From: Sphingomonadales bacterium
Lineage (GTDB): Bacteria; Pseudomonadota; Alphaproteobacteria; Sphingomonadales; Sphingomonadaceae
Direction: 5' to 3'
Length of the DNA: 64,000 nucleotides
NCBI GenBank assembly: GCA_027486895.1
Contig: JAIXOE010000028.1
Coordinates: 25,437-89,436, forward strand
The notes beneath the pieces were generated by a model. The model searched no databases. It was not told the origin of the DNA and saw only the letters and a program-made list of their open reading frames with translations. This document shows, one piece after another, positions 1-64,000 of this stretch. The position numbers and the translations under genes are program-made. Numbering within the stretch: the first letter of the stretch is position 1; the number at the start of each line of letters is the position of its first letter.

Positions 1-2542
1 ACGGCAGAAACTTCTCACGCTTTTTCAGCAGATAGGTTCCGTCCAGACCGGCGCTTAATACGCCACCCAAGGCATCCACGCCGCCGCGCAACGCAACCTC
101 AAGACCCTCTGTACGACGCGAGCCGATATTGTCGGCGCGCAGGTCGATGAGCGTGATGATCCCGTTGGTACGAGTCACCCGATCAGGGAAGAAGCTGATA
201 TTATCGAGCAACTGGCGCAATGTCAGTGCACCAATGGTATCGTCCACCGCAATGGACCAGTAATCGACCGAGGCGCTGAAACGGCTCGATGGCTGCAGCA
301 CAACGCCAACGCTATGCTGCTTCGATGTTTCTGGTCCAAGGTTAAGATTACCGCCCGAAAGCGTGTCTGGCGTGATCGCTGCACAACCGGGCAGCAAGCT
401 TACGGCGCCCGACGCACATGTTGTCGGGTCAACCAAAGTGTTGCCAGGATTTGGTGATTGCGTAACGCCGTTGAAAATCTGGTTAAACGCAGGAACGCGG
501 AAGCCGGTATTGAAGGACCCACGGAACATCAGCCAGTCAAGCGGCCGGAACTTCGCCGAAATCTTGGGATTAACCGTCGAGCCAAAGCCGCTATAATCGT
601 CAAGACGAACAGCGCCAGTCACCTCAAGCGCATCAAAAACCGGCACGAGCACTTCGGCATAGGCCGCTTTAACCGTGCGGTTTTTCGGGGTCAGCGCATT
701 GATATTGTCAAAGGCGACGTTGAAAATGTCTGGCGTTCCCGTGACAGCAGATGGTGAACCATTGAAGCTATATGTCTCGCGACGGTAATCCACGCCAAGC
801 GCGACCTGAACTGTTCCACCGGGCAAATCAAACAGCGATCCGGAAACCGATGCGTCGAGTTGCTTCACCTCATATTTACCGCCGTAAAGCGTTACGCCTT
901 CGGCAGAAATCGCGTCCAGTCCAGCAAGCGCCGCATCTGACTGCGACAGCGAGAACGGGTTCAGGATACCGCTGTTCAATAGGCCAACAATGCCCGGGCG
1001 CGTTGCGCCGGGAGCCGTTGGTGCGCGTGGATCAATACCGCCAGATACTGCGCCGGCAACACCCGACGCAGCCGCTGCTGCTGCCGAGGCGAAGGTTCCA
1101 CGATAATGGTACCCAGTGCCCAATACCGACGTCGATTGGCTGCGGGCATAAGATCCACCCGCACGATAGTCCCAACCATCCCACAACGGACCTTCTGCGC
1201 CTAAACCGGCGCGCAACGTCTTTGTGTTGGTTTCATATTCACGCACGCCGCATGATGTACAACGCCAGCGATACGATATCGGCTTGCCATAATTGGGAGC
1301 GATTTGCGGGAAAACCGCGACCAGCTTGCTGTAAACATCGTTGTACGTCGCTGCTGTCGTCGCGTTCAACGGATAATATAAAGGCAGGGTCGTGGCGTTG
1401 CCGGAATATTGGTTGTTGGAGAAACGCTTCGAGGAATCGGCGTCCGAGCCAGTGATTTCAGCATAAAATTGGTGGTCGCCAAGTTTCGCAGTTGCGCGTC
1501 CATAATAAGTCAGCGTGTTCAATGGCTGCTGAAGGACAGCAGCGCGGCCGGTATCCCAAGCACAGGCAAAACGGGCCGAGGTATTTGCCCACAATTGTTC
1601 ATCATAAGCCATGCCACCATCCATCGATGCGCAACCTGCGCCGCCGGGGAGGTCAAGAATATTGATCCCGCCAGTCGCAGGGACAGTTGCCCCCGCCTCG
1701 AGCAAGGTAACACCGCTTAAAAGCGAGCCGGTTGGAGCAAACAGCGCATTTGAACCTGTTGCGAACGCAGTAGCAATTGGCGTTCCACGTGTGTCGACCG
1801 AGAGACCGCGATTGGGCTGGTTGCCGTTAACAAAGCTGCGTTCTGAACCGTTCAGGGCTTTACTGACGCTTCTGCTAACGGTGGCCATGATGTTGAAGCC
1901 GTCTTCGTTCAGGTCGCCATAACCACCCGTCGCCGACAGCCGATAAATAGCGCCGCCGCCTGCTTCGGCCACGTCGGCAAATTCGTTTAACACGAGGCCT
2001 TGGAAATTGGTCTTGGTGATGAAGTTGATGACACCGCCGATGGCATCGGTTCCATAAATAGCCGACGCGCCATCTTTCAGAATCTCGACGCGCTCAAGCG
2101 CGGCCATCGGAATTTGGTTCACATCGACCGCCGATCCCGTCAGTCCGTGTGCAGCCACACGGCGTCCGTTGAGCAAGACCAACGTCGATGCCGCCCCCTG
2201 TCCGCGCAAGTTGGCTGCCGAAAGCCCATTGGTGCCGCGCTGCGCACCCGAGGTGACATCAGCATTTGAGGCAAGGTTGTCGGCGCCATTTCCGTTGGTC
2301 GAGAGATAGGAAATCAGCTGTTCAGGGCTGTTGATACCCTCACGCGAAAGATCGTCCGTGGTGATAACCTGCAACGGCAGCGCGCTCTTGGCAGGATCTT
2401 GCTTGATACGTGAACCGGTCACGATAATCGCCGCGCCGTCATCAGATGTTTCAGCGGCGCTGGGCGTGGATGCATCCTGCGCAAAGGCAGGCGCCGTCAG
2501 GCATGTGGCCAGCAAAAGAATCGCCGTTCTTGAATGTCTCAT
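1..2542 (-). CDS. TonB-dependent receptor (3' end runs off the window)
   Basis: Manual translation from ATG 2542: signal peptide MRHSRTAILLLATCLTAPAFAQ, TonB box IIVTGSRI, plug motifs NLRGQG..TLVLLNGRR and IPMAALERVEILKDGASAIYGTDAIGGVINFI. Absent from the ORF track because no stop lies in the window. Confidence 0.93.
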   Translation of the reverse strand, partial: MRHSRTAILLLATCLTAPAFAQDASTPSAAETSDDGAAIIVTGSRIKQDPAKSALPLQVITTDDLSREGINSPEQLISYLSTNGNGADNLASNADVTSGAQRGTNGLSAANLRGQGAASTLVLLNGRRVAAHGLTGSAVDVNQIPMAALERVEILKDGASAIYGTDAIGGVINFITKTNFQGLVLNEFADVAEAGGGAIYRLSATGGYGDLNEDGFNIMATVSRSVSKALNGSERSFVNGNQPNRGLSVDTRGTPIATAFATGSNALFAPTGSLLSGVTLLEAGATVPATGGINILDLPGGAGCASMDGGMAYDEQLWANTSARFACAWDTGRAAVLQQPLNTLTYYGRATAKLGDHQFYAEITGSDADSSKRFSNNQYSGNATTLPLYYPLNATTAATYNDVYSKLVAVFPQIAPNYGKPISYRWRCTSCGVREYETNTKTLRAGLGAEGPLWDGWDYRAGGSYARSQSTSVLGTGYHYRGTFASAAAAAASGVAGAVSGGIDPRAPTAPGATRPGIVGLLNSGILNPFSLSQSDAALAGLDAISAEGVTLYGGKYEVKQLDASVSGSLFDLPGGTVQVALGVDYRRETYSFNGSPSAVTGTPDIFNVAFDNINALTPKNRTVKAAYAEVLVPVFDALEVTGAVRLDDYSGFGSTVNPKISAKFRPLDWLMFRGSFNTGFRVPAFNQIFNGVTQSPNPGNTLVDPTTCASGAVSLLPGCAAITPDTLSGGNLNLGPETSKQHSVGVVLQPSSRFSASVDYWSIAVDDTIGALTLRQLLDNISFFPDRVTRTNGIITLIDLRADNIGSRRTEGLEVALRGGVDALGGVLSAGLDGTYLLKKREKFLP

Positions 2543-2680
2543 ATTATCCCCCTGTTATTTCAGCTCACCCCTGAGCCTTGTTTATCAGCACACGCTATGC
2601 CTACATTTTGTGCATTGCAACTATCTTTGGACGCAGCTTAGCTGCAAATCCGGTCCAATTTTACAACTATTCTTGCTTTG

Positions 2681-2697
2681 TCTACTTGGTGGGTTGA
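2681..2697. promoter_or_regulatory. Putative Rrf2 operator (TCTACT-N5-GGTTGA)
   Basis: Imperfect 6-5-6 palindrome just upstream of the Rrf2 gene; near-identical copy at 3241-3257; both preceded by TTG. Confidence 0.55.
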
Positions 2698-2728
2698 AAA
2701 AACAGGCCGTTCGGCCCAAAAGCGGCAT

Positions 2729-3166
2729 ATGCTGTCACAGAAAACCCGCTATGCCATTCGCGCCATGCAGCATCTTGCCGACCATTTCGGCGAAGGCCCT
2801 GTCCAATTGGCAGACATTGCCGAGGCGCAAAAAATTCCGCCAAAATTTCTGACGGTCATATTGTCCGAACTGACACGTTCGGGCCTAGTCGCATCGCAGC
2901 GGGGCAAAGATGGCGGATATTGGTTGGGCGTCGCGCCCATCGACATAAGCTATGGCGACCTCATCCGTATCATGCGCGGTTCGCTAGCATTGGTGCCCTG
3001 TGCCAGCCGTTACGCGCACGAGACATGCAAGAACTGCGTCGAGGAGGAAAACTGCCGCACCCGCGCGCTGATGCTTCAGGTGCGCGACAAGACCGCCGAC
3101 CTGTTGGACGGAATCAATCTATGCGACGTCGTCGACGCTGAAGCCTTCGCACAGGCCGCAGAATAA
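2729..3166 (+). CDS. Rrf2 family transcriptional regulator with four C-terminal Cys
   Basis: MLSQKTRYAIRAM..., wHTH motif SQRGKDGGYWL, C-terminal CASRYAHETCKNCVEEENC. Start moved to ATG 2729. Confidence 0.92.
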   Translation: MLSQKTRYAIRAMQHLADHFGEGPVQLADIAEAQKIPPKFLTVILSELTRSGLVASQRGKDGGYWLGVAPIDISYGDLIRIMRGSLALVPCASRYAHETCKNCVEEENCRTRALMLQVRDKTADLLDGINLCDVVDAEAFAQAAE

Positions 3167-3240
3167 TCCTGTAAAAACCGGATAGCGCACAAACAGAACC
3201 TTTTGGCGCTGAAAGCAAATTCTGGTTTCAAAACATATTG

Positions 3241-3257
3241 TCAATTGAATTGGTTGA
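3241..3257. promoter_or_regulatory. Putative Rrf2 operator (TCAATT-N5-GGTTGA)
   Basis: Second copy of the 6-5-6 motif, upstream of the YezD-like ORF. Confidence 0.55.
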
Positions 3258-3315
3258 GTTTAGCTATCTGCGAATGACGAGGCGGCATAATCTGCTCGTT
3301 GCATAAGGGGTGCCC

Positions 3316-3492
3316 ATGACCGATACTGATCAAAATCTAAGCGGCCAGCCTATCTCTGCATCGCTTTCCGAACCCATGCGCGCCGTTCTTGATGCACTCA
3401 ATACGCTGCGCTTTGGTGCCATCCAACTGACCGTCCACGATGGCAAACTCGTTCAGGTCGACATTACGGAGCGCAAGCGCTTCTCCAATTAA
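3316..3492 (+). CDS. YezD/DUF2292 (OscA-like) small protein
   Basis: Motif LRFGAIQLTVHDGKLVQVDITERKR is typical of DUF2292, a family found next to sulfate-uptake genes. Confidence 0.85.
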   Translation: MTDTDQNLSGQPISASLSEPMRAVLDALNTLRFGAIQLTVHDGKLVQVDITERKRFSN

Positions 3493-3559
3493 TTCTTCCT
3501 CCTCATATAAGAGGCAGACCGGACGTCCGGATGCATCTGTTTTTGCGAAAGTTAAACAC

Positions 3560-6001
3560 ATGCGTTTTCGTCCCATTGGGCCTTCATTGGCTCTGATAAT
3601 TATACTCGCCTCGGCCACGCCGGCGTTCGCGGAATCTGCGGCTACGCAGGATTCGGCAATCAATTCCGACACACAAGCACAAGAAGATCCCGGCCGAGGT
3701 GATGTCATCATCGTCACCGCACGCCGCCGCCAGGAAACCGCGCAAGAAGTGCCGCTGGCGATTTCGGTCATTCGTGGTGACAGCATCGAATCCACCGGCA
3801 ATTTCAACGTGGTGAAGCTTCAGCAGCTTGCCCCCACTTTGCAGGTTTACGCATCGAACCCGCGCAACACAGCTGTGAACATCCGTGGCCTTGGCGTGCC
3901 GTTCGGCCTGACCAGCGACGGATTTGAACAGGGCGTGGGCATATACGTCGACGATGTTTACAACGCACGCGTCGCCGCCGCGACGTTCGATTTCCTTGAT
4001 GTCGAACAAGTCGAAGTGCTGCGCGGGCCGCAAGGTTCGCTGTACGGCAAGAATACGACGGCAGGCGCGATTAACATCACCACAAACCAGCCGACCTTTA
4101 ACTTCGAAGGCCGCGCCGAAGTCACTGTGGGTAATCTCAATTTCAAACAAGCCAAGGCTGCCATATCAGGGCCGTTATCGGACACCATCGCCGCGCGCAT
4201 AGCGGTATCGTCGACCAGCCGCCGGGGCACGATATTCAACGTGACAAGCAATAGGTTCATTAACGAGCAGGACAATATCGGCTTGCGCGGCACATTGTTG
4301 TTCCTGCCCAATGACGACCTCAGCATAACATTATCGGGCGATTACAGCCGTCAAAATCCTGAATGCTGCGGCACAGTCTTTGTACGCACCGGACTGACGC
4401 AACGCCCCTTGGCACGCCAATATGAAGCGCTTGCAGCCGCGCAGAATTACAGCGTGATTTCGCGCAACCCGTTCGACCGCCTGACCGACATTGACGCGCC
4501 CTTGAACGCTGGCAATATCATCGGCGGTGCGTCGTTGAAGGTAAAGTTGGATGCCGGCCCCGGAACATTTACGTCGATTTCGGCATGGCGGTTCTGGGAT
4601 TGGAAGCCCGAGAACGACCGGGACTTCACCGGCTTGCCGATCGTTAGCGCTTCACAAAACCCCTCACAACAGGATCAGTACAGCCAAGAGTTTCGCTATA
4701 ATTATGCAGGTGACAAGGTTGATTTCGTCATCGGCGCTTTTGGTTTTAAGCAACGGATTGATACCCAAGGCTTTGAACAGCAAGGCGCGGCCTCCAGTCG
4801 CTGGAACTTGACCGGCACGCTTGCGAACAATCCTGCGGTTCTCGCCGGCCTCACCGCGCGCAACACGCAGTTTCTCAAAAGCACCAGCGCGGCATTATTT
4901 GGCCAAGCAAACTGGAAAGTCACCGATGCGCTGACCATTCAGCCAGGCTTGCGGATCAACTATGACAAGAAATCGGGCTTTTATCAGCGGGTCGTTACCA
5001 CAGGCTCAGGCGCGATCCTGACCTGCCCGCAGCCTGCCGGATCGATTGGCGCCGCACAGTGCGGCGTTTTTACCCCGCAAACCAGTGCCCCTTCGGTCAG
5101 CGATTGGAACTTCAGTTACGATCTGAATGCCAATTATAAAGTCGCGCAGGATGTCCTTGCTTATGCAAGCTATGCAAAGAGCTTCAAAACAGTTGGTATC
5201 AATCAAAATGGCCTTCCGCTTGATAGCGCGGGCGTGCCGATCGCGTCAGCTGGCGTGGTGAAGCCTGAATCGGTCAACCATTTTGAAGTTGGCGTCAAAA
5301 CGCAGTTCTGGGACCGCAGGGCGACATTCAACCTGACGGCCTTCCGCACGGACATCAAAAACTATCAGGCAACGGTCACCAATGGCCAGTTGGGGGTGTT
5401 GCGGGGATATCTCGCCAATGCGGGCAAAGTGCGTTCACAAGGTCTTGAAGCAGACTTCAAAATCCGCACCAGCGACCGCTTCAGCGCCTATTTGAACGGG
5501 GCCTATACCGACGCCAAATATGCTAGGTTCGTCGATGCGCCATGCCCGCCAGAACTTTCTGGCGGAACGACCGTCGGCGCGGGCCAGACACCAAGTGCGC
5601 CCGGAACCCCCGGCGGACTAAGCCCCGCGAATTGCGACATTTCCGGCCAGAGCCTTCCCGGCGTATCGAAATGGGCTGTGTCGTACGGCGCGGAGGTCAA
5701 TACGCCGCTGACGTTGCTCGCAACCGATGGCCAATTATATGTTGGATTTGACGGCAACTACCGGTCGGACTTCTCGTCCAACCCGTCACCTTCGATTTAT
5801 ACCAATATCGAGGGCTATGCTTTGTCCAATTACCGCGTCGGTTTCCGCGCGGATAATTTCGATATCTACGGCTGGGTTCGCAATATCTTTGACGTGCAAT
5901 ATTTCGAACTACTTCAGGTCGCGCCAAGCAATGTTGGCTTGATTGCGGGACAACTCGGCGATCCGCGCACATTCGGCGTGACCATCAAGTTCAACTTCTG
6001 A
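3560..6001 (+). CDS. TonB-dependent receptor
   Basis: TonB box IIVTARRR, plug motif VEVLRGPQGSLYGKNTTAGAINI, C-terminal PRTFGVTIKFNF. Start moved to ATG 3560. Confidence 0.95.
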   Translation: MRFRPIGPSLALIIILASATPAFAESAATQDSAINSDTQAQEDPGRGDVIIVTARRRQETAQEVPLAISVIRGDSIESTGNFNVVKLQQLAPTLQVYASNPRNTAVNIRGLGVPFGLTSDGFEQGVGIYVDDVYNARVAAATFDFLDVEQVEVLRGPQGSLYGKNTTAGAINITTNQPTFNFEGRAEVTVGNLNFKQAKAAISGPLSDTIAARIAVSSTSRRGTIFNVTSNRFINEQDNIGLRGTLLFLPNDDLSITLSGDYSRQNPECCGTVFVRTGLTQRPLARQYEALAAAQNYSVISRNPFDRLTDIDAPLNAGNIIGGASLKVKLDAGPGTFTSISAWRFWDWKPENDRDFTGLPIVSASQNPSQQDQYSQEFRYNYAGDKVDFVIGAFGFKQRIDTQGFEQQGAASSRWNLTGTLANNPAVLAGLTARNTQFLKSTSAALFGQANWKVTDALTIQPGLRINYDKKSGFYQRVVTTGSGAILTCPQPAGSIGAAQCGVFTPQTSAPSVSDWNFSYDLNANYKVAQDVLAYASYAKSFKTVGINQNGLPLDSAGVPIASAGVVKPESVNHFEVGVKTQFWDRRATFNLTAFRTDIKNYQATVTNGQLGVLRGYLANAGKVRSQGLEADFKIRTSDRFSAYLNGAYTDAKYARFVDAPCPPELSGGTTVGAGQTPSAPGTPGGLSPANCDISGQSLPGVSKWAVSYGAEVNTPLTLLATDGQLYVGFDGNYRSDFSSNPSPSIYTNIEGYALSNYRVGFRADNFDIYGWVRNIFDVQYFELLQVAPSNVGLIAGQLGDPRTFGVTIKFNF

Positions 6002-6143
6002 TGCGCACCCGACATTTGTTGCGATGCCCGGCGCTAAACACATTCTTGGGTGTTCCAAACAAATTAGTGAGATACAAAGCGGTGGCTAAAGAAGTTAGTC
6101 CCGATTATGCATTCGACATTCCAGCGCAAAGGGCGAGACTTGG

Positions 6144-6920
6144 ATGATTGACTATATTGCCAATATCGACTGGTCTGCCGTTGCGCCTTACATCGCGGTC
6201 GGCTTTGCCGCACAGTTGATCGATGGCGCGCTTGGAATGGCGTTCGGTGTCATTTGTAGCACATTGCTGGTCAGCGTCATGGGCGTCGCCCCTGCCCGCG
6301 CATCGGCTGCTGTGCATTTTGTCGAGATGTTCACAACTGGCGCATCGGGCATTAGCCATGTGTTGCACAAGAATGTCGATTGGAAACTCTTTAGCCGCAT
6401 CGCCATTCCCGGCGTCATAGGCGGCTGTACTGGCGCTTATCTTTTGGCGAATATCCATACCGAGGCGGCGCGCCCCTTTGTAATGGCATATCTCACGCTC
6501 ATCGGCTTTTACCTGCTGCATAAAGCGTGGGACTTCACCCATGAACACAAGCCACGCGACCCGAAGGTCACCATACCACTTGGCCTCATTGGCGGCTTTC
6601 TGGATGCATCGGGTGGCGGTGGATGGGGACCAGTCGTTACATCCAACCTGCTTATTCAGGGCGCGGATCCCCGCAAAACCATTGGTACCGTTAATACCGC
6701 CGAATTTTTCCTGACCGTTGCTGTGTCGATGACCTTCATCCTGACGATCGGACTGGAGGCGTTTACGGTTGTGACCGGAGGTCTGCTAATTGGCGGTTTA
6801 CTGGCCGCACCGTTCGGCGCGCTGGTAGCCAAGCGCATTCAACCGCGCATGTTGTTGTTCGCTGTCAGCATCGTCCTGATCGCGACAAGCATGTTCAGCC
6901 TCTACAAAGCACTGGCCTGA
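6144..6920 (+). CDS. TSUP (TauE/SafE) family sulfur-compound transporter
   Basis: Multi-TM protein with DGALGMAFGV and ASGGGGWGPV signature motifs. Confidence 0.9.
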   Translation: MIDYIANIDWSAVAPYIAVGFAAQLIDGALGMAFGVICSTLLVSVMGVAPARASAAVHFVEMFTTGASGISHVLHKNVDWKLFSRIAIPGVIGGCTGAYLLANIHTEAARPFVMAYLTLIGFYLLHKAWDFTHEHKPRDPKVTIPLGLIGGFLDASGGGGWGPVVTSNLLIQGADPRKTIGTVNTAEFFLTVAVSMTFILTIGLEAFTVVTGGLLIGGLLAAPFGALVAKRIQPRMLLFAVSIVLIATSMFSLYKALA

Positions 6921-7030
6921 TTCCGCACTAAGCTTGCTTTTCTGCGATAACCTACATATAGGCGCGCGCTTGCCGTTCATGGTCATCCCTGGAGGCGTGG
7001 CGGCAAGGTAACTTTTTTTGGAGAATAAAC

Positions 7031-7648
7031 ATGAGCGATCAGCTGACTTTGTCGGCAGAGACGCGCAATGGGGCAGGCAAGGGAGCCTCCCGCGAATTGC
7101 GTCGTCAAAACCGAGTGCCCGCCGTAATTTACGGCAACAAACAAGAACCCGAACTCATCCACGTTGAGGAAAAGGCGCTCATCAAACTTTTGATGACTGG
7201 CCACTTTTCAAACAGCGTCGTCGAGATCGAACTTGGTGGCAAAAAACAGATCACGATTCCAAAGGATGTTGCATTTCATCCTGTCAGCGATCGTCCAATG
7301 CATGTTGACTTCCTGCGCATCGTTAAGGGCGCCAAGGTCGATGTTGAAGTTCCTGTTATATTCGTCAACGAAGACGCATCGCCCGGTCTGAAGCGTGGCG
7401 GTGTCTTGAACATCGTGCGTCATGAACTTGAACTCATCTGCGACAATGACAAGATTCCTGATGACATCCAGATCGATGTTTCGGGCTTTGACATTGGCGA
7501 CTCGATCCACATCAGCAGCGTCAAGCTGCCTAAGGGTTCGGAAAGCAAGATCACTGACCGCGATTTCACCATCGCGACCATCGTTGCACCATCCGCGCTC
7601 AAGTCGAGCGATGGTGACACGACCGCCGAAGGCGAAGCAGCAGCTTAA
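7031..7648 (+). CDS. rplY: 50S ribosomal protein L25 / general stress protein Ctc
   Basis: [20 protein letters not shown] and HVDFLRI motifs; canonical position upstream of pth. Confidence 0.97.
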
Positions 7649-7707
7649 ATTAATCTCCGGGGTCGGGTTTTGGCCCGCCCCCGGATATTCCCCAAGGGAT
7701 GCGCGCG

Positions 7708-8280
7708 ATGCAATTATGGGTAGGTCTCGGTAATCCAGGCGCCACCTATGCGATGCACCGGCACAATATCGGTTTCATGGCGATTGATGCGCTGGCCGAA
7801 ATTCACGACCTGCCATTGCCCGCCAAGAAATTTTTAGGCTGGGTGCAGGTACTTCGTCTCGGATCCGAAAAAATCATCCTTCTCAAACCCGCAACGTTCA
7901 TGAACGAAAGCGGTCGCAGCGTGCGCGCAGCGATGGATTTCTATAAGCTTGAGTCCAAAGACGTGACCGTCTTTTATGACGAGCTCGACCTTGCGCCGTT
8001 CAAGGTGAAGGTTAAGTTTGGCGGCGGCGCTGCTGGCCATAATGGCATCCGGTCGATGACTGATCATATTGGCGCCGAATTCCGCCGTGTTCGTCTCGGC
8101 ATTGGCCATCCGGGCAATAAAGACCGCGTTACGGGCTATGTGCTCGGCAACTTCCACAAAAGCGAAATCGACGATTTGGCGGACTTATTGGGCGTACTGG
8201 CTTCAGAAGCCGATTGGCTGGCCAAGGGCGATGACGTACGCTTCATGAACGATGTCGCCATGCGTTTGCAGCAGGACTAA
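7708..8280 (+). CDS. pth: Peptidyl-tRNA hydrolase
   Basis: VGLGNPG, HRHNIGF, TFMNESG and GHNGIRS motifs. Confidence 0.97.
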   Translation: MQLWVGLGNPGATYAMHRHNIGFMAIDALAEIHDLPLPAKKFLGWVQVLRLGSEKIILLKPATFMNESGRSVRAAMDFYKLESKDVTVFYDELDLAPFKVKVKFGGGAAGHNGIRSMTDHIGAEFRRVRLGIGHPGNKDRVTGYVLGNFHKSEIDDLADLLGVLASEADWLAKGDDVRFMNDVAMRLQQD

Positions 8281-8284
8281 GCCC

Positions 8285-8794
8285 GTGCAACGCGTGCTGG
8301 TCATTGGCCCGTGCGGTGCAGGCAAATCAACATTGGCTGGTGAACTTGGCGGGCGCCTTAAACTGCCTGTGTTCCATATGGATCAGCTCAACTGGAAACC
8401 CGGCTGGGTCGAGAGCAGCAAGGATGAAATTGCTACAAAGCTGGGCGATATCGTCGCAACTGACCGCTGGCTGATTGATGGCACATATGGCGGCACGCTG
8501 GCCCCGCGCCTCGAGCGGGCTGACACGGTTGTCTACCTCGATTTCCCGATCAGCCTGTGCGTCCGCCGTTTGCTGAAACGTATCTGGACCTATCGCGGGC
8601 GAAGCCGCCCCGACATGACCGAGGGGTGCCCCGAACGTTTCGACATTGCGTTTCTTTTCTACCTGATCCGCTGGAACAGTGGCCCGCGCATTCGCACCGA
8701 GGCCCGGCTGAAGGGTCATGAAAACAAGATAATCCGACTGCGAAACCCCGATGAATTGCAGCGCTGGATGGACTCGTTGCCCGCCGTCGCCTAG
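8285..8794 (+). CDS. P-loop kinase of the FlaR / topology modulation protein type
   Basis: VLVIGPCGAGKST Walker A, WLIDGTY and PDMTEGCPERFD. GTG start at 8285. Confidence 0.8.
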   Translation: MQRVLVIGPCGAGKSTLAGELGGRLKLPVFHMDQLNWKPGWVESSKDEIATKLGDIVATDRWLIDGTYGGTLAPRLERADTVVYLDFPISLCVRRLLKRIWTYRGRSRPDMTEGCPERFDIAFLFYLIRWNSGPRIRTEARLKGHENKIIRLRNPDELQRWMDSLPAVA

Positions 8795-8827
8795 GGACGC
8801 CGCTATTCAATCTCCCACGAGGATCAT

Positions 8828-9928
8828 ATGGGCTTTAAATGCGGTATCGTCGGACTTCCCAATGTTGGCAAGTCCACCCTGTTCAACGCACTGACCGAAA
8901 CGGCAGCAGCGCAAGCGGCGAACTATCCGTTCTGCACGATTGAACCCAATATCGGCAACGTAGCGGTCCCTGACCCGCGCTTGCAAACCATCGCCAAAAT
9001 CGGCGGCAGCCAAAAAATTATCGAAACCCAATTGGGCTTTGTCGACATCGCTGGCCTCGTGCGCGGCGCTTCAAAGGGCGAAGGCCTTGGCAACCAGTTT
9101 CTGGGCAACATTCGCGAAGTCGATGCCATCGTCCACGTGCTGCGCTGTTTCGAAGATGACGACATCCAGCATGTCGACAACAAGATTGACCCGATTTCAG
9201 ACGCAGAAACGGTGGAAACCGAATTGATGCTGTCCGATTTGGAAAGCCTTGAAAAGCGCGTGCCCAATCTCATCAAAAAAGGGACGCAGGGCGACAAGGA
9301 AGCCAAGATCAGCGCGGCGGTATTGAGCCGTGCGCTTGACCTGCTGCGCGAAGGCAAGCCAGCGCGCCTGACCAAGCGCGACGATGCCGAAGAAGAGCGG
9401 CATTTCCAAATGGCACAGCTTTTGACCGCAAAGCCGGTGCTGTATGTCTGCAACGTCGAAGAGGCGAGCGCTGCCAACGGCAATGCGCTGTCCGCACGCG
9501 TATTTGAAAAGGCGAAGGCCGAGGGCGCCGAAGCTGTTGTCGTATCTGCTGCCATCGAAGCTGAAATCTCCACCATGCCAGCCGAAGACCGCGAAGTGTT
9601 CTTGGAAGACCTTGGCTTGACCGAAACCGGCCTCGCCCGCGTCATCCGCGCTGGGTATGAATTGCTTCACCTCATCACCTTCTTCACTGTCGGCCCCAAA
9701 GAGGCGCGTGCGTGGACCATCCACCAAGGCGATACCGCCCCCAACGCAGCGGGCGCGATCCACAGCGATTTCGAAAAAGGCTTCATCCGCGCCGAAACCA
9801 TGGCCTATGACGACTATGTCCAGTACAATGGCGAAGCCGGCGCGAAGGAAGCGGGCAAATGGCGTTCGGAAGGCAAGGAATATCTCGTCAAAGACGGCGA
9901 TATCCTGTTGTTCCGGTTTAACGTCTGA
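8828..9928 (+). CDS. ychF: Redox-regulated ATPase YchF
   Basis: GIVGLPNVGKST, FVDIAGLVRGASKGEGLGNQFL and C-terminal DGDILLFRFNV. Confidence 0.98.
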   Translation: MGFKCGIVGLPNVGKSTLFNALTETAAAQAANYPFCTIEPNIGNVAVPDPRLQTIAKIGGSQKIIETQLGFVDIAGLVRGASKGEGLGNQFLGNIREVDAIVHVLRCFEDDDIQHVDNKIDPISDAETVETELMLSDLESLEKRVPNLIKKGTQGDKEAKISAAVLSRALDLLREGKPARLTKRDDAEEERHFQMAQLLTAKPVLYVCNVEEASAANGNALSARVFEKAKAEGAEAVVVSAAIEAEISTMPAEDREVFLEDLGLTETGLARVIRAGYELLHLITFFTVGPKEARAWTIHQGDTAPNAAGAIHSDFEKGFIRAETMAYDDYVQYNGEAGAKEAGKWRSEGKEYLVKDGDILLFRFNV

Positions 9929-9949
9929 GGCGGCACGGTAGCCCATCCG

Positions 9950-10026
9950 GTCACCCTGAACGCGTTTCAGGATCTTAATGTGTGACCCGTGGAGAAAGTA
10001 AGATGCTGAAACAAGTTCAGCATGAC
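9950..10026. repeat. REP-like extragenic inverted repeat
   Basis: 27-bp imperfect arms GTCACCCTGAACGCGTTTCAGGATCTT (9950-9976) and AAGATGCTGAAACAAGTTCAGCATGAC (10000-10026); each arm is itself internally palindromic. Confidence 0.7.
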
Positions 10027-10056
10027 GGTTGAAGATAAATAGGCTAACTACAAGCC

Positions 10057-10374
10057 ATGTTCCGCAACGTTTTCCTTGCGATATTTCTGTTCGCGCTGGC
10101 CCTGCCCGCGCTTGCGGTGCCCGCTGCGCCAGTAGCAGCGGCGCAAGCAATGGCTTCGGATTGCCACGGTATGCCAATGGACAGGCAAGACGACGATGCC
10201 GAAGAGCATGGCAAAGGCGTGCGGCTTCATGGCTGCATCGGCTGTATTGCCCCTGTTTCGCCAAGTTTTGCGGTATTTCAGTCGGCATCATTGCCGTCCA
10301 TCACGCAAAGCGCCCCGCTCAACGAACTCCTGGGCACTATCGCAAGGCCGACAATTCCCCCTCCGCGAAGCTGA
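10057..10374 (+). CDS. Small secreted CxxC / C-terminal polyproline protein (CutF/CruR-like leader candidate)
   Basis: Signal peptide, DC at residues 35-36, CIGC at 60-63, ends RPTIPPPRS; directly upstream of a His/Met-rich outer-membrane protein. Confidence 0.7.
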   Translation: MFRNVFLAIFLFALALPALAVPAAPVAAAQAMASDCHGMPMDRQDDDAEEHGKGVRLHGCIGCIAPVSPSFAVFQSASLPSITQSAPLNELLGTIARPTIPPPRS

Positions 10375-10419
10375 GATTTGAACGACCAATATTGTCATTC
10401 AATCTACAGGAATAATAAC

Positions 10420-11757
10420 ATGAAAATGCCGATTTTATGGGTGAGTGCCAACGCGCTTGCCCTTCACGCCGTCCCTGCCGTTGCGCAGGATCACAGCCAG
10501 ATGGACCATTCGCAGCACCAAGCCGCGCCTGCGTCAAAGTCTGAACCCGTTGACCATTCGAAGATGGACCATTCAAATATGGGTCATGACATGGCGGCGA
10601 CGTCTGCCAACACCGCCGAAAAGCCTGCCGAAGGCTCAGGCACTTCGCGCCTGCCCGGCAACGAAGGCGGCATGCATGGCCTTCACTTGCCTATTGCCAA
10701 GGACTGGATGGTCATGGCGCATGGCTATGCCTGGGGAGTCACCACAAGCCAGTCGGGGCCACGCGGTGACGACAAAACCTATGTCCAATCGATGGCGATG
10801 CTGACCGCCGAGCGCCAGTTCGAAGGCGGGCGGTTCCAGTTCAAATCGATGTTTAGCCTTGAGCCATTGATGTCCAATCGCGGCTATCCCAATCTGTTCG
10901 CGACTGGCGAAACGGCGGGTGGTGCGCCATTGGTCGACCGGCAGCATCCGCATGACTTGTTTATGGAACTCGCCGCGCGGGTAGATTTCGACATCGCACA
11001 AGACGCCAGCCTTTTCCTGTATGGCGGTCCGGTCGGCGAACCGGCTTTGGGGCCAAGCGCCTTCATGCACCGCGGGTCGGCCAAGCTGAACCCTGAGGCA
11101 CCGATCACCCACCATTGGTTCGACAGTAGTCACATCACTTATGGCTTTGCGACCGCAGGCATTTCCACACGGCAGTTCCAGCTGGAAGGCTCGGTGTTCA
11201 CGGGACGAGAGCCCGACGAAGACCGCTGGGATATTGAAAAGCCACGTTTCGATAGCTGGTCAGTCCGCGCGACATTCAACCCTTCCCCGGAATGGGCATT
11301 GCAAGTCAGCCACGGCTTTTTGAAACAACCTGAATTCACAATCCACCCCGACGAGAACGAGCATCGCACAACCGCAAGCGCGCATTATGCCAATGGCAAT
11401 GGCTTGACGGCGACCGCCGCGTTCTCGGCCAAAAACCGCGATCCCGGCCCAACGCTAACCGCTTATCTGGTTGAAGCGAATTGGGACATTGACGACCATC
11501 ACACCGTCTTTGGCCGCTTTGAAAATGTCAAAAATGACGAGCTGTTTCCCGATCATGACGATCCGCTGCATGAGGTTCCGTTTCGCGTCAGCAAGTTTCA
11601 GGCAGGCTACGCCTATCGGCTACCGCTCACTGGCCCGCTGAACCTCGCCTTGGGCGGGACAGTATCGACTTATGCAAAGCCCAACGCCTTGGACGCTGCT
11701 TACGGCAATAATCCGATGGGCTTCACGCTGTTCGCAAAGCTGTCATTGGGGCATTGA
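10420..11757 (+). CDS. Hypothetical outer-membrane beta-barrel protein with His/Met-rich N-terminus (putative metal porin)
   Basis: Signal peptide, DHSQMDHSQH and DHSKMDHSNMGHDM repeats, amphipathic beta-strand pattern, HPHDLFMEL motif. Confidence 0.65.
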   Translation: MKMPILWVSANALALHAVPAVAQDHSQMDHSQHQAAPASKSEPVDHSKMDHSNMGHDMAATSANTAEKPAEGSGTSRLPGNEGGMHGLHLPIAKDWMVMAHGYAWGVTTSQSGPRGDDKTYVQSMAMLTAERQFEGGRFQFKSMFSLEPLMSNRGYPNLFATGETAGGAPLVDRQHPHDLFMELAARVDFDIAQDASLFLYGGPVGEPALGPSAFMHRGSAKLNPEAPITHHWFDSSHITYGFATAGISTRQFQLEGSVFTGREPDEDRWDIEKPRFDSWSVRATFNPSPEWALQVSHGFLKQPEFTIHPDENEHRTTASAHYANGNGLTATAAFSAKNRDPGPTLTAYLVEANWDIDDHHTVFGRFENVKNDELFPDHDDPLHEVPFRVSKFQAGYAYRLPLTGPLNLALGGTVSTYAKPNALDAAYGNNPMGFTLFAKLSLGH

Positions 11758-11766
11758 TCTTGAACT

Positions 11767-11793
11767 CCTCCCCATCCACTTGCGATGGGGAGG
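11767..11793. terminator. Bidirectional hairpin between convergent genes
   Basis: Perfect 10-bp inverted repeat CCTCCCCATC / GATGGGGAGG with a 7-nt loop. Confidence 0.6.
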
Positions 11794-11804
11794 CGTTAAT
11801 CGTT

Positions 11805-12889
11805 TCACTCGGCGTCGGGGTCTTTGACCTTGAACGGATCAGTGACCGCTGGCTGCACAGGCAAAGGCTGGCGTGGCAGTGTCTTGGCGCTGTTTGCAGA
11901 CTGCCAGAGCATTCCGGCCATCACCACCGCCGCTTGCCGCATGTCTTCGGCCTTGAGATGATCGAACGTATCGGCATTGCTGTGGTGCGTGCGGGTTGAA
12001 TAATCGAGCGGGTCCTGAATGAACTGATACGCTGGAACGCCGACGGCCTGCATGAAAACATGGTCCGTGCCGCTGGTGTCGGCGGCAACAACGCGGCCAG
12101 CGTCCATGCCACCAAAAGGGGACAACCATTCCTTGAGCAATGGCACAGCGGCGGCGTTACCTTCGGCGTATATACCGCGGAATTTGCCTGAGCCATTGTC
12201 CATGTTGAAATAGGCTTTCAGGTCGTTGTAGCCCGGCTGCGGCACGATTGGGTAACGATAGGTCCAGTCGTAAAAGGCCTCCAGTCCGTTCGGGTCCTGA
12301 CCAGCTTTTGGTTCGCGGCGTGCGAGATATTTCTCGGTATATGCACGCGACCCGATCAGGCCCTGTTCCTCACCGGACCACAAAGCAAAGCGGATGGTCC
12401 GCTTTGGCGTACCCATGCGCTTCAATATGCGTGCAGCTTCCATCACCACAGCGCTGCCAGCGGCATTGTCGGTCGCACCGTCGCCCGCAACCCAGCTGTC
12501 AAAATGTGCGCCAGCCATGACATAGCCGGCCTTGGGATCGCTGCCGGGGATTTCGGCGATGATATTGTAACCATTGCGGTCGCTGTCATCCGCGCGCTGG
12601 AGGAGACGATTTCCCAGCCACGGCCAAAATCAAACGGATCGCGGCGGACATTTTGCAGACCCCAGCCGTTGAACTTTTCGATGGCCCAAGCCTCTGCACG
12701 GCGCATCGCGGGCGAGTTGGTCAACCGGGGGCCAATGTCGTCGGTCATTTCCTGTGCAAGGCTCATGACTTGCGAACGATTCATGCCTTCATCGACCAAG
12801 CGATTGGTTTCATCCACCTGCGCCGCCGCTGGCATCGATGCCAAAGCAACGAAGGTGAGCGCACTGATAACCCGATATTTAAAACGCAT
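11805..12889 (-). pseudogene. M28 family (carboxypeptidase Q-like) metallopeptidase with internal deletion and frameshift
   Basis: The N-terminal part (signal peptide, DIGPRLTNSP, GRGW) and the catalytic part (NIIAEIPG, GAHFDSW, ATDNAAG, SGEEQGL, GTDH, HHSNADT) are in different frames. They join at GATGAC (12585-12590) with no PA domain between them. Confidence 0.8.
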
Positions 12890-13024
12890 ATCTCGTCCCC
12901 ATGTCTAAACAGAGGTGAATTTAGAGCGTGTTCATTGGGACGATGTAAGAGCAATAAAGTTGTCTGCGTGCGCAAATATCGGTTGCGCGGTGTTGGGTAA
13001 TTTCCCGTTAGCAAGCTTTTCGAT

Positions 13025-13921
13025 TTAGCTGCCCAAGAAGCGCGCCAGAGATGACACATCAATGGCGCAATGGCCGCCATAAAGTGGATGCCACTCAACC
13101 GAAACGCCTCGCTGCGCAGCCTGATCTGCAAGCATTTGCGTGCCCTCGAAATTTCCATATGCGTCGTACAGACCGTTTGACAGATAGAGGGCTGGATAAT
13201 TTTCATCTGCGCGCTTCACCAGTTCAAGAGGTGACATGCGCTTCCACTCGGCATCGTCGGCGACATATTCTTTTGCCCAAAGCCAAACGCCGAAACCGAT
13301 TTTGGGGTCAGCCCCCGTTCGCTTGAGGGTGTCTCTCATGGCTGACACAGAAGCAAAGGGAGATATGTTGTAAACACCGGGACAAAGTGACGCAATTTTA
13401 GCAAAACGTTGCGGGTAGGTGAAACCTGCAATGAGAACATTGAGGCCACCCATAGATTCGCCCAGTAATAACCGCTGCCTTGGTTTGCCGGTTTTCGTGT
13501 CGATTTCGGGCAGCTTGGTCATGAATGCTTCAAGCAACCCGCTATTCTGTTTCTTGCCCTTAGGAACCAGTAACCATGTCGGGCCGTATGATATGACCAC
13601 CACTGTGGGCGGCAGAATTTTTGCCTGCTGCCAGCTCGCTTGCACCATCGACGTCCAATAAGTGTAATCATTCCAGATTTGCGCATCAAGGTTGCGACCA
13701 TGAAGATGGTACACGACGTTTCCATTCGTGCCTGATTTCGAACGATAAATGCAGTATTTCAATCGTCCGGATGAATGACAGCTCTCGCTTGCCGGAATGA
13801 ACGCCACTTTTTGATTGCCCTGTGGAGCGGTGAGCTGTGTCCAAGCATAATAGCCGCCCACGATTAACAGGATCAGGATAAGCCATTTGCGATAGGATTT
13901 GAGGAAGCTTGGCTTATTCAT
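13025..13921 (-). CDS. Alpha/beta hydrolase (putative esterase) with N-terminal membrane anchor
   Basis: GESMGG nucleophile motif and GGHC near the C-terminus. Start moved to ATG 13921, which has a GGGGA SD. Confidence 0.8.
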   Translation of the reverse strand: MNKPSFLKSYRKWLILILLIVGGYYAWTQLTAPQGNQKVAFIPASESCHSSGRLKYCIYRSKSGTNGNVVYHLHGRNLDAQIWNDYTYWTSMVQASWQQAKILPPTVVVISYGPTWLLVPKGKKQNSGLLEAFMTKLPEIDTKTGKPRQRLLLGESMGGLNVLIAGFTYPQRFAKIASLCPGVYNISPFASVSAMRDTLKRTGADPKIGFGVWLWAKEYVADDAEWKRMSPLELVKRADENYPALYLSNGLYDAYGNFEGTQMLADQAAQRGVSVEWHPLYGGHCAIDVSSLARFLGS

Positions 13922-13989
13922 CTTGTCCCCCGTCTGATAAAATGCGCGTTGAGCAATAGCGGCGTTTACATTGCGTAATTGCGCCTCTG

Positions 13990-15822
13990 TCACTTCCGCC
14001 CGAACAGCTTTTCGACATCACCCAAAGCCAGCTTCACCCAAGTTGGCCGGCCATGGTTGCACTGGCCGCTGTGCGGGGTGACCTCCATTTCGCGGAGCAG
14101 CGCGTTCATTTCAGCTACCGACAAGACGCGGCCGGCGCGGACTGATCCGTGGCAGGCCATCGTTGCGGCGACATGGTCGATGCGTTCTTTCAGCGACAAT
14201 GCTTCATCATAAGCGGCAAGGTCATCGGCGAGGTCCTCCAGCAGTCCCTTGGCATCGCCATCACCTAACACGGCGGGTGTGGCGCGCACGAGCATCGCAG
14301 CGGGGCCAAAGCGTTCGAGGTCCAGCCCGAATGCAGACAGTTCATCCGCGCGTGCCTCAAGCCTGTCGCAGGCAGGTTCGTCGAGTTCAACGACTTGCGG
14401 CAACAACAACGCTTGCGAAGGCACAGCACCGCCAGCCGCGGCCATCGCCTTACGCATCCGTTCAAGCACCAGTCGTTCATGCGCGGCATGTTGATCGACG
14501 ATGACAAGGCCATCTTCCGCTTCGGCAACGATATAGGTGTTCGCGACCTGCCCGCGTGCAACGCCAAGTGGATGGCTGGCGCGTTCGGGCACTGGCTCGT
14601 GGGCAACGGCGGCCCTGCCCCATAATGGCGCGAGGTCTTCACCGGGAATAGCGCCCAAGTCCACAAAGCTGCTGCGGTTCTCATACACCGACGGATATGC
14701 AGAACGCTGGCCATATTGCCCCTGATAAGCCGTTGCACCTAACGCAGGAGCGCGCTCAAATATATCGCCTTGCGCTGTCTGGATCGGTTCCTGCTGCCAA
14801 GCTGCGAGCGCGTCCGCCGATGGTCTTTGCACCGCGCGGAAGCCGGACTGGTCAAGCGCGTGGCGCAGCCCCGATACGATCATGCCGCGGATTAACGCTG
14901 GCTCGCGAAAGCGGACCTCCGTCTTTGCCGGATGGACATTTACGTCGACCTGCGTCGGCGGCAAATCAATGAACAGGGCAACCACCGCATGCCGGTCGCG
15001 TGCCAGCATTTCGGCATAGGCGCCGCGTACAGCACCAATCAGCAGACGGTCCTTCACCGGACGCCCATTCACGAACAGGAACTGGTGGTCAGCAACACCG
15101 CGATTATATGTCGGCAGGCTTGCAACCCCGCCAAGGCGAACGCCTTCGCGTTCGAAATCAAGCGCCACGCTGTTTTCGATGAGCTCACCGCTGGTCAGCG
15201 CGGCGACGCGTTCGGGCCGCGCGCTGGTGGGTTGCACCGCCAGCACACGCCGGCCGTCATGCTCTACAGTGAAGCCAATATCTGGCCGCGCCATCGCCAA
15301 GCGTTTCATGGTGTCCAACGCTGCGGCATATTCGGCACGCGCACTACGCAGGAACTTGCGGCGCGCGGGCACATTGCCAAACAGGTGTTCGACGCGAACA
15401 CGCGTGCCCTGCGGCAACGCAGCTGGCCCCTCGCCTGTCACGACGCCATGGTCGACCGTGCGCGTCCAGCCTTCGGCGCCTGCGGGCCTGCTTTCGAGTG
15501 TCATTTTGGATACGCTGGCGATCGATGGCAAAGCTTCGCCGCGAAAGCCCAACGTCGATACCATTTCGATATCTTCATCAGGCAGTTTCGACGTCGCGTG
15601 GCGTTCCAGTGCCAAGGCCATATCAGCAGGGGACATGCCGCAGCCATCGTCGGTGACTTCCACCAAATCGATGCCGCCTGCACTCAGCCGCACCGCGATA
15701 TTGCGTGCGCCCGAATCGATAGCGTTTTCGACCAGTTCTTTTAACGCGCTGGCTGGTCTTTCCACCACTTCACCGGCGGCAATCCGGTTGACCAGGTTTT
15801 CAGGGAGTCTTCTTATTGACAT
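13990..15822 (-). CDS. mutL: DNA mismatch repair endonuclease MutL
   Basis: IAAGEVVERPASALKELVENAIDSGA, GFRGEAL, DQHAAHER and CNHGRPT. Confidence 0.98.
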   Translation of the reverse strand: MSIRRLPENLVNRIAAGEVVERPASALKELVENAIDSGARNIAVRLSAGGIDLVEVTDDGCGMSPADMALALERHATSKLPDEDIEMVSTLGFRGEALPSIASVSKMTLESRPAGAEGWTRTVDHGVVTGEGPAALPQGTRVRVEHLFGNVPARRKFLRSARAEYAAALDTMKRLAMARPDIGFTVEHDGRRVLAVQPTSARPERVAALTSGELIENSVALDFEREGVRLGGVASLPTYNRGVADHQFLFVNGRPVKDRLLIGAVRGAYAEMLARDRHAVVALFIDLPPTQVDVNVHPAKTEVRFREPALIRGMIVSGLRHALDQSGFRAVQRPSADALAAWQQEPIQTAQGDIFERAPALGATAYQGQYGQRSAYPSVYENRSSFVDLGAIPGEDLAPLWGRAAVAHEPVPERASHPLGVARGQVANTYIVAEAEDGLVIVDQHAAHERLVLERMRKAMAAAGGAVPSQALLLPQVVELDEPACDRLEARADELSAFGLDLERFGPAAMLVRATPAVLGDGDAKGLLEDLADDLAAYDEALSLKERIDHVAATMACHGSVRAGRVLSVAEMNALLREMEVTPHSGQCNHGRPTWVKLALGDVEKLFGRK

Positions 15823-15982
15823 ACGCGGGTTCCTAGCCCAAGCGCACAGCCCAAGCGACTCCTTAATCGTTCGCAATCCAGCCAAATATCTGTTTTTAAA
15901 AACAGCAAATTCCGCTAGGACCGCGCGATTACTTGGACGTGCTCCAAAGGACTCTCACCAAACCGGATTGGGTGGAAATTAA

Positions 15983-17023
<1,041 letters not shown>

Positions 17024-17036
17024 TTTAGGTCTCAGC

Positions 17037-17939
17037 ATGGCGCCGCCCCAACACCGGCGCCCCGGATTTTCCCGAAAGGCGCAATATGGCCTGTTCGTGA
17101 CCTATGTCGTCGCGATTGCCGGAACAATTGCGGCTGCGCTACTGCTTGCGATTTCGATTGCTGATCCTGCCGGCTTTGCCGCGCTTCGTGCGGCAGGTGC
17201 AGAGATAACAGCTCCGGTCGCGCGGGTGTTCAGCACTGTCCGCGGGGCGACGCAGAACATGAACGCTACGGTGGCTGCCTATATTCACGCAGGTTCTAAA
17301 AATGCCGCGTTGGAAAAAGAAGCCAAGGCCAACCGGAAAAAACTGATCGAGGCGCAAGCGCTGCGTGTCGAGAACGCCCGGTTACGTGGACTGCTGAAAT
17401 TGACTGAGGAAGGCGAAAGCCAAATCGCCGTTGGCCGCCTCATCAGTTCAACTTCCTCCAGCACGCGACGCGTGGCCACTTTATCCATAGGGCGAAACTT
17501 TGGCGTAGAACGGGCTCAGCCCGTGCGCGGACCAGCCGGATTGATTGGCCGCATCATCGAAGCGGGCCCCACCACGGCACGCATTCTGCTGGTGACGGAC
17601 TCCGAAAATCTGGTCCCCGTCATGCGCGTGAGCGATGGCCTTCCTGCTTTTTCGGCCGGCCTTGGAAATGGTACGGTCCTGATCAAGCCACTCAACCTTG
17701 GCGAAAGCCCGTTCAAGGTCGGCGATGTCATCGTGACGTCGGGCAATGGCGGCCTGTATCGGCCAAATATTCCCTTTGCCCGTGTCATTAAAAAGACGAG
17801 CGATGGCGCATTGGCAATACCTTTTGCCGACCCCGGCAACACGCCCTATGCCGTGGTGATGCAACCCTATCAGGGCGAAGCCCGCGCGGCTCAGCAAGCG
17901 GCTGCGCCTGATGGTGAAACGAAAGAAGTCGCGGAATGA
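17037..17939 (+). CDS. mreC: Rod shape-determining protein MreC
   Basis: N-terminal TM, coiled coil (ENARLRGLL), GLIGRI and VTSG motifs; synteny with mreB. Confidence 0.93.
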   Translation: MAPPQHRRPGFSRKAQYGLFVTYVVAIAGTIAAALLLAISIADPAGFAALRAAGAEITAPVARVFSTVRGATQNMNATVAAYIHAGSKNAALEKEAKANRKKLIEAQALRVENARLRGLLKLTEEGESQIAVGRLISSTSSSTRRVATLSIGRNFGVERAQPVRGPAGLIGRIIEAGPTTARILLVTDSENLVPVMRVSDGLPAFSAGLGNGTVLIKPLNLGESPFKVGDVIVTSGNGGLYRPNIPFARVIKKTSDGALAIPFADPGNTPYAVVMQPYQGEARAAQQAAAPDGETKEVAE

Positions 17940-18490
17940 AAATTCCGGTGACGGCCATTCGTCTGCCCACCCGTCCGGCACGCGAATATGAATCCCGATT
18001 TGATCGGGAGCAGTCGATGCTCAAGATGCTGGCGATCCCGATTGCCTCTGTCGCCTTGGCGTCAATGATTACAGCGTTACCGATATTTACCGATGAGCCG
18101 CTGTTGCCGCCATTTGGGCTGTTGATGTTTTTAAGCTGGCGCCTGATGCGTCCCGGGCTTCTGCCCGTCTGGTCGGGTGTCCCATTTGGTTTAATGGATG
18201 ACCTGTTCAGCGGTCAGCCCTTTGGCAGCGCTGGACTGTTATGGTCACTCGCTATGCTTATCATCGAGATTATCGACTCGCGCGCCATCTGGCGGGATCA
18301 CGTTCAAGACTGGTTGATTGCGGCGATCCTGATCGCGGCTGTGCTGTTGGGTGGATTGTGGATTGCCGGCATGGCGCATGCCGCACCTGAACCAATTGTG
18401 CTGCTTCCGCAGATCATATTGTCCATATTGCTATATCCGCTGGCCGTGCGAATATGCGCGCGTCTCGACAGCTGGCGATTGGCAACATGA
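17936..18490 (+). CDS. mreD: Rod shape-determining protein MreD
   Basis: Hydrophobic protein with GLMDDLFSGQPFG; lies between mreC and mrdA. Confidence 0.88.
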   Translation: MKIPVTAIRLPTRPAREYESRFDREQSMLKMLAIPIASVALASMITALPIFTDEPLLPPFGLLMFLSWRLMRPGLLPVWSGVPFGLMDDLFSGQPFGSAGLLWSLAMLIIEIIDSRAIWRDHVQDWLIAAILIAAVLLGGLWIAGMAHAAPEPIVLLPQIILSILLYPLAVRICARLDSWRLAT

Positions 18491-20394
18491 AGGTCGAAAA
18501 GCAGGTAACATCAGGACAGCTTGACTTCACCTTCACACGCCGTGCCGTTTTTGTGGGCGGCGTGCAGGCAGCGGTCGGCCTCACCGTTGCTGCGCGCATG
18601 TCCTATATCGCGGTCGCCGATAACGAGAAATATAAGCTTCTTGCCGAAAGCAACCGGGTCAACCTGACCATCATCCCGCCACGTCGTGGCTGGTTCGTTG
18701 ACCGTTATGGCAAACCAATCGCGACCAATCGTGCCGATTTCCGTGTCGACATCATCCCCGACCGGCTGGTTGATAAGGAGCAGACCGTCAAGACACTGGC
18801 GGAACTGCTGGCGCTGTCGACCGACGACGTTGACCGCATCCACCGCGAGTTAAAGCAGGCACAAGGCTTTCAACCCGTTCAGGTAGCAGACGGGCTGGAT
18901 TATGAGCGCTTCGCCGCCGTCAGTGTCCGCTTGCCTGATCTTCCCGGGGTCAGCCCTCGGCAGGGCTATTCACGCTTTTACCCAAGCGGTGCCGCGGTTG
19001 GCCATCTCATCGGTTATGTCGGCACGGTATCAGCCGAAGAATATCAAAAGAACAAAAATCCGCTGCTCATTACCCCCGGGTTCAAAGTCGGCAAGGACGG
19101 CCTCGAAAAGACGCTTGAGGATCGCTTGCAGGGTGAACCCGGCGCGAAGCGGACGGAGGTCACCGCACGTGGCAAGATCGTGCGCGACTTGGCCACCCGG
19201 CCCGACACACCGGGCAAGCCCGTCCAATTGACCATCGATATCGATTTGCACAATTACGCTGCGCGCCGACTTGGTCTGGAGTCCGGATCGGTGGTGATAT
19301 TCGATTGCCTCACAGGCGACATACTTACCATGGCGTCGATGCCTTGTTATGATCCAAACAGCTTTTCCGACGGCATTGGCCGAGTCGAATGGAAGATGTT
19401 GAATTCGGATGACCATATCCCGATGCTTAATAAGGCATTGCAGGGGCTGTATCCGCCGGGGTCAACAGTAAAGCCCGCCGCTGCGCTCGCGTTGCTGCAT
19501 CATGGCGTCGATCCTGAGGAAACGGTTGTGTGTGGCGGGGGGTACCGGCTGGGCAACCGCGTATTCAAATGCTTAGGCCGCCATGGCCCTATGAATATGC
19601 CCAACGCGCTGATGAAAAGCTGCAACACCTATTTCTATTCAATGGGCCGCCGCATTGGCTATGACGCGATTGCACCATTTTCAAAAGCGCTTGGTCTGGG
19701 GCAAGAGTTTCCTCTTCCCTTTCCATCGCAGCGATATGGCACCATTCCCGACAGCGCATGGAAAATGCGTAAATATGACCAAAAGTGGAGCGAATCAGAC
19801 ACGCTGAACGCGACCATTGGTCAGGGTTATGTTTCGGTTAGCCCCTTCCAGTTGGCGATGATGGCCGCGCGCATTGCGTCCGGATTGAATATCCAGCCGG
19901 AAATCATTCTGAAAAAACGCCCCGCGCCAGTCAGCCTGGGCTTCCCTGAAGAACATTTGGCGGTCGTGCGCGAAGGCATGAACCGCGTCGTCAACGGCGC
20001 TGGCACCGCCGTACGCAGCAGGCTGGATATTCCGGGCATCGCGATGGCCGGAAAAACCGGTACCGCTCAAGTGCGCCGCATTGAAGGGTCACAGCGCGGC
20101 CAATCGGGCGCGTGGAAATATCGCGACCATGGCCTGTTCGTCTGTTTCGCACCCGTCGAAAATCCGCGTTACGGCGCATCGGTTGTCATTGAACATGGCA
20201 TGGGCGGCGCACGTGCTGCCGCGCCCATCGCAAAAGACGTTCTGACATTCCTGTATGACCGTGAAAAGGCGATGGCTTCATTGGAAGCCCTCGAAGCTGG
20301 CTGGGGCGGCAATATTGAACAACGCATGGCGTCCAAATATGCTGCGTTCCAAGGTCAGCCGGCTGCACCGCCACCGCTGGATCCCACCACATGA
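18487..20394 (+). CDS. mrdA: Penicillin-binding protein 2
   Basis: STVK, SCN and KTG transpeptidase motifs; N-terminal TM. Confidence 0.96.
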   Translation: MKVEKQVTSGQLDFTFTRRAVFVGGVQAAVGLTVAARMSYIAVADNEKYKLLAESNRVNLTIIPPRRGWFVDRYGKPIATNRADFRVDIIPDRLVDKEQTVKTLAELLALSTDDVDRIHRELKQAQGFQPVQVADGLDYERFAAVSVRLPDLPGVSPRQGYSRFYPSGAAVGHLIGYVGTVSAEEYQKNKNPLLITPGFKVGKDGLEKTLEDRLQGEPGAKRTEVTARGKIVRDLATRPDTPGKPVQLTIDIDLHNYAARRLGLESGSVVIFDCLTGDILTMASMPCYDPNSFSDGIGRVEWKMLNSDDHIPMLNKALQGLYPPGSTVKPAAALALLHHGVDPEETVVCGGGYRLGNRVFKCLGRHGPMNMPNALMKSCNTYFYSMGRRIGYDAIAPFSKALGLGQEFPLPFPSQRYGTIPDSAWKMRKYDQKWSESDTLNATIGQGYVSVSPFQLAMMAARIASGLNIQPEIILKKRPAPVSLGFPEEHLAVVREGMNRVVNGAGTAVRSRLDIPGIAMAGKTGTAQVRRIEGSQRGQSGAWKYRDHGLFVCFAPVENPRYGASVVIEHGMGGARAAAPIAKDVLTFLYDREKAMASLEALEAGWGGNIEQRMASKYAAFQGQPAAPPPLDPTT

Positions 20395-21503
20395 ACGGCA
20401 TAGTCCCTGCCCCGATCGCCGCCCTGCCGTGGCGCGTGATATTCATCTTGGCAGCTTTGGTCGGCTTTGGCGCAACAGTCCTGTATTCCGCAGCAGGTGG
20501 TCATTTTGAACCATGGGCCGGAAAGCATGTCATCCGGTTTATGGTCCTGCTCGCCATGGCCATCGCCATGTCCCGAATGAAGCTTGAATTCTGGAAGTCG
20601 ATGACCTTCCCCTTGTATCTTTTGTTGCTCGTCCTGCTTGTCGTGGTTCAGCTCATGGGCTTTGTGGGTGGAGGCAGTCAGCGCTGGATCAACCTTGGTA
20701 TCATCACGCTTCAGCCGTCCGAGCTCATGAAGCCTGTGATGGTGCTCGCTGCCGCATGGTTTTTCGACCGGCTTCCGCCCAACCGGATTTACGGCGTCGA
20801 CGCCATTTGGCCGCTCGGCGCTCTGTTGCTGATCCCAAGTATACTGGTGATTATTCAGCCCGACTTCGACGCAGCCATTGCTTACGCCTTCGGGCTAGGC
20901 GTCGTCGGTTTCATGGCGGGTCTGCCGCTCATCTACTTCATCAGCGCTGGTGTAGGCGTCGCCGTCCTGGCACCATTGGTCTTCTTCTTTGGACTAAAGG
21001 CCTACCAACAAGACCGCGTCCTTATCTTCCTCAATCCGGAGAATGACCCGCTGGGTGCCGGCTACCATATCACCCAATCGAAAATCGCCATCGGCTCAGG
21101 CGGCATATTCGGCAAAGGCTTTGGCAATGGCACGCAAAGCCATCTCGATTATCTGCCTGAAGGACATACCGACTTTGTCTTTGCAACGATGGCAGAGGAA
21201 TGGGGCATCGTCGGCGGCTTTTTCATCCTCTTCATGTACTTCCTGCTCATGCGTTGGGGCCTGAACGTGGCGATGCAAAGCAAGACACGTTACGGGCAAC
21301 TCGTCGCCGCTGGTCTGACCTGCACCATTTTCTTCTACATCATGATCAACCTGTTGATGGTGGTGGGCCTTGCCCCGGTCGCGGGCATTCCCCTTCCTTT
21401 TGTTAGTCATGGCGGTTCTTCCATGCTGACGATGATGTTGTGTGTCGGAATCATCATGTCAATTGAGCGCCACCCCGGCGCAAAGCGCGGACAATTCCAA
21501 TAA
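20391..21503 (+). CDS. rodA: SEDS peptidoglycan polymerase RodA
   Basis: QPSELMK, YLPEGHTDFVF and LPFVSHGGSS. Confidence 0.96.
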   Translation: MNGIVPAPIAALPWRVIFILAALVGFGATVLYSAAGGHFEPWAGKHVIRFMVLLAMAIAMSRMKLEFWKSMTFPLYLLLLVLLVVVQLMGFVGGGSQRWINLGIITLQPSELMKPVMVLAAAWFFDRLPPNRIYGVDAIWPLGALLLIPSILVIIQPDFDAAIAYAFGLGVVGFMAGLPLIYFISAGVGVAVLAPLVFFFGLKAYQQDRVLIFLNPENDPLGAGYHITQSKIAIGSGGIFGKGFGNGTQSHLDYLPEGHTDFVFATMAEEWGIVGGFFILFMYFLLMRWGLNVAMQSKTRYGQLVAAGLTCTIFFYIMINLLMVVGLAPVAGIPLPFVSHGGSSMLTMMLCVGIIMSIERHPGAKRGQFQ

Positions 21504-21590
21504 GTGTCTTTGTCATGCTTGACAAAGACCACGAAACCCATCAAAGGCGGCGCTCCAAACGGGCCTGCGCATCTGGCCAGCCCGAAATGG

Positions 21591-21666
<76 letters not shown>

Positions 21667-21724
21667 TTCAAGTCATTTATCACTTTGTTTTCAAAAGAAT
21701 AAATGGTCTGTCCAAAAAACTGCG

Positions 21725-21745
21725 CCCACATTCGTTCCCACATTT
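21725..21745 (+). repeat. Putative integrase arm-type sites, left end
   Basis: CCCACA-N6-CCCACATTT (12-bp period), repeated at 48329-48349. Confidence 0.7.
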
Positions 21746-21814
21746 TGATTTGGACATACTGGGCGGTGCTGGGTCTCGATGGAACCGAACATCGGATGAC
21801 ATGCTGCTTGACTG

Positions 21815-22618
21815 TTAATTGCGAGACTCGCTCCCCGCCCGAATCCTGACCGTGCAACGCACCGGCTGCTTCGCGTTCGCAGCAGATTTTTGACAAGCCT
21901 CGATTGCGTCTCGATTATCGCGCAGCAAATCGGCTGCCCGCTCAAGCGCATTCAAAGCCTGAGGGCTTTCGGTCCGCATCAGGCGCGTGCCTGCATCCCA
22001 GCGCGACGATTCGCCGACCATCCTCGCCGCCATTCGCTCGGGCCAGTGCCAACTCTCCGGCACGGAACGGGCGATAGTTCCGGGAAGGAACGACCAAAGC
22101 AGGATGCCGCCAAGCATTCCGCCTCCGACTGCCTGAAACACCGTGCGGCGTTGGTCCGCGCGGGTGCGGGCGTGGGCGGTGACACCGCGCATTTCCTGTG
22201 TCGCTTGCCGAAGCTCATTATATGCGTCGTTGATCCGCGTTTGATCGCCGCGCCGGGCCGCGTCCGCTGCGGCTTCGATCCGCCTACCAAAGCTATCGGG
22301 CGTCACCTGCATGGCCGGGTGTTCCTCGATGCAATCGAGATTCTCCGCCATCTCTTCGAGCCGCTTTGTCATCTCAGTCAGAGTCGCGCCATAGTCAGGG
22401 ATAACGATGTCCGCTCGCTCGGCGGCAAGATGCTGGACCGCGCGCCGCATGAGGGCCAGTTCGCCTTCAAGCCGCGCGAACGCTTCGGCAGCAGGATCGC
22501 TTTCGACCTTGGCGAGCCTAGGTTTGGCCTTGCGCTTTGGTCTGGGCTTGGGCTTGGCCTCCGCTTCGGCCTCCTCCTCAATGTCCAGCGTCACTTCTTC
22601 GGTATCGGCATTATCCAT
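21815..22618 (-). CDS. DUF6118-like protein downstream of traA
   Basis: AFARLEGELALMRRAV..IPDYGATL and PESWHWPERMAA; typical position in sphingomonad elements (recalled, not searched). Confidence 0.7.
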   Translation of the reverse strand: MDNADTEEVTLDIEEEAEAEAKPKPRPKRKAKPRLAKVESDPAAEAFARLEGELALMRRAVQHLAAERADIVIPDYGATLTEMTKRLEEMAENLDCIEEHPAMQVTPDSFGRRIEAAADAARRGDQTRINDAYNELRQATQEMRGVTAHARTRADQRRTVFQAVGGGMLGGILLWSFLPGTIARSVPESWHWPERMAARMVGESSRWDAGTRLMRTESPQALNALERAADLLRDNRDAIEACQKSAANAKQPVRCTVRIRAGSESRN

Positions 22619-22628
22619 TTCACTTCTC

Positions 22629-25514
22629 CTAAAGGCTCATTCCAATCGAGCGGGTCCGCTCGAACGACACAGACGCGGCAAGGTCGCGCGACAAATCGCG
22701 CCCCATGTCCTTGCCGAGACCAAGTTCCCGCGTCCGGTTGCGCAACAGCGATTCCACCTGTGGATCGCGTTCCAGACCTTTCGCCATGTCGGCCATGCGC
22801 CCCGCGATACGGCCTGCACCATTGTCATTGCCGCTCTGCTGCATCACCGCACGAGCCTGCCCTAGCCGCTGCCAGTCGTTCACGAAGCGGTCGGCTCGCT
22901 GCACAGGATCGGCGCGGATTTCAGACTCAAGCTGCATGGCGCGGATTGTGCCTCGGCTGCGGCCATCGGCTGCTTCGCGGGTGAGTTCAGGCTGTCGCTG
23001 CAAAGCGCTGGCAAGATCGGCGGCGGCATGGGGCCTAATCGCGTCGAGGGTCTTCCCGGCCTTGTCGAGCGCCTCGCGCTGATGAGGTAGCACCGGCAAT
23101 CCTTGCTCGCGCATCTGCGCCATATCGTCGGCGGCACGGGCAAAGCGTTCGACCGCACGGCGCTGGTTCGATAGGTTGGCCTGTTCGGTTGGCAGCGGTT
23201 CCAGCTTCTGCGCCTGCGGGCGGAAGCCCGCAAAGATGGATTTCGCACGCTCGGGCAATTGCCTTGCAATCTCCACAAGTCGTTCACGAAATGTGATCCC
23301 GCGCCGCTCGGCAAATCGCTGCTCGGGGCTGTAGTCGCTCGCCATGTCTTTGCCGCGCTCACGGCTGAGTGTGCGAACAAGCTTTGACTGATCGGCGAAG
23401 TCGTCGCGGCCATAATGCAGATCGACGCGCTGCCGGTGGCGCGACAACGCAACATAGGCACCGTGGCTGTCCATGCCGGGCGTCGCCAGAACATGCGCCC
23501 TGTCCACGGTCATGCCCTGCGCTTTGTGGATCGTGGCGGCGTAACCGTGATCGACATGCGCATAGTCCTTGGTGTCGAACGCGACGCTGCGGCCATCGTC
23601 GGTGCGCACCGCCATGCGCTGTGGCGTAACCTGCTCGACGATACCAAGCGTGCCATTCTTCACGCCAAGCCCGCGCTCGTTGCGGAGAAACATTATGCGG
23701 TCTCCGGACGCAAAGGCGCGTTCACCGCGCTCGGCTTTCACCGAGACATCGCCGCCCAACTCTCCACTCGCGCGCATCTTTCCGCGCGCCGCTTCATTAA
23801 GTTCGCGCACTTCGTCATTGGTGTGGGTGAGAATGATCCGCGTATCAGTTGGGAGAGCCTGACGGTCGCGATCCCAGCGCTCGATCAGGTCACTACGCGC
23901 GGCCTCGCGCGTCTCGGCAACATGCACCATCCCCCGCTCGTCATAAACCTGAACCGCAAGGCCGGGCCGCCCTGTCGCAAGGTGGCGTGTCGCATCCTGC
24001 TGCCAGCCTTTATGCTGGCGTCGCACTTCACTGATTTCGAAACCGCCATGCCGCTCATGGATGGCGCGGAACGCCGCTCCGGCTTCGATAGCCTGCAACT
24101 GTTGCGGGTCACCAACCAGCACGACTTTCGCGCCTGCATCGGCGGCGTGTGACAGGACGCGCTCCATCTGGCGCGTGCCGACCATGCCCGCCTCGTCGAT
24201 TACCAACACGTCGCGCGAAGTCAGTTGTTCGCGGCCCTGTCCCCATTGATATTCAAGGCTGGCAATGGTGCGCGAGGCAATACCCGAACCATGCTCAAGT
24301 CCCTCGGCGGCGATACCAGACAGGGCCGCACCGCGAACGGTGTAGCCCGCACTCTCCCAAGCCTCACGCGCGACGCCGAGCATCGCGCTCTTGCCGGTCC
24401 CGGCATAGCCGACAACGATACTCAGGCCGCGCCCGTCTGTAACATGCTCAAAGGCCGCGCGTTGCTCTCCCGATAGCACCAAGCCGCGCTCCTCGGCGCG
24501 CGTCAAAGCGTTCGCTTGGTCCTTCTCACCAACGCGATGCCGCTCTCGTTCTGCCATCAATTCGGATGCGCGCTGCAACCGCTGCTCGGTCTCGATCATG
24601 GCCCGCGAAGTGAACCGGTCTTCTCCGCGTCCGTCCTTGCCCAGCGCAATCAGGTCGGACGATGCGCGAACTGCACTTAGCGCCGCATCGAACTGCTCCT
24701 TCCCGTCGCTGTGCCGATGTACGAAAATGGCAAGGTCGCGGTTCGTGAAGGTGGCTTGGCTGTGCGTGATCGCATCGAGCGCGACACTGGGATTAGCAAT
24801 GATCCGCTCACCGTTGCGCTGTGCGACGGCGCGGTGTTCTTCGATCCGCTCGGCCTCAAGCCCGCGCTCGCCCATGCGAGAGGCGGCGGGGCCAATCTTG
24901 TCCTGCGGCTCCAGCTGAATGCCTTGCGCTTCTAAACTGCGGTGATCGACGCGGGCGTCGATATCGAGTTCGGCGAGCCGCTGATTAACATGCTCGGCCC
25001 AGCGCTCGCGCCACTGTTCCACCAACTCGGCCTTGTTCCACTCGCGCACCTTCGCGCCGAACCCGTCCTTGCCGACCTCGCGCATGGTCAGCATGACATG
25101 CGCGTGCGGTTTCGCCTGGCCGTCCTTGCCGATATCCCAATGCACGTTGAGATCGGCAATCATGCCCTTTTCAACGAACTCGGTCTTCACAAAGTCGCGG
25201 GCCAGCGCAATGCCTTGGCTCTTGTTCATCTCGCGCGGAATCGCAAACTCGACCTCGCGGGAAAGCTGCGCATCCTTTCGTTTCTCGGCGGCTTCGACCG
25301 CGTTCCAGAGTTTTTCGCGGTCGGCAAACTCGGGCGGCGCGCCCTCGGGCAGCATCACTTCAGAATGAACGACGCCGTCCTTGTTGGTGAAGTCGTGGTA
25401 GCGGTCGAGCCGCTCGTCGTGGAGACGCTCGGCTCCGCGATAGGCCGCTGCCGCCACAGCACTGCGCCCGCTGGCGCGGCTGATGACTTTGACCGAGAGA
25501 TGAAAGATTGCCAT
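22629..25514 (-). CDS. traA: Ti-type conjugative relaxase-helicase TraA (MOBQ)
   Basis: MAIFHLSVKVISR..AAAAYR catalytic Tyr, HWD..PHAH, helicase GYAGTGKS and DEAGM, HGYAATIHKAQG. Confidence 0.95.
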   Translation of the reverse strand: MAIFHLSVKVISRASGRSAVAAAAYRGAERLHDERLDRYHDFTNKDGVVHSEVMLPEGAPPEFADREKLWNAVEAAEKRKDAQLSREVEFAIPREMNKSQGIALARDFVKTEFVEKGMIADLNVHWDIGKDGQAKPHAHVMLTMREVGKDGFGAKVREWNKAELVEQWRERWAEHVNQRLAELDIDARVDHRSLEAQGIQLEPQDKIGPAASRMGERGLEAERIEEHRAVAQRNGERIIANPSVALDAITHSQATFTNRDLAIFVHRHSDGKEQFDAALSAVRASSDLIALGKDGRGEDRFTSRAMIETEQRLQRASELMAERERHRVGEKDQANALTRAEERGLVLSGEQRAAFEHVTDGRGLSIVVGYAGTGKSAMLGVAREAWESAGYTVRGAALSGIAAEGLEHGSGIASRTIASLEYQWGQGREQLTSRDVLVIDEAGMVGTRQMERVLSHAADAGAKVVLVGDPQQLQAIEAGAAFRAIHERHGGFEISEVRRQHKGWQQDATRHLATGRPGLAVQVYDERGMVHVAETREAARSDLIERWDRDRQALPTDTRIILTHTNDEVRELNEAARGKMRASGELGGDVSVKAERGERAFASGDRIMFLRNERGLGVKNGTLGIVEQVTPQRMAVRTDDGRSVAFDTKDYAHVDHGYAATIHKAQGMTVDRAHVLATPGMDSHGAYVALSRHRQRVDLHYGRDDFADQSKLVRTLSRERGKDMASDYSPEQRFAERRGITFRERLVEIARQLPERAKSIFAGFRPQAQKLEPLPTEQANLSNQRRAVERFARAADDMAQMREQGLPVLPHQREALDKAGKTLDAIRPHAAADLASALQRQPELTREAADGRSRGTIRAMQLESEIRADPVQRADRFVNDWQRLGQARAVMQQSGNDNGAGRIAGRMADMAKGLERDPQVESLLRNRTRELGLGKDMGRDLSRDLAASVSFERTRSIGMSL

Positions 25515-25543
25515 GATGGCAATCCATCTACGCCATCAAAGCC

Positions 25544-25574
25544 ACGTCGGCACGACGTATAAGCGCGCCCTCCC
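25544..25574 (+). other. oriT (MOBQ nic site, predicted nick 25567^25568)
   Basis: ACGTCG-gca-CGACGT inverted repeat followed by ATAAGCGCG^CCCTCCC, matching RSF1010/Ti-type nic sites; lies between divergent traA and traC/D. Confidence 0.85.
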
Positions 25575-25686
25575 ATGATAAAATCCTGCTCGGGACTAGG
25601 TGGTGTCAGACTGTCTCGACAACTCTGCATCATTAGGAGCGGCGCGATATTATGATGGGTGCATCAACTCTCAACGGAGACAGAAG

Positions 25687-25992
25687 ATGCGCAAACCCCG
25701 TGATATTGATTCGGAACTGAAGGCACTTGCCGAAAGAGCAAAGCAACTCAAAGAGCGCCGTATCCAGCAACTTGGTGAACTGGTGATTGCCACCGGAGCC
25801 GATGCGTTGGACGCAGAAACGCTCGCCGGTGCATTGCTATCCATTGTCGAGACAACCGATGCCGCAAAGAGGGAAAGCTGGCGCAAACGCGGCAATGCCT
25901 TCTTTCAAGGCGCGGCGCGAAAGCGTGGCGAAGGAGCTGAAAACAAGCTGGACGGCGCTCGCACGTTTGACGGCGGCACGGCATCGGCTTGA
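25687..25992 (+). CDS. Conjugal transfer accessory protein (TraC/TraD-like)
   Basis: MRKPRDIDSELKAL..QLGELVIATGAD; divergent from traA across oriT. Confidence 0.75.
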   Translation: MRKPRDIDSELKALAERAKQLKERRIQQLGELVIATGADALDAETLAGALLSIVETTDAAKRESWRKRGNAFFQGAARKRGEGAENKLDGARTFDGGTASA

Positions 25993-26014
25993 GGCAGCAA
26001 AGGCACGAACAGAC

Positions 26015-26242
26015 ATGCGTGAATGGCAAATCAAAAGACGCGAGCGCACGCGCCAGCTTATCGAGCTGGGCGGTCTCGTTGTGAAAGCCGAACTGGTTGA
26101 ACTGACCGACGATGATCGCGCGACACTCTACGGCGCGTTCCTCACCGTCGCTGCCAAGTTGCAGAGTGATGAGCGCGAACAGGCGCTCATGCATTGGAAG
26201 CGTAAGGGCAAACGAGCGTTTGAGGCGGAAAGCGAAACCTGA
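26015..26242 (+). CDS. traD: Conjugal transfer protein TraD (Ti type)
   Basis: RRERTRQLIELGGLVVKA motif. ATG at 26015. Confidence 0.8.
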   Translation: MREWQIKRRERTRQLIELGGLVVKAELVELTDDDRATLYGAFLTVAAKLQSDEREQALMHWKRKGKRAFEAESET

Positions 26243-26267
26243 AGGCGGCGGCACTTGGCCGCCGCCT
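26243..26267. terminator. Bidirectional hairpin between traD and ssb
   Basis: Perfect 10-bp inverted repeat AGGCGGCGGC / GCCGCCGCCT. Confidence 0.6.
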
Positions 26268-26273
26268 CTTGGG

Positions 26274-26609
26274 TCAGCCGCGTTCGTCGTCGGTAGGCTT
26301 GCCGCTCGCTTTGGCAAGGATTGCGAAACCGTCGGCGATCATGTCCACACCATAGCGAGTCGTGCTTTTGGCTTCGTAGCTGGTTTGGCGAACGCGTCCG
26401 GTGATGCGAACGAGATCGCCTTTGTCTGCCTTGACGAGACGGTCACGCAGCTTGCCAAAAAGCGTAACGCGGTTCCAGTGCGGGTCGGTCTTCCATTCGT
26501 CGCCATCGCGGCGATTATAGTTTGCAGCAACCGACAGGTGCGTGACGTCCTTGGCTTCGTCGATCTTGCCAATCCGTCCTATGATGTGAAATTCAGCGAT
26601 ATTCTGCAC
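26274..26609 (-). CDS. ssb: Single-stranded DNA-binding protein
   Basis: OB-fold motifs IIGRIG, WNRVTLFG, KGDLVRITGRVRQTSY. GTG start with a GGAG SD. Confidence 0.85.
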   Translation of the reverse strand: MQNIAEFHIIGRIGKIDEAKDVTHLSVAANYNRRDGDEWKTDPHWNRVTLFGKLRDRLVKADKGDLVRITGRVRQTSYEAKSTTRYGVDMIADGFAILAKASGKPTDDERG

Positions 26610-26618
26610 GTGACTTCT

Positions 26619-26808
26619 CCTGATCGCGTCAGGCGAAATGTCCTGACGGACATTAAAGGGCCGCGCGCTGCCCGCGCGCAAGCCAAAAAACGGAGGCTCC
26701 ATCCATGGAAACCGTAGGCGCATCGCGCCGGTTTTTTGCTTGCGGGCACAAGGGCGGCGCTGAGCGGCCAAACGTCCGTCGATCAAGGACATTCCTAACG
26801 CGGTCAGG
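26619..26808. promoter_or_regulatory. ~190-nt imperfect hairpin upstream of ssb (candidate single-strand promoter)
   Basis: Nested complementary arms (detailed in findings); minus strand reads TTGCGC-N18-TTTAAT within the left arm. Confidence 0.55.
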
Positions 26809-26861
26809 CGGAAAGCAATGACGTCGCTCGTCGCCTATCCGTCACTGGACTTTGGCTTGGG

Positions 26862-27782
26862 TCAGCGATGCAAACTCTCCTCATCGCCACACGGTTCGGT
26901 TTCGGTCTGGATTGTCGCATGATGAATGTTGAACTTGCTTTCGAGCATTTCAGCAAGAGCGCGTCGTATTGCTTCTGCATTGCCGCCTTCGGCTAATGCG
27001 ACATGGGCGGTCAGGCTCGCGTCGTCACCGGCAACCGACCATAAATGAAAATCATGAACGCCGGTAACGCCCTCGACTTCATTAATCGCCGAACGGATCG
27101 TTTGGAGGTCAAACCCGCGCGGCACGCCTTGCAGCAAAATATGCGTGGTATCGCGCAGCAAGGTCCAAGTGCGCGGCAGCACCCATAGGCCGATGGCGAT
27201 GGCAACGATGGGGTCGATCCAGTTTAGCTTCGTCACGTAAATCGCAATCGCCGCTCCGATCACGCCAATCGAACCGAGCATGTCGGCCCAGACTTCGAGA
27301 TAGGCACCCTTCACATTGAGGCTGTCATCTTTGCCGCCTGCAAGGATACGCATCGAAATAAGATTCACGATCAAGCCAAGGCTGGCAACTATGAGCATTC
27401 CCACAGACTCAACGGGCCTTGGGTCGAAAAAGCGCTGAACACCCTCAATCAACACATAGCCCGCGACCGCAAAGAGCAGAATGGCGTTGAAGGCGGCAGC
27501 CAGAATTTCAAAGCGACGATAGCCAAAGGTGCGTTTGTCGTCGGGCGGGCGCTGACCGATCTTTACCGCAGCAAGCGCAATGGCGAGCGCGGCGCTGTCG
27601 GTAAACATATGCGCCGCGTCGGAAAGCAACGCGAGGCTGTCAAATACAAACGCGCCAATTAACTCGGCGATTAGGAACGCCGTTGTTAGCCCGAGCGCGA
27701 TGGCGAGCCTTTTTGTGCTCGCTCCGGCACCGTGGTTATGTCCGGCATGACCGTCGCCGCCGTGATCGTGTGTCGCGCTCAT
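26862..27782 (-). CDS. czcD: CDF family Co/Zn/Cd transporter
   Basis: His-rich N-terminus, LSDAAHMFTD, RTFGYRRFEILAA, YLEVWADML, HDFHLW and HATIQTE. Confidence 0.9.
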   Translation of the reverse strand: MSATHDHGGDGHAGHNHGAGASTKRLAIALGLTTAFLIAELIGAFVFDSLALLSDAAHMFTDSAALAIALAAVKIGQRPPDDKRTFGYRRFEILAAAFNAILLFAVAGYVLIEGVQRFFDPRPVESVGMLIVASLGLIVNLISMRILAGGKDDSLNVKGAYLEVWADMLGSIGVIGAAIAIYVTKLNWIDPIVAIAIGLWVLPRTWTLLRDTTHILLQGVPRGFDLQTIRSAINEVEGVTGVHDFHLWSVAGDDASLTAHVALAEGGNAEAIRRALAEMLESKFNIHHATIQTETEPCGDEESLHR

Positions 27783-27839
27783 ATCAATGTGCCGCCTGTC
27801 CAATGAGTGCTTTTAACAAACCATGTTTCCTCTCCGCCG

Positions 27840-28220
27840 TTAGTGATTGTCATGCGTGCCATCGGCTTTCGTGGTTGTTTGCTTGCCGTTCTTCGCCAGC
27901 CACGCCTTCATCTGCGCGATCTCGGCTTCCTGCGCGGCAATCACTTCCTCGGCGAGCTTGCGAACTTCCGCGTCCTTGCCATGTTCGAGCGCCACCTTCG
28001 CCATTGCGACCGCGCCCTCGTGGTGCGGGATCATGCTGCGCATAAAATCGACATCGGCGTTGCCAGTGAGTGCAATGCCCATATCCTTGTGCATCTTGTC
28101 ATTCGCAGCCTTGAAAGCGGCAGTCGCAGGGCTGTTGGTCGATGCCGGAGCTTCGGCCTCCTTGTTCGCGGGCGAACAAGCGGCGGCGGCAATTGTGGCG
28201 ACCAAAATCAGTTTCTTCAT
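27840..28220 (-). CDS. DUF305 (CopM-like) metal-binding lipoprotein
   Basis: Lipobox AAAC and [17 protein letters not shown]. Start moved to ATG 28220. Confidence 0.85.
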
Positions 28221-28236
28221 TTCGGATTCCTTTCGA

Positions 28237-31425
<3,189 letters not shown>

Positions 31426-32664
31426 TCAATGGTCATGGCTCGCGCCCGACTTTTCGATGTCGGCGCGAATGAGAAATGCTCCCTTGGCGGCATAAGGCGT
31501 GCTGGGCTTGATGCCCGAAAGCACCTCGGTCCATTCGGGCGACTTGCGCCCGAGTTCCAACATGCGGACCTCGTAATCTTGACCGTAATTGGCAAAGACC
31601 ACCGTGAAGTCGCGGAAGCGTTGCAATGCTTCGGTGCGCACCGCTAGCGGCACCTGTACCGCGTTGATCGTCACACGGCCACGAAGCGCCATACCGGGAC
31701 GCAACCGTCCACCTCGATTGGGGACCGACGCCCGGACAAGCGCAGTGCCTGCTTCTGCATTGCCGTCGGGCAGATATTGGCCCAGCCGTGCCGCCGCGAT
31801 TGCGGTGCCTTCCATCGTTTCGATCTGCACGGCCATGCCGGGCTGGATTGCGCCCAAATCCTTGGGGAAGATGTTGAACACGACCGTCGTCTGCGCAGGG
31901 TCGGTGATGACATAGAGTGCGCGGTCGAAGGTCACATCGCCGGGGTTGCCATTGCGTTCGGCAACGACGCCGCTGACGGTCGAATAGACCGGATAGACTT
32001 GCAAGGACTCGCTCGACTCGATCCGCGCCAGCAATTGACCGCGCTTCACAGTGTCTCCGACCTGTTTTGTGACCGAGACAATCCGCCCCGGAAACTGGCC
32101 GCGAATCTCCGACCTTGCGGTCGTCGCCAACTGGACTGTCCCGTATAGCTCGCGCGTCTCACCGATGGTCGCAGGCCCCACAGTTTCAATCTCGATCCCG
32201 CCCGCCTTGGCAGCGTCAGCGGTAATCCGTGTGCGGCCTTCGGGGCTAGCATAACGCCAGACATGGCGTTTACCGTTCTCGACCGCGACAACTTCGACAT
32301 CGAAGCTGTGCGGTTCCTCGACCACGCCTTGACCAGTCAGATAGTCCTTCTCGGCCTTGAACGGGAACGTGTTGACCTCACCGCCCAGCCGCTTGAGCGT
32401 CACCGTCAGCTGCACGGTCTTTGCATCGACTGGTTTGCCGTCCTTTGTCGGATATATCCGGAACTGCGGCGGCACACCGTCCTCGAAGATGGTCATTTCA
32501 ACCGCGAAGTCGCCGTCCTTCAAAAGTCGGCCGTTGTGCGGCCCCTTCGCTGGTTCACCTTCCTCGCCATGCTCCTCGGCGGGCTCGCGGCTGCTACCGC
32601 AGGCTGCCAAGGGCGTGATGATAAAAAGCGCGACGGCAAGCCGCTTTATGATTGTCTTTTTCAT
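31426..32664 (-). CDS. czcB: RND periplasmic adaptor subunit
   Basis: Lipoprotein signal, GPHNGRLL N-terminal domain, lipoyl-like GDTVKRGQLL, ends SGASHDH. Confidence 0.9.
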   Translation of the reverse strand: MKKTIIKRLAVALFIITPLAACGSSREPAEEHGEEGEPAKGPHNGRLLKDGDFAVEMTIFEDGVPPQFRIYPTKDGKPVDAKTVQLTVTLKRLGGEVNTFPFKAEKDYLTGQGVVEEPHSFDVEVVAVENGKRHVWRYASPEGRTRITADAAKAGGIEIETVGPATIGETRELYGTVQLATTARSEIRGQFPGRIVSVTKQVGDTVKRGQLLARIESSESLQVYPVYSTVSGVVAERNGNPGDVTFDRALYVITDPAQTTVVFNIFPKDLGAIQPGMAVQIETMEGTAIAAARLGQYLPDGNAEAGTALVRASVPNRGGRLRPGMALRGRVTINAVQVPLAVRTEALQRFRDFTVVFANYGQDYEVRMLELGRKSPEWTEVLSGIKPSTPYAAKGAFLIRADIEKSGASHDH

Positions 32665-33899
32665 GGATTAGTCCCCCTGTCGGCAGCGGCGTCAAAGCGT
32701 CCGGTCAGCCGGTCAATTTCTGTTTGAAGGTCACGGTAGCGGATGACCGCATCGAGCCATTCGGCCTGCGCCTGAATGATCGCGTCGGCTGCACCCTGCA
32801 TGTCGCGGAAATTGAAGCCGCCGCGCGCATAGCCTTCGCGCACCTGCCGGAGCGCCTTGGTCGTCTGCGGATAGACTTCAAGGACGATGGCGTCGGCGCG
32901 GGCACGTGCGGCGTCGGCTTCGGCCCCAAGGCTAGCAAGACGGCGGAGCCGGTCAAGCCTTTGCCCTTCGGCGGTAAGCTCGATCCGAAGCTTCTCGGCT
33001 TGCGCCCGTGCGATATTGCCCTGATTGCGGTCGAAGCGTCCCAGCGGGATAGTCACGCCCGCAACCACCGCGACATCATTGGTCCCGCGAAGGAAGCGTG
33101 CGCCGCCGCTGAGCGTGTAATCCTGTCGCGTCCGAGTCTGTTCAACCGCCACTGCCGCCGAAGCCCGCGCAGCTGCTGCCTGAGCAAGCTCAGCGTCGGC
33201 AACCGCAAGCTGCCGTGCCGCTGGTATGCCGGATAACACCTCGCCCTCAGTCTCAACTTCTTCGGCTCTGCCATTCCAGAACGCAGCAAGTGCCGCGCGC
33301 GCGCCTTCGCGCCTCGCTTGCGCCTCGGTCAGATTGAGCCGCGCTTGCGTCACCCGCGCCGACGCGCTCGTCTCGACGAACAGCGGATCTTTATATCCGC
33401 GCACACGGCGCAATGCTTCCCGCTGCATTTCGACTTCGACACCAAGCCGCGTTTCCGCGATCTCGACAACATAGCCTGCGATCACAACGTCGAGAAACGC
33501 ACGCTGGACGGCGCTGACAAGTTCAAGCCGTGCGACCCGCGACGATGCTTGGGCAACGCCGATGTCACGTTCTGCATAGGCAACACGCGCGTCCCGTTTG
33601 CCACCGCGTTCAATCGTCTGGCTATAGGTGCCAGTGATCTCAGCTTGGCCAAAGACATTATAGGGTCCGCTGCCGATAAGGTTTTCGCCTTCGACGGTGA
33701 CGGTTGGGTTGGGGCGGACGCCCGCTTGGACTCGGCCAGCTTGTGCGGCAGCGACCGCCGCCTCATTGGCGCGGATCGACGGCGCGGCCTCAATGGCCTT
33801 GGCAATGGCTTCATCCAGCGTGAACGGCTCCGCAAAGGCAGCCGTAGCCGGAATGGCCAGCGCCGCCGCCAGCAAGGCGGTGCGCAATTTGGGAAACAT
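32661..33899 (-). CDS. czcC: TolC family outer-membrane factor
   Basis: Signal peptide, RPNPT, IERGGKR, IPLGRFDRNQGNI; first gene of the CBA cluster. Confidence 0.9.
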   Translation of the reverse strand: MFPKLRTALLAAALAIPATAAFAEPFTLDEAIAKAIEAAPSIRANEAAVAAAQAGRVQAGVRPNPTVTVEGENLIGSGPYNVFGQAEITGTYSQTIERGGKRDARVAYAERDIGVAQASSRVARLELVSAVQRAFLDVVIAGYVVEIAETRLGVEVEMQREALRRVRGYKDPLFVETSASARVTQARLNLTEAQARREGARAALAAFWNGRAEEVETEGEVLSGIPAARQLAVADAELAQAAAARASAAVAVEQTRTRQDYTLSGGARFLRGTNDVAVVAGVTIPLGRFDRNQGNIARAQAEKLRIELTAEGQRLDRLRRLASLGAEADAARARADAIVLEVYPQTTKALRQVREGYARGGFNFRDMQGAADAIIQAQAEWLDAVIRYRDLQTEIDRLTGRFDAAADRGTNP

Positions 33900-33908
33900 A
33901 TTAAAACT

Positions 33909-33970
33909 CCTGAACCGGATGACACGTTAAAGGGTCGGGCGCGACGCCCGCCCTAACGGCGCGGTTCAGG
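33909..33970 (-). promoter_or_regulatory. SD-sequestering mRNA hairpin upstream of czcC
   Basis: CCTGAACCG / CGGTTCAGG 9-bp perfect stem linking the upstream ORF stop to the czcC SD, with an inner GC-rich hairpin at 33932-33953. Confidence 0.65.
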
Positions 33971-34304
33971 CAGAGGGTGGTTCGGTGGGGGGTGCCTGAC
34001 TGAAAGAGGTCAGCGGGTTTGCACGGTGGAATGACAACAGCGCCTTCGCGGAGGCCGCAACGAGCGCAATGTCAGTCGTCCGTGCGTCCAGCGCGGTCGG
34101 GCAGTGATGATGGTGAAGGCTTTCACCCGCACCTTCATGCGAGGGTGCTTCGTCGCCGTGATAGTCAGTCATCGCGTCATGACCAAAGCTAACGCCGTGT
34201 TCTGTGTGATGGCTTGCCGGTTCCTCATGTGCGACCGCAGGCGCATGGATCGTGCTTGCGACAAGCGCGAAAACAAGAATCAAGCGGGCGAGCAAATACT
34301 TCAC
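33966..34304 (-). CDS. Small secreted His-rich protein ending PPTEPPSA (CzcI-like / leader candidate)
   Basis: GTG start with a GAGGA SD, signal peptide, HHHHC at residues 64-68, C-terminal proline motif. Confidence 0.7.
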   Translation of the reverse strand: MKYLLARLILVFALVASTIHAPAVAHEEPASHHTEHGVSFGHDAMTDYHGDEAPSHEGAGESLHHHHCPTALDARTTDIALVAASAKALLSFHRANPLTSFSQAPPTEPPSA

Positions 34305-34348
34305 AAGTCCTCGCTTAGTCGTGGCTCCCGGTTTGGGCAAATAGTTCG

Positions 34349-35143
34349 TCATTCGGAAGGGGCTTCAATTGCACGGCGCAAGTCGTCGGGAACAGGCATC
34401 GGTTGAAAAGCGCTGACGTTCGAACGCCCGGTATTACCGACCGGGATGCGTCCGGTCAGCGCGCCCAAAGGCGCAAGCGCGAGCCGGACAAGTTGCCCTA
34501 CCGTCTCACGCCAGTCGCGTTGTTCGACCGCAAAGCCGAGCATCGACACATGACTGGCCAGATGCAGCCCCAAATGCGGCTGCGATACGATGTGCGCTCG
34601 TTCGAGGTGCAGCCATGCAGTGGCCTGCTCCCCGGACGCTCGTGCGTTGCGAAATAAGGTCATTTCATCCGCGATGACGCGGCGCATCGGCAGCGTCCGC
34701 GCAAGCCCGCGCCATCGCCGCTGCCTGTGCGAATAGAAAATCTGGGCAAACCCCCAAATGAACGGGGTCAATATTCCGGCAGAAATTTCGACGTTATCGC
34801 TATAATGTGTCCCGCCACCGGCATCCGGCGCAATCGTAATCCAATGGTCCCACTTGGGAATAAGCGTGCTGTAGCCATTGTCGCGCAACCGCTTTGGCCA
34901 TTCGCCGGTTTCAGGCTCGTGGAGCGAGGTCACAATCCACTGCGTCCCGAAAGGGATAAACCCGAACAGACGCAACTTGACCTGATAGCGCCCGCCGGGC
35001 TGAAAGGCGTCGAGCGAGGTTTCGCCAACAGGAATGAAGCACACCATCGGCCATGCAATATGCTGCAACAGGGGCGCGGTCTGAACCTCTGCCCAAACGG
35101 TCGCGGTCGGCAGGTCGATCCTAGTCGAGCGGGAAACTTTCAT
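34349..35143 (-). CDS. SRPBCC-like domain fused to DUF3703
   Basis: Real start is ATG 35143 (ATGA overlap). N-terminal SRPBCC-like part; C-terminal HLERAHIVSQ and GRIPVGNTGRSNVSAFQPMPVP. Confidence 0.7.
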   Translation of the reverse strand: MKVSRSTRIDLPTATVWAEVQTAPLLQHIAWPMVCFIPVGETSLDAFQPGGRYQVKLRLFGFIPFGTQWIVTSLHEPETGEWPKRLRDNGYSTLIPKWDHWITIAPDAGGGTHYSDNVEISAGILTPFIWGFAQIFYSHRQRRWRGLARTLPMRRVIADEMTLFRNARASGEQATAWLHLERAHIVSQPHLGLHLASHVSMLGFAVEQRDWRETVGQLVRLALAPLGALTGRIPVGNTGRSNVSAFQPMPVPDDLRRAIEAPSE

Positions 35144-35766
35144 GCTGCAACCGACCGCAATTCGGCGTTCGCCTGCCGGAACACCTGAACGCCGCCAGTG
35201 AGCGCAAGTCCCGCCATGATCGAGGCAACAATCAGGTCGGGCCATGCGCTGCCGGTCCCAAAAACGCCAAGCGCTGCCAGCATCACAGCGACATTGCCAA
35301 TGGCGTCGTTGCGCGAGCATATCCAGACCGAGCGCATGTTCGCATCGCCGGTGCGGTAACGGTAAAGCATCAAGGCCACACCAACATTGGCTGCTAGCGC
35401 CAACGCGCCGATTGCGCCCATCATGGTCGGGTCCGGTTCGGTACCGTTGATGAAAGCAAGCACCGCGCTGGCAAAAACCCAGGCGGCAAAGCCAAGCATG
35501 AACAGCGATTTGAGCAATGCCGCCCGCGCCCGCCATGCCAGGGCTGCCCCGACGACCGCCAGACTGACTGCATAGTTCGCAGCATCGCCAAGAAAATCGA
35601 GCGCGTCGGCTTGAAGCGCGCGGCTGTCCGCCGCCGCGCCTGCACCCATTTCCACGAAGAACATGGCGGCATTGACGATTAGCGCAATCCAGAGAATGCG
35701 CCGCCAGCGCGGATCGGCCTTGGCCGTTTCGCTCCCGCAGGCGCTTTCGCAACAACTGTCCGCCAT
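35140..35766 (-). CDS. Short CDF-type cation transporter lacking the C-terminal cytoplasmic domain
   Basis: N-terminal CCESAC, ALQADALDFLGD and WICSRNDAIGN; 208 aa. Confidence 0.8.
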   Translation of the reverse strand: MADSCCESACGSETAKADPRWRRILWIALIVNAAMFFVEMGAGAAADSRALQADALDFLGDAANYAVSLAVVGAALAWRARAALLKSLFMLGFAAWVFASAVLAFINGTEPDPTMMGAIGALALAANVGVALMLYRYRTGDANMRSVWICSRNDAIGNVAVMLAALGVFGTGSAWPDLIVASIMAGLALTGGVQVFRQANAELRSVAA

Positions 35767-35802
35767 TCAACATCCTTCTCGACAAATCCCGAGTCGGACA
35801 TC

Positions 35803-35833
35803 TATCTACACCCTGTAGCAACTACAGGGTCAA
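35803..35833 (-). promoter_or_regulatory. MerR-type promoter/operator (CadR/PbrR-like)
   Basis: TTGACC-19bp-TAGATA on the minus strand with a perfect dyad ACCCTGTAG-caa-CTACAGGGT (35810-35830). Confidence 0.88.
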
Positions 35834-35850
35834 GCAGTAAGGATTGGGCA

Positions 35851-36258
35851 GTGAAAATCGGCGAACTCGCGAGTGCAACGGCAACCAAGGTCGAGACGGT
35901 GCGCTACTATGAAAAGATCGGCCTGCTGCCTCCGCCTGCGCGCACATCGGGGAATTACCGTGCCTATGGCAGCGAACATCTTGCCCGCCTGTCATTCATT
36001 CGCCGCGCGCGTGATCTCGGCTTCACGCTGGAAGCTGTGCGGGAATTGCTCACGCTGTCGGACGACAAGGCACAATCGTGCGAGGCAGTCGATGGCATCG
36101 CCCGCGTCCACCTCACCGAAATCGACCGCAAGGTTACTGATTTGACCGCGCTCCGCAACGAACTCGACCGTGTGATCGGCTCCTGCCGCCACGGGACGGT
36201 CGCCGATTGCAAAATCATCGAAACATTGGGGCCAAGAGTAAGAGCCAACATCGTTTAG
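35851..36258 (+). CDS. MerR family regulator, three Cys (CadR/PbrR-like)
   Basis: VETVRYYEKIGLL HTH; Cys in SCEAV and in C-x7-C (CRHGTVADC). Confidence 0.9.
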   Translation: MKIGELASATATKVETVRYYEKIGLLPPPARTSGNYRAYGSEHLARLSFIRRARDLGFTLEAVRELLTLSDDKAQSCEAVDGIARVHLTEIDRKVTDLTALRNELDRVIGSCRHGTVADCKIIETLGPRVRANIV

Positions 36259-36274
36259 CCTCTCGCTGCGCCGT

Positions 36275-36469
36275 TCAAAACATCTCCAACTGATTGCGCA
36301 TCGGGTCCCAAAACCCGATATCCAACGCTCGTTGGCCCCGCTTGGGTTGCATCGGCTGATTGGCAAGCGAGCCAAGCCGCTCCCCCATGCTGACGGGCGC
36401 AACACCCACCATCACAATCTGGTCGGGGTCGGGCGGCGTTATCCGCGGTAACGTCTTGCGCTTGGCCAT
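36275..36469 (-). CDS. Small hypothetical protein (element backbone)
   Basis: MAKRKTLPRITPP..DIGFWDPMRNQLEMF; co-oriented immediately after the DUF3768 gene. Confidence 0.55.
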   Translation of the reverse strand: MAKRKTLPRITPPDPDQIVMVGVAPVSMGERLGSLANQPMQPKRGQRALDIGFWDPMRNQLEMF

Positions 36470-36482
36470 TATCTGCACTCGC

Positions 36483-36884
36483 TCAATATTCGTCGGCAAG
36501 CATGATGATCAGCACCCGCCGCGTGACGGCGGCGTTTGCCGCGTCCTCGCTGGCAAATTGCAATTCACGGTCATAATAATCCAGTTTCCAGAACACCCGT
36601 GCGCGCTCATCCTCCCGAACCCTCGGGCGCTCGGTCGTCCACCGCCCATTGCCAAGCTGATAGACGCACCCAAAATCGCGTTCGCCATGCGGGTCGTTAT
36701 CCTCGGTAAAAGCGTCGAATGTTTCGATAAGTTCACGAACGCGAGACTGGTCAGCATCGGACAGCGACCGAAAACCGACAGTAGCAACGACGGTGCAAGC
36801 AACCCCCATCGCCTGCCGCGCAAGGTCGTTCAAACGCGCAATCCGTGCTGCCTGTTCACGCGCTGAAATAGGAGCCGCGCTCAT
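36483..36884 (-). CDS. DUF3768 domain protein
   Basis: RIARLNDLAR, FDAFTEDNDPHGERDFG, VFWKLDYYD and RVLIIMLADEY. Confidence 0.88.
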   Translation of the reverse strand: MSAAPISAREQAARIARLNDLARQAMGVACTVVATVGFRSLSDADQSRVRELIETFDAFTEDNDPHGERDFGCVYQLGNGRWTTERPRVREDERARVFWKLDYYDRELQFASEDAANAAVTRRVLIIMLADEY

Positions 36885-37093
36885 TGCACTCGCCCTTGTC
36901 TTTGGTTGGCAGTCCGCGCGTGGCGTTCTTCGCAAATCAAGACCAAAGCGCCAAAATCTTCGCGCTCACCCAGCCGCTCGGCAATCCTCTGAACGCACTC
37001 CAGCGGCAAACCATTTTCGTTGGCCAAATCACGCAAATAATCGTCGCGGCACTCCGCGCCGCAAGCACGATAGTTCAAAAGCAAATCGGTCAT
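36881..37093 (-). CDS. Small hypothetical protein (element backbone)
   Basis: 70 aa with DYLRDLANENG..EDFGALV; ATGA overlap with the DUF3768 gene; AAGGAAGG SD-like sequence upstream. Confidence 0.6.
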   Translation of the reverse strand: MTDLLLNYRACGAECRDDYLRDLANENGLPLECVQRIAERLGEREDFGALVLICEERHARTANQRQGRVQ

Positions 37094-37612
37094 CTCAAAC
37101 CTTCCTTGTAGCGAAGCCGCACTGGCTGCGGCATGCGGCTCTGCCTTCCGGCGAGGATGGGAGGGGGAGGGAAAGCTGAATCGCTACCCTTGGCGCGGGC
37201 CAGCGGGCGCAAAGCGACCGCCACACGGGGGTGGCTATTCTGCTTTGGGAACGAGAGGGCAAAGCCCTTGGCGTTCCCACACGATCAATTGAACGGAGGC
37301 GGTTAGCCTCCCCTAGCCGCCACGCGGAAAAACGACTGCACCCTTGCACAAAACGACGCCAGCCGGACGCCATGCGCCCGGGCCTGTGGGCCAGCGGGCA
37401 TTCGGCAAGGAGAGTGGCAAGAGCGCCAGCGGGTCAGCTCAAGAACGCCGCACCCTAGGGAGCGCGAAGCGCGGGGAAGAGTGCGACCCTAAAACCTCCC
37501 GCTCGTCGAACTCCGCTCCCGATCGTCACCCGAATGGGCCGGGACTACAGGCCCGGTCTGCGCCAGCGGATAGAGCGGGTTGCCCGTAAGGGCAGCGCCT
37601 TAGCTTTATAAT

Positions 37613-38002
37613 TCAACTAGGTTCAAAGGCCTCGATAATCGGACATCGCCCATCGCCGCCCTCGGCACATTCATCCGCCAAGCGCCGAAGCGATTTTCGC
37701 GCGGACTGGAGTGCCGCAATTCTCTCGTCAATCTCAGCTATCCGCTTGTTTGCGAGTTCGCGCGCCCTCGCCCGGTCTTCGGTAGCGTCCAAGGCAAGCA
37801 GTTCGCCGATCTCTGCAAGCGTGAATCCTCCGGCCTGTGCCGCTCTGATAAAACGCAGACGGCTGACGTCAGTTTCGTCATACCGCCGAACCCCGCCGTT
37901 ACGTTCTGGCTCAACGAGCAGGCCTCGCCGCTGGTAAAAGCGGACGGTTTCGACGCCCACTCTGCCCGCCGCTGCCAATTTTCCTATCGTCATTGCATTC
38001 AT
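37613..38002 (-). CDS. MerR family regulator, two Cys (CueR-like loop)
   Basis: TIGKLAAAGRVGVETVRFYQRRGLL and C-x7-C (CAEGGDGRC); no Cys at the MerR C82-equivalent position. Confidence 0.88.
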   Translation of the reverse strand: MNAMTIGKLAAAGRVGVETVRFYQRRGLLVEPERNGGVRRYDETDVSRLRFIRAAQAGGFTLAEIGELLALDATEDRARARELANKRIAEIDERIAALQSARKSLRRLADECAEGGDGRCPIIEAFEPS

Positions 38003-38005
38003 CGC

Positions 38006-38037
38006 TTGACTCCGTACTATGCTACGGAACCTATATA
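38006..38037 (+). promoter_or_regulatory. MerR-type promoter/operator of mer-like sequence
   Basis: TTGACT, dyad TCCGTA-N6-TACGGA, extended 19-20 bp spacer to TATATA. Confidence 0.85.
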
Positions 38038-38072
38038 GGCTGGGTGACGTTATCTGCCAACAAGGAACACCT

Positions 38073-38849
38073 ATGACCCAAGCCGCAATTTCAACGCCAG
38101 CGAAAGCCAGTGCCGCCGCCAAAACCGCCACCATCTATCGCATGGTGATGCCGAACCATACCTGCCCTTATGGTCTGAAGGCGCTCGACCTGCTCAAGCG
38201 CAAGGGCTTTACTGTCGAGGACCGCTGGCTGACAGCGCGCGAAGAAACCGACGCGTTCAAAGCCAAGCACAACGTCCAGACGACACCGCAAATCTTCATC
38301 AGCGGCGAGCGTATCGGCGGACATGACGATCTCCGCCGCTACCTCGGCCTGTCAGTCGCCGATCCGAAGGCGACCACCTATCAGCCGGTCATAGCGCTGT
38401 TTTCAATGACCGCCTTGATGGCGCTGGCTGCGAGTTTCGCGGTCTATGGCTCGCCTTTCACCGGGCGCGCCGCCGAATGGTTCATCGCCTTCAGCATGAT
38501 CATCCTCGCGATGCTCAAGCTACAGAATGTCGACAAGTTTGCGACAATGTTCCTGAACTACGACCTGCTCGCGAAACGCTGGGTGCCTTACTCGCGCATC
38601 TATCCATTTGCCGAAGGGCTGGCTGGCGTCCTTATGGCGGCGGGCGCGCTCAACTGGCTGTCGATCCCGGTCGCTTTGTTTATTGGCGGCATTGGTGCGG
38701 CATCGGTATTCAAAGCGGTCTACATCGACAAGCGCGAGCTAAAATGCGCCTGCGTCGGTGGCGATAGCAATGTGCCGCTGGGCTTTGTCTCGCTCACCGA
38801 GAATGTGATGATGGTCGGGATGGCCATTTGGATGATTTTCGCACATTAA
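38073..38849 (+). CDS. Glutaredoxin-MauE/DoxX fusion membrane protein
   Basis: TCPYG and TTPQIFISGERIGG (Grx fold) followed by a TM region with YDLLAKRW and CACVGG. Confidence 0.82.
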   Translation: MTQAAISTPAKASAAAKTATIYRMVMPNHTCPYGLKALDLLKRKGFTVEDRWLTAREETDAFKAKHNVQTTPQIFISGERIGGHDDLRRYLGLSVADPKATTYQPVIALFSMTALMALAASFAVYGSPFTGRAAEWFIAFSMIILAMLKLQNVDKFATMFLNYDLLAKRWVPYSRIYPFAEGLAGVLMAAGALNWLSIPVALFIGGIGAASVFKAVYIDKRELKCACVGGDSNVPLGFVSLTENVMMVGMAIWMIFAH

Positions 38850-38880
38850 GTTCGCGATCTGACAAGCGTTTGGTAGAAGT

Positions 38881-38902
38881 CGCCCGACCAGTTGGCCGGG
38901 CG
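38881..38902. terminator. Hairpin between convergent genes
   Basis: CGCCCG..CGGGCG stem with an inner CCA/TGG pair. Confidence 0.45.
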
Positions 38903-38920
38903 CTTCCTCAATGCAGTTAT

Positions 38921-39073
38921 TTAGTCGTCACAGCAGTCCATTGCCTGCTCGCAACATGCGTCGAGTGCCGCGCAACAGGCGCCCACCGCGTCTGCAACAG
39001 TCGAGGCTTGGGCTGCAAAGGCAGCTGGCGCAACAAAAAGCAGGGCGGCAGCAGCGGCAAAATATTTGGTCAT
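38921..39073 (-). CDS. 50-aa secreted Cys-rich micropeptide with three CC pairs
   Basis: GGAGAG SD, signal peptide ending AFA, mature part AQASTVADAVGACCAALDACCEQAMDCCDD. Confidence 0.65.
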   Translation of the reverse strand: MTKYFAAAAALLFVAPAAFAAQASTVADAVGACCAALDACCEQAMDCCDD

Positions 39074-39163
39074 AAACTCTCTCCGTTGGGAAGCTGGAAT
39101 AGCGTCGCAAAATATCGGCGCTATCAATGATATTCGGGCCAGAAACGCCAACGGTTACAATGT

Positions 39164-39592
39164 TTAATGCTTAGCAAATACGCTCGTTTTACCGGAACCG
39201 AAGGCAATGACGTTATAGCGGTCTGCCGGATATCCCGGCGCTTCCATGCCAGGCGAGCCTAAGGGCATACCAGCAACTGCTAGCCCACGGACACCTTTGG
39301 GCTTTGCTGCCAATACCCGCTTCATATCAGCGACGGGGACATGACCTTCGAAGGCCATGCCGTCGATAAGCGCGGTGTGGCATGATGCGAGGCCAGCAGG
39401 CAATCCGACCCGCCGTTGCAACGCCGGACGGTTCGCATCGTCGATGACTTTGACGCTGCGACCGAACGCCTTGCGGACTTGCGCGGCCCATTTTTCGCAG
39501 CAACCGCAGCCGGGATCACGGTGCATCACTGCCTCGCTTGCCGCCAACGCCGGTGTGGCAACGAGAGCTATTGCCAAAAAGAACTTTCGCAT
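39164..39592 (-). CDS. DUF411 metal-binding periplasmic protein
   Basis: HRDPGCGCCEKW, SCHTA, FEGHVP and GLAVAGMPLGSPGME. Confidence 0.92.
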   Translation of the reverse strand: MRKFFLAIALVATPALAASEAVMHRDPGCGCCEKWAAQVRKAFGRSVKVIDDANRPALQRRVGLPAGLASCHTALIDGMAFEGHVPVADMKRVLAAKPKGVRGLAVAGMPLGSPGMEAPGYPADRYNVIAFGSGKTSVFAKH

Positions 39593-39652
39593 TTTGAATT
39601 TCCTTCAACGAAGAAACGCGGAGAGCCGTCACCAGCCCTCCGCGCCGTCTAC

Positions 39653-39856
39653 TTACTTATGGTCCATGCCACCCATGTCATGGCCTTCATGCTCGTCACC
39701 GGACTTGGCGTCCTTGTCCTTGCAGCAGGCCATCTTGCCATGTTCGTCCTTTTTGCAACAGCAGCACTCCTTTTCAGGGGTAGGTGCTGGATCGGCGGCA
39801 AAGGCAGCGGTGGACATGGTGAGCGCGAGAGCACCCAAAAGATACTTGGTTTTCAT
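39653..39856 (-). CDS. 67-aa secreted Cys/His/Met-rich micropeptide
   Basis: GGAG SD, signal peptide ending AFA, ECCCCKK..MACCK..HEGHDMGGMDHK. Confidence 0.75.
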   Translation of the reverse strand: MKTKYLLGALALTMSTAAFAADPAPTPEKECCCCKKDEHGKMACCKDKDAKSGDEHEGHDMGGMDHK

Positions 39857-39869
39857 GATTTAACTCCGA

Positions 39870-40208
39870 TTATAGATTGAAAAAACAGTGCGCGCCGTGC
39901 CTTCGCGGAGGCGGGATTGGCGGTTTGAGTGCGCCGCCCGACAATTGCGCGCTGGCCGAAAGATTCGGGACCGCGATGACCCGCAAGAGCTGCGTTACGT
40001 CGGCGGTTGCCACGGGCGGAAAGGCACAGGCATGACACGAACGCGCCGCATCGCCACCTTTCTGTCCACCCTTTCCGTCACGATGATCGGGAATGTCCTC
40101 GCAATCCGCCATCATTGCGATTGTTTCTGTTTGAACAGGCGCGGCGCAAATCGGTGCTGCCCGCAGCACGAGCGCAATTGCGAGAAAACAGGCAGCGAGT
40201 ATTTTCAT
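39870..40208 (-). CDS. Small secreted CxxC / polyproline protein (CutF/CruR-like leader candidate)
   Basis: ATG 40208 (ATGA overlap with the PepSY gene), signal peptide, DC at 35-36, CHAC at 58-61, PPIPPPR at 96-102. Confidence 0.65.
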   Translation of the reverse strand: MKILAACFLAIALVLRAAPICAAPVQTETIAMMADCEDIPDHRDGKGGQKGGDAARSCHACAFPPVATADVTQLLRVIAVPNLSASAQLSGGALKPPIPPPRRHGAHCFFNL

Positions 40209-40927
40209 GCCGTGCGCCGCTTGCGCCGAAACGGCCAGCGGATGAACAGTAACACCGAGCCTGCAACGCCGAGGATCAGGCCTCCGATGGCAAATGCCAG
40301 CAGCCACCATGTGTTGAAATTCTCATGGTTCTTCCAATCCATGATGTGGAGGCTCCAGAAAAAATCATAGAGCCGCCATGTGCCGGTGCGAACGGCGGTG
40401 ATTTTCCCGGTATCGACGGCAACAAAAATACTGGTGGCATCGGGGTCAGCATAAGCGATACGCCACGCAGGCAGAGCAGCCCGATATTCAGGGCTTTCAG
40501 TCGTGACGCGCGATGCCTTGGAAACCGGCTTCTCGGCTGACTTCCACGCGGCATTCGCAATGGCCGTTGCTTGGGCGGCACCGACTGGCGGAATTAGCTC
40601 GCCTGTTTGGGCATCGAAGAGTTTGATGCCTTGGGCGGTCGTCACTTCCGCAACCGCGACACTTCCCATCATGTGCCAGTTGATAGCTTGGACCGGCGCT
40701 CCAGCCATTGCGTTTATCTGCGCCGGATCGGCGAACTTGATGCCTGCCGGAATGATCATCACCGTTTCACGGTCTACCAAATGCTCACCGCGCACCTTCT
40801 CGATGGGCAGGAAGCTCATAATTACGCCACTGGCGAACCAGATCAGCAACTGCGCGCCAATAACCAAAGCCAACCATTTGTGGATACGGCTTGCCGTTAG
40901 ATGGATACGGGTGCGTCTGCTGCTCAG
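40205..40927 (-). CDS. PepSY-associated TM helix protein (probable non-canonical CTG start)
   Basis: RIHKWLALVIGAQLLIWFASG and WRLYDFFWSLHIMD. The conserved HKW motif lies upstream of the track's TTG start at 40873. Confidence 0.78.
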   Translation of the reverse strand: MSSRRTRIHLTASRIHKWLALVIGAQLLIWFASGVIMSFLPIEKVRGEHLVDRETVMIIPAGIKFADPAQINAMAGAPVQAINWHMMGSVAVAEVTTAQGIKLFDAQTGELIPPVGAAQATAIANAAWKSAEKPVSKASRVTTESPEYRAALPAWRIAYADPDATSIFVAVDTGKITAVRTGTWRLYDFFWSLHIMDWKNHENFNTWWLLAFAIGGLILGVAGSVLLFIRWPFRRKRRTA

Positions 40928-41850
40928 AACCAGATCCTTATCCCTGCCACAAGGCTGATAGTTTCAGGATCTTCGCCTGAAGCCCGAGAAAAGCGCGCGG
41001 TTGCACCTGTCTGCTTGCGCCATTCCACGCCAATGTAGGGCGCTATTTCCTGCTCGATCTCATAGCGCAGGCGTAACCCGGCTTCGAAATCTGTCAATCC
41101 TGACCCGACACCAATAGCGCGAATGTCCTGAAAAGCGATATTGGCTTCGATCCTCGGCTGCAAAATCAGCGATTGGGTGATCCGCTGGTCGTATGATGCC
41201 TCCAGCCTCGCGCGCACCTCGCCCTTGTTCGAGACAAAGCCAGCCGCATTCATCTTGAACCAATAGGGGGCTATGCCCTCCACACCGGCGACAAGATAGG
41301 TGCGCGACGGGTCGGGCTTTATGTCATACCGGACACCGGCTTGCAGGTTCCAATAGGGCGCTATTGCGCGCGAATAGAGTGCTTGCAACTCCAGATCGTC
41401 AATGCGTTCACCGAATGCGCCTTCGCCTTCAAACTTCACCCCAAACCGGTTGATGTTACCGCCGGTAAAGGCCTCGCCTTCAAACCGGTAGCTTTCTTCA
41501 CCCTTTTGGAAGCCGACTTCGAGCAGGTCGATGGTCACCAACGAATAGCCCATGCCACCTACTTCATAAGCCAGCTCCTTGCGAGACTTTGCCATAATGT
41601 CAGCGCCAAATATCGCATCAGCCGCATGATCCTCTGGCGGGGCTGGCGCTGGCGCATTACCGACCTCGTCGCTCGGAGGCATTTCAGCCGCACTTGAACC
41701 CATGTCATGACCGGCATGGGGATCGTTTTCGGGAGGTGGCTTGGTAGGCTCGGCCTTGACGGCGGGCATGTCATGCCCCTGATGCCCCGATTGTGCGAAC
41801 GCGGGGGTTGCCAGCAATAATGCGGCAGGAAGCAGCAACAAGGTGTTCAT
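40924..41850 (-). CDS. copB: Copper resistance outer-membrane protein B
   Basis: His/Met-rich N-terminus, YSRAIAPYWNLQAGVR, GLRLRYEI..APYIGV, terminal WF. Confidence 0.93.
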   Translation of the reverse strand: MNTLLLLPAALLLATPAFAQSGHQGHDMPAVKAEPTKPPPENDPHAGHDMGSSAAEMPPSDEVGNAPAPAPPEDHAADAIFGADIMAKSRKELAYEVGGMGYSLVTIDLLEVGFQKGEESYRFEGEAFTGGNINRFGVKFEGEGAFGERIDDLELQALYSRAIAPYWNLQAGVRYDIKPDPSRTYLVAGVEGIAPYWFKMNAAGFVSNKGEVRARLEASYDQRITQSLILQPRIEANIAFQDIRAIGVGSGLTDFEAGLRLRYEIEQEIAPYIGVEWRKQTGATARFSRASGEDPETISLVAGIRIWF

Positions 41851-43622
41851 TGCCCTTCCTCTTCATGCCGCACAGTGACAACACGGAACATTCCAGCGTG
41901 CATGTGCATAAGCATATGGCAGTGGAACGCCCAGTCGCCCATCGCGTCCGCCGTGAAATCGAATGTCACCTTGGCACCCGGCAGTACGTTGACCACGTTC
42001 TTACGCGGATATCGCCCTTTCTGTCCGTTCACCACTTCGAAGAAATGGCCGTGCAGATGGATCGGGTGCGGCATCATGGTGTGGTTGATGAGGTTCACCC
42101 GCACCCGCTCATTGTGGCGGAACGGCAATGGCTCAGTCTTCTCGCTATATTTTTCGCCGTCCATCGACCACATATAGCGCTCCATATTGGCCGTAAGGTG
42201 GACGTCGATTTCACGCGATGGCGTACGCTGGTCGGGATTAGGTTCAAGCGCGCGGAGCTGGCTAAGCGTCAGCACGCGGTGCGGCACTTTCTCCAAACCG
42301 GTTGGCCGCTCGCTGTTCCGATCCAATGGCATCGGCGCAAGACTGGCTACACCCGGTCCCATCTTCACCTGCGGCGCGACCGACGGGTCACGCATGTTCA
42401 TAGAACTGTGATCCATGCTTCCCATTGCAGCCATTTCTTCCGGCATCATATTGCTATGGTCCATGCCTGCCATGTCGCCGCCACCGCTGCCATGATCCAT
42501 GCCCATGTCTTTCATGGTGAGCAAAGGACGTTCACGAAGCTCGGGTATTGGTGCGGTCATGCCCATTTGCGGAGCCAAAGTTGCGCGGCACTGGCCTGAA
42601 CGGTCAATCGATTCAGCGATAAATGCGTAAGGAATCGCTTCTTTAGGCTCAATGATCACGTCCCACGTTTCGGCAACCGCAATCTGGAACTCGTCGGTTT
42701 CAACAGGCGTTAGCGGCAGCCCATCCGACGCAACAATCGTCATCGGCAGGCCCGGAACGCGAATGTTGAAATTGCTCATCGCCGCTGCATTGATAATGCG
42801 CAGCCGCACCCGCTCGCCGGGTTTAAAAATGCCGGTCCAATTGCCCATGCTGTCATGGCCGTTGATCAGATAGTGATAATAAGCGCCGGTGACATCGGCG
42901 ATGTCGGTCGGGTCCATCAACATCTGGCCCCACATCATGCGTTCGGACAACGGCTGATCTTCGCCTTTGGCAAGGCCAGCAAAGGTCTGTTTACGCTTGT
43001 TGAAATAGCCTGCCTTCTGCTTCTGCTTGGTAAAGTTCACATGCGCGTGCGCGAAACTCCAGTCCGACAACACCAGGACATGTTCACGGTCATAAGCAAT
43101 CGGGTCTTTGCCCGCAGGATCGACGATCAACGCGCCATACATCCCCATCGCTTCCTGCATATGCGAATGGCTGTGATACCAATAGGTGCCGTGCTGCTTC
43201 ATCGGAAATTCGTAAGTGAAGCTCTCGCCGGGGCCGATGCCGGGATAGCTTACGCCGGGAACTCCATCCATGTGGAAAGGAAGCAGCATCCCATGCCAGT
43301 GAACCGACGTATCTTCGTCGAGCGTGTTGCGCACCACGAGCTTTACATTCTGGCCTTCACGCAGGCGAATGAGTGGTCCCGGTAGCGTCCCGTTGATGGT
43401 ATAGGCATGGCCGGTTTTCTTGCCGATCTTGAACGCCGATTGCCCGACGCTGACTTCGATATTATCGCCCGATAACATGCCGGGTTTACCGGCGAGGCTG
43501 TGCAACCCATGCGACCCACTTTTTGCCCAAGCGGGAAATAAAGGCGCAAGCGCCATCCCACCGCTCGCAAGCGCTGCACCGCGCAAAAGGTGTCGGCGAT
43601 CTACCGGAGTTTTCAGGGTCAT
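41847..43622 (-). CDS. copA: Copper resistance multicopper oxidase
   Basis: Tat signal DRRHLLRG; Cu motifs HWHG, WYHSH, HPIHLHGH and HCHMLMHMHAGM; Met-rich insert. Confidence 0.96.
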   Translation of the reverse strand: MTLKTPVDRRHLLRGAALASGGMALAPLFPAWAKSGSHGLHSLAGKPGMLSGDNIEVSVGQSAFKIGKKTGHAYTINGTLPGPLIRLREGQNVKLVVRNTLDEDTSVHWHGMLLPFHMDGVPGVSYPGIGPGESFTYEFPMKQHGTYWYHSHSHMQEAMGMYGALIVDPAGKDPIAYDREHVLVLSDWSFAHAHVNFTKQKQKAGYFNKRKQTFAGLAKGEDQPLSERMMWGQMLMDPTDIADVTGAYYHYLINGHDSMGNWTGIFKPGERVRLRIINAAAMSNFNIRVPGLPMTIVASDGLPLTPVETDEFQIAVAETWDVIIEPKEAIPYAFIAESIDRSGQCRATLAPQMGMTAPIPELRERPLLTMKDMGMDHGSGGGDMAGMDHSNMMPEEMAAMGSMDHSSMNMRDPSVAPQVKMGPGVASLAPMPLDRNSERPTGLEKVPHRVLTLSQLRALEPNPDQRTPSREIDVHLTANMERYMWSMDGEKYSEKTEPLPFRHNERVRVNLINHTMMPHPIHLHGHFFEVVNGQKGRYPRKNVVNVLPGAKVTFDFTADAMGDWAFHCHMLMHMHAGMFRVVTVRHEEEGQ

Positions 43623-43667
43623 AGGGAATCCATATTTAGGTGCTGACCATGATACGCAGGTCAAAGA

Positions 43668-44231
43668 CTAATCCCTCAATAATTCGTTCAAGCTTGCGCG
43701 CGCACGGTAAAGCCGGGTTTCGACGGTTTTCTCGGTAACGCCCAACGCTTCGGCAGCCTCGGCCTGCGACATGCCTTCTATAGCGCGCAGGATGAGCGCT
43801 TCTCGGAGTTTCAAGGGTAAGTAACCGATGGCAGCACTCACGCGGCCCAATTCTGCGCGGTCGCCTGCTTCTGTTTCGGGCGAAGCGCCGTCGCTTGCCA
43901 AGTCGAAGGCGTCTTCGATGGGCTGCGCACGGGTAAAGAAGGAACGCACCGCTCGCCGCCTTGCCCAATCGCGGCATTTGTTGATCGCAATTCGCGAAAT
44001 CCAGAGTTTGAAAGGCCGCTCGCGATCATATCGCTTCAACGCGGCGAAGGCTGAGACGAAACTCTCCTGCGTGACATCGAGCGCCTCTTCGCTATCGCGG
44101 ATTGTGTTGCGAACAAGCCGATATACTGGGTCTCGATAGCGCCGCAGGAACTCGCGATACGCTCGTTCCTGCCCACCGAGTGCGAGTGCCGCCAGCTCGC
44201 CATCGCTACACTGGCCTAAATCGAGGCTCAC
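43668..44231 (-). CDS. ECF sigma factor (CnrH-like)
   Basis: DVTQESFVSAF, WISRIAINKCRD and TVETRLYRAR; last gene of a Y-X-H-like triad. Confidence 0.9.
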   Translation of the reverse strand: MSLDLGQCSDGELAALALGGQERAYREFLRRYRDPVYRLVRNTIRDSEEALDVTQESFVSAFAALKRYDRERPFKLWISRIAINKCRDWARRRAVRSFFTRAQPIEDAFDLASDGASPETEAGDRAELGRVSAAIGYLPLKLREALILRAIEGMSQAEAAEALGVTEKTVETRLYRARASLNELLRD

Positions 44232-44668
44232 CGCGCTTCGGCGGTCAGCGCCTTGACCACGGTCTTGTCAAAGCGCCGCGCTTGGTCGGGATTCATGACA
44301 GCGCGCATCTCGAACAGATGTTCTAGCGTGGATTTTTGCATTTCGCCCATGACATGATGAACATGATCGACCGCCGCCGTAACCTTGGGGCCATAGCCAT
44401 GTTCGGCCTCAATTGCTTCGGCAAGCCGCGCGTTGGCCGCGCGCATGTCAAGCTCCAGCGCCTTCTTTCGCACGGCAAAGCGCGCCTCTATGGCTTCGAT
44501 TTTCGCTTCCTGAGCGGCGTCCAGCTTCAATTCATTGTGCAAAAAGGCATGAAGCTCGCTCTCGCTCTTGCGCGGCTGCTCGCTGAATGTTCGTGCCGCA
44601 TATACTCCCGCTACGGCTGCGATGAAGGCAATCAGCGCAATCAGCCCGATCCGCCACCCCGAACGCAT
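44228..44668 (-). CDS. Periplasmic heavy-metal sensor (CnrX-like)
   Basis: N-terminal TM, HAFLH (H-x3-H) and EHLFEM (H-x3-M), matching the CnrX metal site. Confidence 0.85.
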   Translation of the reverse strand: MRSGWRIGLIALIAFIAAVAGVYAARTFSEQPRKSESELHAFLHNELKLDAAQEAKIEAIEARFAVRKKALELDMRAANARLAEAIEAEHGYGPKVTAAVDHVHHVMGEMQKSTLEHLFEMRAVMNPDQARRFDKTVVKALTAEAR

Positions 44669-44931
44669 CAAAGCAAATCCAGCAAAGTCGATGGCGCGAG
44701 CGCGGTTTCTGCAATCACCAAATCACCACCAGCCGCGCGCGCCGGGGTTGGCAGTATAGAGCCGCCTGCATAGCCGATGCCAAGGGCAACAAACGCAGCA
44801 GCCGACAAGAGCCGCGATGTCGCGCGTGCTTCGCTTTGGCGTTCGGCCAAGCCAGCCAGAACGGCGTCATCAAGCTGCAACAACCTCGCCGGGACCGACA
44901 TTGCCCCTAGCCTTTGCAATAAATCGTCCAT
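44668..44931 (-). CDS. Anti-sigma factor (CnrY-like)
   Basis: 87 aa, single TM, C-terminal LAPSTLL; first gene of the triad. Confidence 0.72.
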   Translation of the reverse strand: MDDLLQRLGAMSVPARLLQLDDAVLAGLAERQSEARATSRLLSAAAFVALGIGYAGGSILPTPARAAGGDLVIAETALAPSTLLDLL

Positions 44932-44960
44932 CGAATGGTCCTCATGTTCTTAGTCCCTCT

Positions 44961-44988
44961 TATACGCAGCGCGGCCCTCTCGCCCTCA
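44961..44988 (-). promoter_or_regulatory. ECF (CnrH-type) promoter for the cnrYXH-like/copAB operon
   Basis: TGAGGG-N16-CGTATA on the minus strand. Confidence 0.7.
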
Positions 44989-44996
44989 AGAAAAAT

Positions 44997-45024
44997 TGAG
45001 GGGCGTTGCCGCGACATGCGTATT
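44997..45024 (+). promoter_or_regulatory. ECF (CnrH-type) promoter for copCD
   Basis: TGAGGG-N16-CGTATT; same spacing as the divergent copy. Confidence 0.7.
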
Positions 45025-45058
45025 GTTACATATGACCCACTGTTTTGGAGATTTCTAA

Positions 45059-45436
45059 ATGCCCCGCAAGTTTCTAGCAATCGCAGCCGCGCTGCTCGTC
45101 GCCTTACCCGGCGCGGCAATGGCGCATGTCAAGCTGACTGCCTCGACACCAACTGCAAACGCCACGGTCACTAAGCCCGTGCGCATCGAGCTCAAATTCA
45201 GCGAAAAGCTGATCGCGCCAACCATCAAGACCGAAGTTATCATGACTGGAATGCCGGGTATGAAGGATCACCCGCCAATGCCGATGCCGCATAATTCGCA
45301 AATGGGCAAAGACGGTAAGTCGATGACGTTGATCCTCAAAAAGGCCCTGCCGTCGGGCAGCTACACCGTAAAATGGTCGGCAGCGGGCGCAGACAGCCAC
45401 CGCATGGGCAGCGAGTTCAGCTTCAAGGTCAAATAG
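45059..45436 (+). CDS. copC: Copper-binding periplasmic protein CopC
   Basis: Signal peptide then HVKL..STP, Met-rich loop, Y.VKW..ADSHRM. Confidence 0.92.
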   Translation: MPRKFLAIAAALLVALPGAAMAHVKLTASTPTANATVTKPVRIELKFSEKLIAPTIKTEVIMTGMPGMKDHPPMPMPHNSQMGKDGKSMTLILKKALPSGSYTVKWSAAGADSHRMGSEFSFKVK

Positions 45437-45439
45437 GGC

Positions 45440-46357
45440 ATGACCGACTGGGGGTTGGTTGCTATTCGGTTCGCGCTTTATGCGGACCTGATGCTGCTCG
45501 TCGGATTGGCGGCGTTTCCGCTCTACAGTCTGACCCAAGCCGAGCGCGACGACCATGCAATTCTGCCACTTGGCGGAAGGCTGGCTTGGCTGGCGGTGGC
45601 GGCATTGCCGCTGTCGGCAGCGGGTTTCGCAGTATCCAGCGCCGCTATGATGGGCGTGCCAGTAAGCGCGCTCGACTTTCCAATGCTGGTGTCGATGGCA
45701 GGCGACACCGAACAAGGCGCGGCATTCCTCGTCAGGATGGCGGCGCTTGTAGCGACTCTCGCCGCGCTCGTCCTGCTGCGACCGTCCCAAACGCCTCGAT
45801 ACGTCGTAGCTATGGTAGGTGGTTCGATTATGCTGGCGACGCTGTTGTGGTCCGGTCACGCCGCCGCCACCGAAGGCGCGCTTGGCACCATCCACCGGAT
45901 CAGCGACATCGCGCATATGATTGCCGCAGCTTTATGGATTGGGGGAATAGCGGCCTTCTGGATTTTGCTCGCTCGCCCCGTGCAAGGCGAGGCGCATGTT
46001 ACACTCGCCGCCCGTTCGCTTGCAAACTTCGCGCGGGTGGGAACGGTGGCAGTCGCAATTATCGTGCTCACCGGCCTGTTCAACGGTTACGCGATTCTGG
46101 GCGCGGACATAACGACGCTGTTCCAATCGACCTACGGCCTCCTGTTGGCGGCCAAGCTCCTGCTATTTGCCGCAATGCTAAGCCCTGCCGCCAACAATCG
46201 TTGGAGATTGACGCCTGCGCTGGAACGCGCGGCGGCAAGCGGCGACTCCGAAGGCGCGTGGACCCGCTTGCGCATCTCGGTCGCGCTGGAAGCCGCTGCC
46301 GGTGCCGCTGTCTTGGCGCTGGTCGCTTGGTTGGGGACGCTCGCGCCAGCAAACTGA
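45440..46357 (+). CDS. copD: Copper homeostasis membrane protein CopD
   Basis: LWSGHAAA, AHMIAAALWIGG, YGLLLAAKLLLF and WLGTLAP. Confidence 0.92.
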   Translation: MTDWGLVAIRFALYADLMLLVGLAAFPLYSLTQAERDDHAILPLGGRLAWLAVAALPLSAAGFAVSSAAMMGVPVSALDFPMLVSMAGDTEQGAAFLVRMAALVATLAALVLLRPSQTPRYVVAMVGGSIMLATLLWSGHAAATEGALGTIHRISDIAHMIAAALWIGGIAAFWILLARPVQGEAHVTLAARSLANFARVGTVAVAIIVLTGLFNGYAILGADITTLFQSTYGLLLAAKLLLFAAMLSPAANNRWRLTPALERAAASGDSEGAWTRLRISVALEAAAGAAVLALVAWLGTLAPAN

Positions 46358-46717
46358 TGCGCCCAAAGTGAAGCGGGACATTCGTGGAATGAAACTTTGC
46401 ATGCGGCGACAACGTCCGGCTCGGGCGCAGATCGCGCCCTCCACTGACTGAATTTGCGCGTGCGTTGGCGAATTTTGTCAATGATAGAGCAAGGTCACCG
46501 CGAACAGCAAAAAATTTTGCCCACTTTGCTCCGCCAAGCGTCACCGTCCATAGTCGGTTCTATTCTTTCATAGCCATCCCTTGTCGTTCGCAGCCCACTG
46601 CCGCTTTTCCTTCGCCTGCGCTCACTGTCCCCAAAAACGCTCTTGCGCGTGCAATTTTCTTTGCCAATTCTCGGCTCATGGGGAGCCAATGACTGTCAAA
46701 GAATGGAACTGCGTCCC

Positions 46718-46924
46718 ATGTCCGAACACGAAAGAATTATCCGCCTCAAGACCGTTTTGTCGCGAACCGGCCTCTCCCGCTCGACGATGTATCGCAAGAT
46801 CGCCGAAGGCACCTTCCCGTGTCAGGTCAGGATCAGTATTCACGGGGCGGGCTGGCGCGAGTCCGCCGTCAACCGCTGGATCGCCGATCCGGTCAGCTTC
46901 CGCAACGAAAGCGCCGTGTCATGA
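46718..46924 (+). CDS. AlpA family phage regulatory protein
   Basis: IIRLKTVLSRTGLSRSTMYRKIAEGTFP..WRES. Confidence 0.9.
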   Translation: MSEHERIIRLKTVLSRTGLSRSTMYRKIAEGTFPCQVRISIHGAGWRESAVNRWIADPVSFRNESAVS

Positions 46925-47115
46925 TTGCGCCGCTTCCTCCCGACCCGATATGCGTGAGGATAAACGACGCTGCTCGCATGATCGGCGTCGGTCGCACCAA
47001 GCTGTATGAGCTGATTGCGACAAACGAGATTGAAGTCGTTAAGCTCGGCAAATCGACGCGCGTTACAACAGCAAGTCTGCGCGCGCTAGTCACGCGGCTT
47101 CGCGCATTGGAGTAG
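46921..47115 (+). CDS. Excisionase-like helix-turn-helix protein
   Basis: VRINDAARMIGVGRTKLYELI; convergent with the integrase. Confidence 0.8.
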   Translation: MIAPLPPDPICVRINDAARMIGVGRTKLYELIATNEIEVVKLGKSTRVTTASLRALVTRLRALE

Positions 47116-48274
47116 CTTCGACTGCCTCTGCGCGGGCCGTGTCGAGATGCGCAGCCCAACGCGCCATCAAGTCGCGGCGCTTTTCGAAAAAGTCGGTGCG
47201 GCGATACGCGGCTTCGACCCGGTTGGGCAGCTTGTGCGCCAGTGCCTTTTCGACGACCTCCTTCGGAAAGGCAGTAGTTTCCGCCGCCCAATCGGTGAAT
47301 GCAGAACGAAAGCCGTGCACGGTCACGCCCGTTATGCCGTCATCTCGCAGCAGCTTGGTCATAGTCATGTCGCTGATCGGCTTTTTACCGCTATTCGAAA
47401 ACACAAGCCCATCGTCGCTAGTTCGCTCATTCCATCGCCTTCGAAGCAACGCCACGACGGGCAATGAGAGCGGCACGATATGTGTCTCGCGGGCCTTCAT
47501 GCGCTCGCCGGGTATCGTCCAGATGGCTTTGTCGAGGTCGAACTCGCTCCACACGGCAAAGCGCGTCTCGTTCGATCTGACTGCGTTATAGATGGTGAAG
47601 CGCAAGGCGTCGCGTCCTGTCGTCGCTGCGGCGGCCGCTAGCCTCGTCATCAGCGCTGGAACGTCAGCATAGGGCATGGCGATGAAGTGCCCGGCCTTTT
47701 CGGTTTGCCGGGGTAGCCCCTTCCGCACGGAGCGCAGAGAAACCTCTCCGGAAATCCATCCTTTGATGTGCGCGAAGTCCAACACCACGCCAATCCGCTG
47801 AAGGATGCGCCGCGCAGTTTCTGGAATTTCTAGCCAGATAGGTGAGAGCACTTCGACGACACACGCGCTGTCCACCTTATCGACCGGCTTTCTACCGATG
47901 CGGGGAAACACATGCCGTTCGAAACCAGATAGCCAGCGAGAATGATGGCCGTCCTTCCATCCATCTCCCAAGGTTTCGTGGCAAGCCCGTGTCGCGGTCT
48001 CGAAGCTGGGTATGATTCTTCGAGCCTTTTGGCGTTCTGCGACGGGGTCAAAGCCATCGCGTACCCGGCGACGCAATTCTGCCGCTGCCATTCGCGCATC
48101 TGCAAGTGGCACGTCATACGCTGACCCCATGCCGTAGTCGCGGCGTTGCCCGTTGAGTTGCATTCTCAAGACCCAAGTGCGCGAACCGCTCGGTTTGACA
48201 ACCAAGCACAGACCCCTGCCATCGACATGGCGACCGGGCTTCGCATTCTTCACTTTTAAAACTGTTAACGCCAT
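47090..48274 (-). CDS. int: P4-like tyrosine integrase
   Basis: N-terminal arm-binding domain (DGRGLCLVVKPSGSRTW), catalytic R (VRSNE), HGFR, LAH and AAYRR. Start moved to ATG 48274. Confidence 0.95.
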   Translation of the reverse strand: MALTVLKVKNAKPGRHVDGRGLCLVVKPSGSRTWVLRMQLNGQRRDYGMGSAYDVPLADARMAAAELRRRVRDGFDPVAERQKARRIIPSFETATRACHETLGDGWKDGHHSRWLSGFERHVFPRIGRKPVDKVDSACVVEVLSPIWLEIPETARRILQRIGVVLDFAHIKGWISGEVSLRSVRKGLPRQTEKAGHFIAMPYADVPALMTRLAAAAATTGRDALRFTIYNAVRSNETRFAVWSEFDLDKAIWTIPGERMKARETHIVPLSLPVVALLRRRWNERTSDDGLVFSNSGKKPISDMTMTKLLRDDGITGVTVHGFRSAFTDWAAETTAFPKEVVEKALAHKLPNRVEAAYRRTDFFEKRRDLMARWAAHLDTARAEAVEATPMREAA

Positions 48275-48328
48275 AAAGTTCGATTCCCTGACAGGAAACC
48301 ATACCGCCAAAACCGGGGGTATTTCGGT

Positions 48329-48349
48329 CCCACAATCTTTCCCACATTT
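48329..48349 (+). repeat. Putative integrase arm-type sites, right end
   Basis: CCCACA-N6-CCCACATTT, matching 21725-21745. Confidence 0.7.
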
Positions 48350-48465
48350 CAGCGAGAATTCAGGCAAATCAGGGCGACCGACCACGAACGACTTACAACA
48401 TAAATCATTGTTTTTACAGTGTGCTTAGAGACGCCTTGAAATCGCTTGACACGAAAGTTATAGCG

Positions 48466-48482
48466 CCTCAGCGTCTACCATT
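48466..48482 (+). repeat. attR core (17-bp direct repeat)
   Basis: CCTCAGCGTCTACCATT, a copy of the tRNA-Lys 3' end. Confidence 0.92.
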
Positions 48483-49155
48483 TTTCTCAATGGTTTAGCG
48501 AATAAAAGACACATAAGAGTCGCGCTGTCTAACATTCCGTCTAACGTTTTGACCGAATTTTTCTTTTCTGCGGAATTGAGAGATTCGCTTAGAATCCGGT
48601 CAATTGAACGCGCTTGATCCGGTCGTTGCGCCTCAGACAGCCATGGCGGACAGCATCTGCGCCGTGTTCGGGTCCGGTAGAATCGACGTCTTCAACGCGG
48701 TTTTGGTCGCGAGCAAGATACGGGACGGTTGACCAAAAATATTCGCAGGATCGGGATACATAACGGCCCAGCACATCTGGCTTGCCAGCGTCAAACCGCA
48801 TTGGGGCGCAAAGCAGACATTGCAATGGGTCCTATAAAAACTGTGTATGGCTGAAGCAGCTGCTTCAAAACATCATCTGCGCCAACTGGTCGATTTGCCC
48901 TTCGACAAACACATCGCGCTCCATGAGCCGATCCACCAGCCGTTCCCGCGACTAGCTTAAATCCGGAATGTTGGTTGAAGCCGATACGTTGCCCGGCATC
49001 ACCGAGACTTTCTATGCGGTAACATTGAAACGGCGTTTTCCAGATCCCGTCGTGCAATCTTTGATTTCAGACGCAAAAGGTGACGTCATCAGGATATAGT
49101 CTCCAAAGCTCACCTCCTATTCCCCAGCGGTCCGAGCAATGGGCGTTAGTATCGC

Positions 49156-49629
49156 TTATTCCAACCCGAGCAGAGCTGCCGCTGCGACTTCGCCATCCTG
49201 CTCTGAACTCCCGCCGCTAACGCCAATCGCACCGACAATCCGGCCATTGATGACGATCGGTGTACCGCCTTCGATGGCAACAACACCCGGAAGGCTCAGA
49301 ACAGCGTTGCGGCCTCCCGCGACGGAATCGGAGAAGGCTTTCGTGCTCCGTTTGAAGCGCGCGGCTGTTCGGGCCTTTTCGCGCGCGACCAGTTCGGATC
49401 CATATTGTGTGCCATCCATCTTGTGGAACAGGACAAGCTCACCGCTTGGTTCGACCACGGCAAAAGCCATTGTAAAATTGCGGGACTGTGCGGACCGTTC
49501 AGCGGCTGCTACAATCGTTTTTGCCTGCTCTAGGGTTATTGGGTTACCATAAGACACCGGCAATTGCTGCGCACCTGCGGAAGCGGTCAAAGCAATCGCG
49601 GCGACAGCAGCCAAAAACATCCGGTTCAT
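49156..49629 (-). CDS. GlcG/HbpS family heme-binding protein
   Basis: Signal peptide, AVVEPSGEL, KARTAA, IEGGTPI..GAIGVSGG..QD. Confidence 0.88.
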   Translation of the reverse strand: MNRMFLAAVAAIALTASAGAQQLPVSYGNPITLEQAKTIVAAAERSAQSRNFTMAFAVVEPSGELVLFHKMDGTQYGSELVAREKARTAARFKRSTKAFSDSVAGGRNAVLSLPGVVAIEGGTPIVINGRIVGAIGVSGGSSEQDGEVAAAALLGLE

Positions 49630-49758
49630 AATTACCTACCCTTTGCAGCGGTTTATAAAGCCGGTGGTAATTGTCAGATATTTTACGCGTGCGCCATCGG
49701 TAAAGTGCAGCTGACATCACAGCAGTTGCGCCATAACAAGGCCGTCCGGCCAGCAGCT

Positions 49759-50010
49759 TCAACCGGCATGTCGTTTCAAATGCTCATGACGGGCGGTGCG
49801 GCAAACACTTACGGGGTCTTCGGCGGCGATAATGTCAGCGATGCTTGCCTGCGACTGCGCAATGAAATCGAGCTGCTGCAACGCGGTGATATGGCTCGTT
49901 ATGACAGCGGGATCCGCGCACAGATGCTGGCCAAGAGCCTCAAGATTTTGGCTCATGCCCCGCAATTCGTGCGCAAGAACGAAAAACAATTGTTGTTGCG
50001 AAGGTGCCAT
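49759..50010 (-). CDS. Small hypothetical protein at the end of the chemotaxis operon
   Basis: 83 aa helical protein (LQQLDFIAQ); start abuts the cheB2 stop. Confidence 0.6.
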   Translation of the reverse strand: MAPSQQQLFFVLAHELRGMSQNLEALGQHLCADPAVITSHITALQQLDFIAQSQASIADIIAAEDPVSVCRTARHEHLKRHAG

Positions 50011-51038
50011 TACGATGTCGTCCCGCTTGCATTCAATAATGTATTTGCGATCGCGCCAAGCGCGACGGAGTGATCAACTGCACCAGCCGCAACAGCAGCG
50101 GCGGGGGCTTCGTAAACCATCGCCGTTGCTTCATCCTGCGCAATGGCAAAGCCGCCAGCGTTACGCAGCGCTTTCAGGCCGGCAGCGCCGTCGCTCCCCA
50201 TGCCAGTCAGAACCGCGCCGATTGTTTCTGTGCCGGTTTTTGCCATCGAGGCAAAAAGCAAACTCGCCGATGGCTTAAAGCCTTGAACGGATTCCTTGTC
50301 GAGGAAACGCAGGCATCCTTCAGGCCATTTGTCGACCACGACATGGGCCAACGGATCGGCCGCAATGTAGACGCAACCTTGCTCCAGCTTCATGCCGTCC
50401 TGCGCCTGTTTCACATCCGCATCGATCTCGCCTTTCAATCGCGTGACCAATGGCTCGATAAAGCGAGGATCGATACGCATGAGTGCAATCGTCGGCGGGC
50501 AATTGGCGGGAAACGATCGCAATATTTCGGATATGGCTTCGATACCGCCGGTCGAGGCGCTCAGCGCGACGAGTTTGCCATCCCAATGATAGGTACCGTT
50601 GAACTTCTGGTCATTAGCCTTTTTGGGCGTTGTAACTTTACCGTTGGCGGCGGCAAGGACAAGCTTGCCAAGCTTCGCAGAAATCTTTGCGAACTCTGCT
50701 GAATTGGAATTTTGCGGCTTGGGAAAACAGTCGACCGCACCGAGTTCGAATGCCTTCATGGAAGTCGCCGCGCCTTTTTGTGTCAATGTCGACAGCATGA
50801 CCACGGGCATGGGATGATTTTCCATGACTTCGGCAAGAAAATCGAGGCCGTTCATGCCGGGCATTTCAACATCGAGCGTCAGCACATTGGGCCGTTCGCT
50901 CAGAATCATCTGGCGCGCCTGATCGGCGCCATTGGCGGTACCAACCACGACAATATCCCTCGTTTGTTCAAGCGCTTCGCTGAACAAAGCACGCATCGTG
51001 ATCGAATCGTCGATCACCAGTACTTTTGCAATCGCCAT
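50010..51038 (-). CDS. cheB: CheB paralog with catalytic His replaced by Arg
   Basis: Receiver domain (TLDVEMP), SASTGG and GMGSDG present; the QHM position reads MRI. Confidence 0.85.
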   Translation of the reverse strand: MAIAKVLVIDDSITMRALFSEALEQTRDIVVVGTANGADQARQMILSERPNVLTLDVEMPGMNGLDFLAEVMENHPMPVVMLSTLTQKGAATSMKAFELGAVDCFPKPQNSNSAEFAKISAKLGKLVLAAANGKVTTPKKANDQKFNGTYHWDGKLVALSASTGGIEAISEILRSFPANCPPTIALMRIDPRFIEPLVTRLKGEIDADVKQAQDGMKLEQGCVYIAADPLAHVVVDKWPEGCLRFLDKESVQGFKPSASLLFASMAKTGTETIGAVLTGMGSDGAAGLKALRNAGGFAIAQDEATAMVYEAPAAAVAAGAVDHSVALGAIANTLLNASGTTS

Positions 51039-51078
51039 TTTATTCTCCGTCTTTCAGATGATATCGCTGAGGCGCGCT

Positions 51079-51528
51079 TCAGGCGGCCTCTGGCAACGCC
51101 AATGGATCAAGGACCAAGGCCAGCTGATCGAGTGCAAGGACCATGACCATTCGATCTTCGATGGAAGCGAGACCAAGAATATATGAAGCCGCGTCTTCTC
51201 CGGCCATATTGGGTGGCGGTTGCAGATCGGCATCTTCAATAGCCACAATGTCATTGACCGCGTCGACGATCAGCCCTTGCAGCTGGTCCTGAATACGCAC
51301 CACAATGATGACATGGCGAACGGATGGTTCGGTCTTTCCCCAGCCAAGACGGGCGCGCAAGTCCATGACCGGCAACACAGTGCCGCGCAGGTTTACGACG
51401 CCCTGCACATGTTCAGCGACGCGCGGCAACGCCGTCGTTGGCGACCAGGCGCGGATTTCACGAATGGCCATGATGTCGATGCCGAAATACTGGTCGTTGA
51501 TTTCGAACGTGATTAATTGTCGGGTCAT
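51079..51528 (-). CDS. cheW: Chemotaxis protein CheW
   Basis: FGIDIMAIREI, GVVNLRGTVLPV and GLIVDAVNDI. Confidence 0.95.
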   Translation of the reverse strand: MTRQLITFEINDQYFGIDIMAIREIRAWSPTTALPRVAEHVQGVVNLRGTVLPVMDLRARLGWGKTEPSVRHVIIVVRIQDQLQGLIVDAVNDIVAIEDADLQPPPNMAGEDAASYILGLASIEDRMVMVLALDQLALVLDPLALPEAA

Positions 51529-51554
51529 GTTTGCTTTCCTGTTCGGGCAGATAT

Positions 51555-51923
51555 TTAGGTGACGCGGCGCACAGCGGTGGCCAATTTTTCAGGATCGAAA
51601 GGTTTCACGATCCAGCCGGTCGCACCGGCATTGCGGGCACGGCTTTTCTTTTCGTCCGAACTTTCCGTGGATAAAACAAGCATGGGCATGTCGCGAAAAA
51701 CGTCTTGGGCGCGCACTGCTTCGATCAGGCAGAATCCATCCATATTCGGCATGTTGATATCTGTGATGACAAGGTCCGGCTTGCCGTTGGCGGAAAGCCA
51801 ATCAAGCGCGGCCAAACCATCTTCTGCTTCCGCGACGACATGCCCTTCGCAGGTCAATGTGTGTCGCAACAAAGCCCGCATGCTAGGACTGTCATCAACG
51901 GTTAAAATGGAAATTGCAGACAT
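51555..51923 (-). CDS. cheY: Chemotaxis response regulator CheY
   Basis: Single receiver domain: VDDS, ITDINMP and GWIVKPF. Confidence 0.92.
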   Translation of the reverse strand: MSAISILTVDDSPSMRALLRHTLTCEGHVVAEAEDGLAALDWLSANGKPDLVITDINMPNMDGFCLIEAVRAQDVFRDMPMLVLSTESSDEKKSRARNAGATGWIVKPFDPEKLATAVRRVT

Positions 51924-51941
51924 GGTCTTACCTTTCGATCA

Positions 51942-52505
51942 CTAGAATAATTCGACATCGCCAACAGGGCGCGATGGCGGCTTTACGGATTTTGGAACAT
52001 CGGCTGCCGTCATCGGTATCTGGCGACACCTTGCCTGTCCGGACACAACACGGAATTCAACGCGGCGCGCACTGTTGCCTCCCACATCTTCATGCGAAAT
52101 CAGGATTCTGTCGCGCTCCAGAAAGTTGCGGGCGAAGGCCCGGTTTGCCGTGCCTATGCGCTCCATTCCGGGACGCAGCATGCCGCCGCCGTAGACATGT
52201 GCGCGCATTGTTTCCCGGCGCGCGCCGTTCTTGATCATTTCGTTGATCAACTGCTCCATCGCAAACGCGCCAAAGCGTTCGAGCGAATGAGAATCCACGG
52301 CATCACCGGCCGATGGTTCGGCCAACAGGAAATGGTTCATTCCTCCCAGTCGTGCCAGCGTATCGTAGAGGCAGACGGCAACGCAGCTTCCAAGGACAGT
52401 GCTCAGCACGTCGCCTTCGCGGCGGCTAACCTTGAAGCTGCCTTGGATCACATTGATCAGTCGGGCAGGGCCCAGCAAATCCTCAGTTCCGGTTAAGTTC
52501 GGCAT
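51942..52505 (-). CDS. cheD: Chemoreceptor glutamine deamidase CheD
   Basis: TVLGSCVAVCLYD, GGMNHFLL and EDVGG. Confidence 0.93.
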   Translation of the reverse strand: MPNLTGTEDLLGPARLINVIQGSFKVSRREGDVLSTVLGSCVAVCLYDTLARLGGMNHFLLAEPSAGDAVDSHSLERFGAFAMEQLINEMIKNGARRETMRAHVYGGGMLRPGMERIGTANRAFARNFLERDRILISHEDVGGNSARRVEFRVVSGQARCRQIPMTAADVPKSVKPPSRPVGDVELF

Positions 52506-53548
52506 AAAGCGCGCACCTTTTCAGTAATTCCGCCAATCGGCAGCATATGGAGGGCAGCACCATTTTCAGCTGCAGCGCGCGGCATTCCGTACACCAGCGA
52601 AGTCCGCCGATCCTGCGCTATCGTCGCGCTGCCGCTCTGGCGCATTTTCAGAAGCCCCTGTGCGCCATCGCTGCCCATTCCGGTCATGATGATGCCAAGC
52701 GCACGGCCAGGCATTGTCTTCGCAACCGAGGCAAACAGCTTGTCGATGCTGGGGCGATGGCCTGAAACTTCCGGGCCTTCGAGCAGCCGCGACATCGGGC
52801 GATTGGTGCCGCGCACGACCAGATGCCGTTCGTTGCCGGGTGCCACATAGACATGACCGGGTTTCAAGAACGTATCGGTTTCAGCGACCCCAACTTTGGC
52901 GGGGCATATCGTATCGAGACGGGCAGTCAGCGCTTCGGCAAAAGATCCGAAAATGTGCTGCACGATTAATGTCGGCGGGCAATTCTCGTCCCAATCCGCA
53001 AGCAACTGGGTCAGCGCCTCGACACCCCCCGTTGATGCACCAATGGCGATCAACTCTGGCGTCGCCGAAGAGACAGGCCCATTTACAATCGGAAATGCCG
53101 GTGCCCCAACTTCAACCGGTTCCAAAGCTTTTCCTTTTAGACTGGTTCGCCCATGCCGCGCCGCCAAATGGATTACGCGCGAGAGCATGCCGCCGTCGGT
53201 CGCGATCAAATCGCCGCCTAAACCTTGGGGCTTTACGTAACAGTCAAAGGCGCCGAGCTGCAGCGCCTGCATCGTCGTATCAGCACCCTTCGATGTCAGG
53301 CTGGACACGATAATGACCGGCATCGGCCGCAGCGTCATGATCTTGTCGAGAAATTCGAGGCCGTTCATGCCCGGCATTTCGATATCGAGCGTAATGACGT
53401 CCGGGCTCACTTCGCGGATCATTTTGCGTGCTTCATTGGCATCCGCAGCTGCGCCTACGACTTCGATATCGCTATCGGCCTCCAGCAGCATCTGCAGGAT
53501 TGCGCGCATTGTTGGGGAATCGTCCACGATCAAGGTCCGGATCGCCAT
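52493..53548 (-). CDS. cheB: Chemotaxis methylesterase CheB
   Basis: Receiver domain plus intact triad: GASTGG, VQHI and GMGSDG. Confidence 0.95.
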   Translation of the reverse strand: MAIRTLIVDDSPTMRAILQMLLEADSDIEVVGAAADANEARKMIREVSPDVITLDIEMPGMNGLEFLDKIMTLRPMPVIIVSSLTSKGADTTMQALQLGAFDCYVKPQGLGGDLIATDGGMLSRVIHLAARHGRTSLKGKALEPVEVGAPAFPIVNGPVSSATPELIAIGASTGGVEALTQLLADWDENCPPTLIVQHIFGSFAEALTARLDTICPAKVGVAETDTFLKPGHVYVAPGNERHLVVRGTNRPMSRLLEGPEVSGHRPSIDKLFASVAKTMPGRALGIIMTGMGSDGAQGLLKMRQSGSATIAQDRRTSLVYGMPRAAAENGAALHMLPIGGITEKVRALCRT

Positions 53549-54417
53549 TATGCCGTCCTCTGATAGATGGTTTTGCCAACAGCCGTCAGATAGTCCTCGG
53601 CGGGTCCGGACAGCCGTTCGCTGTGGCCGATATACAAATAGCCTGAAGGGGCGAGCTGCTGGGCAAAGCGAAGAAGCAACTGCTCCTTCGTAGCGGTATC
53701 AAAGTAAATCATAACATTCCGGCAAAAAATGGCGTCGAACAATCCGGTGAACGGCCATTGATGAAGCAAGTTTAGGCTGCGGAAGCGGATGAGATTCTGA
53801 ATCGCCGGTGCGATAACTGCTTCGTCGCCAATGTTTTTCGTCCAAAGATTGCGAAGATCAGCTGGCACTGGCGTCAACGCACTTTTGGCGTATGTCGCGG
53901 CGCGTGCTGTCTCAATCGATTGATCGTCCAGGTCGCTTGCCAGAAACCGGACGTCCTTGCTTGCTATGCGCATGCCTTCGCCCCGGTGTTCGCCCAGAAA
54001 AGCCATGCCAAGCGAGTAAACTTCTTCGCCGCTCGAACATCCTGCCGACCAAATGCGAACTGGTTTGCCGCGCATCGCCTTGTCGATCAGATCCGGCCGC
54101 ATTGTATTGATGAAGTGATCGTAATGATGTTCTTCACGATAGAAATATGTGTGATTGGTCGTCAGAAGATTGACCATGATCCGCCGCTCGGCTGCGTTGT
54201 TTGCGACGAGCATGATATATTCGCCAAAGCTGGCTGTGCGATTGATCTGCAACCTTTTTGTCAGGCGCGAATAGACCAGCATCGCTTTACCTTCCGGGTA
54301 AACATTGCCGGACTCGCCGTAGACGATCTCCGCAATCGCGTCGAAATCGGCACGCGAAAAAATGGCGCTGTTGGTACCGTCAAAAGGACATAAGGATGTA
54401 ACGGCCAATGCGCTCAT
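53548..54417 (-). CDS. cheR: Chemotaxis methyltransferase CheR
   Basis: LTTNHTYFYRE, IWSAGCSSGEEVYS and IFCRNVMIYF. Confidence 0.95.
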   Translation of the reverse strand: MSALAVTSLCPFDGTNSAIFSRADFDAIAEIVYGESGNVYPEGKAMLVYSRLTKRLQINRTASFGEYIMLVANNAAERRIMVNLLTTNHTYFYREEHHYDHFINTMRPDLIDKAMRGKPVRIWSAGCSSGEEVYSLGMAFLGEHRGEGMRIASKDVRFLASDLDDQSIETARAATYAKSALTPVPADLRNLWTKNIGDEAVIAPAIQNLIRFRSLNLLHQWPFTGLFDAIFCRNVMIYFDTATKEQLLLRFAQQLAPSGYLYIGHSERLSGPAEDYLTAVGKTIYQRTA

Positions 54418-56510
54418 GCCGCTACCTGCAGATCATCGACAATCATGTCGCACGTCGCCAATGCTTCAATGTCGGCGATCAGCGCGATGCGGCCGTCACC
54501 CAATATTGTTGCACCAGCCACGCCATCGACGGCCCGGTAATTTGTCTCAAGACTTTTGATGACAACTTGCCGCTGGTCGCAGATAGTGTCGACCATCAGG
54601 ACAACCTGACCCCTTGCTTCGGTTTCAACAACAACGAGGACTGCTTTCGACGGGTCGCTTTCGGCTTCCGCAATGTCCAGCGCTGCTGCCACCGACTGTA
54701 TCGGCAAGAACCGCCCGCGCACATCGAGCACGTTGCGCCCGGGGCCAACGGCCTTCACGTCGCCTGGCTGCGGCTGCAGGCATTCGACGATATGTGTCAG
54801 CGGCATCACCATCGTTTCCGTACCCACCTTCACAATCATGCCGTCGGCAATTGCTAGTGTCAGCGGCAACGCGAGTGTGAATGTTGAACCTAAGCGGGGG
54901 TTCGAGACGATTGTAACGCGCCCGCCAAGCGCCTGAATATTCTGTTTCACCACGTCCATGCCGACACCGCGACCGGAAATGTTGGACACGGTCTGTGCCG
55001 TCGAAAAGCCCGGCGCGAAAACCAGATTGTCGATCTCTTCGTCAGTCAGCTTGGCATCGCGCGCAACGATCCCGCGTTCGATTGCCTTGGCAAGGACGCG
55101 TTCACGGTTAATCCCGCGACCGTCGTCAGCAACCGAGATGAGAATGCGGCCGCCGCGATGCTCCGCAGATAGCCGGATGACGCCTTGTTCAGGTTTGCCC
55201 GCAGCGATACGTTCATCAGGTGTTTCGAGACCATGGTCGACCGCATTGCGGATCAAGTGAGTCAACGGTTCGGCAATGCGTTCAATGACGGTCTTGTCGA
55301 GTTCAGTGCTTTCGCCTTCAACATCGAGACGCACATTCTTGCCGGTTTGTGCTTCAACTTCGCGGACGATGCGCGGAACGCGGCTGAACACCGCGCTGAT
55401 GGGCTGCGCACGCAGAGACATCGCGCAGTCCTGCAATTCGCGCGTCAGATATTCGAGTTGCGACATTTCATCGCCAGAGTTCACCCCGAAGCTCTCGAGC
55501 CGCTGGACGAGCATGGCCTGCGTGATGACAAGCTCACCAACGGTGTCGACCAACCGGTCAAGCTTGTCCAGGTCAACGCGAATGGTGGGCGTCGACGCGA
55601 CCGGCGTTACCGCTGACTTTGTGTGTGGTTCAATGTCGACAGGCCCATTTCTGGGGTCGAAAGCGGGCAGCACAACGGCCTCAGGCTCAAGCTTGGCTTC
55701 GGACGCTGTGGCGGCTTCGCTGACGGACAGGATATAATCATCGGCAACGAAATCGAAAATTTCGTCAATATTTGCGCGATCAACGGTGCCATCAATTTCT
55801 ACCGTCCAGATCACATAAGATTGATCGGCTTCGATGGCATCAATGTCGGGCAGCGCAGAAATATCGAGGTCGACGACTTTGCCGCCGATGCTGCATAGTT
55901 CGCGGATCACCCGCAGCGGCTCACCGCCATTGGCCATGGCTTCCGCCTTTGGTTGCACCTTGACGATCCAGGCGCGCGGCGTTTCAGCCGGATCGTCACT
56001 CAAATCAAAATCAAGGTCAGCCAGCAGCAAGTCAAAGTCCGGCTCGCTGTCGTGGTCGGAAGCATCTGCGTCTTTTTCGACATCCGACACAGGCCGGGCA
56101 GTTTCAGCCACGTCTGATCCTACCGTCTGCGCAGCGCCATCTGCAATCGCGGCAAGCTCGGCGCAGATTTCCCGGTCATCCGGATCGTCCGCCTCGCCTT
56201 TGATTGCGCTGACATGATCGCTCAGCATATCGAGCGCCTGAAACAGGATTTTCAGCAACCCGCTGTCCAAAGTCCGGTCGCCATCACGGACCTGTTGCAG
56301 CACGGTTTCAAACTTGTGCGTAAACGCCTGCAGGTTGATGAACCCAAATGCACCTGCACCGCCCTTGATTGAATGCACCGCACGGAAAATGCTGTTGATA
56401 GCCTCGTCATCGGTCGGATCAATTTGACAAGCTGTTAGGCCCTCTTCGGCAGCAGTCAGCCCCTCGTCACATTCCAGCAAGAATATGTTCTGGATTTCTT
56501 CATTTGTCAT
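54414..56510 (-). CDS. cheA: Chemotaxis histidine kinase CheA
   Basis: HPt motif FRAVHSIKGGAG, HLIRNAVDHG, GRGVGMDVV and a C-terminal CheW-like domain. Confidence 0.97.
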   Translation of the reverse strand: MTNEEIQNIFLLECDEGLTAAEEGLTACQIDPTDDEAINSIFRAVHSIKGGAGAFGFINLQAFTHKFETVLQQVRDGDRTLDSGLLKILFQALDMLSDHVSAIKGEADDPDDREICAELAAIADGAAQTVGSDVAETARPVSDVEKDADASDHDSEPDFDLLLADLDFDLSDDPAETPRAWIVKVQPKAEAMANGGEPLRVIRELCSIGGKVVDLDISALPDIDAIEADQSYVIWTVEIDGTVDRANIDEIFDFVADDYILSVSEAATASEAKLEPEAVVLPAFDPRNGPVDIEPHTKSAVTPVASTPTIRVDLDKLDRLVDTVGELVITQAMLVQRLESFGVNSGDEMSQLEYLTRELQDCAMSLRAQPISAVFSRVPRIVREVEAQTGKNVRLDVEGESTELDKTVIERIAEPLTHLIRNAVDHGLETPDERIAAGKPEQGVIRLSAEHRGGRILISVADDGRGINRERVLAKAIERGIVARDAKLTDEEIDNLVFAPGFSTAQTVSNISGRGVGMDVVKQNIQALGGRVTIVSNPRLGSTFTLALPLTLAIADGMIVKVGTETMVMPLTHIVECLQPQPGDVKAVGPGRNVLDVRGRFLPIQSVAAALDIAEAESDPSKAVLVVVETEARGQVVLMVDTICDQRQVVIKSLETNYRAVDGVAGATILGDGRIALIADIEALATCDMIVDDLQVAA

Positions 56511-56534
56511 CGAACGGTCCCGATATGGATAAGG

Positions 56535-56825
56535 TTACGACAGTCCGAGCAAACCGCTCGCACCCGCAAGGCTTGCAGCGGCATTGAAGGAATCGCTTGG
56601 TTGCGTGATATCGAATTTCGAACCACGCTGGCGGGCGCTGGCAAAGCCGGTCAGCAAGATCTGCAAGCCGGCTTGGCCGATATGCGTCACCTTGCTGCCG
56701 TCGATTATGACATCTTTGCCTGACTGAATGGCCCCGGCGAATGCATGTGCCATTTCAGCTGCGGCCGAACGGTCGACATTGTCGGGCAAAGCAAATGCAA
56801 ACGCCGGGGTCGTTGCGCCGGTCAA
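56535..56825 (-). CDS. STAS domain protein
   Basis: VIIDGSKVTHIGQAGLQILL; usual position upstream of cheA. Confidence 0.8.
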   Translation of the reverse strand: MTGATTPAFAFALPDNVDRSAAAEMAHAFAGAIQSGKDVIIDGSKVTHIGQAGLQILLTGFASARQRGSKFDITQPSDSFNAAASLAGASGLLGLS

Positions 56826-58642
56826 AACTCGGTCCAGTCTTCGCTGCTCGGCACCGCTTTCAATGCAAGATTACCCGATACCCGAGGCGGGGCCATTTTG
56901 CGAACGCCGGCTGGCTTGCTTTTGGTTTTCGGGGCAGCTGCCTTTTTGGCCGTGAAGTGGGCAACAAGCTCAGCCAACTGATTGGCTTCAGACGCAAGAC
57001 TGCGCGCTGCCGCCGTGCTTTCTTCGACCATTGCCGCGTTTTGCTGAGTCATCTTGTCCATATCGCTAACGGCGACGTTGATCTGGTTCAAACTCGACGC
57101 CTGCATTTCCGCTGACGAAGATATTTCACTCGCGAGCGCATTTATCTCGCCGACCTTCTCGACAATCCGCCCGAGCATATCGCCAGTCTTATCGACCAGA
57201 GAGACACCGCGTTCGACCTGACTGGTCGATTGCGTAATCAGGTTTTTGATATCCTTCGCCGCATCAGCCGATCGTTGTGCAAGGGCGCGCACTTCGTTTG
57301 CGACCACCGCAAAGCCTTTGCCTGCATCACCGGCACGCGCCGCTTCTACACCGGCGTTGAGCGCCAGCAAATTGGTCTGAAACGCGATGCCATCGATGAC
57401 GTTGATGATCTGTGCGATCTCTTGCGCGCTTTGTTCAATGTCGCCCATCGCGGTTACGGCCTGACGAACGATTTCACCGCCTTCAGTGGCTTCGTGATGG
57501 GTGTCAGAAACAGATTCGCTGACGTTTTGCGCGCTTTTGGCGGTTTCGCGGACAGCAGCCGTCACTTCACTCATGGCTGCGGCGGTCTCCTCAAGCGACG
57601 CTGCTTGTTGTTCCGTCCGCCGGGCAAGATCGTCCGACGCGGCGCTGATTTCAGCGGATCCGGTGCTGACGCTTTCTGCCGAGCCGGCAACCTGTCCAAT
57701 GATGCTGCCCAGTTCTTCGGCGGCATGGTTGAAGTCAGCGCGCAATGCTTCGTAGCGATCGTCGAATTCGGTTTCGATGCGATGATCCATTTCGCCGCTG
57801 GACAGAGCCTTCAACCCCTTGGCGAGCTCCCCTACCACTAGGTTTTGGGCACGCTCGTCAGCTTGTTTCGACAGGGCAGCTTCGCGGAAAAATTCGACCG
57901 ACTGTACCATCGATCCAATTTCGTCATTTCGGGCCGCACCGTGTACACTGACGCTGTAGTCGCCCCGCGCCATGGCCGCCATGGCACCCGAGGTTTCGGC
58001 TACGGGAGCAACGATTTTGCGAACGACAAACCATGCTGCTGTGCCTATGGACACAAGCATCAGCAGCGCAATAATGGCAGCTTTCCAGATCGCCCATTGC
58101 AGAGATAAAGCCGCGTCGGCTTGCAGTTCTCCGATTTTGGAATTTACGTCGACGACAAGCGCATCAATAGTCTTGCGTTGTTCCTTATAATGTTTGGTCA
58201 GCCGAGCATGGCTTGCCTTCACCGCTTCGGAATCGCCGCTTTCAGCGGCCGGCAGGAAGACGTCGTTCAGTTCAGCCCAAAACCGGTCAGCCGGTTCGAC
58301 TGTATCGACGTCGATCTGCCTTTTCAGATTGGGGTCCAACGAGGAATTCTTCCAATGTTGGTGGCGATCATCATACGCCTTTTGCTGCTGGACAAGACGC
58401 GCCTTACCTTCTTTTAACGATTCGTCCGAAAATGCGATCGCTGTGGCCTCTAGGTAAGGCTCTATTACATAGGCGGGTGGCGGCAAGATGTCAGCGAGCA
58501 GGTCACTTGCTGTCTGGTTGTCGACCTGAAGTGGACCGCCGAAGCGGATGTTGTTGATGGTGCTGCCGGTCAGCAACATGCCAATAATGAAGATGGCGGC
58601 GAGTGTTGCCGCTCCAACCTTGCTTACGCGCTGAATAGTCAT
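56822..58642 (-). CDS. Methyl-accepting chemotaxis protein
   Basis: Two TMs, HAMP, IAFQTNLLALNAGVEAARAG signalling tip, C-terminal pentapeptide DWTEF. Confidence 0.95.
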   Translation of the reverse strand: MTIQRVSKVGAATLAAIFIIGMLLTGSTINNIRFGGPLQVDNQTASDLLADILPPPAYVIEPYLEATAIAFSDESLKEGKARLVQQQKAYDDRHQHWKNSSLDPNLKRQIDVDTVEPADRFWAELNDVFLPAAESGDSEAVKASHARLTKHYKEQRKTIDALVVDVNSKIGELQADAALSLQWAIWKAAIIALLMLVSIGTAAWFVVRKIVAPVAETSGAMAAMARGDYSVSVHGAARNDEIGSMVQSVEFFREAALSKQADERAQNLVVGELAKGLKALSSGEMDHRIETEFDDRYEALRADFNHAAEELGSIIGQVAGSAESVSTGSAEISAASDDLARRTEQQAASLEETAAAMSEVTAAVRETAKSAQNVSESVSDTHHEATEGGEIVRQAVTAMGDIEQSAQEIAQIINVIDGIAFQTNLLALNAGVEAARAGDAGKGFAVVANEVRALAQRSADAAKDIKNLITQSTSQVERGVSLVDKTGDMLGRIVEKVGEINALASEISSSAEMQASSLNQINVAVSDMDKMTQQNAAMVEESTAAARSLASEANQLAELVAHFTAKKAAAPKTKSKPAGVRKMAPPRVSGNLALKAVPSSEDWTEF

Positions 58643-58723
58643 TTCTGTACCAATTCCCCAGATGCAATATTACGCCACCGGCGCAGCGCACTGGAGGCAT
58701 CGCGGCAGGACGCCGCTCCGATG

Positions 58724-58750
58724 TGAACGGCTGCCCGCTCAAAAGCTTTA
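58724..58750 (-). promoter_or_regulatory. Sigma28 (FliA)-type promoter of the chemotaxis operon
   Basis: TAAA-N15-GCCGTTCA on the minus strand, about 80 bp upstream of the MCP start. Confidence 0.7.
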
Positions 58751-59003
58751 ATGGGAAATTTGGGGGGCGCGCGATCAGTGATGTAGGTCATCTGCGGGGC
58801 AGCCATCGCCCTATCCAGCGTGAAAACAAAGGGCCGCGCACGATGACTGCCTTTGGGCCCGAGGGCATTGGATGACGTGTTCTCCTGGCCTTTTGCCGAA
58901 GTCGGCGACGCCACGCACATTGTGTCAGCAAATATTATGAAGCGTGCCCGCCTTTGCATTGACACAGACGTTCAAATGCCGCTAAGCGCGCCCCCTACCC
59001 TGT

Positions 59004-59090
59004 GCCCGGATGGCGGAATTGGTAGACGCACCAGCTTCAGGTGCTGGCGCTGGTAACGGCGTGGAGGTTCGAGTCCTCTTCCGGGCACCA
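59004..59090 (+). tRNA. tRNA-Leu (CAG)
   Basis: 87 nt; GCCCGGA/TCCGGGC acceptor stem, CCAGC-TTCAGGT-GCTGG anticodon arm, long variable arm, encoded CCA. Confidence 0.96.
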
Positions 59091-59162
59091 TTTTCGTGAT
59101 GGCGCAAATTCTTGCGGGACCGTTCAAGGCGAGACGCCTGTGCTGGACGTCCCGTCAAAGGC

Positions 59163-60668
59163 TCATGCAGGCGCCGGGCAATATTTCTTCAAATAATCGC
59201 CGTGCGAAGGCATATGTTGGACAACGAACTGGATCGATTTTTCCATTTCGTCGATTTCCCGGCGCGTAGTTGGTTCCTTTACGGCATCTGCCATCGCGTT
59301 ATGGCCGCCCATTTTGATGCCCTGCCCCATCATGACCGCAGCCCAGCTGGTTTCGGTAAACAGCTCATCATCTTCACGGAATATCTGGCCGTTTTGACGG
59401 AACAATTCGACCTTTTCGGTTAAGCTGTCAGGCACCGGCATATTACGGCAATAGTTCCAGAACGGACTGTCGTCCCGCGTCGTGCTGTTATAATGGAGGA
59501 TAAGGAAATCGCGGATGCGCGCATATTCCTTGCCGGTCAGGCGGTTGAACGCATCTTCCTGCGCTTGCGTCACACCATCAAGAGACAGCAGCGCAATCAG
59601 CTTATTGATACCGGTATTCACAAGGTGAAGCGAGGTTGATTCCAAAGGTTCCATAAAGCCCGACGCCAGCCCAAGCGCGACAACATTCTTGTTCCAGAAC
59701 TTCTTGCGCCTACCCGTCAGAAAGCGAAGGAAATTTGGTTCAGCGCCGGGTTTGCCAGCGATGTTGTTGACGAGGATGCTATGCGCTTCATCGTCCGACA
59801 TATATTCATTGCAATATACATGGCCGTTGCCATTGCGATGCTGCAGCGGCACTTGCCATTGCCAGCCAGCCGAATGGGCGGTGGCACGGGTATAGGGCAA
59901 AGGCCCGCTGCCATCTTCGCGCAGGCATGGCAACGCCACCGCCCGATTGCACGGCAAGTAATTGGACCAGTCATCATATCCGGTTTTGAGCGCTTGTTCG
60001 ATCAGCAGGCCACGGAAGCCAGAGCAATCAATGAACAAGTCGCCCTTCAAAACATCGCCATTGTCCATCGTTACGGACGATACAAAACCGCTTTCATTGT
60101 CCAGCGTGACATCGTTGATTTTGCCTTCACGCCGAACCACGCCTCGGACTTCCGCATAATTGCGCAGGAACTTCGCATAACGGCCAGCATCGATATGGTA
60201 CGCGTAATTGACCGGCGGAAGATCCTCACGTTGGTAGTCCTCGGTACGGGCGAAGCGGCCAAAATGTGCCGCCATTGTTTCCACATTGAAAACCTGAATC
60301 GGGCGCTTGTCGCCTGCTTGCTGATATTTGTGCCAGACATGGTGAAATGAAATCCCGTCGACCTGATAACCGTAATTACCAAAGGGGTGGATATAACTAT
60401 CGCCAATCTTGCCCCAGTTTACGAACTGGATGCCAAGCTTGAAGCTGCCTTGCACCATCGACAGCATTTCGCGTTCGTCAATTTCGAGCAGACGGTTGAA
60501 ATCCAGAAATGGCGGGATCGTCGCCTCGCCTACGCCAACCGTGCCGATTTCCTCCGACTCGATGAGTGTAATCTCCACTGGCCGACCAGCGCGGAGGCGC
60601 GACAGCGCGGCAGCGGCCATCCAGCCTGCAGTTCCGCCGCCAACGATGATGATTTGCTCGATTGCCAT
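59163..60668 (-). CDS. Tryptophan halogenase-family flavin-dependent enzyme
   Basis: GGGTAGW, GVGEATIP, SFKLGI (catalytic Lys), WQWQVP and GFMEPLEST. Alternative GTG start at 60674. Confidence 0.92.
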   Translation of the reverse strand: MAIEQIIIVGGGTAGWMAAAALSRLRAGRPVEITLIESEEIGTVGVGEATIPPFLDFNRLLEIDEREMLSMVQGSFKLGIQFVNWGKIGDSYIHPFGNYGYQVDGISFHHVWHKYQQAGDKRPIQVFNVETMAAHFGRFARTEDYQREDLPPVNYAYHIDAGRYAKFLRNYAEVRGVVRREGKINDVTLDNESGFVSSVTMDNGDVLKGDLFIDCSGFRGLLIEQALKTGYDDWSNYLPCNRAVALPCLREDGSGPLPYTRATAHSAGWQWQVPLQHRNGNGHVYCNEYMSDDEAHSILVNNIAGKPGAEPNFLRFLTGRRKKFWNKNVVALGLASGFMEPLESTSLHLVNTGINKLIALLSLDGVTQAQEDAFNRLTGKEYARIRDFLILHYNSTTRDDSPFWNYCRNMPVPDSLTEKVELFRQNGQIFREDDELFTETSWAAVMMGQGIKMGGHNAMADAVKEPTTRREIDEMEKSIQFVVQHMPSHGDYLKKYCPAPA

Positions 60669-60718
60669 CTGCACTCTCCCTTGATCTTCTGCATAACGAT
60701 ATAGACCAGAACTGCAAA

Positions 60719-60756
60719 TTGTGAACGTTCATTTTGCCTCTTGTGAACGCTCTCAA
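60719..60756. promoter_or_regulatory. Two LacI-family-like operators in the divergent promoter
   Basis: TGAACGTTCA palindrome (60722-60731) and TTGTGAACGCTCTCAA (60741-60756); TTGTGAACG repeats at 22-bp spacing. Confidence 0.55.
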
Positions 60757-60821
60757 TTGTGGATATGTGTTAGGATGAAGGGGGAATTTATATCCTCCGA
60801 ATCAACATCAGGGAGGATCAT

Positions 60822-63800
60822 TTGGCACGCAAATCTTTTTTTGGAGCATCGCAATTGCAGCGCCTTGCTGTATTGACGACCGCTTCCAGCATTGCACTTT
60901 GCGCGGCACAGCCCGCTTTTGCGCAAGCTGCTGATCAGCCTGATGAGGCTGCTAAAACCGATGAAGCCGAAGACGCCATCGTCGTTAGCGGCTATAAAAA
61001 GTCTCTCGCAAACTCCCAGAGTATAAAGCGCGATTCTGACACATTTGTTGATGTGATCACTTCCGAAGATATTGGTGCGCTTCCTGATCGTTCCGTTGCA
61101 GAAGCGTTGCAGCGCGTTCCTGGCGTCAACATCTCACGTTTTGAGCAGCGCAATGACCCGGATCGTTTTTCGGTTGAAGGCTCAGGCGTTGTTATTCGCG
61201 GATTGCCATATGTGCTGTCGAACCTGAATGGCCGCGAAATCTTTTCGGCCAATGGTGGCCGGGAATTGTCGTTCAACGACGTTTCGCCTGAATTGTTGGG
61301 CCGGGTAGAGGTTTTCAAAAACTCGACCTCAGACATGTTGGAAGGCAATATCTCTGGTTCCGTCAACCTTGTGACGCGCAAGCCACTCGACAAACCCGGC
61401 TTTCATGTCGCTGGCGCGGTTGAGGGCAACTATGGCGATATGGCGAAAAAGTGGTCGCCGGGCTTTTCCATTCTGGGTTCAAATACATTTGAGACAGGCA
61501 TCGGTACCTTCGGCTTGCAACTCGCGTACAGCCAATCGGAACTGGCGACCCGAACCGACGCATCGCAAATTACCGATCCTTGCTATCGTGACCGTTCACT
61601 GACTGGCCCATGTATCCGTGTACGCCCTGTCGGATCTGGCGGTTTTGGCGGTGGTACGCCTTTGAACGCGTCCAACTTTCCACCTGCAAATTCGGTTTTT
61701 GTGCCGAAAGGCGCCGGCGTTCGCACAACCGACCTGACTCGTGACCGCAATTCATTTTCGGCGGTTGGTCAATGGGAAAGCAATGACGGTCGTGCTCAAG
61801 TCACTGTCGAATATCTGCGCGCAGAGACCGCAGCGACTTTGAATGAGTTTGCGGCCCTTGCTTTGGTCAATGACGACGCGCTGTTCCCGGTACTGGCGCC
61901 AGGCACCACGGCCATCTATGATGGCAATCAGTTTGTTGCTGGTACACTGACGCAGCTGCAGCCATTCACCGGTGGCCGAGGCATTCCGACCGAATTGTTG
62001 CGCTTCCAACGCGAAGACACTGCAAAGACAGAAGATTTTTCAGCACATATCAAACTGAGCCCAACTGATCGGTTGCGTTTCAACTTTGAAGTACAGCACA
62101 TTAAATCAGACCGAACCGAAGATGGCTTTATCTCGGCGATGCAGACTTACACGGATCTGCGGATAGACAACCGCGGCAGCACACCTTTGGTCGAGTTTCT
62201 TCAACCCGGGCTCACTACGTCGCCGTCGACCTATTTCAACGATCCGAGCAAGACCTTTTACTGGTTCCTCATCGACAATCAGGTGAAAAACGAAGGCGCA
62301 TTGACCAGCATGCGCGCCGATGCCGAATATGACGTCAGCGATGAAGGCTTTATCAAAAAAGCACGTTTTGGCGCACGTTGGGGTGATCGTAACCGCGTAA
62401 CGCGTAGTTCGAACTTCTCCAACTGGGGTAACTTGGGTGCGCCTTGGACTGGACGTGGCGGCAATTGGAACTGCGGCGACTTCCAAGCCTTTGGCTGCGG
62501 TGGCGCTTATGTTCGTGATTTCCCGACGTCGGCCAATCTGCGCAACCCGTTTGGTGACAGCTTCCAACGTGGCAACGCGCCAACGCCGTTCGGCGATGGT
62601 TCCGCCTTTTTCTTTGGCGGCGACAATATGGTCGCTGACTATCTGAGCGGTGCAATCCGCAACCAAGCCAATGCAATCACAGCGTACACTTTGACGCCGA
62701 ATGCATGGTTCCCGATTTCGGCACGCACCGGCAACCTGCCGGGTGGTCCTTGGACAGCCGGCGAAATTTCGGATGTGGAAGAAGGCACATTTGGCGCTTA
62801 TGCTCGCGTCGATTTTGGAACAGACATTGGTGGAGCGACACTCAGCGGTAATGTCGGCCTGCGCTATGTCAGCACCCAAGTTAGAAGCGGTGGCTCGTTC
62901 AGCCTTCCTACGCCAGAGTTTTTTGATAACAACGGTAACCGTGATGGCATCGTCCAGTTGGCAGAAGTTCAGGGCTCTTGCGCCTTTATCTTAGCCAACA
63001 ACATCACACCGGTGCCCGGCTACTGCGGTCTGTCTCCAGCACGCCAAGCCACATACGCATCATTGTTTACAGGCGAGGTCATTTCCGACCCACTCAATAT
63101 CCGTTACACAAACTGGCTGCCCAACTTCAATGCCAAGCTAGATTTTGGCAATGGTGTCCTGGTTCGCGGTGCAATCTCGAAGGGTATATCGCGACCAGAT
63201 CTATCGGCATTCACATCGGGTGGCGGTGCATATGACAACACCAACAACCTGCGTGCCGGCGGGCTTTTGGCCACGGGTCCATTGCTTGCCATTAACACGG
63301 GCAATCGTTTCCTGCGCCCTGTCGAGTCAATGAACTACGACCTTTCGCTCGAATGGTATTGGGCAGATGTTGGCTCGTTGACCGTCTCCGGCTTCGTTAA
63401 GGATATTTCGAATATCGTTAACAGCGGCGCTATCGTACGTCCCTTTGTGACGCCGAAGGGCGTCAACACCGATATTCTGTTCAACACACCAGTGAATAGC
63501 GACGGCGGAACATTAAAGGGTGTCGAGGTCGCCTATCAGCAGGCCTATGATTTCCTACCGGGCATATTGAGCGGTTTGGGTGCAGGGCTGACATACACCT
63601 ATGTTGATGCAGGCGATTTCAACAACGCTTCGCTTGGTTCTGAACAGAGCCCGCTGTCAGGCGGTCTGCCGTTGGCCGGGGTATCGAAGCATACGATTAA
63701 CGCCGTCGGATTTTACGAAAAAGGTCCGTTGTCGTTCCGCTTGGCTTATAATTGGCGGTCTGATTTTGTGCAGACACCGCGCGACGTCATCTTCCCGTTC

Positions 63801-64000
63801 TCGCCAATTTACGGCGAAGCGACAGGCCAGCTCGACGGGTCAATATTTGTCTCTGTGACCAAGCAATTGAAACTGGGCATTCAGGGCGTAAACTTGCTCG
63901 ACGAAGTTACGCAAACATCGCAGGTTATTGACTTCAGCGGAACACGGGCAACCCGCTCGGCCTTCCGCAATGACCGGCGGTTTACCTTCTTGGCACGGTT
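60822..64000 (+). CDS. TonB-dependent receptor (last codons beyond the window)
   Basis: TTG start after a GGGAGGA SD; IVVSGYKKSL, DVITSEDIGALPDRSVAEALQRVPGV; ends at RNDRRFTFLAR. Absent from the ORF track. Confidence 0.92.
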   Translation, partial: MARKSFFGASQLQRLAVLTTASSIALCAAQPAFAQAADQPDEAAKTDEAEDAIVVSGYKKSLANSQSIKRDSDTFVDVITSEDIGALPDRSVAEALQRVPGVNISRFEQRNDPDRFSVEGSGVVIRGLPYVLSNLNGREIFSANGGRELSFNDVSPELLGRVEVFKNSTSDMLEGNISGSVNLVTRKPLDKPGFHVAGAVEGNYGDMAKKWSPGFSILGSNTFETGIGTFGLQLAYSQSELATRTDASQITDPCYRDRSLTGPCIRVRPVGSGGFGGGTPLNASNFPPANSVFVPKGAGVRTTDLTRDRNSFSAVGQWESNDGRAQVTVEYLRAETAATLNEFAALALVNDDALFPVLAPGTTAIYDGNQFVAGTLTQLQPFTGGRGIPTELLRFQREDTAKTEDFSAHIKLSPTDRLRFNFEVQHIKSDRTEDGFISAMQTYTDLRIDNRGSTPLVEFLQPGLTTSPSTYFNDPSKTFYWFLIDNQVKNEGALTSMRADAEYDVSDEGFIKKARFGARWGDRNRVTRSSNFSNWGNLGAPWTGRGGNWNCGDFQAFGCGGAYVRDFPTSANLRNPFGDSFQRGNAPTPFGDGSAFFFGGDNMVADYLSGAIRNQANAITAYTLTPNAWFPISARTGNLPGGPWTAGEISDVEEGTFGAYARVDFGTDIGGATLSGNVGLRYVSTQVRSGGSFSLPTPEFFDNNGNRDGIVQLAEVQGSCAFILANNITPVPGYCGLSPARQATYASLFTGEVISDPLNIRYTNWLPNFNAKLDFGNGVLVRGAISKGISRPDLSAFTSGGGAYDNTNNLRAGGLLATGPLLAINTGNRFLRPVESMNYDLSLEWYWADVGSLTVSGFVKDISNIVNSGAIVRPFVTPKGVNTDILFNTPVNSDGGTLKGVEVAYQQAYDFLPGILSGLGAGLTYTYVDAGDFNNASLGSEQSPLSGGLPLAGVSKHTINAVGFYEKGPLSFRLAYNWRSDFVQTPRDVIFPFSPIYGEATGQLDGSIFVSVTKQLKLGIQGVNLLDEVTQTSQVIDFSGTRATRSAFRNDRRFTFLAR

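Follow-up and report, generated by a model that had tools for sequence, protein, structure and literature searches.

A 50-codon open reading frame (ORF) at the end of a copper-resistance operon in the 64-kb stretch of DNA analyzed here (the window) is, judging from comparison of orthologous sequences, a genuine protein-coding gene under strong purifying selection that is focused on a core of paired cysteines. Its product, the CC peptide, is a member of an undescribed family, and the invariant feature of that family, in the sequences compared, is the presence of three vicinal cysteine pairs rather than an exact heptad. We propose, with a probability of about 0.5, that the CC peptide works in the periplasm and binds soft thiophilic metals through its cysteine thiolates, the metal being Cu(I) in the subfamily to which the window's peptide belongs.

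The peptide gene and its family

The gene lies on the minus strand, a detail absent from the original prediction, with an ATG start at 39073-39071 and a TAA stop at 38923-38921. The gene, its parts, and the elements on its flanks are as follows.

38921..39073, minus strand: CC-peptide gene, 50 codons plus TAA
39014..39073, minus strand: predicted Sec signal peptide, MTKYFAAAAALLFVAPAAFA, codons 1-20, with a putative cut after AFA
38924..39013, minus strand: predicted mature 30-aa peptide, AQASTVADAVGACCAALDACCEQAMDCCDD, from translation and composition
38930..38977, minus strand: core with three vicinal Cys pairs, codons 33-48, CC-x5-CC-x5-CC, all six Cys invariant
39077..39084, minus strand: Shine-Dalgarno sequence, GGAGAGAG, 3 nt before the ATG
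39132..39159, minus strand: intergenic block TGTAACC-N16-CGAAT, beginning 5 nt past the stop of the DUF411 gene
38875..38907, minus strand: strong 3' hairpin past the stop of the CC-peptide gene (-26.7 kcal/mol, z -4.85)

Translation gives MTKYFAAAAALLFVAPAAFAAQASTVADAVGACCAALDACCEQAMDCCDD, 50 residues with cysteines at positions 33/34, 40/41, and 47/48, exactly as had been predicted. Divided at the predicted cut (MTKYFAAAAALLFVAPAAFA|AQASTVADAVGACCAALDACCEQAMDCCDD), it leaves a 30-residue mature part that is Ala-rich and acidic, again as claimed: 9 Ala, 6 Cys, 5 Asp, 1 Glu, and zero basic residues, with a computed pI of ~4 and a mass of 2.9 kDa. A six-frame translation of the window contains a single CC-x5-CC-x5-CC pattern, against a chance expectation of 2e-4 to 6e-4 and 0 matches in 200 shuffles.

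Conservation had been named as one point on which the prediction would stand or fall, and the ORF is conserved. Among 12 distinct orthologous DNA versions, the CC-peptide frame is the sole frame that stays open throughout. Over the whole gene, pS is 0.65 versus a pN of 0.098 (dN/dS of ~0.07); in the CC core (codons 32-50), the corresponding values are 0.74 and 0.03 (dN/dS of ~0.01). The N-terminal signal segment has a dN/dS of 0.07, and the linker (codons 21-31) is variable (0.25) and holds all of the indels, every one of which comprises whole codons. Both TGT and TGC are used at each of the six Cys positions in the orthologue alignment. The Shine-Dalgarno sequence had been called good; its GGAGA is invariant in nine diverged loci. 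A 76-aa version of the ORF that initiates at a TTG (extending to 39151) was rejected because the in-frame upstream sequence varies between loci. In addition, metatranscriptome contigs, which are unstranded, of low depth, and may include DNA, span both the ORF and the DUF411-peptide junction.

Homologues of the peptide fall into ~85 protein clusters, and those that carry a taxon label come from Sphingomonadales or other Pseudomonadota. Exactly six cysteines, arranged as three vicinal pairs at the C terminus, are present in all 96 family sequences. The exact seven-residue periodicity that had been predicted holds for the window's peptide but not for the family as a whole: the spacing between pairs is 7/7 in 81 of the 96 sequences, 6/7 in 10, 7/6 in 4, and 6/5 in 1. 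Some of the 6/7-spaced relatives have Gly-rich spacers (e.g., CCGLGMDCC), which argues that the Cys pairs rather than the heptad are essential. A scan of metagenome contigs with a degenerate DNA pattern yielded, among the matches listed, nearly all low-complexity repeats of Cys codons, along with at least one extra distant member (L056).

The family is unnamed in the resources that we searched. Profile searches of Pfam and NCBIfam with the CC peptide returned 0 families at an E value of ≤0.1, and precomputed Pfam domains were absent from the ~85 homologue clusters. A literature search on the core motifs found no match. When the region from 37500 to 44000 was compared with PLSDB plasmids by megablast, three distant partial matches were recovered, none with an annotated copy of the CC peptide. 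The suggestion that the gene is small enough to be missed by annotation was therefore partly right: it has been called in some NCBI and JGI records, always as "hypothetical protein," and has no Pfam or NCBIfam model.

A signal peptide had also been predicted, and the N terminus has the expected layout of a Sec signal peptide, with a positive n-region (K3), a hydrophobic stretch (Y4-P16), and an AxA site (A18-F19-A20|A21). We looked for a twin-arginine motif (RR) and a lipobox (L-x-x-C) in this segment and found neither. The AxA site is near-invariant across the family, A18 and A20 being present in 69 of 70 members and F/Y19 in 68 of 70. Two residues past the predicted cut, position 23 is Pro in 52 of the 70, and together these features form the pattern expected of signal peptidase I substrates. 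When the family profile was searched against the PDB, the sole matches were weak (E values of 1-9) and fell on the N termini of other proteins, most of them signal- or transit-type segments. From the sequence, we infer that the CC peptide is exported and cleaved.

According to the original prediction, the spacing of the cysteines would place six thiols on one face of a helix. In part, our results agree. The AF2 monomer model has a helix at residues 23-44, the family hydrophobicity profile has a hydrophobic-moment peak at 100 degrees per residue, and hydrophobic positions (26, 30, 33/34, 37, 40/41, 44, and 47/48) can be fitted to a heptad register with Cys at d/e and V/L/A at a. However, the model is of low confidence (mean pLDDT of 62, pTM of 0.32), the profile covers only ~3 heptads, and the 7/7 register is broken in 15 of 96 relatives. 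These shifted spacings and the Gly-rich spacers argue that a regular helix is not universal in the family, and the profile and model together lend weak support to an amphipathic helix with Cys at heptad d/e.

Genomic setting and flanking elements

The surroundings of the gene bear out the copper context that had been proposed for it. The order of genes in the operon is copA-copB-PepSY_TM-p115-pep67-DUF411-peptide, and the neighborhood contains the following features.

37613..38134, minus strand: MerR-family metal-sensing regulator, divergent from Grx-MauE (profile search)
38019..38849, plus strand: Grx-MauE fusion membrane protein, convergent with the peptide gene (Pfam Glutaredoxin and MauE)
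39164..39592, minus strand: CopG-like DUF411 protein with a signal peptide and a CGCC (CxCC) motif (Pfam DUF411, 1.4e-23)
39653..39856, minus strand: pep67, a second secreted Cys-rich peptide with CCCC...CC and a His/Met tail, GHDMGGMDHK (ORF translation)
39870..40208, minus strand: p115, a secreted protein of 112 aa that contains Cys and has a Pro-rich motif at its C terminus (no Pfam family)
40205..40873, minus strand: PepSY_TM membrane protein (Pfam match just under the gathering score; conserved in the operon)
40924-41850, minus strand: copB (Pfam CopB, 3.7e-82)
41847-43664, minus strand: copA multicopper oxidase, with Cu-oxidase domains recorded in orthologous loci; the true start is probably near 43622
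43668-44231, minus strand: ECF sigma factor at the head of the cop cluster
44228-44671, minus strand: Metal_resist/LTXXQ periplasmic protein at the head of the cop cluster

Conservation beside DUF411 had been expected, and among loci of the window's subfamily that keep upstream sequence, the DUF411 gene lies directly upstream of the CC-peptide gene in 19 of 19. The window's DUF411 protein matches PDB 6WIS with an E value of 8.5e-24, with its CGCC, SCHT, and GMPxGSPGME motifs aligned. The neighboring pep67 is kept in all untruncated operons; its homologues form at least 128 clusters, of which the named ones are "hypothetical," and it has no Pfam domain. The whole cop operon is carried by an integrated mobilizable metal-resistance island of 26.8 kb, inserted at tRNA-Lys. 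Since the island sequence recurs unchanged in many environmental metagenomes, the CC peptide is part of a circulating metal-resistance module.

On the other side of the gene, the Grx-MauE protein has a CPYG motif in its Grx domain and a KCACVGG loop (CXC), both conserved in six loci, including one from Blastomonas. It adjoins the CC-peptide gene in the window and ~8 subfamily loci, and about half of the subfamily loci are without it within 6 kb. For the window's MerR-family regulator, the highest score is against mercury MerR, and the cut-offs of the MerR, ZntR, and CueR equivalogs are not reached. In Blastomonas, a family member lies in a CsoR-(Grx)MauE-peptide-PepSY_TM cluster beside copABCD, with Grx-MauE co-oriented and immediately upstream. 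Other members occur in MerR/MerT-like clusters, which encode a MerT-like protein with CC in TM1 and a Cys-rich 79-aa ORF with a GDCCVFC motif, and one is in a plasmid MerR-115aa-peptide cluster. Some distant members are found in housekeeping contexts (hemE-hemJ-peptide-rho; near mutL), and one adjoins CN_hydrolase and DUF1223, the latter being thioredoxin-like. With such contexts, the link to metals does not extend across the family.

Conserved elements flank the gene on both sides. Within the intergenic block, TGTAAC, TTGG, and GAA are invariant in nine loci, and the full TGTAACC-N16-CGAAT pattern has its sole match in the window at this site. RNAalifold pairs CCGTTGG (39154-39148) with CCAACGG (39089-39083), with two compensatory changes. 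The block may be an ECF-type promoter of the peptide gene or, alternatively, a helix arm that pairs with the Shine-Dalgarno region. We considered whether the island's own ECF sigma factor uses promoters of this type; upstream of the ECF operon, the conserved element is a different one (CGTATA), and the window holds no second copy of the block, so this idea is unsupported. The transcription unit likely ends at the 3' hairpin, opposite which the convergent Grx-MauE gene comes to its own end. Equivalent 3' hairpins with other sequences occur in four further loci, so that structure is kept and sequence is not. An Rfam scan of 38700-39900 gave only a sub-threshold match, on this terminator hairpin.

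Proposed function and competing explanations

On our preferred reading, Sec export and removal of the signal peptide would release into the periplasm an acidic, Ala-rich peptide of ~30 residues with six thiols. The thiolates would bind a soft metal, which would be Cu(I) for the window's subfamily and possibly Ag(I) or Hg(II). The peptide's role in the Cop system would be that of a small buffer, a sink, or a hand-off partner, probably in concert with the CopG-like DUF411 protein, whose gene is immediately upstream and which has a CxCC motif of its own. Vicinal CC pairs are established ligands of Cu(I) or Hg(II), as in CopG (CxCC), human Cox17, the C-terminal CC of MerA, and MerT. We infer metal binding from sequence and gene neighborhood, as we do the identity of the metal, the stoichiometry, and any oligomer.

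A more specific version of this reading, which we regard as possible but doubtful, is that the peptide is a self-assembling mini-metallothionein, in which metal drives the formation of a helical bundle whose d/e Cys pairs line a polynuclear metal-thiolate core. The peptide alone would be disordered or monomeric, and Cu(I), or Ag(I)/Hg(II), would trigger assembly of multiple copies. Copper-induced Grx-MauE would set the redox state, and metal would be exchanged with CopG. On this view, nature would have in this family an equivalent of the designed coiled coils with substituted Cys.

It is also conceivable, if rather unlikely, that the six cysteines do not store metal but alternate between thiols and disulfides, either from chain to chain or from pair to pair. 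The periplasm is oxidizing, and free thiols there usually require a reducing system. As a redox peptide, the product would serve Grx-MauE, the CopG-like "Cu-thiol oxidoreductase," or both as a substrate, an electron donor, or a sacrificial redox buffer, with possible roles in reducing Cu(II) to Cu(I) or in soaking up copper-catalyzed disulfide stress. Such a role would suit the position of Grx-MauE, with its invariant CXC, next to the gene in the window and ~8 subfamily loci, its co-oriented position directly upstream of the Blastomonas member under a CsoR-like repressor, and the thioredoxin-like DUF1223 beside one distant member. Furthermore, MauE is reported to act like DsbB, in that it complements dsbB and its CXC active site is essential (bioRxiv 10.64898/2026.03.05.709764), and CopG/CutG has been described as a Cu-thiol oxidoreductase (PMC8456105). 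A DsbB-like, disulfide-forming MauE as a recurrent neighbor would favor oxidized cysteines and keeps open the disulfide scenario, which the original prediction had named as one that would refute it. However, DUF411 is always present in the subfamily, whereas Grx-MauE is missing within 6 kb from about half of its loci, and in the window, Grx-MauE and the peptide gene are convergent and not cotranscribed. The redox reading also fits metal binding, for which reduced thiols would be needed.

We judged it improbable that copper is not the primary ligand and that the peptide instead scavenges Hg(II) or some other soft metal in the periplasm, in the manner of MerP, with the ion passed to a MerT-like CC membrane protein. 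Some members do follow MerR and a MerT-like protein, or MerR and a 115-aa protein, in positions that resemble that of merP, and the window's regulator scores highest, under the cut-off, against mercury MerR. Yet merA was absent from the window ORF scans, neither merA nor merB was seen in the window or in these MerR-containing loci, and the peptide has no HMA match in Pfam. Moreover, in the window's subfamily, DUF411, copA, and copB accompany the peptide gene in 19 of 19 loci, and the regulator beside the Blastomonas member is CsoR-like, from a family of Cu(I) sensors.

Small membrane proteins are frequently modulators, and the CC peptide might be one if its signal peptide were left uncleaved, anchoring it in the inner membrane with a periplasmic CC tail that modulates or senses for PepSY_TM, Grx-MauE, or an ECF anti-sigma system. 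Membrane proteins of the PepSY_TM or MauE type are recurrent neighbors, and the N-terminal segment is conserved beyond what is typical (dN/dS of 0.07). This reading is nevertheless quite improbable given the near-invariant AxA (A18 and A20 in 69/70), Pro23 in 52/70, an h-region of only ~13 residues, and the weak PDB matches to mostly signal- or transit-type N-terminal segments.

MauE belongs to the same broad clan as DoxX. Bufferins, which are Sec-exported RiPP copper metallophores that protect against copper by periplasmic chelation, are likewise small, signal-bearing, Cys-containing products encoded alongside a DoxX-clan membrane protein (PMC11626156). By analogy, the CC peptide could be a RiPP precursor whose cysteines are modified by enzymes, either before Sec export or after it, for example through S-methylation or through conversion to thiooxazoles of the bufferin kind, and in some loci, a SAM methyltransferase gene does adjoin the gene for the peptide or for DUF411. 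We consider this very unlikely. Conversion of Cys to thiooxazoles in bufferins needs an MNIO (DUF692) and a DUF2063 partner (PMC11626156), and genes for MNIO/DUF692, DUF2063, or radical-SAM proteins were neither found among the window ORFs scanned with Pfam (nearly all of at least 90 aa, with all large ORFs from 22.6 to 56.5 kb among them) nor recorded in 12 related contexts. The methyltransferase is missing from the window and most loci, and the bufferin precursor families (DUF2282, BUF_6/12Cys) are unrelated in sequence to the CC peptide.

A reading without any functional peptide, in which conserved DNA or RNA gives rise to the ORF as a by-product or the ORF is a regulatory leader, is hardly credible: the ORF is very short and has conserved nucleic-acid elements on its flanks, but synonymous sites are near saturation while the amino-acid core is invariant, the other frames are all broken, and, as the gene is the last before a terminator-like hairpin, there is nothing downstream to attenuate. 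A bacteriocin or toxin-like disulfide-rich peptide was rejected on the grounds that there is no exporter or immunity gene and that the position in cop operons is fixed.

Relation to known systems and significance

Metallothioneins have a fold and function that are set by metal-thiolate clusters, and one of them, mycobacterial MymT, is a copper-induced Cu(I) binder of ~5 kDa. The CC peptide resembles metallothioneins (SmtA/BmtA, MymT) in being very small, ~20% Cys, and rich in CC/CxC-type motifs, and its composition (6 Cys in 30 residues, 2.9 kDa) is consistent with that functional class. Known bacterial metallothioneins are cytosolic and lack signal peptides. In contrast, the CC peptide has a signal peptide and a periodic three-pair layout and is Ala-rich and predicted to be helical. 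A Pfam search gave no match between it and metallothionein sequence families (e.g., Metallothio_Pro).

Two further analogies are functional only. SilE and PcoE are small periplasmic "metal sponges" that fold into helices upon binding Ag(I) or Cu(I), although their ligands are His/Met and not Cys. Designed coiled coils (TRI/CoilSer) carry Cys at heptad a/d and bind Hg(II), Cd(II), As(III), or Pb(II); unlike the CC peptide, they are synthetic, with about four heptads and one Cys layer. Among natural proteins, Csp1 and Csp3 have Cys thiolates on helix faces that line a Cu(I)-storing core, and Csp1 is exported. However, a Csp is a single chain of at least ~120 aa that forms a four-helix bundle, with single Cys and Tat export. 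The CC peptide has a 30-aa mature part and one predicted helix of ~25 residues, would have to oligomerize, and has no Pfam or PDB homology that would make it a Csp. Copper storage proteins of the periplasm have been documented (e.g., bioRxiv 10.1101/2025.05.01.651437).

CutF of the Rhodobacter capsulatus cutFOG operon is a Pfam-less protein with a Sec signal and a Cys motif, is encoded with a multicopper oxidase and the CopG homologue CutG, and is hard to detect as a protein (PMC8456105). The CC peptide, too, is small, Pfam-less, and signal-bearing, and its operon includes genes for a multicopper oxidase and a CopG homologue. CutF differs in having 118 aa, one CXXXC, a C-terminal PP motif, and a gene upstream of the oxidase (PMC8456105), whereas the CC peptide has 50 aa and three CC pairs and is encoded downstream of the CopG homologue. 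CutF-like proteins are defined by a length of <170 aa, no Pfam domain, a signal peptide, CXXXC, a PP motif, and an adjacent MCO gene (PMC8456105), and the CC peptide has neither CXXXC nor a PP motif. The product of p115 (39870-40208) is closer to CutF than the CC peptide is. CopG/DUF411 (6WIS), the invariant genomic partner, is similarly periplasmic and holds copper with a vicinal-Cys motif (CxCC), but it has a thioredoxin fold and ~125 aa and is not homologous to the CC peptide.

In Gram-negative bacteria, the handling of periplasmic copper is generally regarded as mainly Met/His-based, because thiols are vulnerable in an oxidizing compartment. The CC peptide is short enough for chemical synthesis, so the central claims could be tested quickly, and it illustrates how micro-proteins are left unnamed even when gene callers detect them. 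If our interpretation is true, a conserved, exported 3-kDa peptide that is 20% Cys would add a thiolate component to periplasmic copper handling, as would pep67. The poorly understood CopG/DUF411 would gain a candidate partner, and a copper-induced thiol-disulfide enzyme of the MauE type would be linked to metal resistance.

Coding status and family of the CC peptide

The CC peptide is a putative secreted protein with six cysteines, encoded as follows:

ATG 39073-39071 to TAA 38923-38921, minus strand: CC-peptide open reading frame (ORF), 50 codons, translation MTKYFAAAAALLFVAPAAFAAQASTVADAVGACCAALDACCEQAMDCCDD

Translation of the minus strand bore out the original prediction of a 50-residue product with Cys pairs at 33/34, 40/41, and 47/48. 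The Shine-Dalgarno sequence (SD), which had been called good, is GGAGAGAG, 3 nt ahead of the ATG, and was invariant among the nine diverged loci compared. The expected signal peptide and Ala-rich, acidic mature part were likewise recovered. The N-terminus has a classic Sec arrangement (K3, a 13-residue hydrophobic core, and AFA/A), and predicted cleavage leaves 30 residues (2.9 kDa, computed pI of ~4), among them 9 Ala, 6 Cys, and 6 acidic residues but none that is basic. In six-frame translation, CC-x5-CC-x5-CC occurs once in the window, against a chance expectation of 2e-4 to 6e-4 and no matches in 200 shuffles.

Close relatives formed 14 clusters by protein search, while a profile search of 1.8 billion representatives together with a second indexed search yielded a wider family of about 85 clusters. 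Genomes and metagenomes also supplied 12 distinct DNA orthologues. When the six frames were compared, only that of the CC peptide was open in all 12. Synonymous sites were nearly saturated (pS = 0.65), compared with a pN of 0.098, and dN/dS was 0.07 in the signal peptide, 0.25 in the linker (codons 21-31), and about 0.01 in the core (codons 32-50). All indels fell within the linker and comprised whole codons. Both TGT and TGC occur at each of the six Cys positions, while the residue never varies. A strong hairpin (around -25 kcal/mol, z of -4 to -5) follows the stop by 10-20 nt in every locus examined, with the same structure in differing sequences. Judged by the open frame, low dN/dS, whole-codon indels, SD, and hairpin, the ORF is a real protein-coding gene under selection, and its selected part is the Cys core. 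Contigs in metatranscriptome assemblies cover the ORF and its junction with the upstream gene; being unstranded and shallow, they are only consistent with transcription.

The peptide had no match in Pfam or NCBIfam, and no homologue carried a precomputed Pfam domain. Source names were always "hypothetical protein," save two evident JGI mislabels. The window peptide itself, without any change, is encoded on 88 contigs, and its relatives have NCBI records (e.g., WRH76762.1 and MEQ1537636.1). The gene is sometimes called by annotation pipelines and never named, so the suggestion that annotation would miss it holds for a family name or model but only in part for gene calling. In a profile search of the PDB, all matches were weak (E of 1 to 9) and paired residues 1-30 with N-terminal, mostly signal- or transit-type segments of other proteins, and literature searches with the core motifs matched no paper. 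Taxon-labelled members belong to Sphingomonadales (Sphingorhabdus, Sphingomonas, Sphingobium, and Blastomonas) or unclassified Pseudomonadota.

Cysteine pairs and helical register

Across the family, a signal peptide ending in AAFA or AYA is followed by a linker of ~11 residues and then the Cys pairs. Exactly six Cys in three vicinal pairs were found in 96/96 sequences examined, with the last pair 0-3 residues from the C-terminus. The exact heptad that had been proposed is present in the window copy and in 81 of the 96 (7/7 spacing) but not in the other 15 (6/7 in 10, 7/6 in 4, and 6/5 in 1), and the spacers are rich in Gly in some subfamilies (e.g., CCAIGACCGLGMDCC).

In the family profile, the mature part has a single clear hydrophobicity peak at 100 degrees per residue, with hydrophobic positions at 26, 30, 33/34, 37, 40/41, 44, and 47/48 and polar ones at 28, 35, 42, and 49. 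This pattern reads as a 3-4 repeat in which V/L/A occupy position a and Cys occupies d and e. The idea that all Cys share one helix face thus fits most members, but an AF2 monomer (70-sequence alignment) placed a helix at 23-44 with a mean pLDDT of only 62, and the Gly-rich relatives break the register. Those relatives indicate that the conserved requirement is the Cys pairs rather than the heptad, much as the metal cluster dictates the fold in metallothioneins.

The cop operon and its mobile island

Conservation beside DUF411 had been named as a check. In all 19 loci of the window subfamily that keep upstream sequence, the gene lies ~90 nt downstream of the DUF411 gene, even where an insertion sequence has eliminated the remaining operon, with DUF411 surviving only as a fragment. 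The window DUF411 protein aligns with CopG (PDB 6WIS; E = 8.5e-24) with CxCC, SCHT, and GMPxGSPGME intact. The operon order is ECF sigma/Metal_resist, copA, copB, PepSY_TM, p115, pep67, DUF411, and CC peptide. Two further secreted proteins of this operon contain Cys, and one has a counterpart on another contig:

39653-39856, minus strand: pep67, a second conserved secreted Cys-rich microprotein, MKTKYLLGALALTMSTAAFA/ADPAPTPEKECCCCKKDEHGKMACCKDKDAKSGDEHEGHDMGGMDHK
39870-40208, minus strand: p115, 112 aa, secreted, with Cys motifs DC...SCHAC and a C-terminal Pro-rich PPIPPP
L150, 6625-6972: p115-like protein, 115 aa, with CTVAC (CXXXC) and PPVP, directly preceding a CC-peptide family member on a plasmid

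Besides a CCCC run and a CC pair, pep67 bears a His/Met tail such as periplasmic Cu(I) sites typically have. No untruncated operon lacks it, and its family is larger than that of the CC peptide (at least 128 clusters, the named ones all "hypothetical," with no Pfam domains). p115 has no Pfam family; it and its L150 counterpart resemble CutF-like proteins described beside multicopper oxidases (PMC8456105).

Between pep67 and DUF411 (39615-39646, minus strand), a 14-bp GC-rich terminator-like hairpin precedes a T-rich tail, a hint that expression levels may differ between pep67 and the DUF411/CC-peptide pair. The spacer between DUF411 and the peptide (39083-39159, minus strand) holds an invariant TGTAAC..TTGG...CGAAT block that begins 5 nt past the DUF411 stop. 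RNAalifold paired its CCGTTGG with a CCAACGG overlapping the peptide's SD (7 bp, two compensatory changes, nine sequences). The block may serve as an ECF-type promoter, as a translational sequester in read-through mRNA, or in both roles. The window holds no second copy of it, and the conserved element ahead of the island's ECF sigma operon (about 44960-44990) is a different one, CGTATA.

The operon lies on a mobile element flanked by housekeeping genes, with mreBCD/PBP2/rodA at one end and che genes at the other:

21591-48482: integrative mobilizable element, 26.8 kb, inserted at the 3' end of tRNA-Lys(CTT) (21591-21666)
21652-21668 and 48466-48482: bounding 17-bp direct repeat CCTCAGCGTCTACCATT
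47090-48385: tyrosine integrase
22629-25514: MobA/TraI relaxase
28237-35821 (minus strand) and 35851-36258 (plus strand): CzcCBA-type RND system, two CDF transporters, a DUF3703 gene, and a second MerR-family regulator

We class the element as integrative mobilizable because it carries an integrase and a relaxase but no type IV secretion system. Its cargo of cop, czc, and MerR metal genes makes it a multi-metal resistance module. More than 20 metagenomes, drawn from widely differing habitats (hydrocarbon, biofilm, algal, lake, sediment, and sludge), carry every sampled 31-mer of the 851-nt stretch around the peptide (38850-39700) unaltered, which agrees with a recent spread of the island by horizontal transfer.

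Elsewhere, neighborhoods vary. In Blastomonas, a member of a different subfamily sits in a CsoR-like, (Grx)MauE, peptide, PepSY_TM arrangement divergent from copABCD, and another member, on a plasmid, comes after MerR and a 115-aa secreted Cys protein. A few distant members have housekeeping or otherwise unrelated surroundings: hemE-hemJ-peptide-rho, near mutL, by CN_hydrolase/DUF1223, or inside an ICE.

Candidate functions

The original interpretation is supported in part: the real, conserved, DUF411-linked gene stands, and the strict heptad is not family-wide. At roughly even odds (about 0.5), we propose that the CC peptide is an exported thiolate ligand. It would reach the periplasm, bind Cu(I) and possibly also Ag(I) or Hg(II), and serve the Cop system as a small buffer or as a partner that hands metal on, probably together with CopG.

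The main rival, in which the peptide takes part in thiol-disulfide chemistry together with Grx-MauE and/or CopG, is appreciably less probable. It draws on the first of two neighboring genes:

38019-38849, plus strand: Grx-MauE, a glutaredoxin-MauE fusion membrane protein with CPYG in the Grx domain and an invariant KCACVGG loop
37613-38134, minus strand: MerR-family regulator with a C-terminal loop C-x7-C-P, divergent from Grx-MauE

According to a 2026 preprint, MauE is able to substitute for DsbB and requires its CXC loop (bioRxiv 10.64898/2026.03.05.709764), and KCACVGG and CPYG are kept in the window and in all orthologues compared. By hydropathy, the Grx domain would be cytoplasmic and the CXC loop periplasmic, on the assumption that the long segment 195-237 crosses the membrane once. 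The fusion looks like a copper-stress-induced MauE-type thiol-disulfide enzyme. It is convergent with the CC-peptide gene in the window and about eight loci, and absent within 6 kb in the others; at further loci it has an added DUF305 domain (L006) or is placed under a CsoR-like repressor (L022). The thiolate-ligand and thiol-disulfide readings do not exclude each other, and Grx-MauE might oxidize the peptide or keep it reduced.

A MerP-like Hg scavenger is unlikely. Some family members come after MerR, a MerT-like protein, and a Cys-rich ORF with GDCCVFC:

L024, 6320-6559, plus strand: uncalled 79-aa ORF containing ...GDCCVFCSYGTVKCPP..., between the MerT-like gene (CC in TM1) and a CC-peptide family member

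This ORF has no Pfam match and resembles the "GDCCVxC" proteins of mer-like clusters. Given the predicted cleavage site, we hold an uncleaved membrane-anchored modulator to be somewhat less likely still. That the gene encodes a RiPP precursor is improbable: Pfam scans of nearly all window ORFs of at least 90 aa, including every large ORF at 22.6-56.5 kb, found no MNIO/DUF692, DUF2063, or radical-SAM protein. With such selection on the core, it is very improbable that no functional peptide is made.

The CC peptide is like metallothioneins, Csp copper-storage bundles, CutF, bufferins, and SilE/PcoE in possible function, but it has no homology to them, and it failed each membership test run for these known systems. 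We rejected CutF (neither CXXXC nor a PP motif is present), bufferin (no MNIO neighbor), and Csp (not a single-chain bundle). On these comparisons we classify it as a new family among the small secreted Cys-rich accessory proteins of copper-resistance operons. It is cheaply testable and bears on how the periplasm might use thiols to handle metals.

Follow-up and report, generated by a model that had tools for sequence, protein, structure and literature searches.

Within the 64,000-nt window (the whole stretch of DNA that was analyzed), a short ORF among copper-resistance genes encodes a peptide with four consecutive cysteines. Is this ORF a genuine gene, and might its product be an exported metallothionein-like chelator or chaperone, as the original prediction proposed, or a peptide of another kind?

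A Cys-rich peptide gene in a copper-resistance cluster

The ORF runs from ATG to TAA on the minus strand and encodes 67 aa, with MKTKYLLGALALTMSTAAFA before and ADPAPTPEKECCCCKKDEHGKMACCKDKDAKSGDEHEGHDMGGMDHK after the predicted AFA-A cleavage site. The ORF list and translation bear out what had been predicted of its product: the mature part has 47 aa after this site, including 6 Cys (a CCCC run and a CC pair), 4 His and 3 Met. Its mass is 5.1 kDa, with 43% charged and 0 aromatic residues. The features of the gene are as follows.

39653..39856 (including the stop codon), minus strand: predicted Cys-rich exported-peptide gene (ORF list, translation, homologues, dN/dS)
39797..39856, minus strand: predicted Sec-type signal peptide, residues 1-20 (read from the sequence; conservation in alignments A1 and A2)
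39755..39766, minus strand: CCCC run, Cys31-34 (alignments A1 and A2; codon table)
39722..39727, minus strand: second Cys pair, Cys44-45 (alignments A1 and A2)
39656..39691, minus strand: His/Met tail HEGHDMGGMDHK (alignments A1 and A2; motif scan)

The predicted signal peptide consists of MKTK, a hydrophobic core and the cleavage site (AFA-AD), and inspection of the N-terminal sequence revealed neither a twin-arginine motif nor a lipobox. Homologues form 128 close clusters, while 710 clusters (at 90%) were found with the family profile; the family has 88 representatives at 50% identity. Its signature is a signal peptide, CCC(C), x7-9, CC, a charged linker and HxGH(DM). In both the alignment used for finding related loci (A1) and the broad family alignment (A2), C33, C34, C44/45 and H59 are invariant, H56 is near-invariant, as is G40-K-M42, which precedes the Cys44-45 pair, and the n/h/c pattern of the signal peptide is kept together with an AxA site. 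The Cys triplet that is invariant across the family corresponds to the last three Cys of the CCCC run, and five Cys are conserved across the family. Conservation of the Cys, on which the prediction depended, is thus borne out; they are the most conserved residues of the family.

The peptide gene has a dN/dS of ~0.17 at a median dS of 1.3, its Cys codons alternate between TGC and TGT, and protein-level purifying selection acts on the peptide, the whole mature sequence included. The dN/dS and the conservation rule out a spurious ORF or an overlapping-frame artefact, and the overlapping plus-strand ORFs (39357..39863 and 39416..39880) are without support; the peptide gene is real and conserved. 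The gene is also spanned by metatranscriptome contigs that extend on into copG; DNA carry-over in these is possible.

Even at E<=10, neither the peptide nor its mature part nor the leader ORF upstream matched a family in Pfam or NCBIfam, apart from an Asr match (E 0.007) that was dismissed as meaningless (17 bits vs. a cut-off of 50). When PDB sequences were searched with a profile, all matches were at chance level (E>0.3) and none was a relative, and a plasmid collection gave neither a DNA match nor a tblastn match, an outcome to which the low-complexity filter may contribute. The family has no domain model, its members are annotated everywhere as 'hypothetical protein', and we found no description of it in the literature on periplasmic metallothioneins, consecutive cysteines and Sphingomonad cop ECF systems; it is an uncharacterized family of ~710 clusters. 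The AlphaFold2 model of the peptide (pLDDT 63, pTM 0.16) predicts no autonomous fold, which fits the expectation for a metal-folded peptide.

The neighboring genes are listed below, those of the leader ORF and of a hairpin being taken up in the next section.

38921..39073, minus strand: second small exported Cys peptide (predicted), 50 aa (ORF list)
39164..39592, minus strand: CopG/CutG homologue (DUF411) with a signal peptide and a CGCC motif (Pfam PF04214, E 1.4e-23)
40205..40873, minus strand: PepSY_TM-like membrane protein, flanked by copB and the leader ORF (Pfam PF03929, E 1e-5)
40924..41850, minus strand: CopB, outer-membrane copper resistance (Pfam PF05275, E 3.7e-82)
41847..43664, minus strand: CopA multicopper oxidase (TIGR01480, E 2.8e-224; Pfam Cu-oxidase domains)
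43668..44931, minus strand: CnrYXH-like regulatory trio (Pfam Metal_resist and Sigma70_r2/r4; PDB)

The peptide gene lies, as described, between a CxxC/PPPR leader, which ends 13 nt upstream, and DUF411, 60 nt downstream. It had also been placed at the distal end of the copAB unit; copA and copB are indeed upstream on the same strand, but the peptide gene is not the last of the unit because the second small exported Cys peptide (39073..38921) comes after DUF411. This second peptide consists of a predicted signal peptide and ACCAALDACCEQAMDCCDD, has no Pfam match and is kept downstream of DUF411 in 8 distinct sequences. The CopG homologue matches PDB 6WIS (E 8.5e-24) with the CGCC aligned, and so carries the CxCC of CopG/DUF411. 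The PF03929 match of the PepSY_TM-like protein is below the gathering score, and the protein is syntenic in most loci. The regulatory trio comprises an 87-aa ORF (44931..44668), a CnrX/NccX homologue (44671..44228; PDB match to CnrX/NccX at E 2e-20) and an ECF sigma factor (44231..43668), an order that recurs in most related loci.

Genes for CopA, CopB, PepSY, the leader, the peptide and CopG co-occur in most of 53 distinct loci. CopG/DUF411 follows the peptide gene within 150 nt in 31/50 loci and is absent downstream in ~30%, and is therefore not an obligatory partner of the peptide. More distant members of the family adjoin a Cu P-type ATPase with MerR, MCO and CopB, or RND genes with DUF411. 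The neighborhoods of homologues, a check proposed with the original prediction, point the same way throughout: all loci that were examined are ones of copper or metal resistance. In the window the peptide gene travels on a 27-kb mobile island, and the family as a whole on mobile metal-resistance islands in freshwater/wastewater Sphingomonadales. Among the cultured strains that carry the gene are Novosphingobium subterraneum DSM 12447 (two copies), Sphingobium fluviale CHR27, Sphingorhabdus buctiana CGMCC 1.12929 and Novosphingobium sp. APW14.

The leader ORF and the hairpin on either side of the gene

Two further features flank the peptide gene.

39870..40208, minus strand: CutF-like leader ORF, 112 aa (rule-based definition of PMC9973294; alignment A3)
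39615..39646, minus strand: 14-bp GC-rich hairpin, terminator/attenuator-like or mRNA-stabilizing (terminator scan, folding)

The leader ORF has a signal-like N-terminus, Cys36, C58-H-A-C61 and PPIPPPRR ten codons before its stop. The rules for CutF-like leaders concern, among other things, length, a signal peptide, a Cys/His motif and poly-proline. The leader, which starts MKILAACFLAIALVLRAAPICAAP, has fewer than 150 aa with a signal-like N-terminus, and this hydrophobic N-terminus is kept in the leader alignment (A3); it contains C58-H-A-C61 in addition to the invariant C36, with C-H-x(1-2)-C kept in 26 aligned leaders; and it ends in ...KPPIPPPRRHGAHCFFNL, so that PPP falls within the last 15 residues. 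C36, C61 and PPPR are invariant in A3. By analogy with the described systems (CutF/CruR biology is drawn here from PMC9973294, PMC9426467 and 10.1101/2025.02.05.636593), this is a CutF/CruR-type, putatively copper-sensing leader; Cys-type CutF-like leaders have been linked to copper (PMC9973294).

A CutF-like leader with the invariant Cys and PPPR is found directly upstream of the peptide in at least 43 of 52 loci, including distant ones that have nothing else in common, and is the most constant partner of the peptide family. The original prediction was right to mention the leader but missed its weight, both as a CutF/CruR-type ORF and as this most constant partner. The module logic is that of cutF-cutO-cutG of Rhodobacter capsulatus (PMC8456105, PMC9973294) and of Bordetella CruR (PMC9426467), in which the leader ORF comes first, its exported product having a Cys motif and, at the C-terminus, a poly-proline arrest-like motif, followed by a periplasmic copper-handling gene and then CopG/CutG. 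The gene after the leader encodes a Cys-rich peptide here, in contrast to a multicopper oxidase or a TonB-dependent receptor in the cutF/CruR systems. The CutF/DUF2946 field thereby gains a new putative regulated target that is very small and easily assayed, and the family explains part of the 'no-Pfam' downstream neighbors of CutF-like leaders.

The junction between leader and peptide departs from the R. capsulatus paradigm. Only 13 nt separate the leader stop from the peptide ATG (range over the family, -4 to 47 nt), the GGAG Shine-Dalgarno of the peptide lies 2 nt past the leader stop, and a stem-loop masking it is not detectable at the window junction (MFE -14 kcal/mol, z +0.75); across the family, the junction fold reaches z<-2 in only 7/42 loci, all of the PPPRFG* subgroup. 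Pfam DUF2946 likewise misses the window leader at E<=10 and matches 1/26 aligned leaders (E 0.026). A pairing of the PPP codons (CCGCCUCCG, anti-Shine-Dalgarno CUCCG) with the peptide Shine-Dalgarno was also considered, and finds no support in the window fold. A sigma-70 promoter scan gave no match adjoining the peptide gene. There is a TATAAT 17 nt 5' of the peptide ATG, which falls within the last codons of the leader ORF.

On the other side, the hairpin begins 7 nt past the peptide stop (-31.8 kcal/mol, z -4.2) and was flagged as terminator-like. An equivalent hairpin, with differing stem sequences, is present in 45/45 distinct loci (median z -4.8), also where no gene comes after the peptide. 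A U-rich tail stands behind it in only 4/45 loci, and support for its being a canonical intrinsic terminator is only partial.

A putative copper buffer and the alternatives

We think it reasonably probable, though well short of certain, that the peptide is an unmodified, disordered, Sec-exported periplasmic Cu(I)-thiolate buffer or chaperone, the synthesis of which is gated by nascent-chain copper sensing. The mature peptide would be intrinsically disordered until metal is bound and would serve as a copper buffer or chaperone in the periplasm. The CCC(C)...M..CC block would bind Cu(I) as a small thiolate cluster, perhaps with 5-6 thiolates and Met42 as ligands. The HxGHDMxxMxH tail may capture or exchange copper, using the His/Met chemistry that the N-terminus of CopB, a product of the same operon, also has: the pattern H.GH[DAEN]M has 3 occurrences in the six-frame translation of the window, one in the peptide tail and 2 in the CopB N-terminus, which carries GHQGHDM and DPHAGHDM (motif scan). 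The exchange partner would most plausibly be the CxCC-cluster protein CopG, for which the peptide is a candidate partner or substrate, in addition to the CopA oxidase and CopB.

Control may be exerted at two levels, the first being transcription driven by the CnrYXH-type ECF system at the head of the operon and the second a nascent-chain step via the CutF-like leader ending 13 nt 5' of the peptide. By analogy with R. capsulatus CutF, the exported CxxC of the leader would sense periplasmic copper at a stage when PPPR has not yet left the ribosome, and this would modulate how the next gene is expressed. The hairpin probably ends or stabilizes a short leader-peptide transcript, which would yield the peptide in excess over CopG.

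A more far-reaching reading, which is rather doubtful, is that this is the first family of unmodified Sec-exported metallothionein-type peptides, in which a vicinal-Cys Cu(I) cluster, switched on co-translationally in the manner of CutF, would act in the periplasm as the thiolate relay passing Cu(I) to the tetranuclear cluster of CopG and on to CopA/CopB. Leader and peptide would in that case form a portable 'sense-and-sponge' module that is spread by mobile islands.

The periplasm is an oxidizing compartment, and the six Cys may be disulfide-bonded by DsbA and not free for Cu(I). One alternative is that the peptide serves not as a chelator but as a thiol/disulfide redox partner, with CCCC and CC cycling between vicinal disulfides and thiols and being recycled by the thioredoxin-fold CopG; its task would be the reduction of Cu(II) to Cu(I) or that of a sacrificial periplasmic thiol buffer against copper-catalyzed mis-oxidation. 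Besides the oxidizing periplasm, this proposal draws on a gene for a glutaredoxin-MauE fusion membrane protein that adjoins the cluster here and in three other loci (L009, L017, L034), and on the tight linkage to CopG, a thioredoxin-like CxCC protein for which an interconversion of Cu(I) and Cu(II) has been proposed (PMC7558416). We regard it as unlikely, given that CopG is missing from ~30% of the loci and that the invariant His and the Met/His tail, which CopB shares, speak for direct ligation of a metal. Redox cycling would not preclude Cu(I) binding, nor the reverse.

It is also fairly improbable that the primary metal is Ag(I), Hg(II), Cd(II) or Zn(II) instead of copper, the copper context reflecting a shared soft-metal chemistry on a multi-metal island. 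Thiolates ligate all soft metals, the island also holds czcCBA-like RND genes, two CDF transporters and two MerR regulators, and the neighbors in two loci (L061 and L065) are CDF, RND and ars-like. The most constant neighbors of the peptide are nevertheless copper-specific, namely the CopA oxidase, CopB, CopG and Cys-type CutF-like leaders (PMC9973294), and its tail motif is the Met/His copper motif of CopB/CopA type.

The position of the gene might point to a regulatory element, either a second exported sensor for copG translation or a periplasmic ligand or competitor of the CnrX-like ECF sensor: the gene is separated from copG by a strong hairpin, and in 4-5 loci (L002-L004 and L046, with L017 and L034 similar) the peptide is directly behind the ECF sigma gene and followed by CopG, without copAB between. 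We find this very unlikely, because the peptide is without a ribosome-arrest motif, its whole mature sequence is under purifying selection, it occurs without downstream copG (~30% of loci) and, in distant loci, without an ECF system, and the hairpin is there even without a following gene.

Bufferins (BufA1/DUF2282 and BufA2/BUF_6/12Cys; Caulobacter vibrioides; PMC11626156) resemble the peptide in being small, Sec-exported and Cys-containing, and the peptide, like a bufferin precursor as defined there, combines a predicted Sec signal with Cys. They are made under an ECF sigma factor, buffer excess periplasmic copper and so protect against it (PMC11626156). Whereas they are folded 60-70-aa domains and depend for the conversion of Cys to 5-thiooxazoles on an adjacent MNIO (DUF692) together with a DUF2063 partner, the peptide has vicinal Cys runs, a His/Met tail, no predicted fold, no sequence similarity to bufferins and no such genes nearby. 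DUF692/MNIO, DUF2063 and radical-SAM proteins are absent from the Pfam-annotated neighborhoods (+/-6-8 kb) of the family loci and from the window ORFs that were Pfam-scanned (~26-48 kb), and the peptide has no Pfam (DUF2282) or NCBIfam bufferin match, there being no directly usable public model of BUF_6/12Cys. We give very little credence to the peptide being the precursor of a bufferin-like RiPP metallophore, in which an enzyme from another part of the genome would turn Cys into thiooxazoles or similar groups, since in spite of the common outline (signal peptide, conserved Cys, copper context) described bufferin clusters hold the precursor beside MNIO, and the 27-kb mobile island carrying the peptide is without such enzymes.

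Comparison with known copper-binding proteins

Proteins known to buffer copper in the periplasm are of the Met/His kind (CusF, PcoE, CopC) or are enzymatically modified bufferins or the Tat-exported Csp1. A plain, ribosomally made thiolate peptide in the oxidizing periplasm, as in the reading that we favor, would add a different chemical solution, and would raise the question of how vicinal thiols stay reduced there.

The cytoplasmic metallothioneins SmtA/BmtA and MymT (PMC7558416) are similar to the peptide in that all are ~5 kDa, Cys/His-rich and aromatic-free, and each should need a metal-thiolate cluster to fold around; MymT is induced by copper and can bind as many as 6 Cu(I) (PMC7558416). 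The low mass (5.1 kDa) and the aromaticity of 0 are those of a metallothionein. Unlike the peptide, however, SmtA/BmtA and MymT are without a signal peptide, and they have no detectable homology to it. Its Cys content is 12.8% (6/47), all in CC-type motifs, vs. 20-30% in typical metallothioneins such as these, and its family has a conserved Met/His tail and a dedicated, putatively copper-sensing leader ORF that they do not. Searches for metallothionein families gave no Pfam match at E<=10, no NCBIfam metallothionein model and no PDB relative. Judged from its sequence, the peptide is putatively metallothionein-like in behavior and belongs to no metallothionein family. The idea of an exported metallothionein-like chelator or chaperone therefore keeps its support from the conserved signal peptide and Cys, the metal context and the lack of a modifying enzyme nearby, and it withstood every computational test capable of refuting it, but 'metallothionein' is to be read as an analogy only. 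The related notion that exported Cys-rich copper binders are unprecedented has to be qualified, since both Tat-exported Csp1 and Sec-exported bufferins exist (PMC7558416, PMC11626156).

Csp1 of methanotrophs (PMC7558416) is likewise an exported Cys-rich Cu(I) store, with Met/His at the entry to its thiolate core. It is a Tat-exported, pre-folded, Cys-lined four-helix bundle of ~120 aa that assembles into tetramers, each monomer binding 13 Cu(I), as opposed to a predicted disordered peptide of 47 aa with predicted Sec export; the peptide has no twin-arginine motif, and AlphaFold gives no bundle for it (pTM 0.16).

Vicinal cysteines can ligate Cu(I) in an oxidizing compartment, as at the CC(x)C site of Cox17, a eukaryotic CHCH-fold protein that has no relationship to the peptide. 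Disordered periplasmic segments rich in His/Met/Asp also bind Cu/Ag in PcoE/SilE and in the Met/His-rich parts of CopA, CopB and PcoB, none of these being known to contain cysteine. The invariant core of the peptide is its Cys block, in contrast to segments of the PcoE/SilE type, while its HxGHDM tail shows the same pattern as the two motifs in the cognate CopB. In two variants of the family (P0162 and P0196), the tail is expanded into MDH repeats.

The cysteine-rich peptide, its operon and its island

The small Cys-rich ORF noticed in the original prediction was confirmed, with coordinates and residue counts matching our ORF list and translation. It belongs to a widespread, conserved and unannotated family of Cys/His/Met peptides that are predicted to be exported and dedicated to copper-resistance loci. 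The relevant features of the window are:

21591..48482: integrative island (26.8 kb) from tRNA-Lys end to direct repeat, with the cop cluster as cargo
22629..25514: MobA/MobL relaxase-helicase, in the island
47090..48385: tyrosine integrase, in the island
44931..44668, minus: 87-aa ORF, first of a CnrY-X-H arrangement
44671..44228, minus: CnrX/NccX homologue (PDB match, E 2e-20)
44231..43668, minus: ECF sigma factor, third of the CnrY-X-H arrangement
between ECF sigma factor and leader ORF, minus: CopA multicopper oxidase, CopB, then PepSY_TM-like protein
40208..39870, minus: 112-aa leader ORF
39653..39856, minus: peptide ORF, ATG to TAA, 67 codons; protein MKTKYLLGALALTMSTAAFA/ADPAPTPEKECCCCKKDEHGKMACCKDKDAKSGDEHEGHDMGGMDHK
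39649..39834, minus: alternative frame matching frameshifted reads
39615..39646, minus: 14-bp GC-rich hairpin, 7 nt past the peptide stop (-31.8 kcal/mol, z -4.2)
39592..39164, minus: CopG/DUF411 (PDB 6WIS, E 8.5e-24, CGCC aligned)
38921..39073, minus: second small Cys peptide, predicted to be exported, downstream of copG; MTKYFAAAAALLFVAPAAFA/AQASTVADAVGACCAALDACCEQAMDCCDD

The cop cluster on the minus strand runs in the order 87-aa ORF, CnrX/NccX, ECF sigma, CopA, CopB, PepSY_TM-like protein, leader, peptide, CopG and second Cys peptide. A CnrY/CnrX/CnrH-like trio (43668..44931, minus strand), not a CopRS two-component system, heads copAB, and such a trio precedes copAB, or directly precedes the peptide, in most related loci. 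The island is limited by the 3' end of tRNA-Lys (21591..21666), CCTCAGCGTCTACCATT, and by its 17-bp direct repeat (48466..48482) just beyond the integrase; its further cargo comprises RND genes resembling czcCBA, a pair of CDF transporters and two regulators of the MerR type. Beside the cop cluster, a glutaredoxin-MauE (DoxX-clan) fusion membrane protein (38019..38849, plus strand) is divergent from a MerR-family regulator (37613..38134, minus strand); L009, L017 and L034 also have this pair in the vicinity of the peptide, and it could connect the cluster with thiol redox handling in the periplasm. The second Cys peptide has three vicinal Cys pairs (CC-x4-CC-x5-CC), finds no match in a Pfam scan and is kept after DUF411 in ~12 related loci (68-96% identity, 8 distinct sequences).

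Residues 1-20 of the peptide are organised like a type-I Sec signal: the basic MKTK is followed by a hydrophobic core of 13-16 residues and by AFA/A, with neither a twin-arginine motif nor a lipobox. In the mature 47 residues (5.1 kDa, pI 5.4, 43% charged), Cys occurs six times, His four times and Met three times, and aromatic residues are absent. A single-sequence search recovered 128 clusters at 90% identity and a broader family profile 710; when 1.84 billion representatives were searched with a profile, 88 clusters at 50% identity were obtained. Named members are all annotated ‘hypothetical protein’, and searches of Pfam, NCBIfam and PDB found no relative. From the N-terminus, members share a signal peptide with AxA site and a spacer rich in Ala and Pro, then CCC(C) and CC separated by 7-9 residues (usually with G-K-M), and finally a linker of 10-25 residues, rich in Lys, Asp and Glu, that leads to H-x-G-H (usually followed by D-M). 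C32, C33, C34, C44, C45 and H59 are (nearly) invariant across the family; the CCCC run can do without its first Cys, and the conserved core thus has five Cys rather than six. Among 47 distinct coding sequences, the mature part has a dN/dS of 0.17 (median dS 1.3) and the conserved Cys codons alternate between TGC and TGT, so that selection is seen to act at the protein level. Some variants have the tail enlarged to MDH/MNH repeats (P0162, P0196) or the Cys blocks reversed, CC...CCC(C). Three further homologues (P0180, P0183, P0135), in which the signal peptide continues into the +1 frame (...RRAAAARRTIMARWPAART...), are frameshifted reads of the peptide gene from assembly or sequencing indels and were rejected as variants.

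The close subfamily is restricted to Sphingomonadales (Novosphingobium, Sphingorhabdus, Sphingopyxis, Sphingobium, Sphingomonas and Porphyrobacter; 52 genome loci), the few bins with other labels probably reflecting contamination. The identical peptide is present on 101 contigs.

Genomic neighborhood and the CutF-like leader

We surveyed the neighborhoods by tblastn with window proteins on 53 distinct loci and with Pfam-annotated contigs. Mostly copper- and metal-resistance genes surround the peptide: CopA and CopB are upstream in 32-33 of the 41 loci with sufficient flank, and CnrX-like and ECF genes in 28/41. Of 50 loci, 31 have the CopG start no more than 150 nt downstream of the peptide, and 35 have it no more than 1.5 kb away. 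ECF sigma, peptide and CopG follow in direct succession in L002-L004 and L046, with similar arrangements in L017 and L034. Among distant members (40-50% identity), the peptide is flanked in L063 by a Cu P-type ATPase and MerR on one side and MCO and CopB on the other; in L065 it adjoins DUF411 and an RND system, and in L061 its neighbors are CDF, P-type ATPase and YHS genes; the island carrying L060 has no recognisable metal gene. Two identical cop-leader-peptide-copG blocks (L014, L016) lie ~225 kb apart on one contig of Novosphingobium subterraneum DSM 12447, which hints at a recent island duplication and makes this cultured strain a convenient experimental host.

The most constant partner is an upstream CutF-like ORF: nearly always the peptide follows such a leader, usually it precedes CopG, and a conserved hairpin comes after it. 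At least 43 of the 52 loci have an ORF of ~100-150 codons that stops -4 to 47 nt ahead of the peptide start, and several seeming exceptions are truncated or mutated copies (e.g., TPPP* in L005, SHAC in L022). The ORF persists at four distant loci (L060, L061, L063, L065) that have no other gene in common with the window. The 26 aligned leaders are only 19-68% identical, but share a hydrophobic N-terminus, an invariant Cys, C-(H)-x1-2-C and an invariant PPPR 2 to 16 codons before the stop. These are exactly the features that define CutF-like proteins, which are shorter than 150 aa, bear a Sec signal and a metal site of Cys/His, carry poly-proline within their final 15 residues and are followed by a gene on the same strand (PMC9973294). 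The peptide-linked leaders escape detection by the Pfam DUF2946 model. A second CutF/CzcI-like candidate (33966..34352, minus strand; 128 aa), directly upstream of a czcC-like outer-membrane gene (33899..32661), has a His-rich sequence (HHTEHG, HHHHC) with ...APPTEPPSA at its end, and matches DUF2946 weakly (E 0.0011, below cut-off).

R. capsulatus has the operon cutF-cutO-cutG, with cutG encoding CopG; its CutF, while nascent and exported, captures copper in the periplasm via CxxxC, which lengthens a proline-motif pause and allows translation of the following gene, cutO (PMC9973294; 10.1101/2025.02.05.636593). The Bordetella homologue of CutF, CruR, acts with opposite sign, via Rho (PMC9426467). 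By gene order, the peptide takes the place of cutO. The main text of the CutF and CruR papers holds no Cys-rich small-protein target; their neighbor classes are Pfam-based, and the peptide family has no Pfam model. In the window, 13 nt separate leader and peptide, and the GGAG of the peptide sits 2 nt past the leader TAA; a masking stem-loop of the CutF type is undetectable at this junction (z +0.75). Modest junction structure is confined to the PPPRFG* subgroup (z<-2 in 7/42). By analogy, control of the peptide by the leader is a well-founded inference; it could run by re-initiation, unmasking or Rho polarity, with either sign.

The 3' hairpin and transcription

The hairpin recurs at the equivalent site in all 45 distinct loci, including distant ones and those without a downstream gene (median z -4.8; 91% below -2). 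Stem sequences differ widely, so that position rather than sequence is kept, and the hairpin looks like a family-wide RNA feature of the gene. A U-rich tail follows in just 4/45 loci, which does not fit a textbook intrinsic terminator. Most likely the hairpin is a partial terminator or a 3'-end protector of a short leader-peptide mRNA; either role would yield peptide in excess over CopG. Metatranscriptome contigs cover leader and peptide (X2, 39705..40202), span the hairpin, indicating read-through (X12, 39484..39746), and extend from the peptide through CopG into the start of the second Cys peptide (X4, 38994..39755), though this evidence for transcription is weak since RNA-library contigs can include DNA. 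In X4, 39755 is also joined to 38994 (‘goes back 762’); this is probably an artefact, the assembler having circularised a short and abundant fragment.

Putative copper binding and known analogues

The invariant residues are soft-metal ligands without exception. AlphaFold2 (53-sequence alignment) predicted no fold (pLDDT 63, pTM 0.16), which fits a peptide that may be disordered until metal-bound. H-x-G-H-D-M occurs only three times in a six-frame translation of the 64-kb window, once in the peptide and twice in the N-terminal region of CopB (GHQGHDM, DPHAGHDM), and DPHAGHDM recurs in distant peptide members. The most economical model is a Sec-exported Cu(I)-binding peptide that exchanges copper via its tail: it would leave the cytoplasm by Sec, bind Cu(I) through five to six thiolates and Met42, and take up copper, or swap it with CopB, CopA or CopG, through the His/Met tail. 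CopG itself uses CxCC and Met to bind a tetranuclear copper cluster bridged by Cys, and is thought to interconvert Cu(I)/Cu(II) or hand copper to oxidases (PMC7558416). A Cu4-type cluster on the peptide is plausible purely from ligand count. The main physical objection to Cu(I)-thiolate binding comes from DsbA, which should oxidise these cysteines in the periplasm. A peptide that cycles between thiol and disulfide as a redox partner would meet this objection; such a role is compatible with Cu(I) binding, and the two are not exclusive.

The reading in the original prediction, an exported metallothionein-like chelator or chaperone, is partly supported and is refined here. The bacterial metallothioneins SmtA and MymT resemble the peptide in size and composition, but are cytoplasmic, unrelated and denser in Cys. 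Csp1 is a precedent for an exported thiolate copper store, but is a Tat-exported four-helix bundle (PMC7558416), and PcoE/SilE-type Met/His sponges resemble only the tail. Bufferins, Sec-exported and ECF-controlled periplasmic copper buffers (PMC11626156), appear to be the closest functional analogues; their sequence signatures are absent from the peptide, and no neighborhood surveyed has a DUF692/MNIO or DUF2063 gene, which define bufferins, or a radical-SAM or YcaO gene. The peptide belongs to none of these families but, by analogy, would act like a periplasmic metallothionein or chaperone; it would be a new form of an established kind, the small proteins that bind copper in the periplasm.
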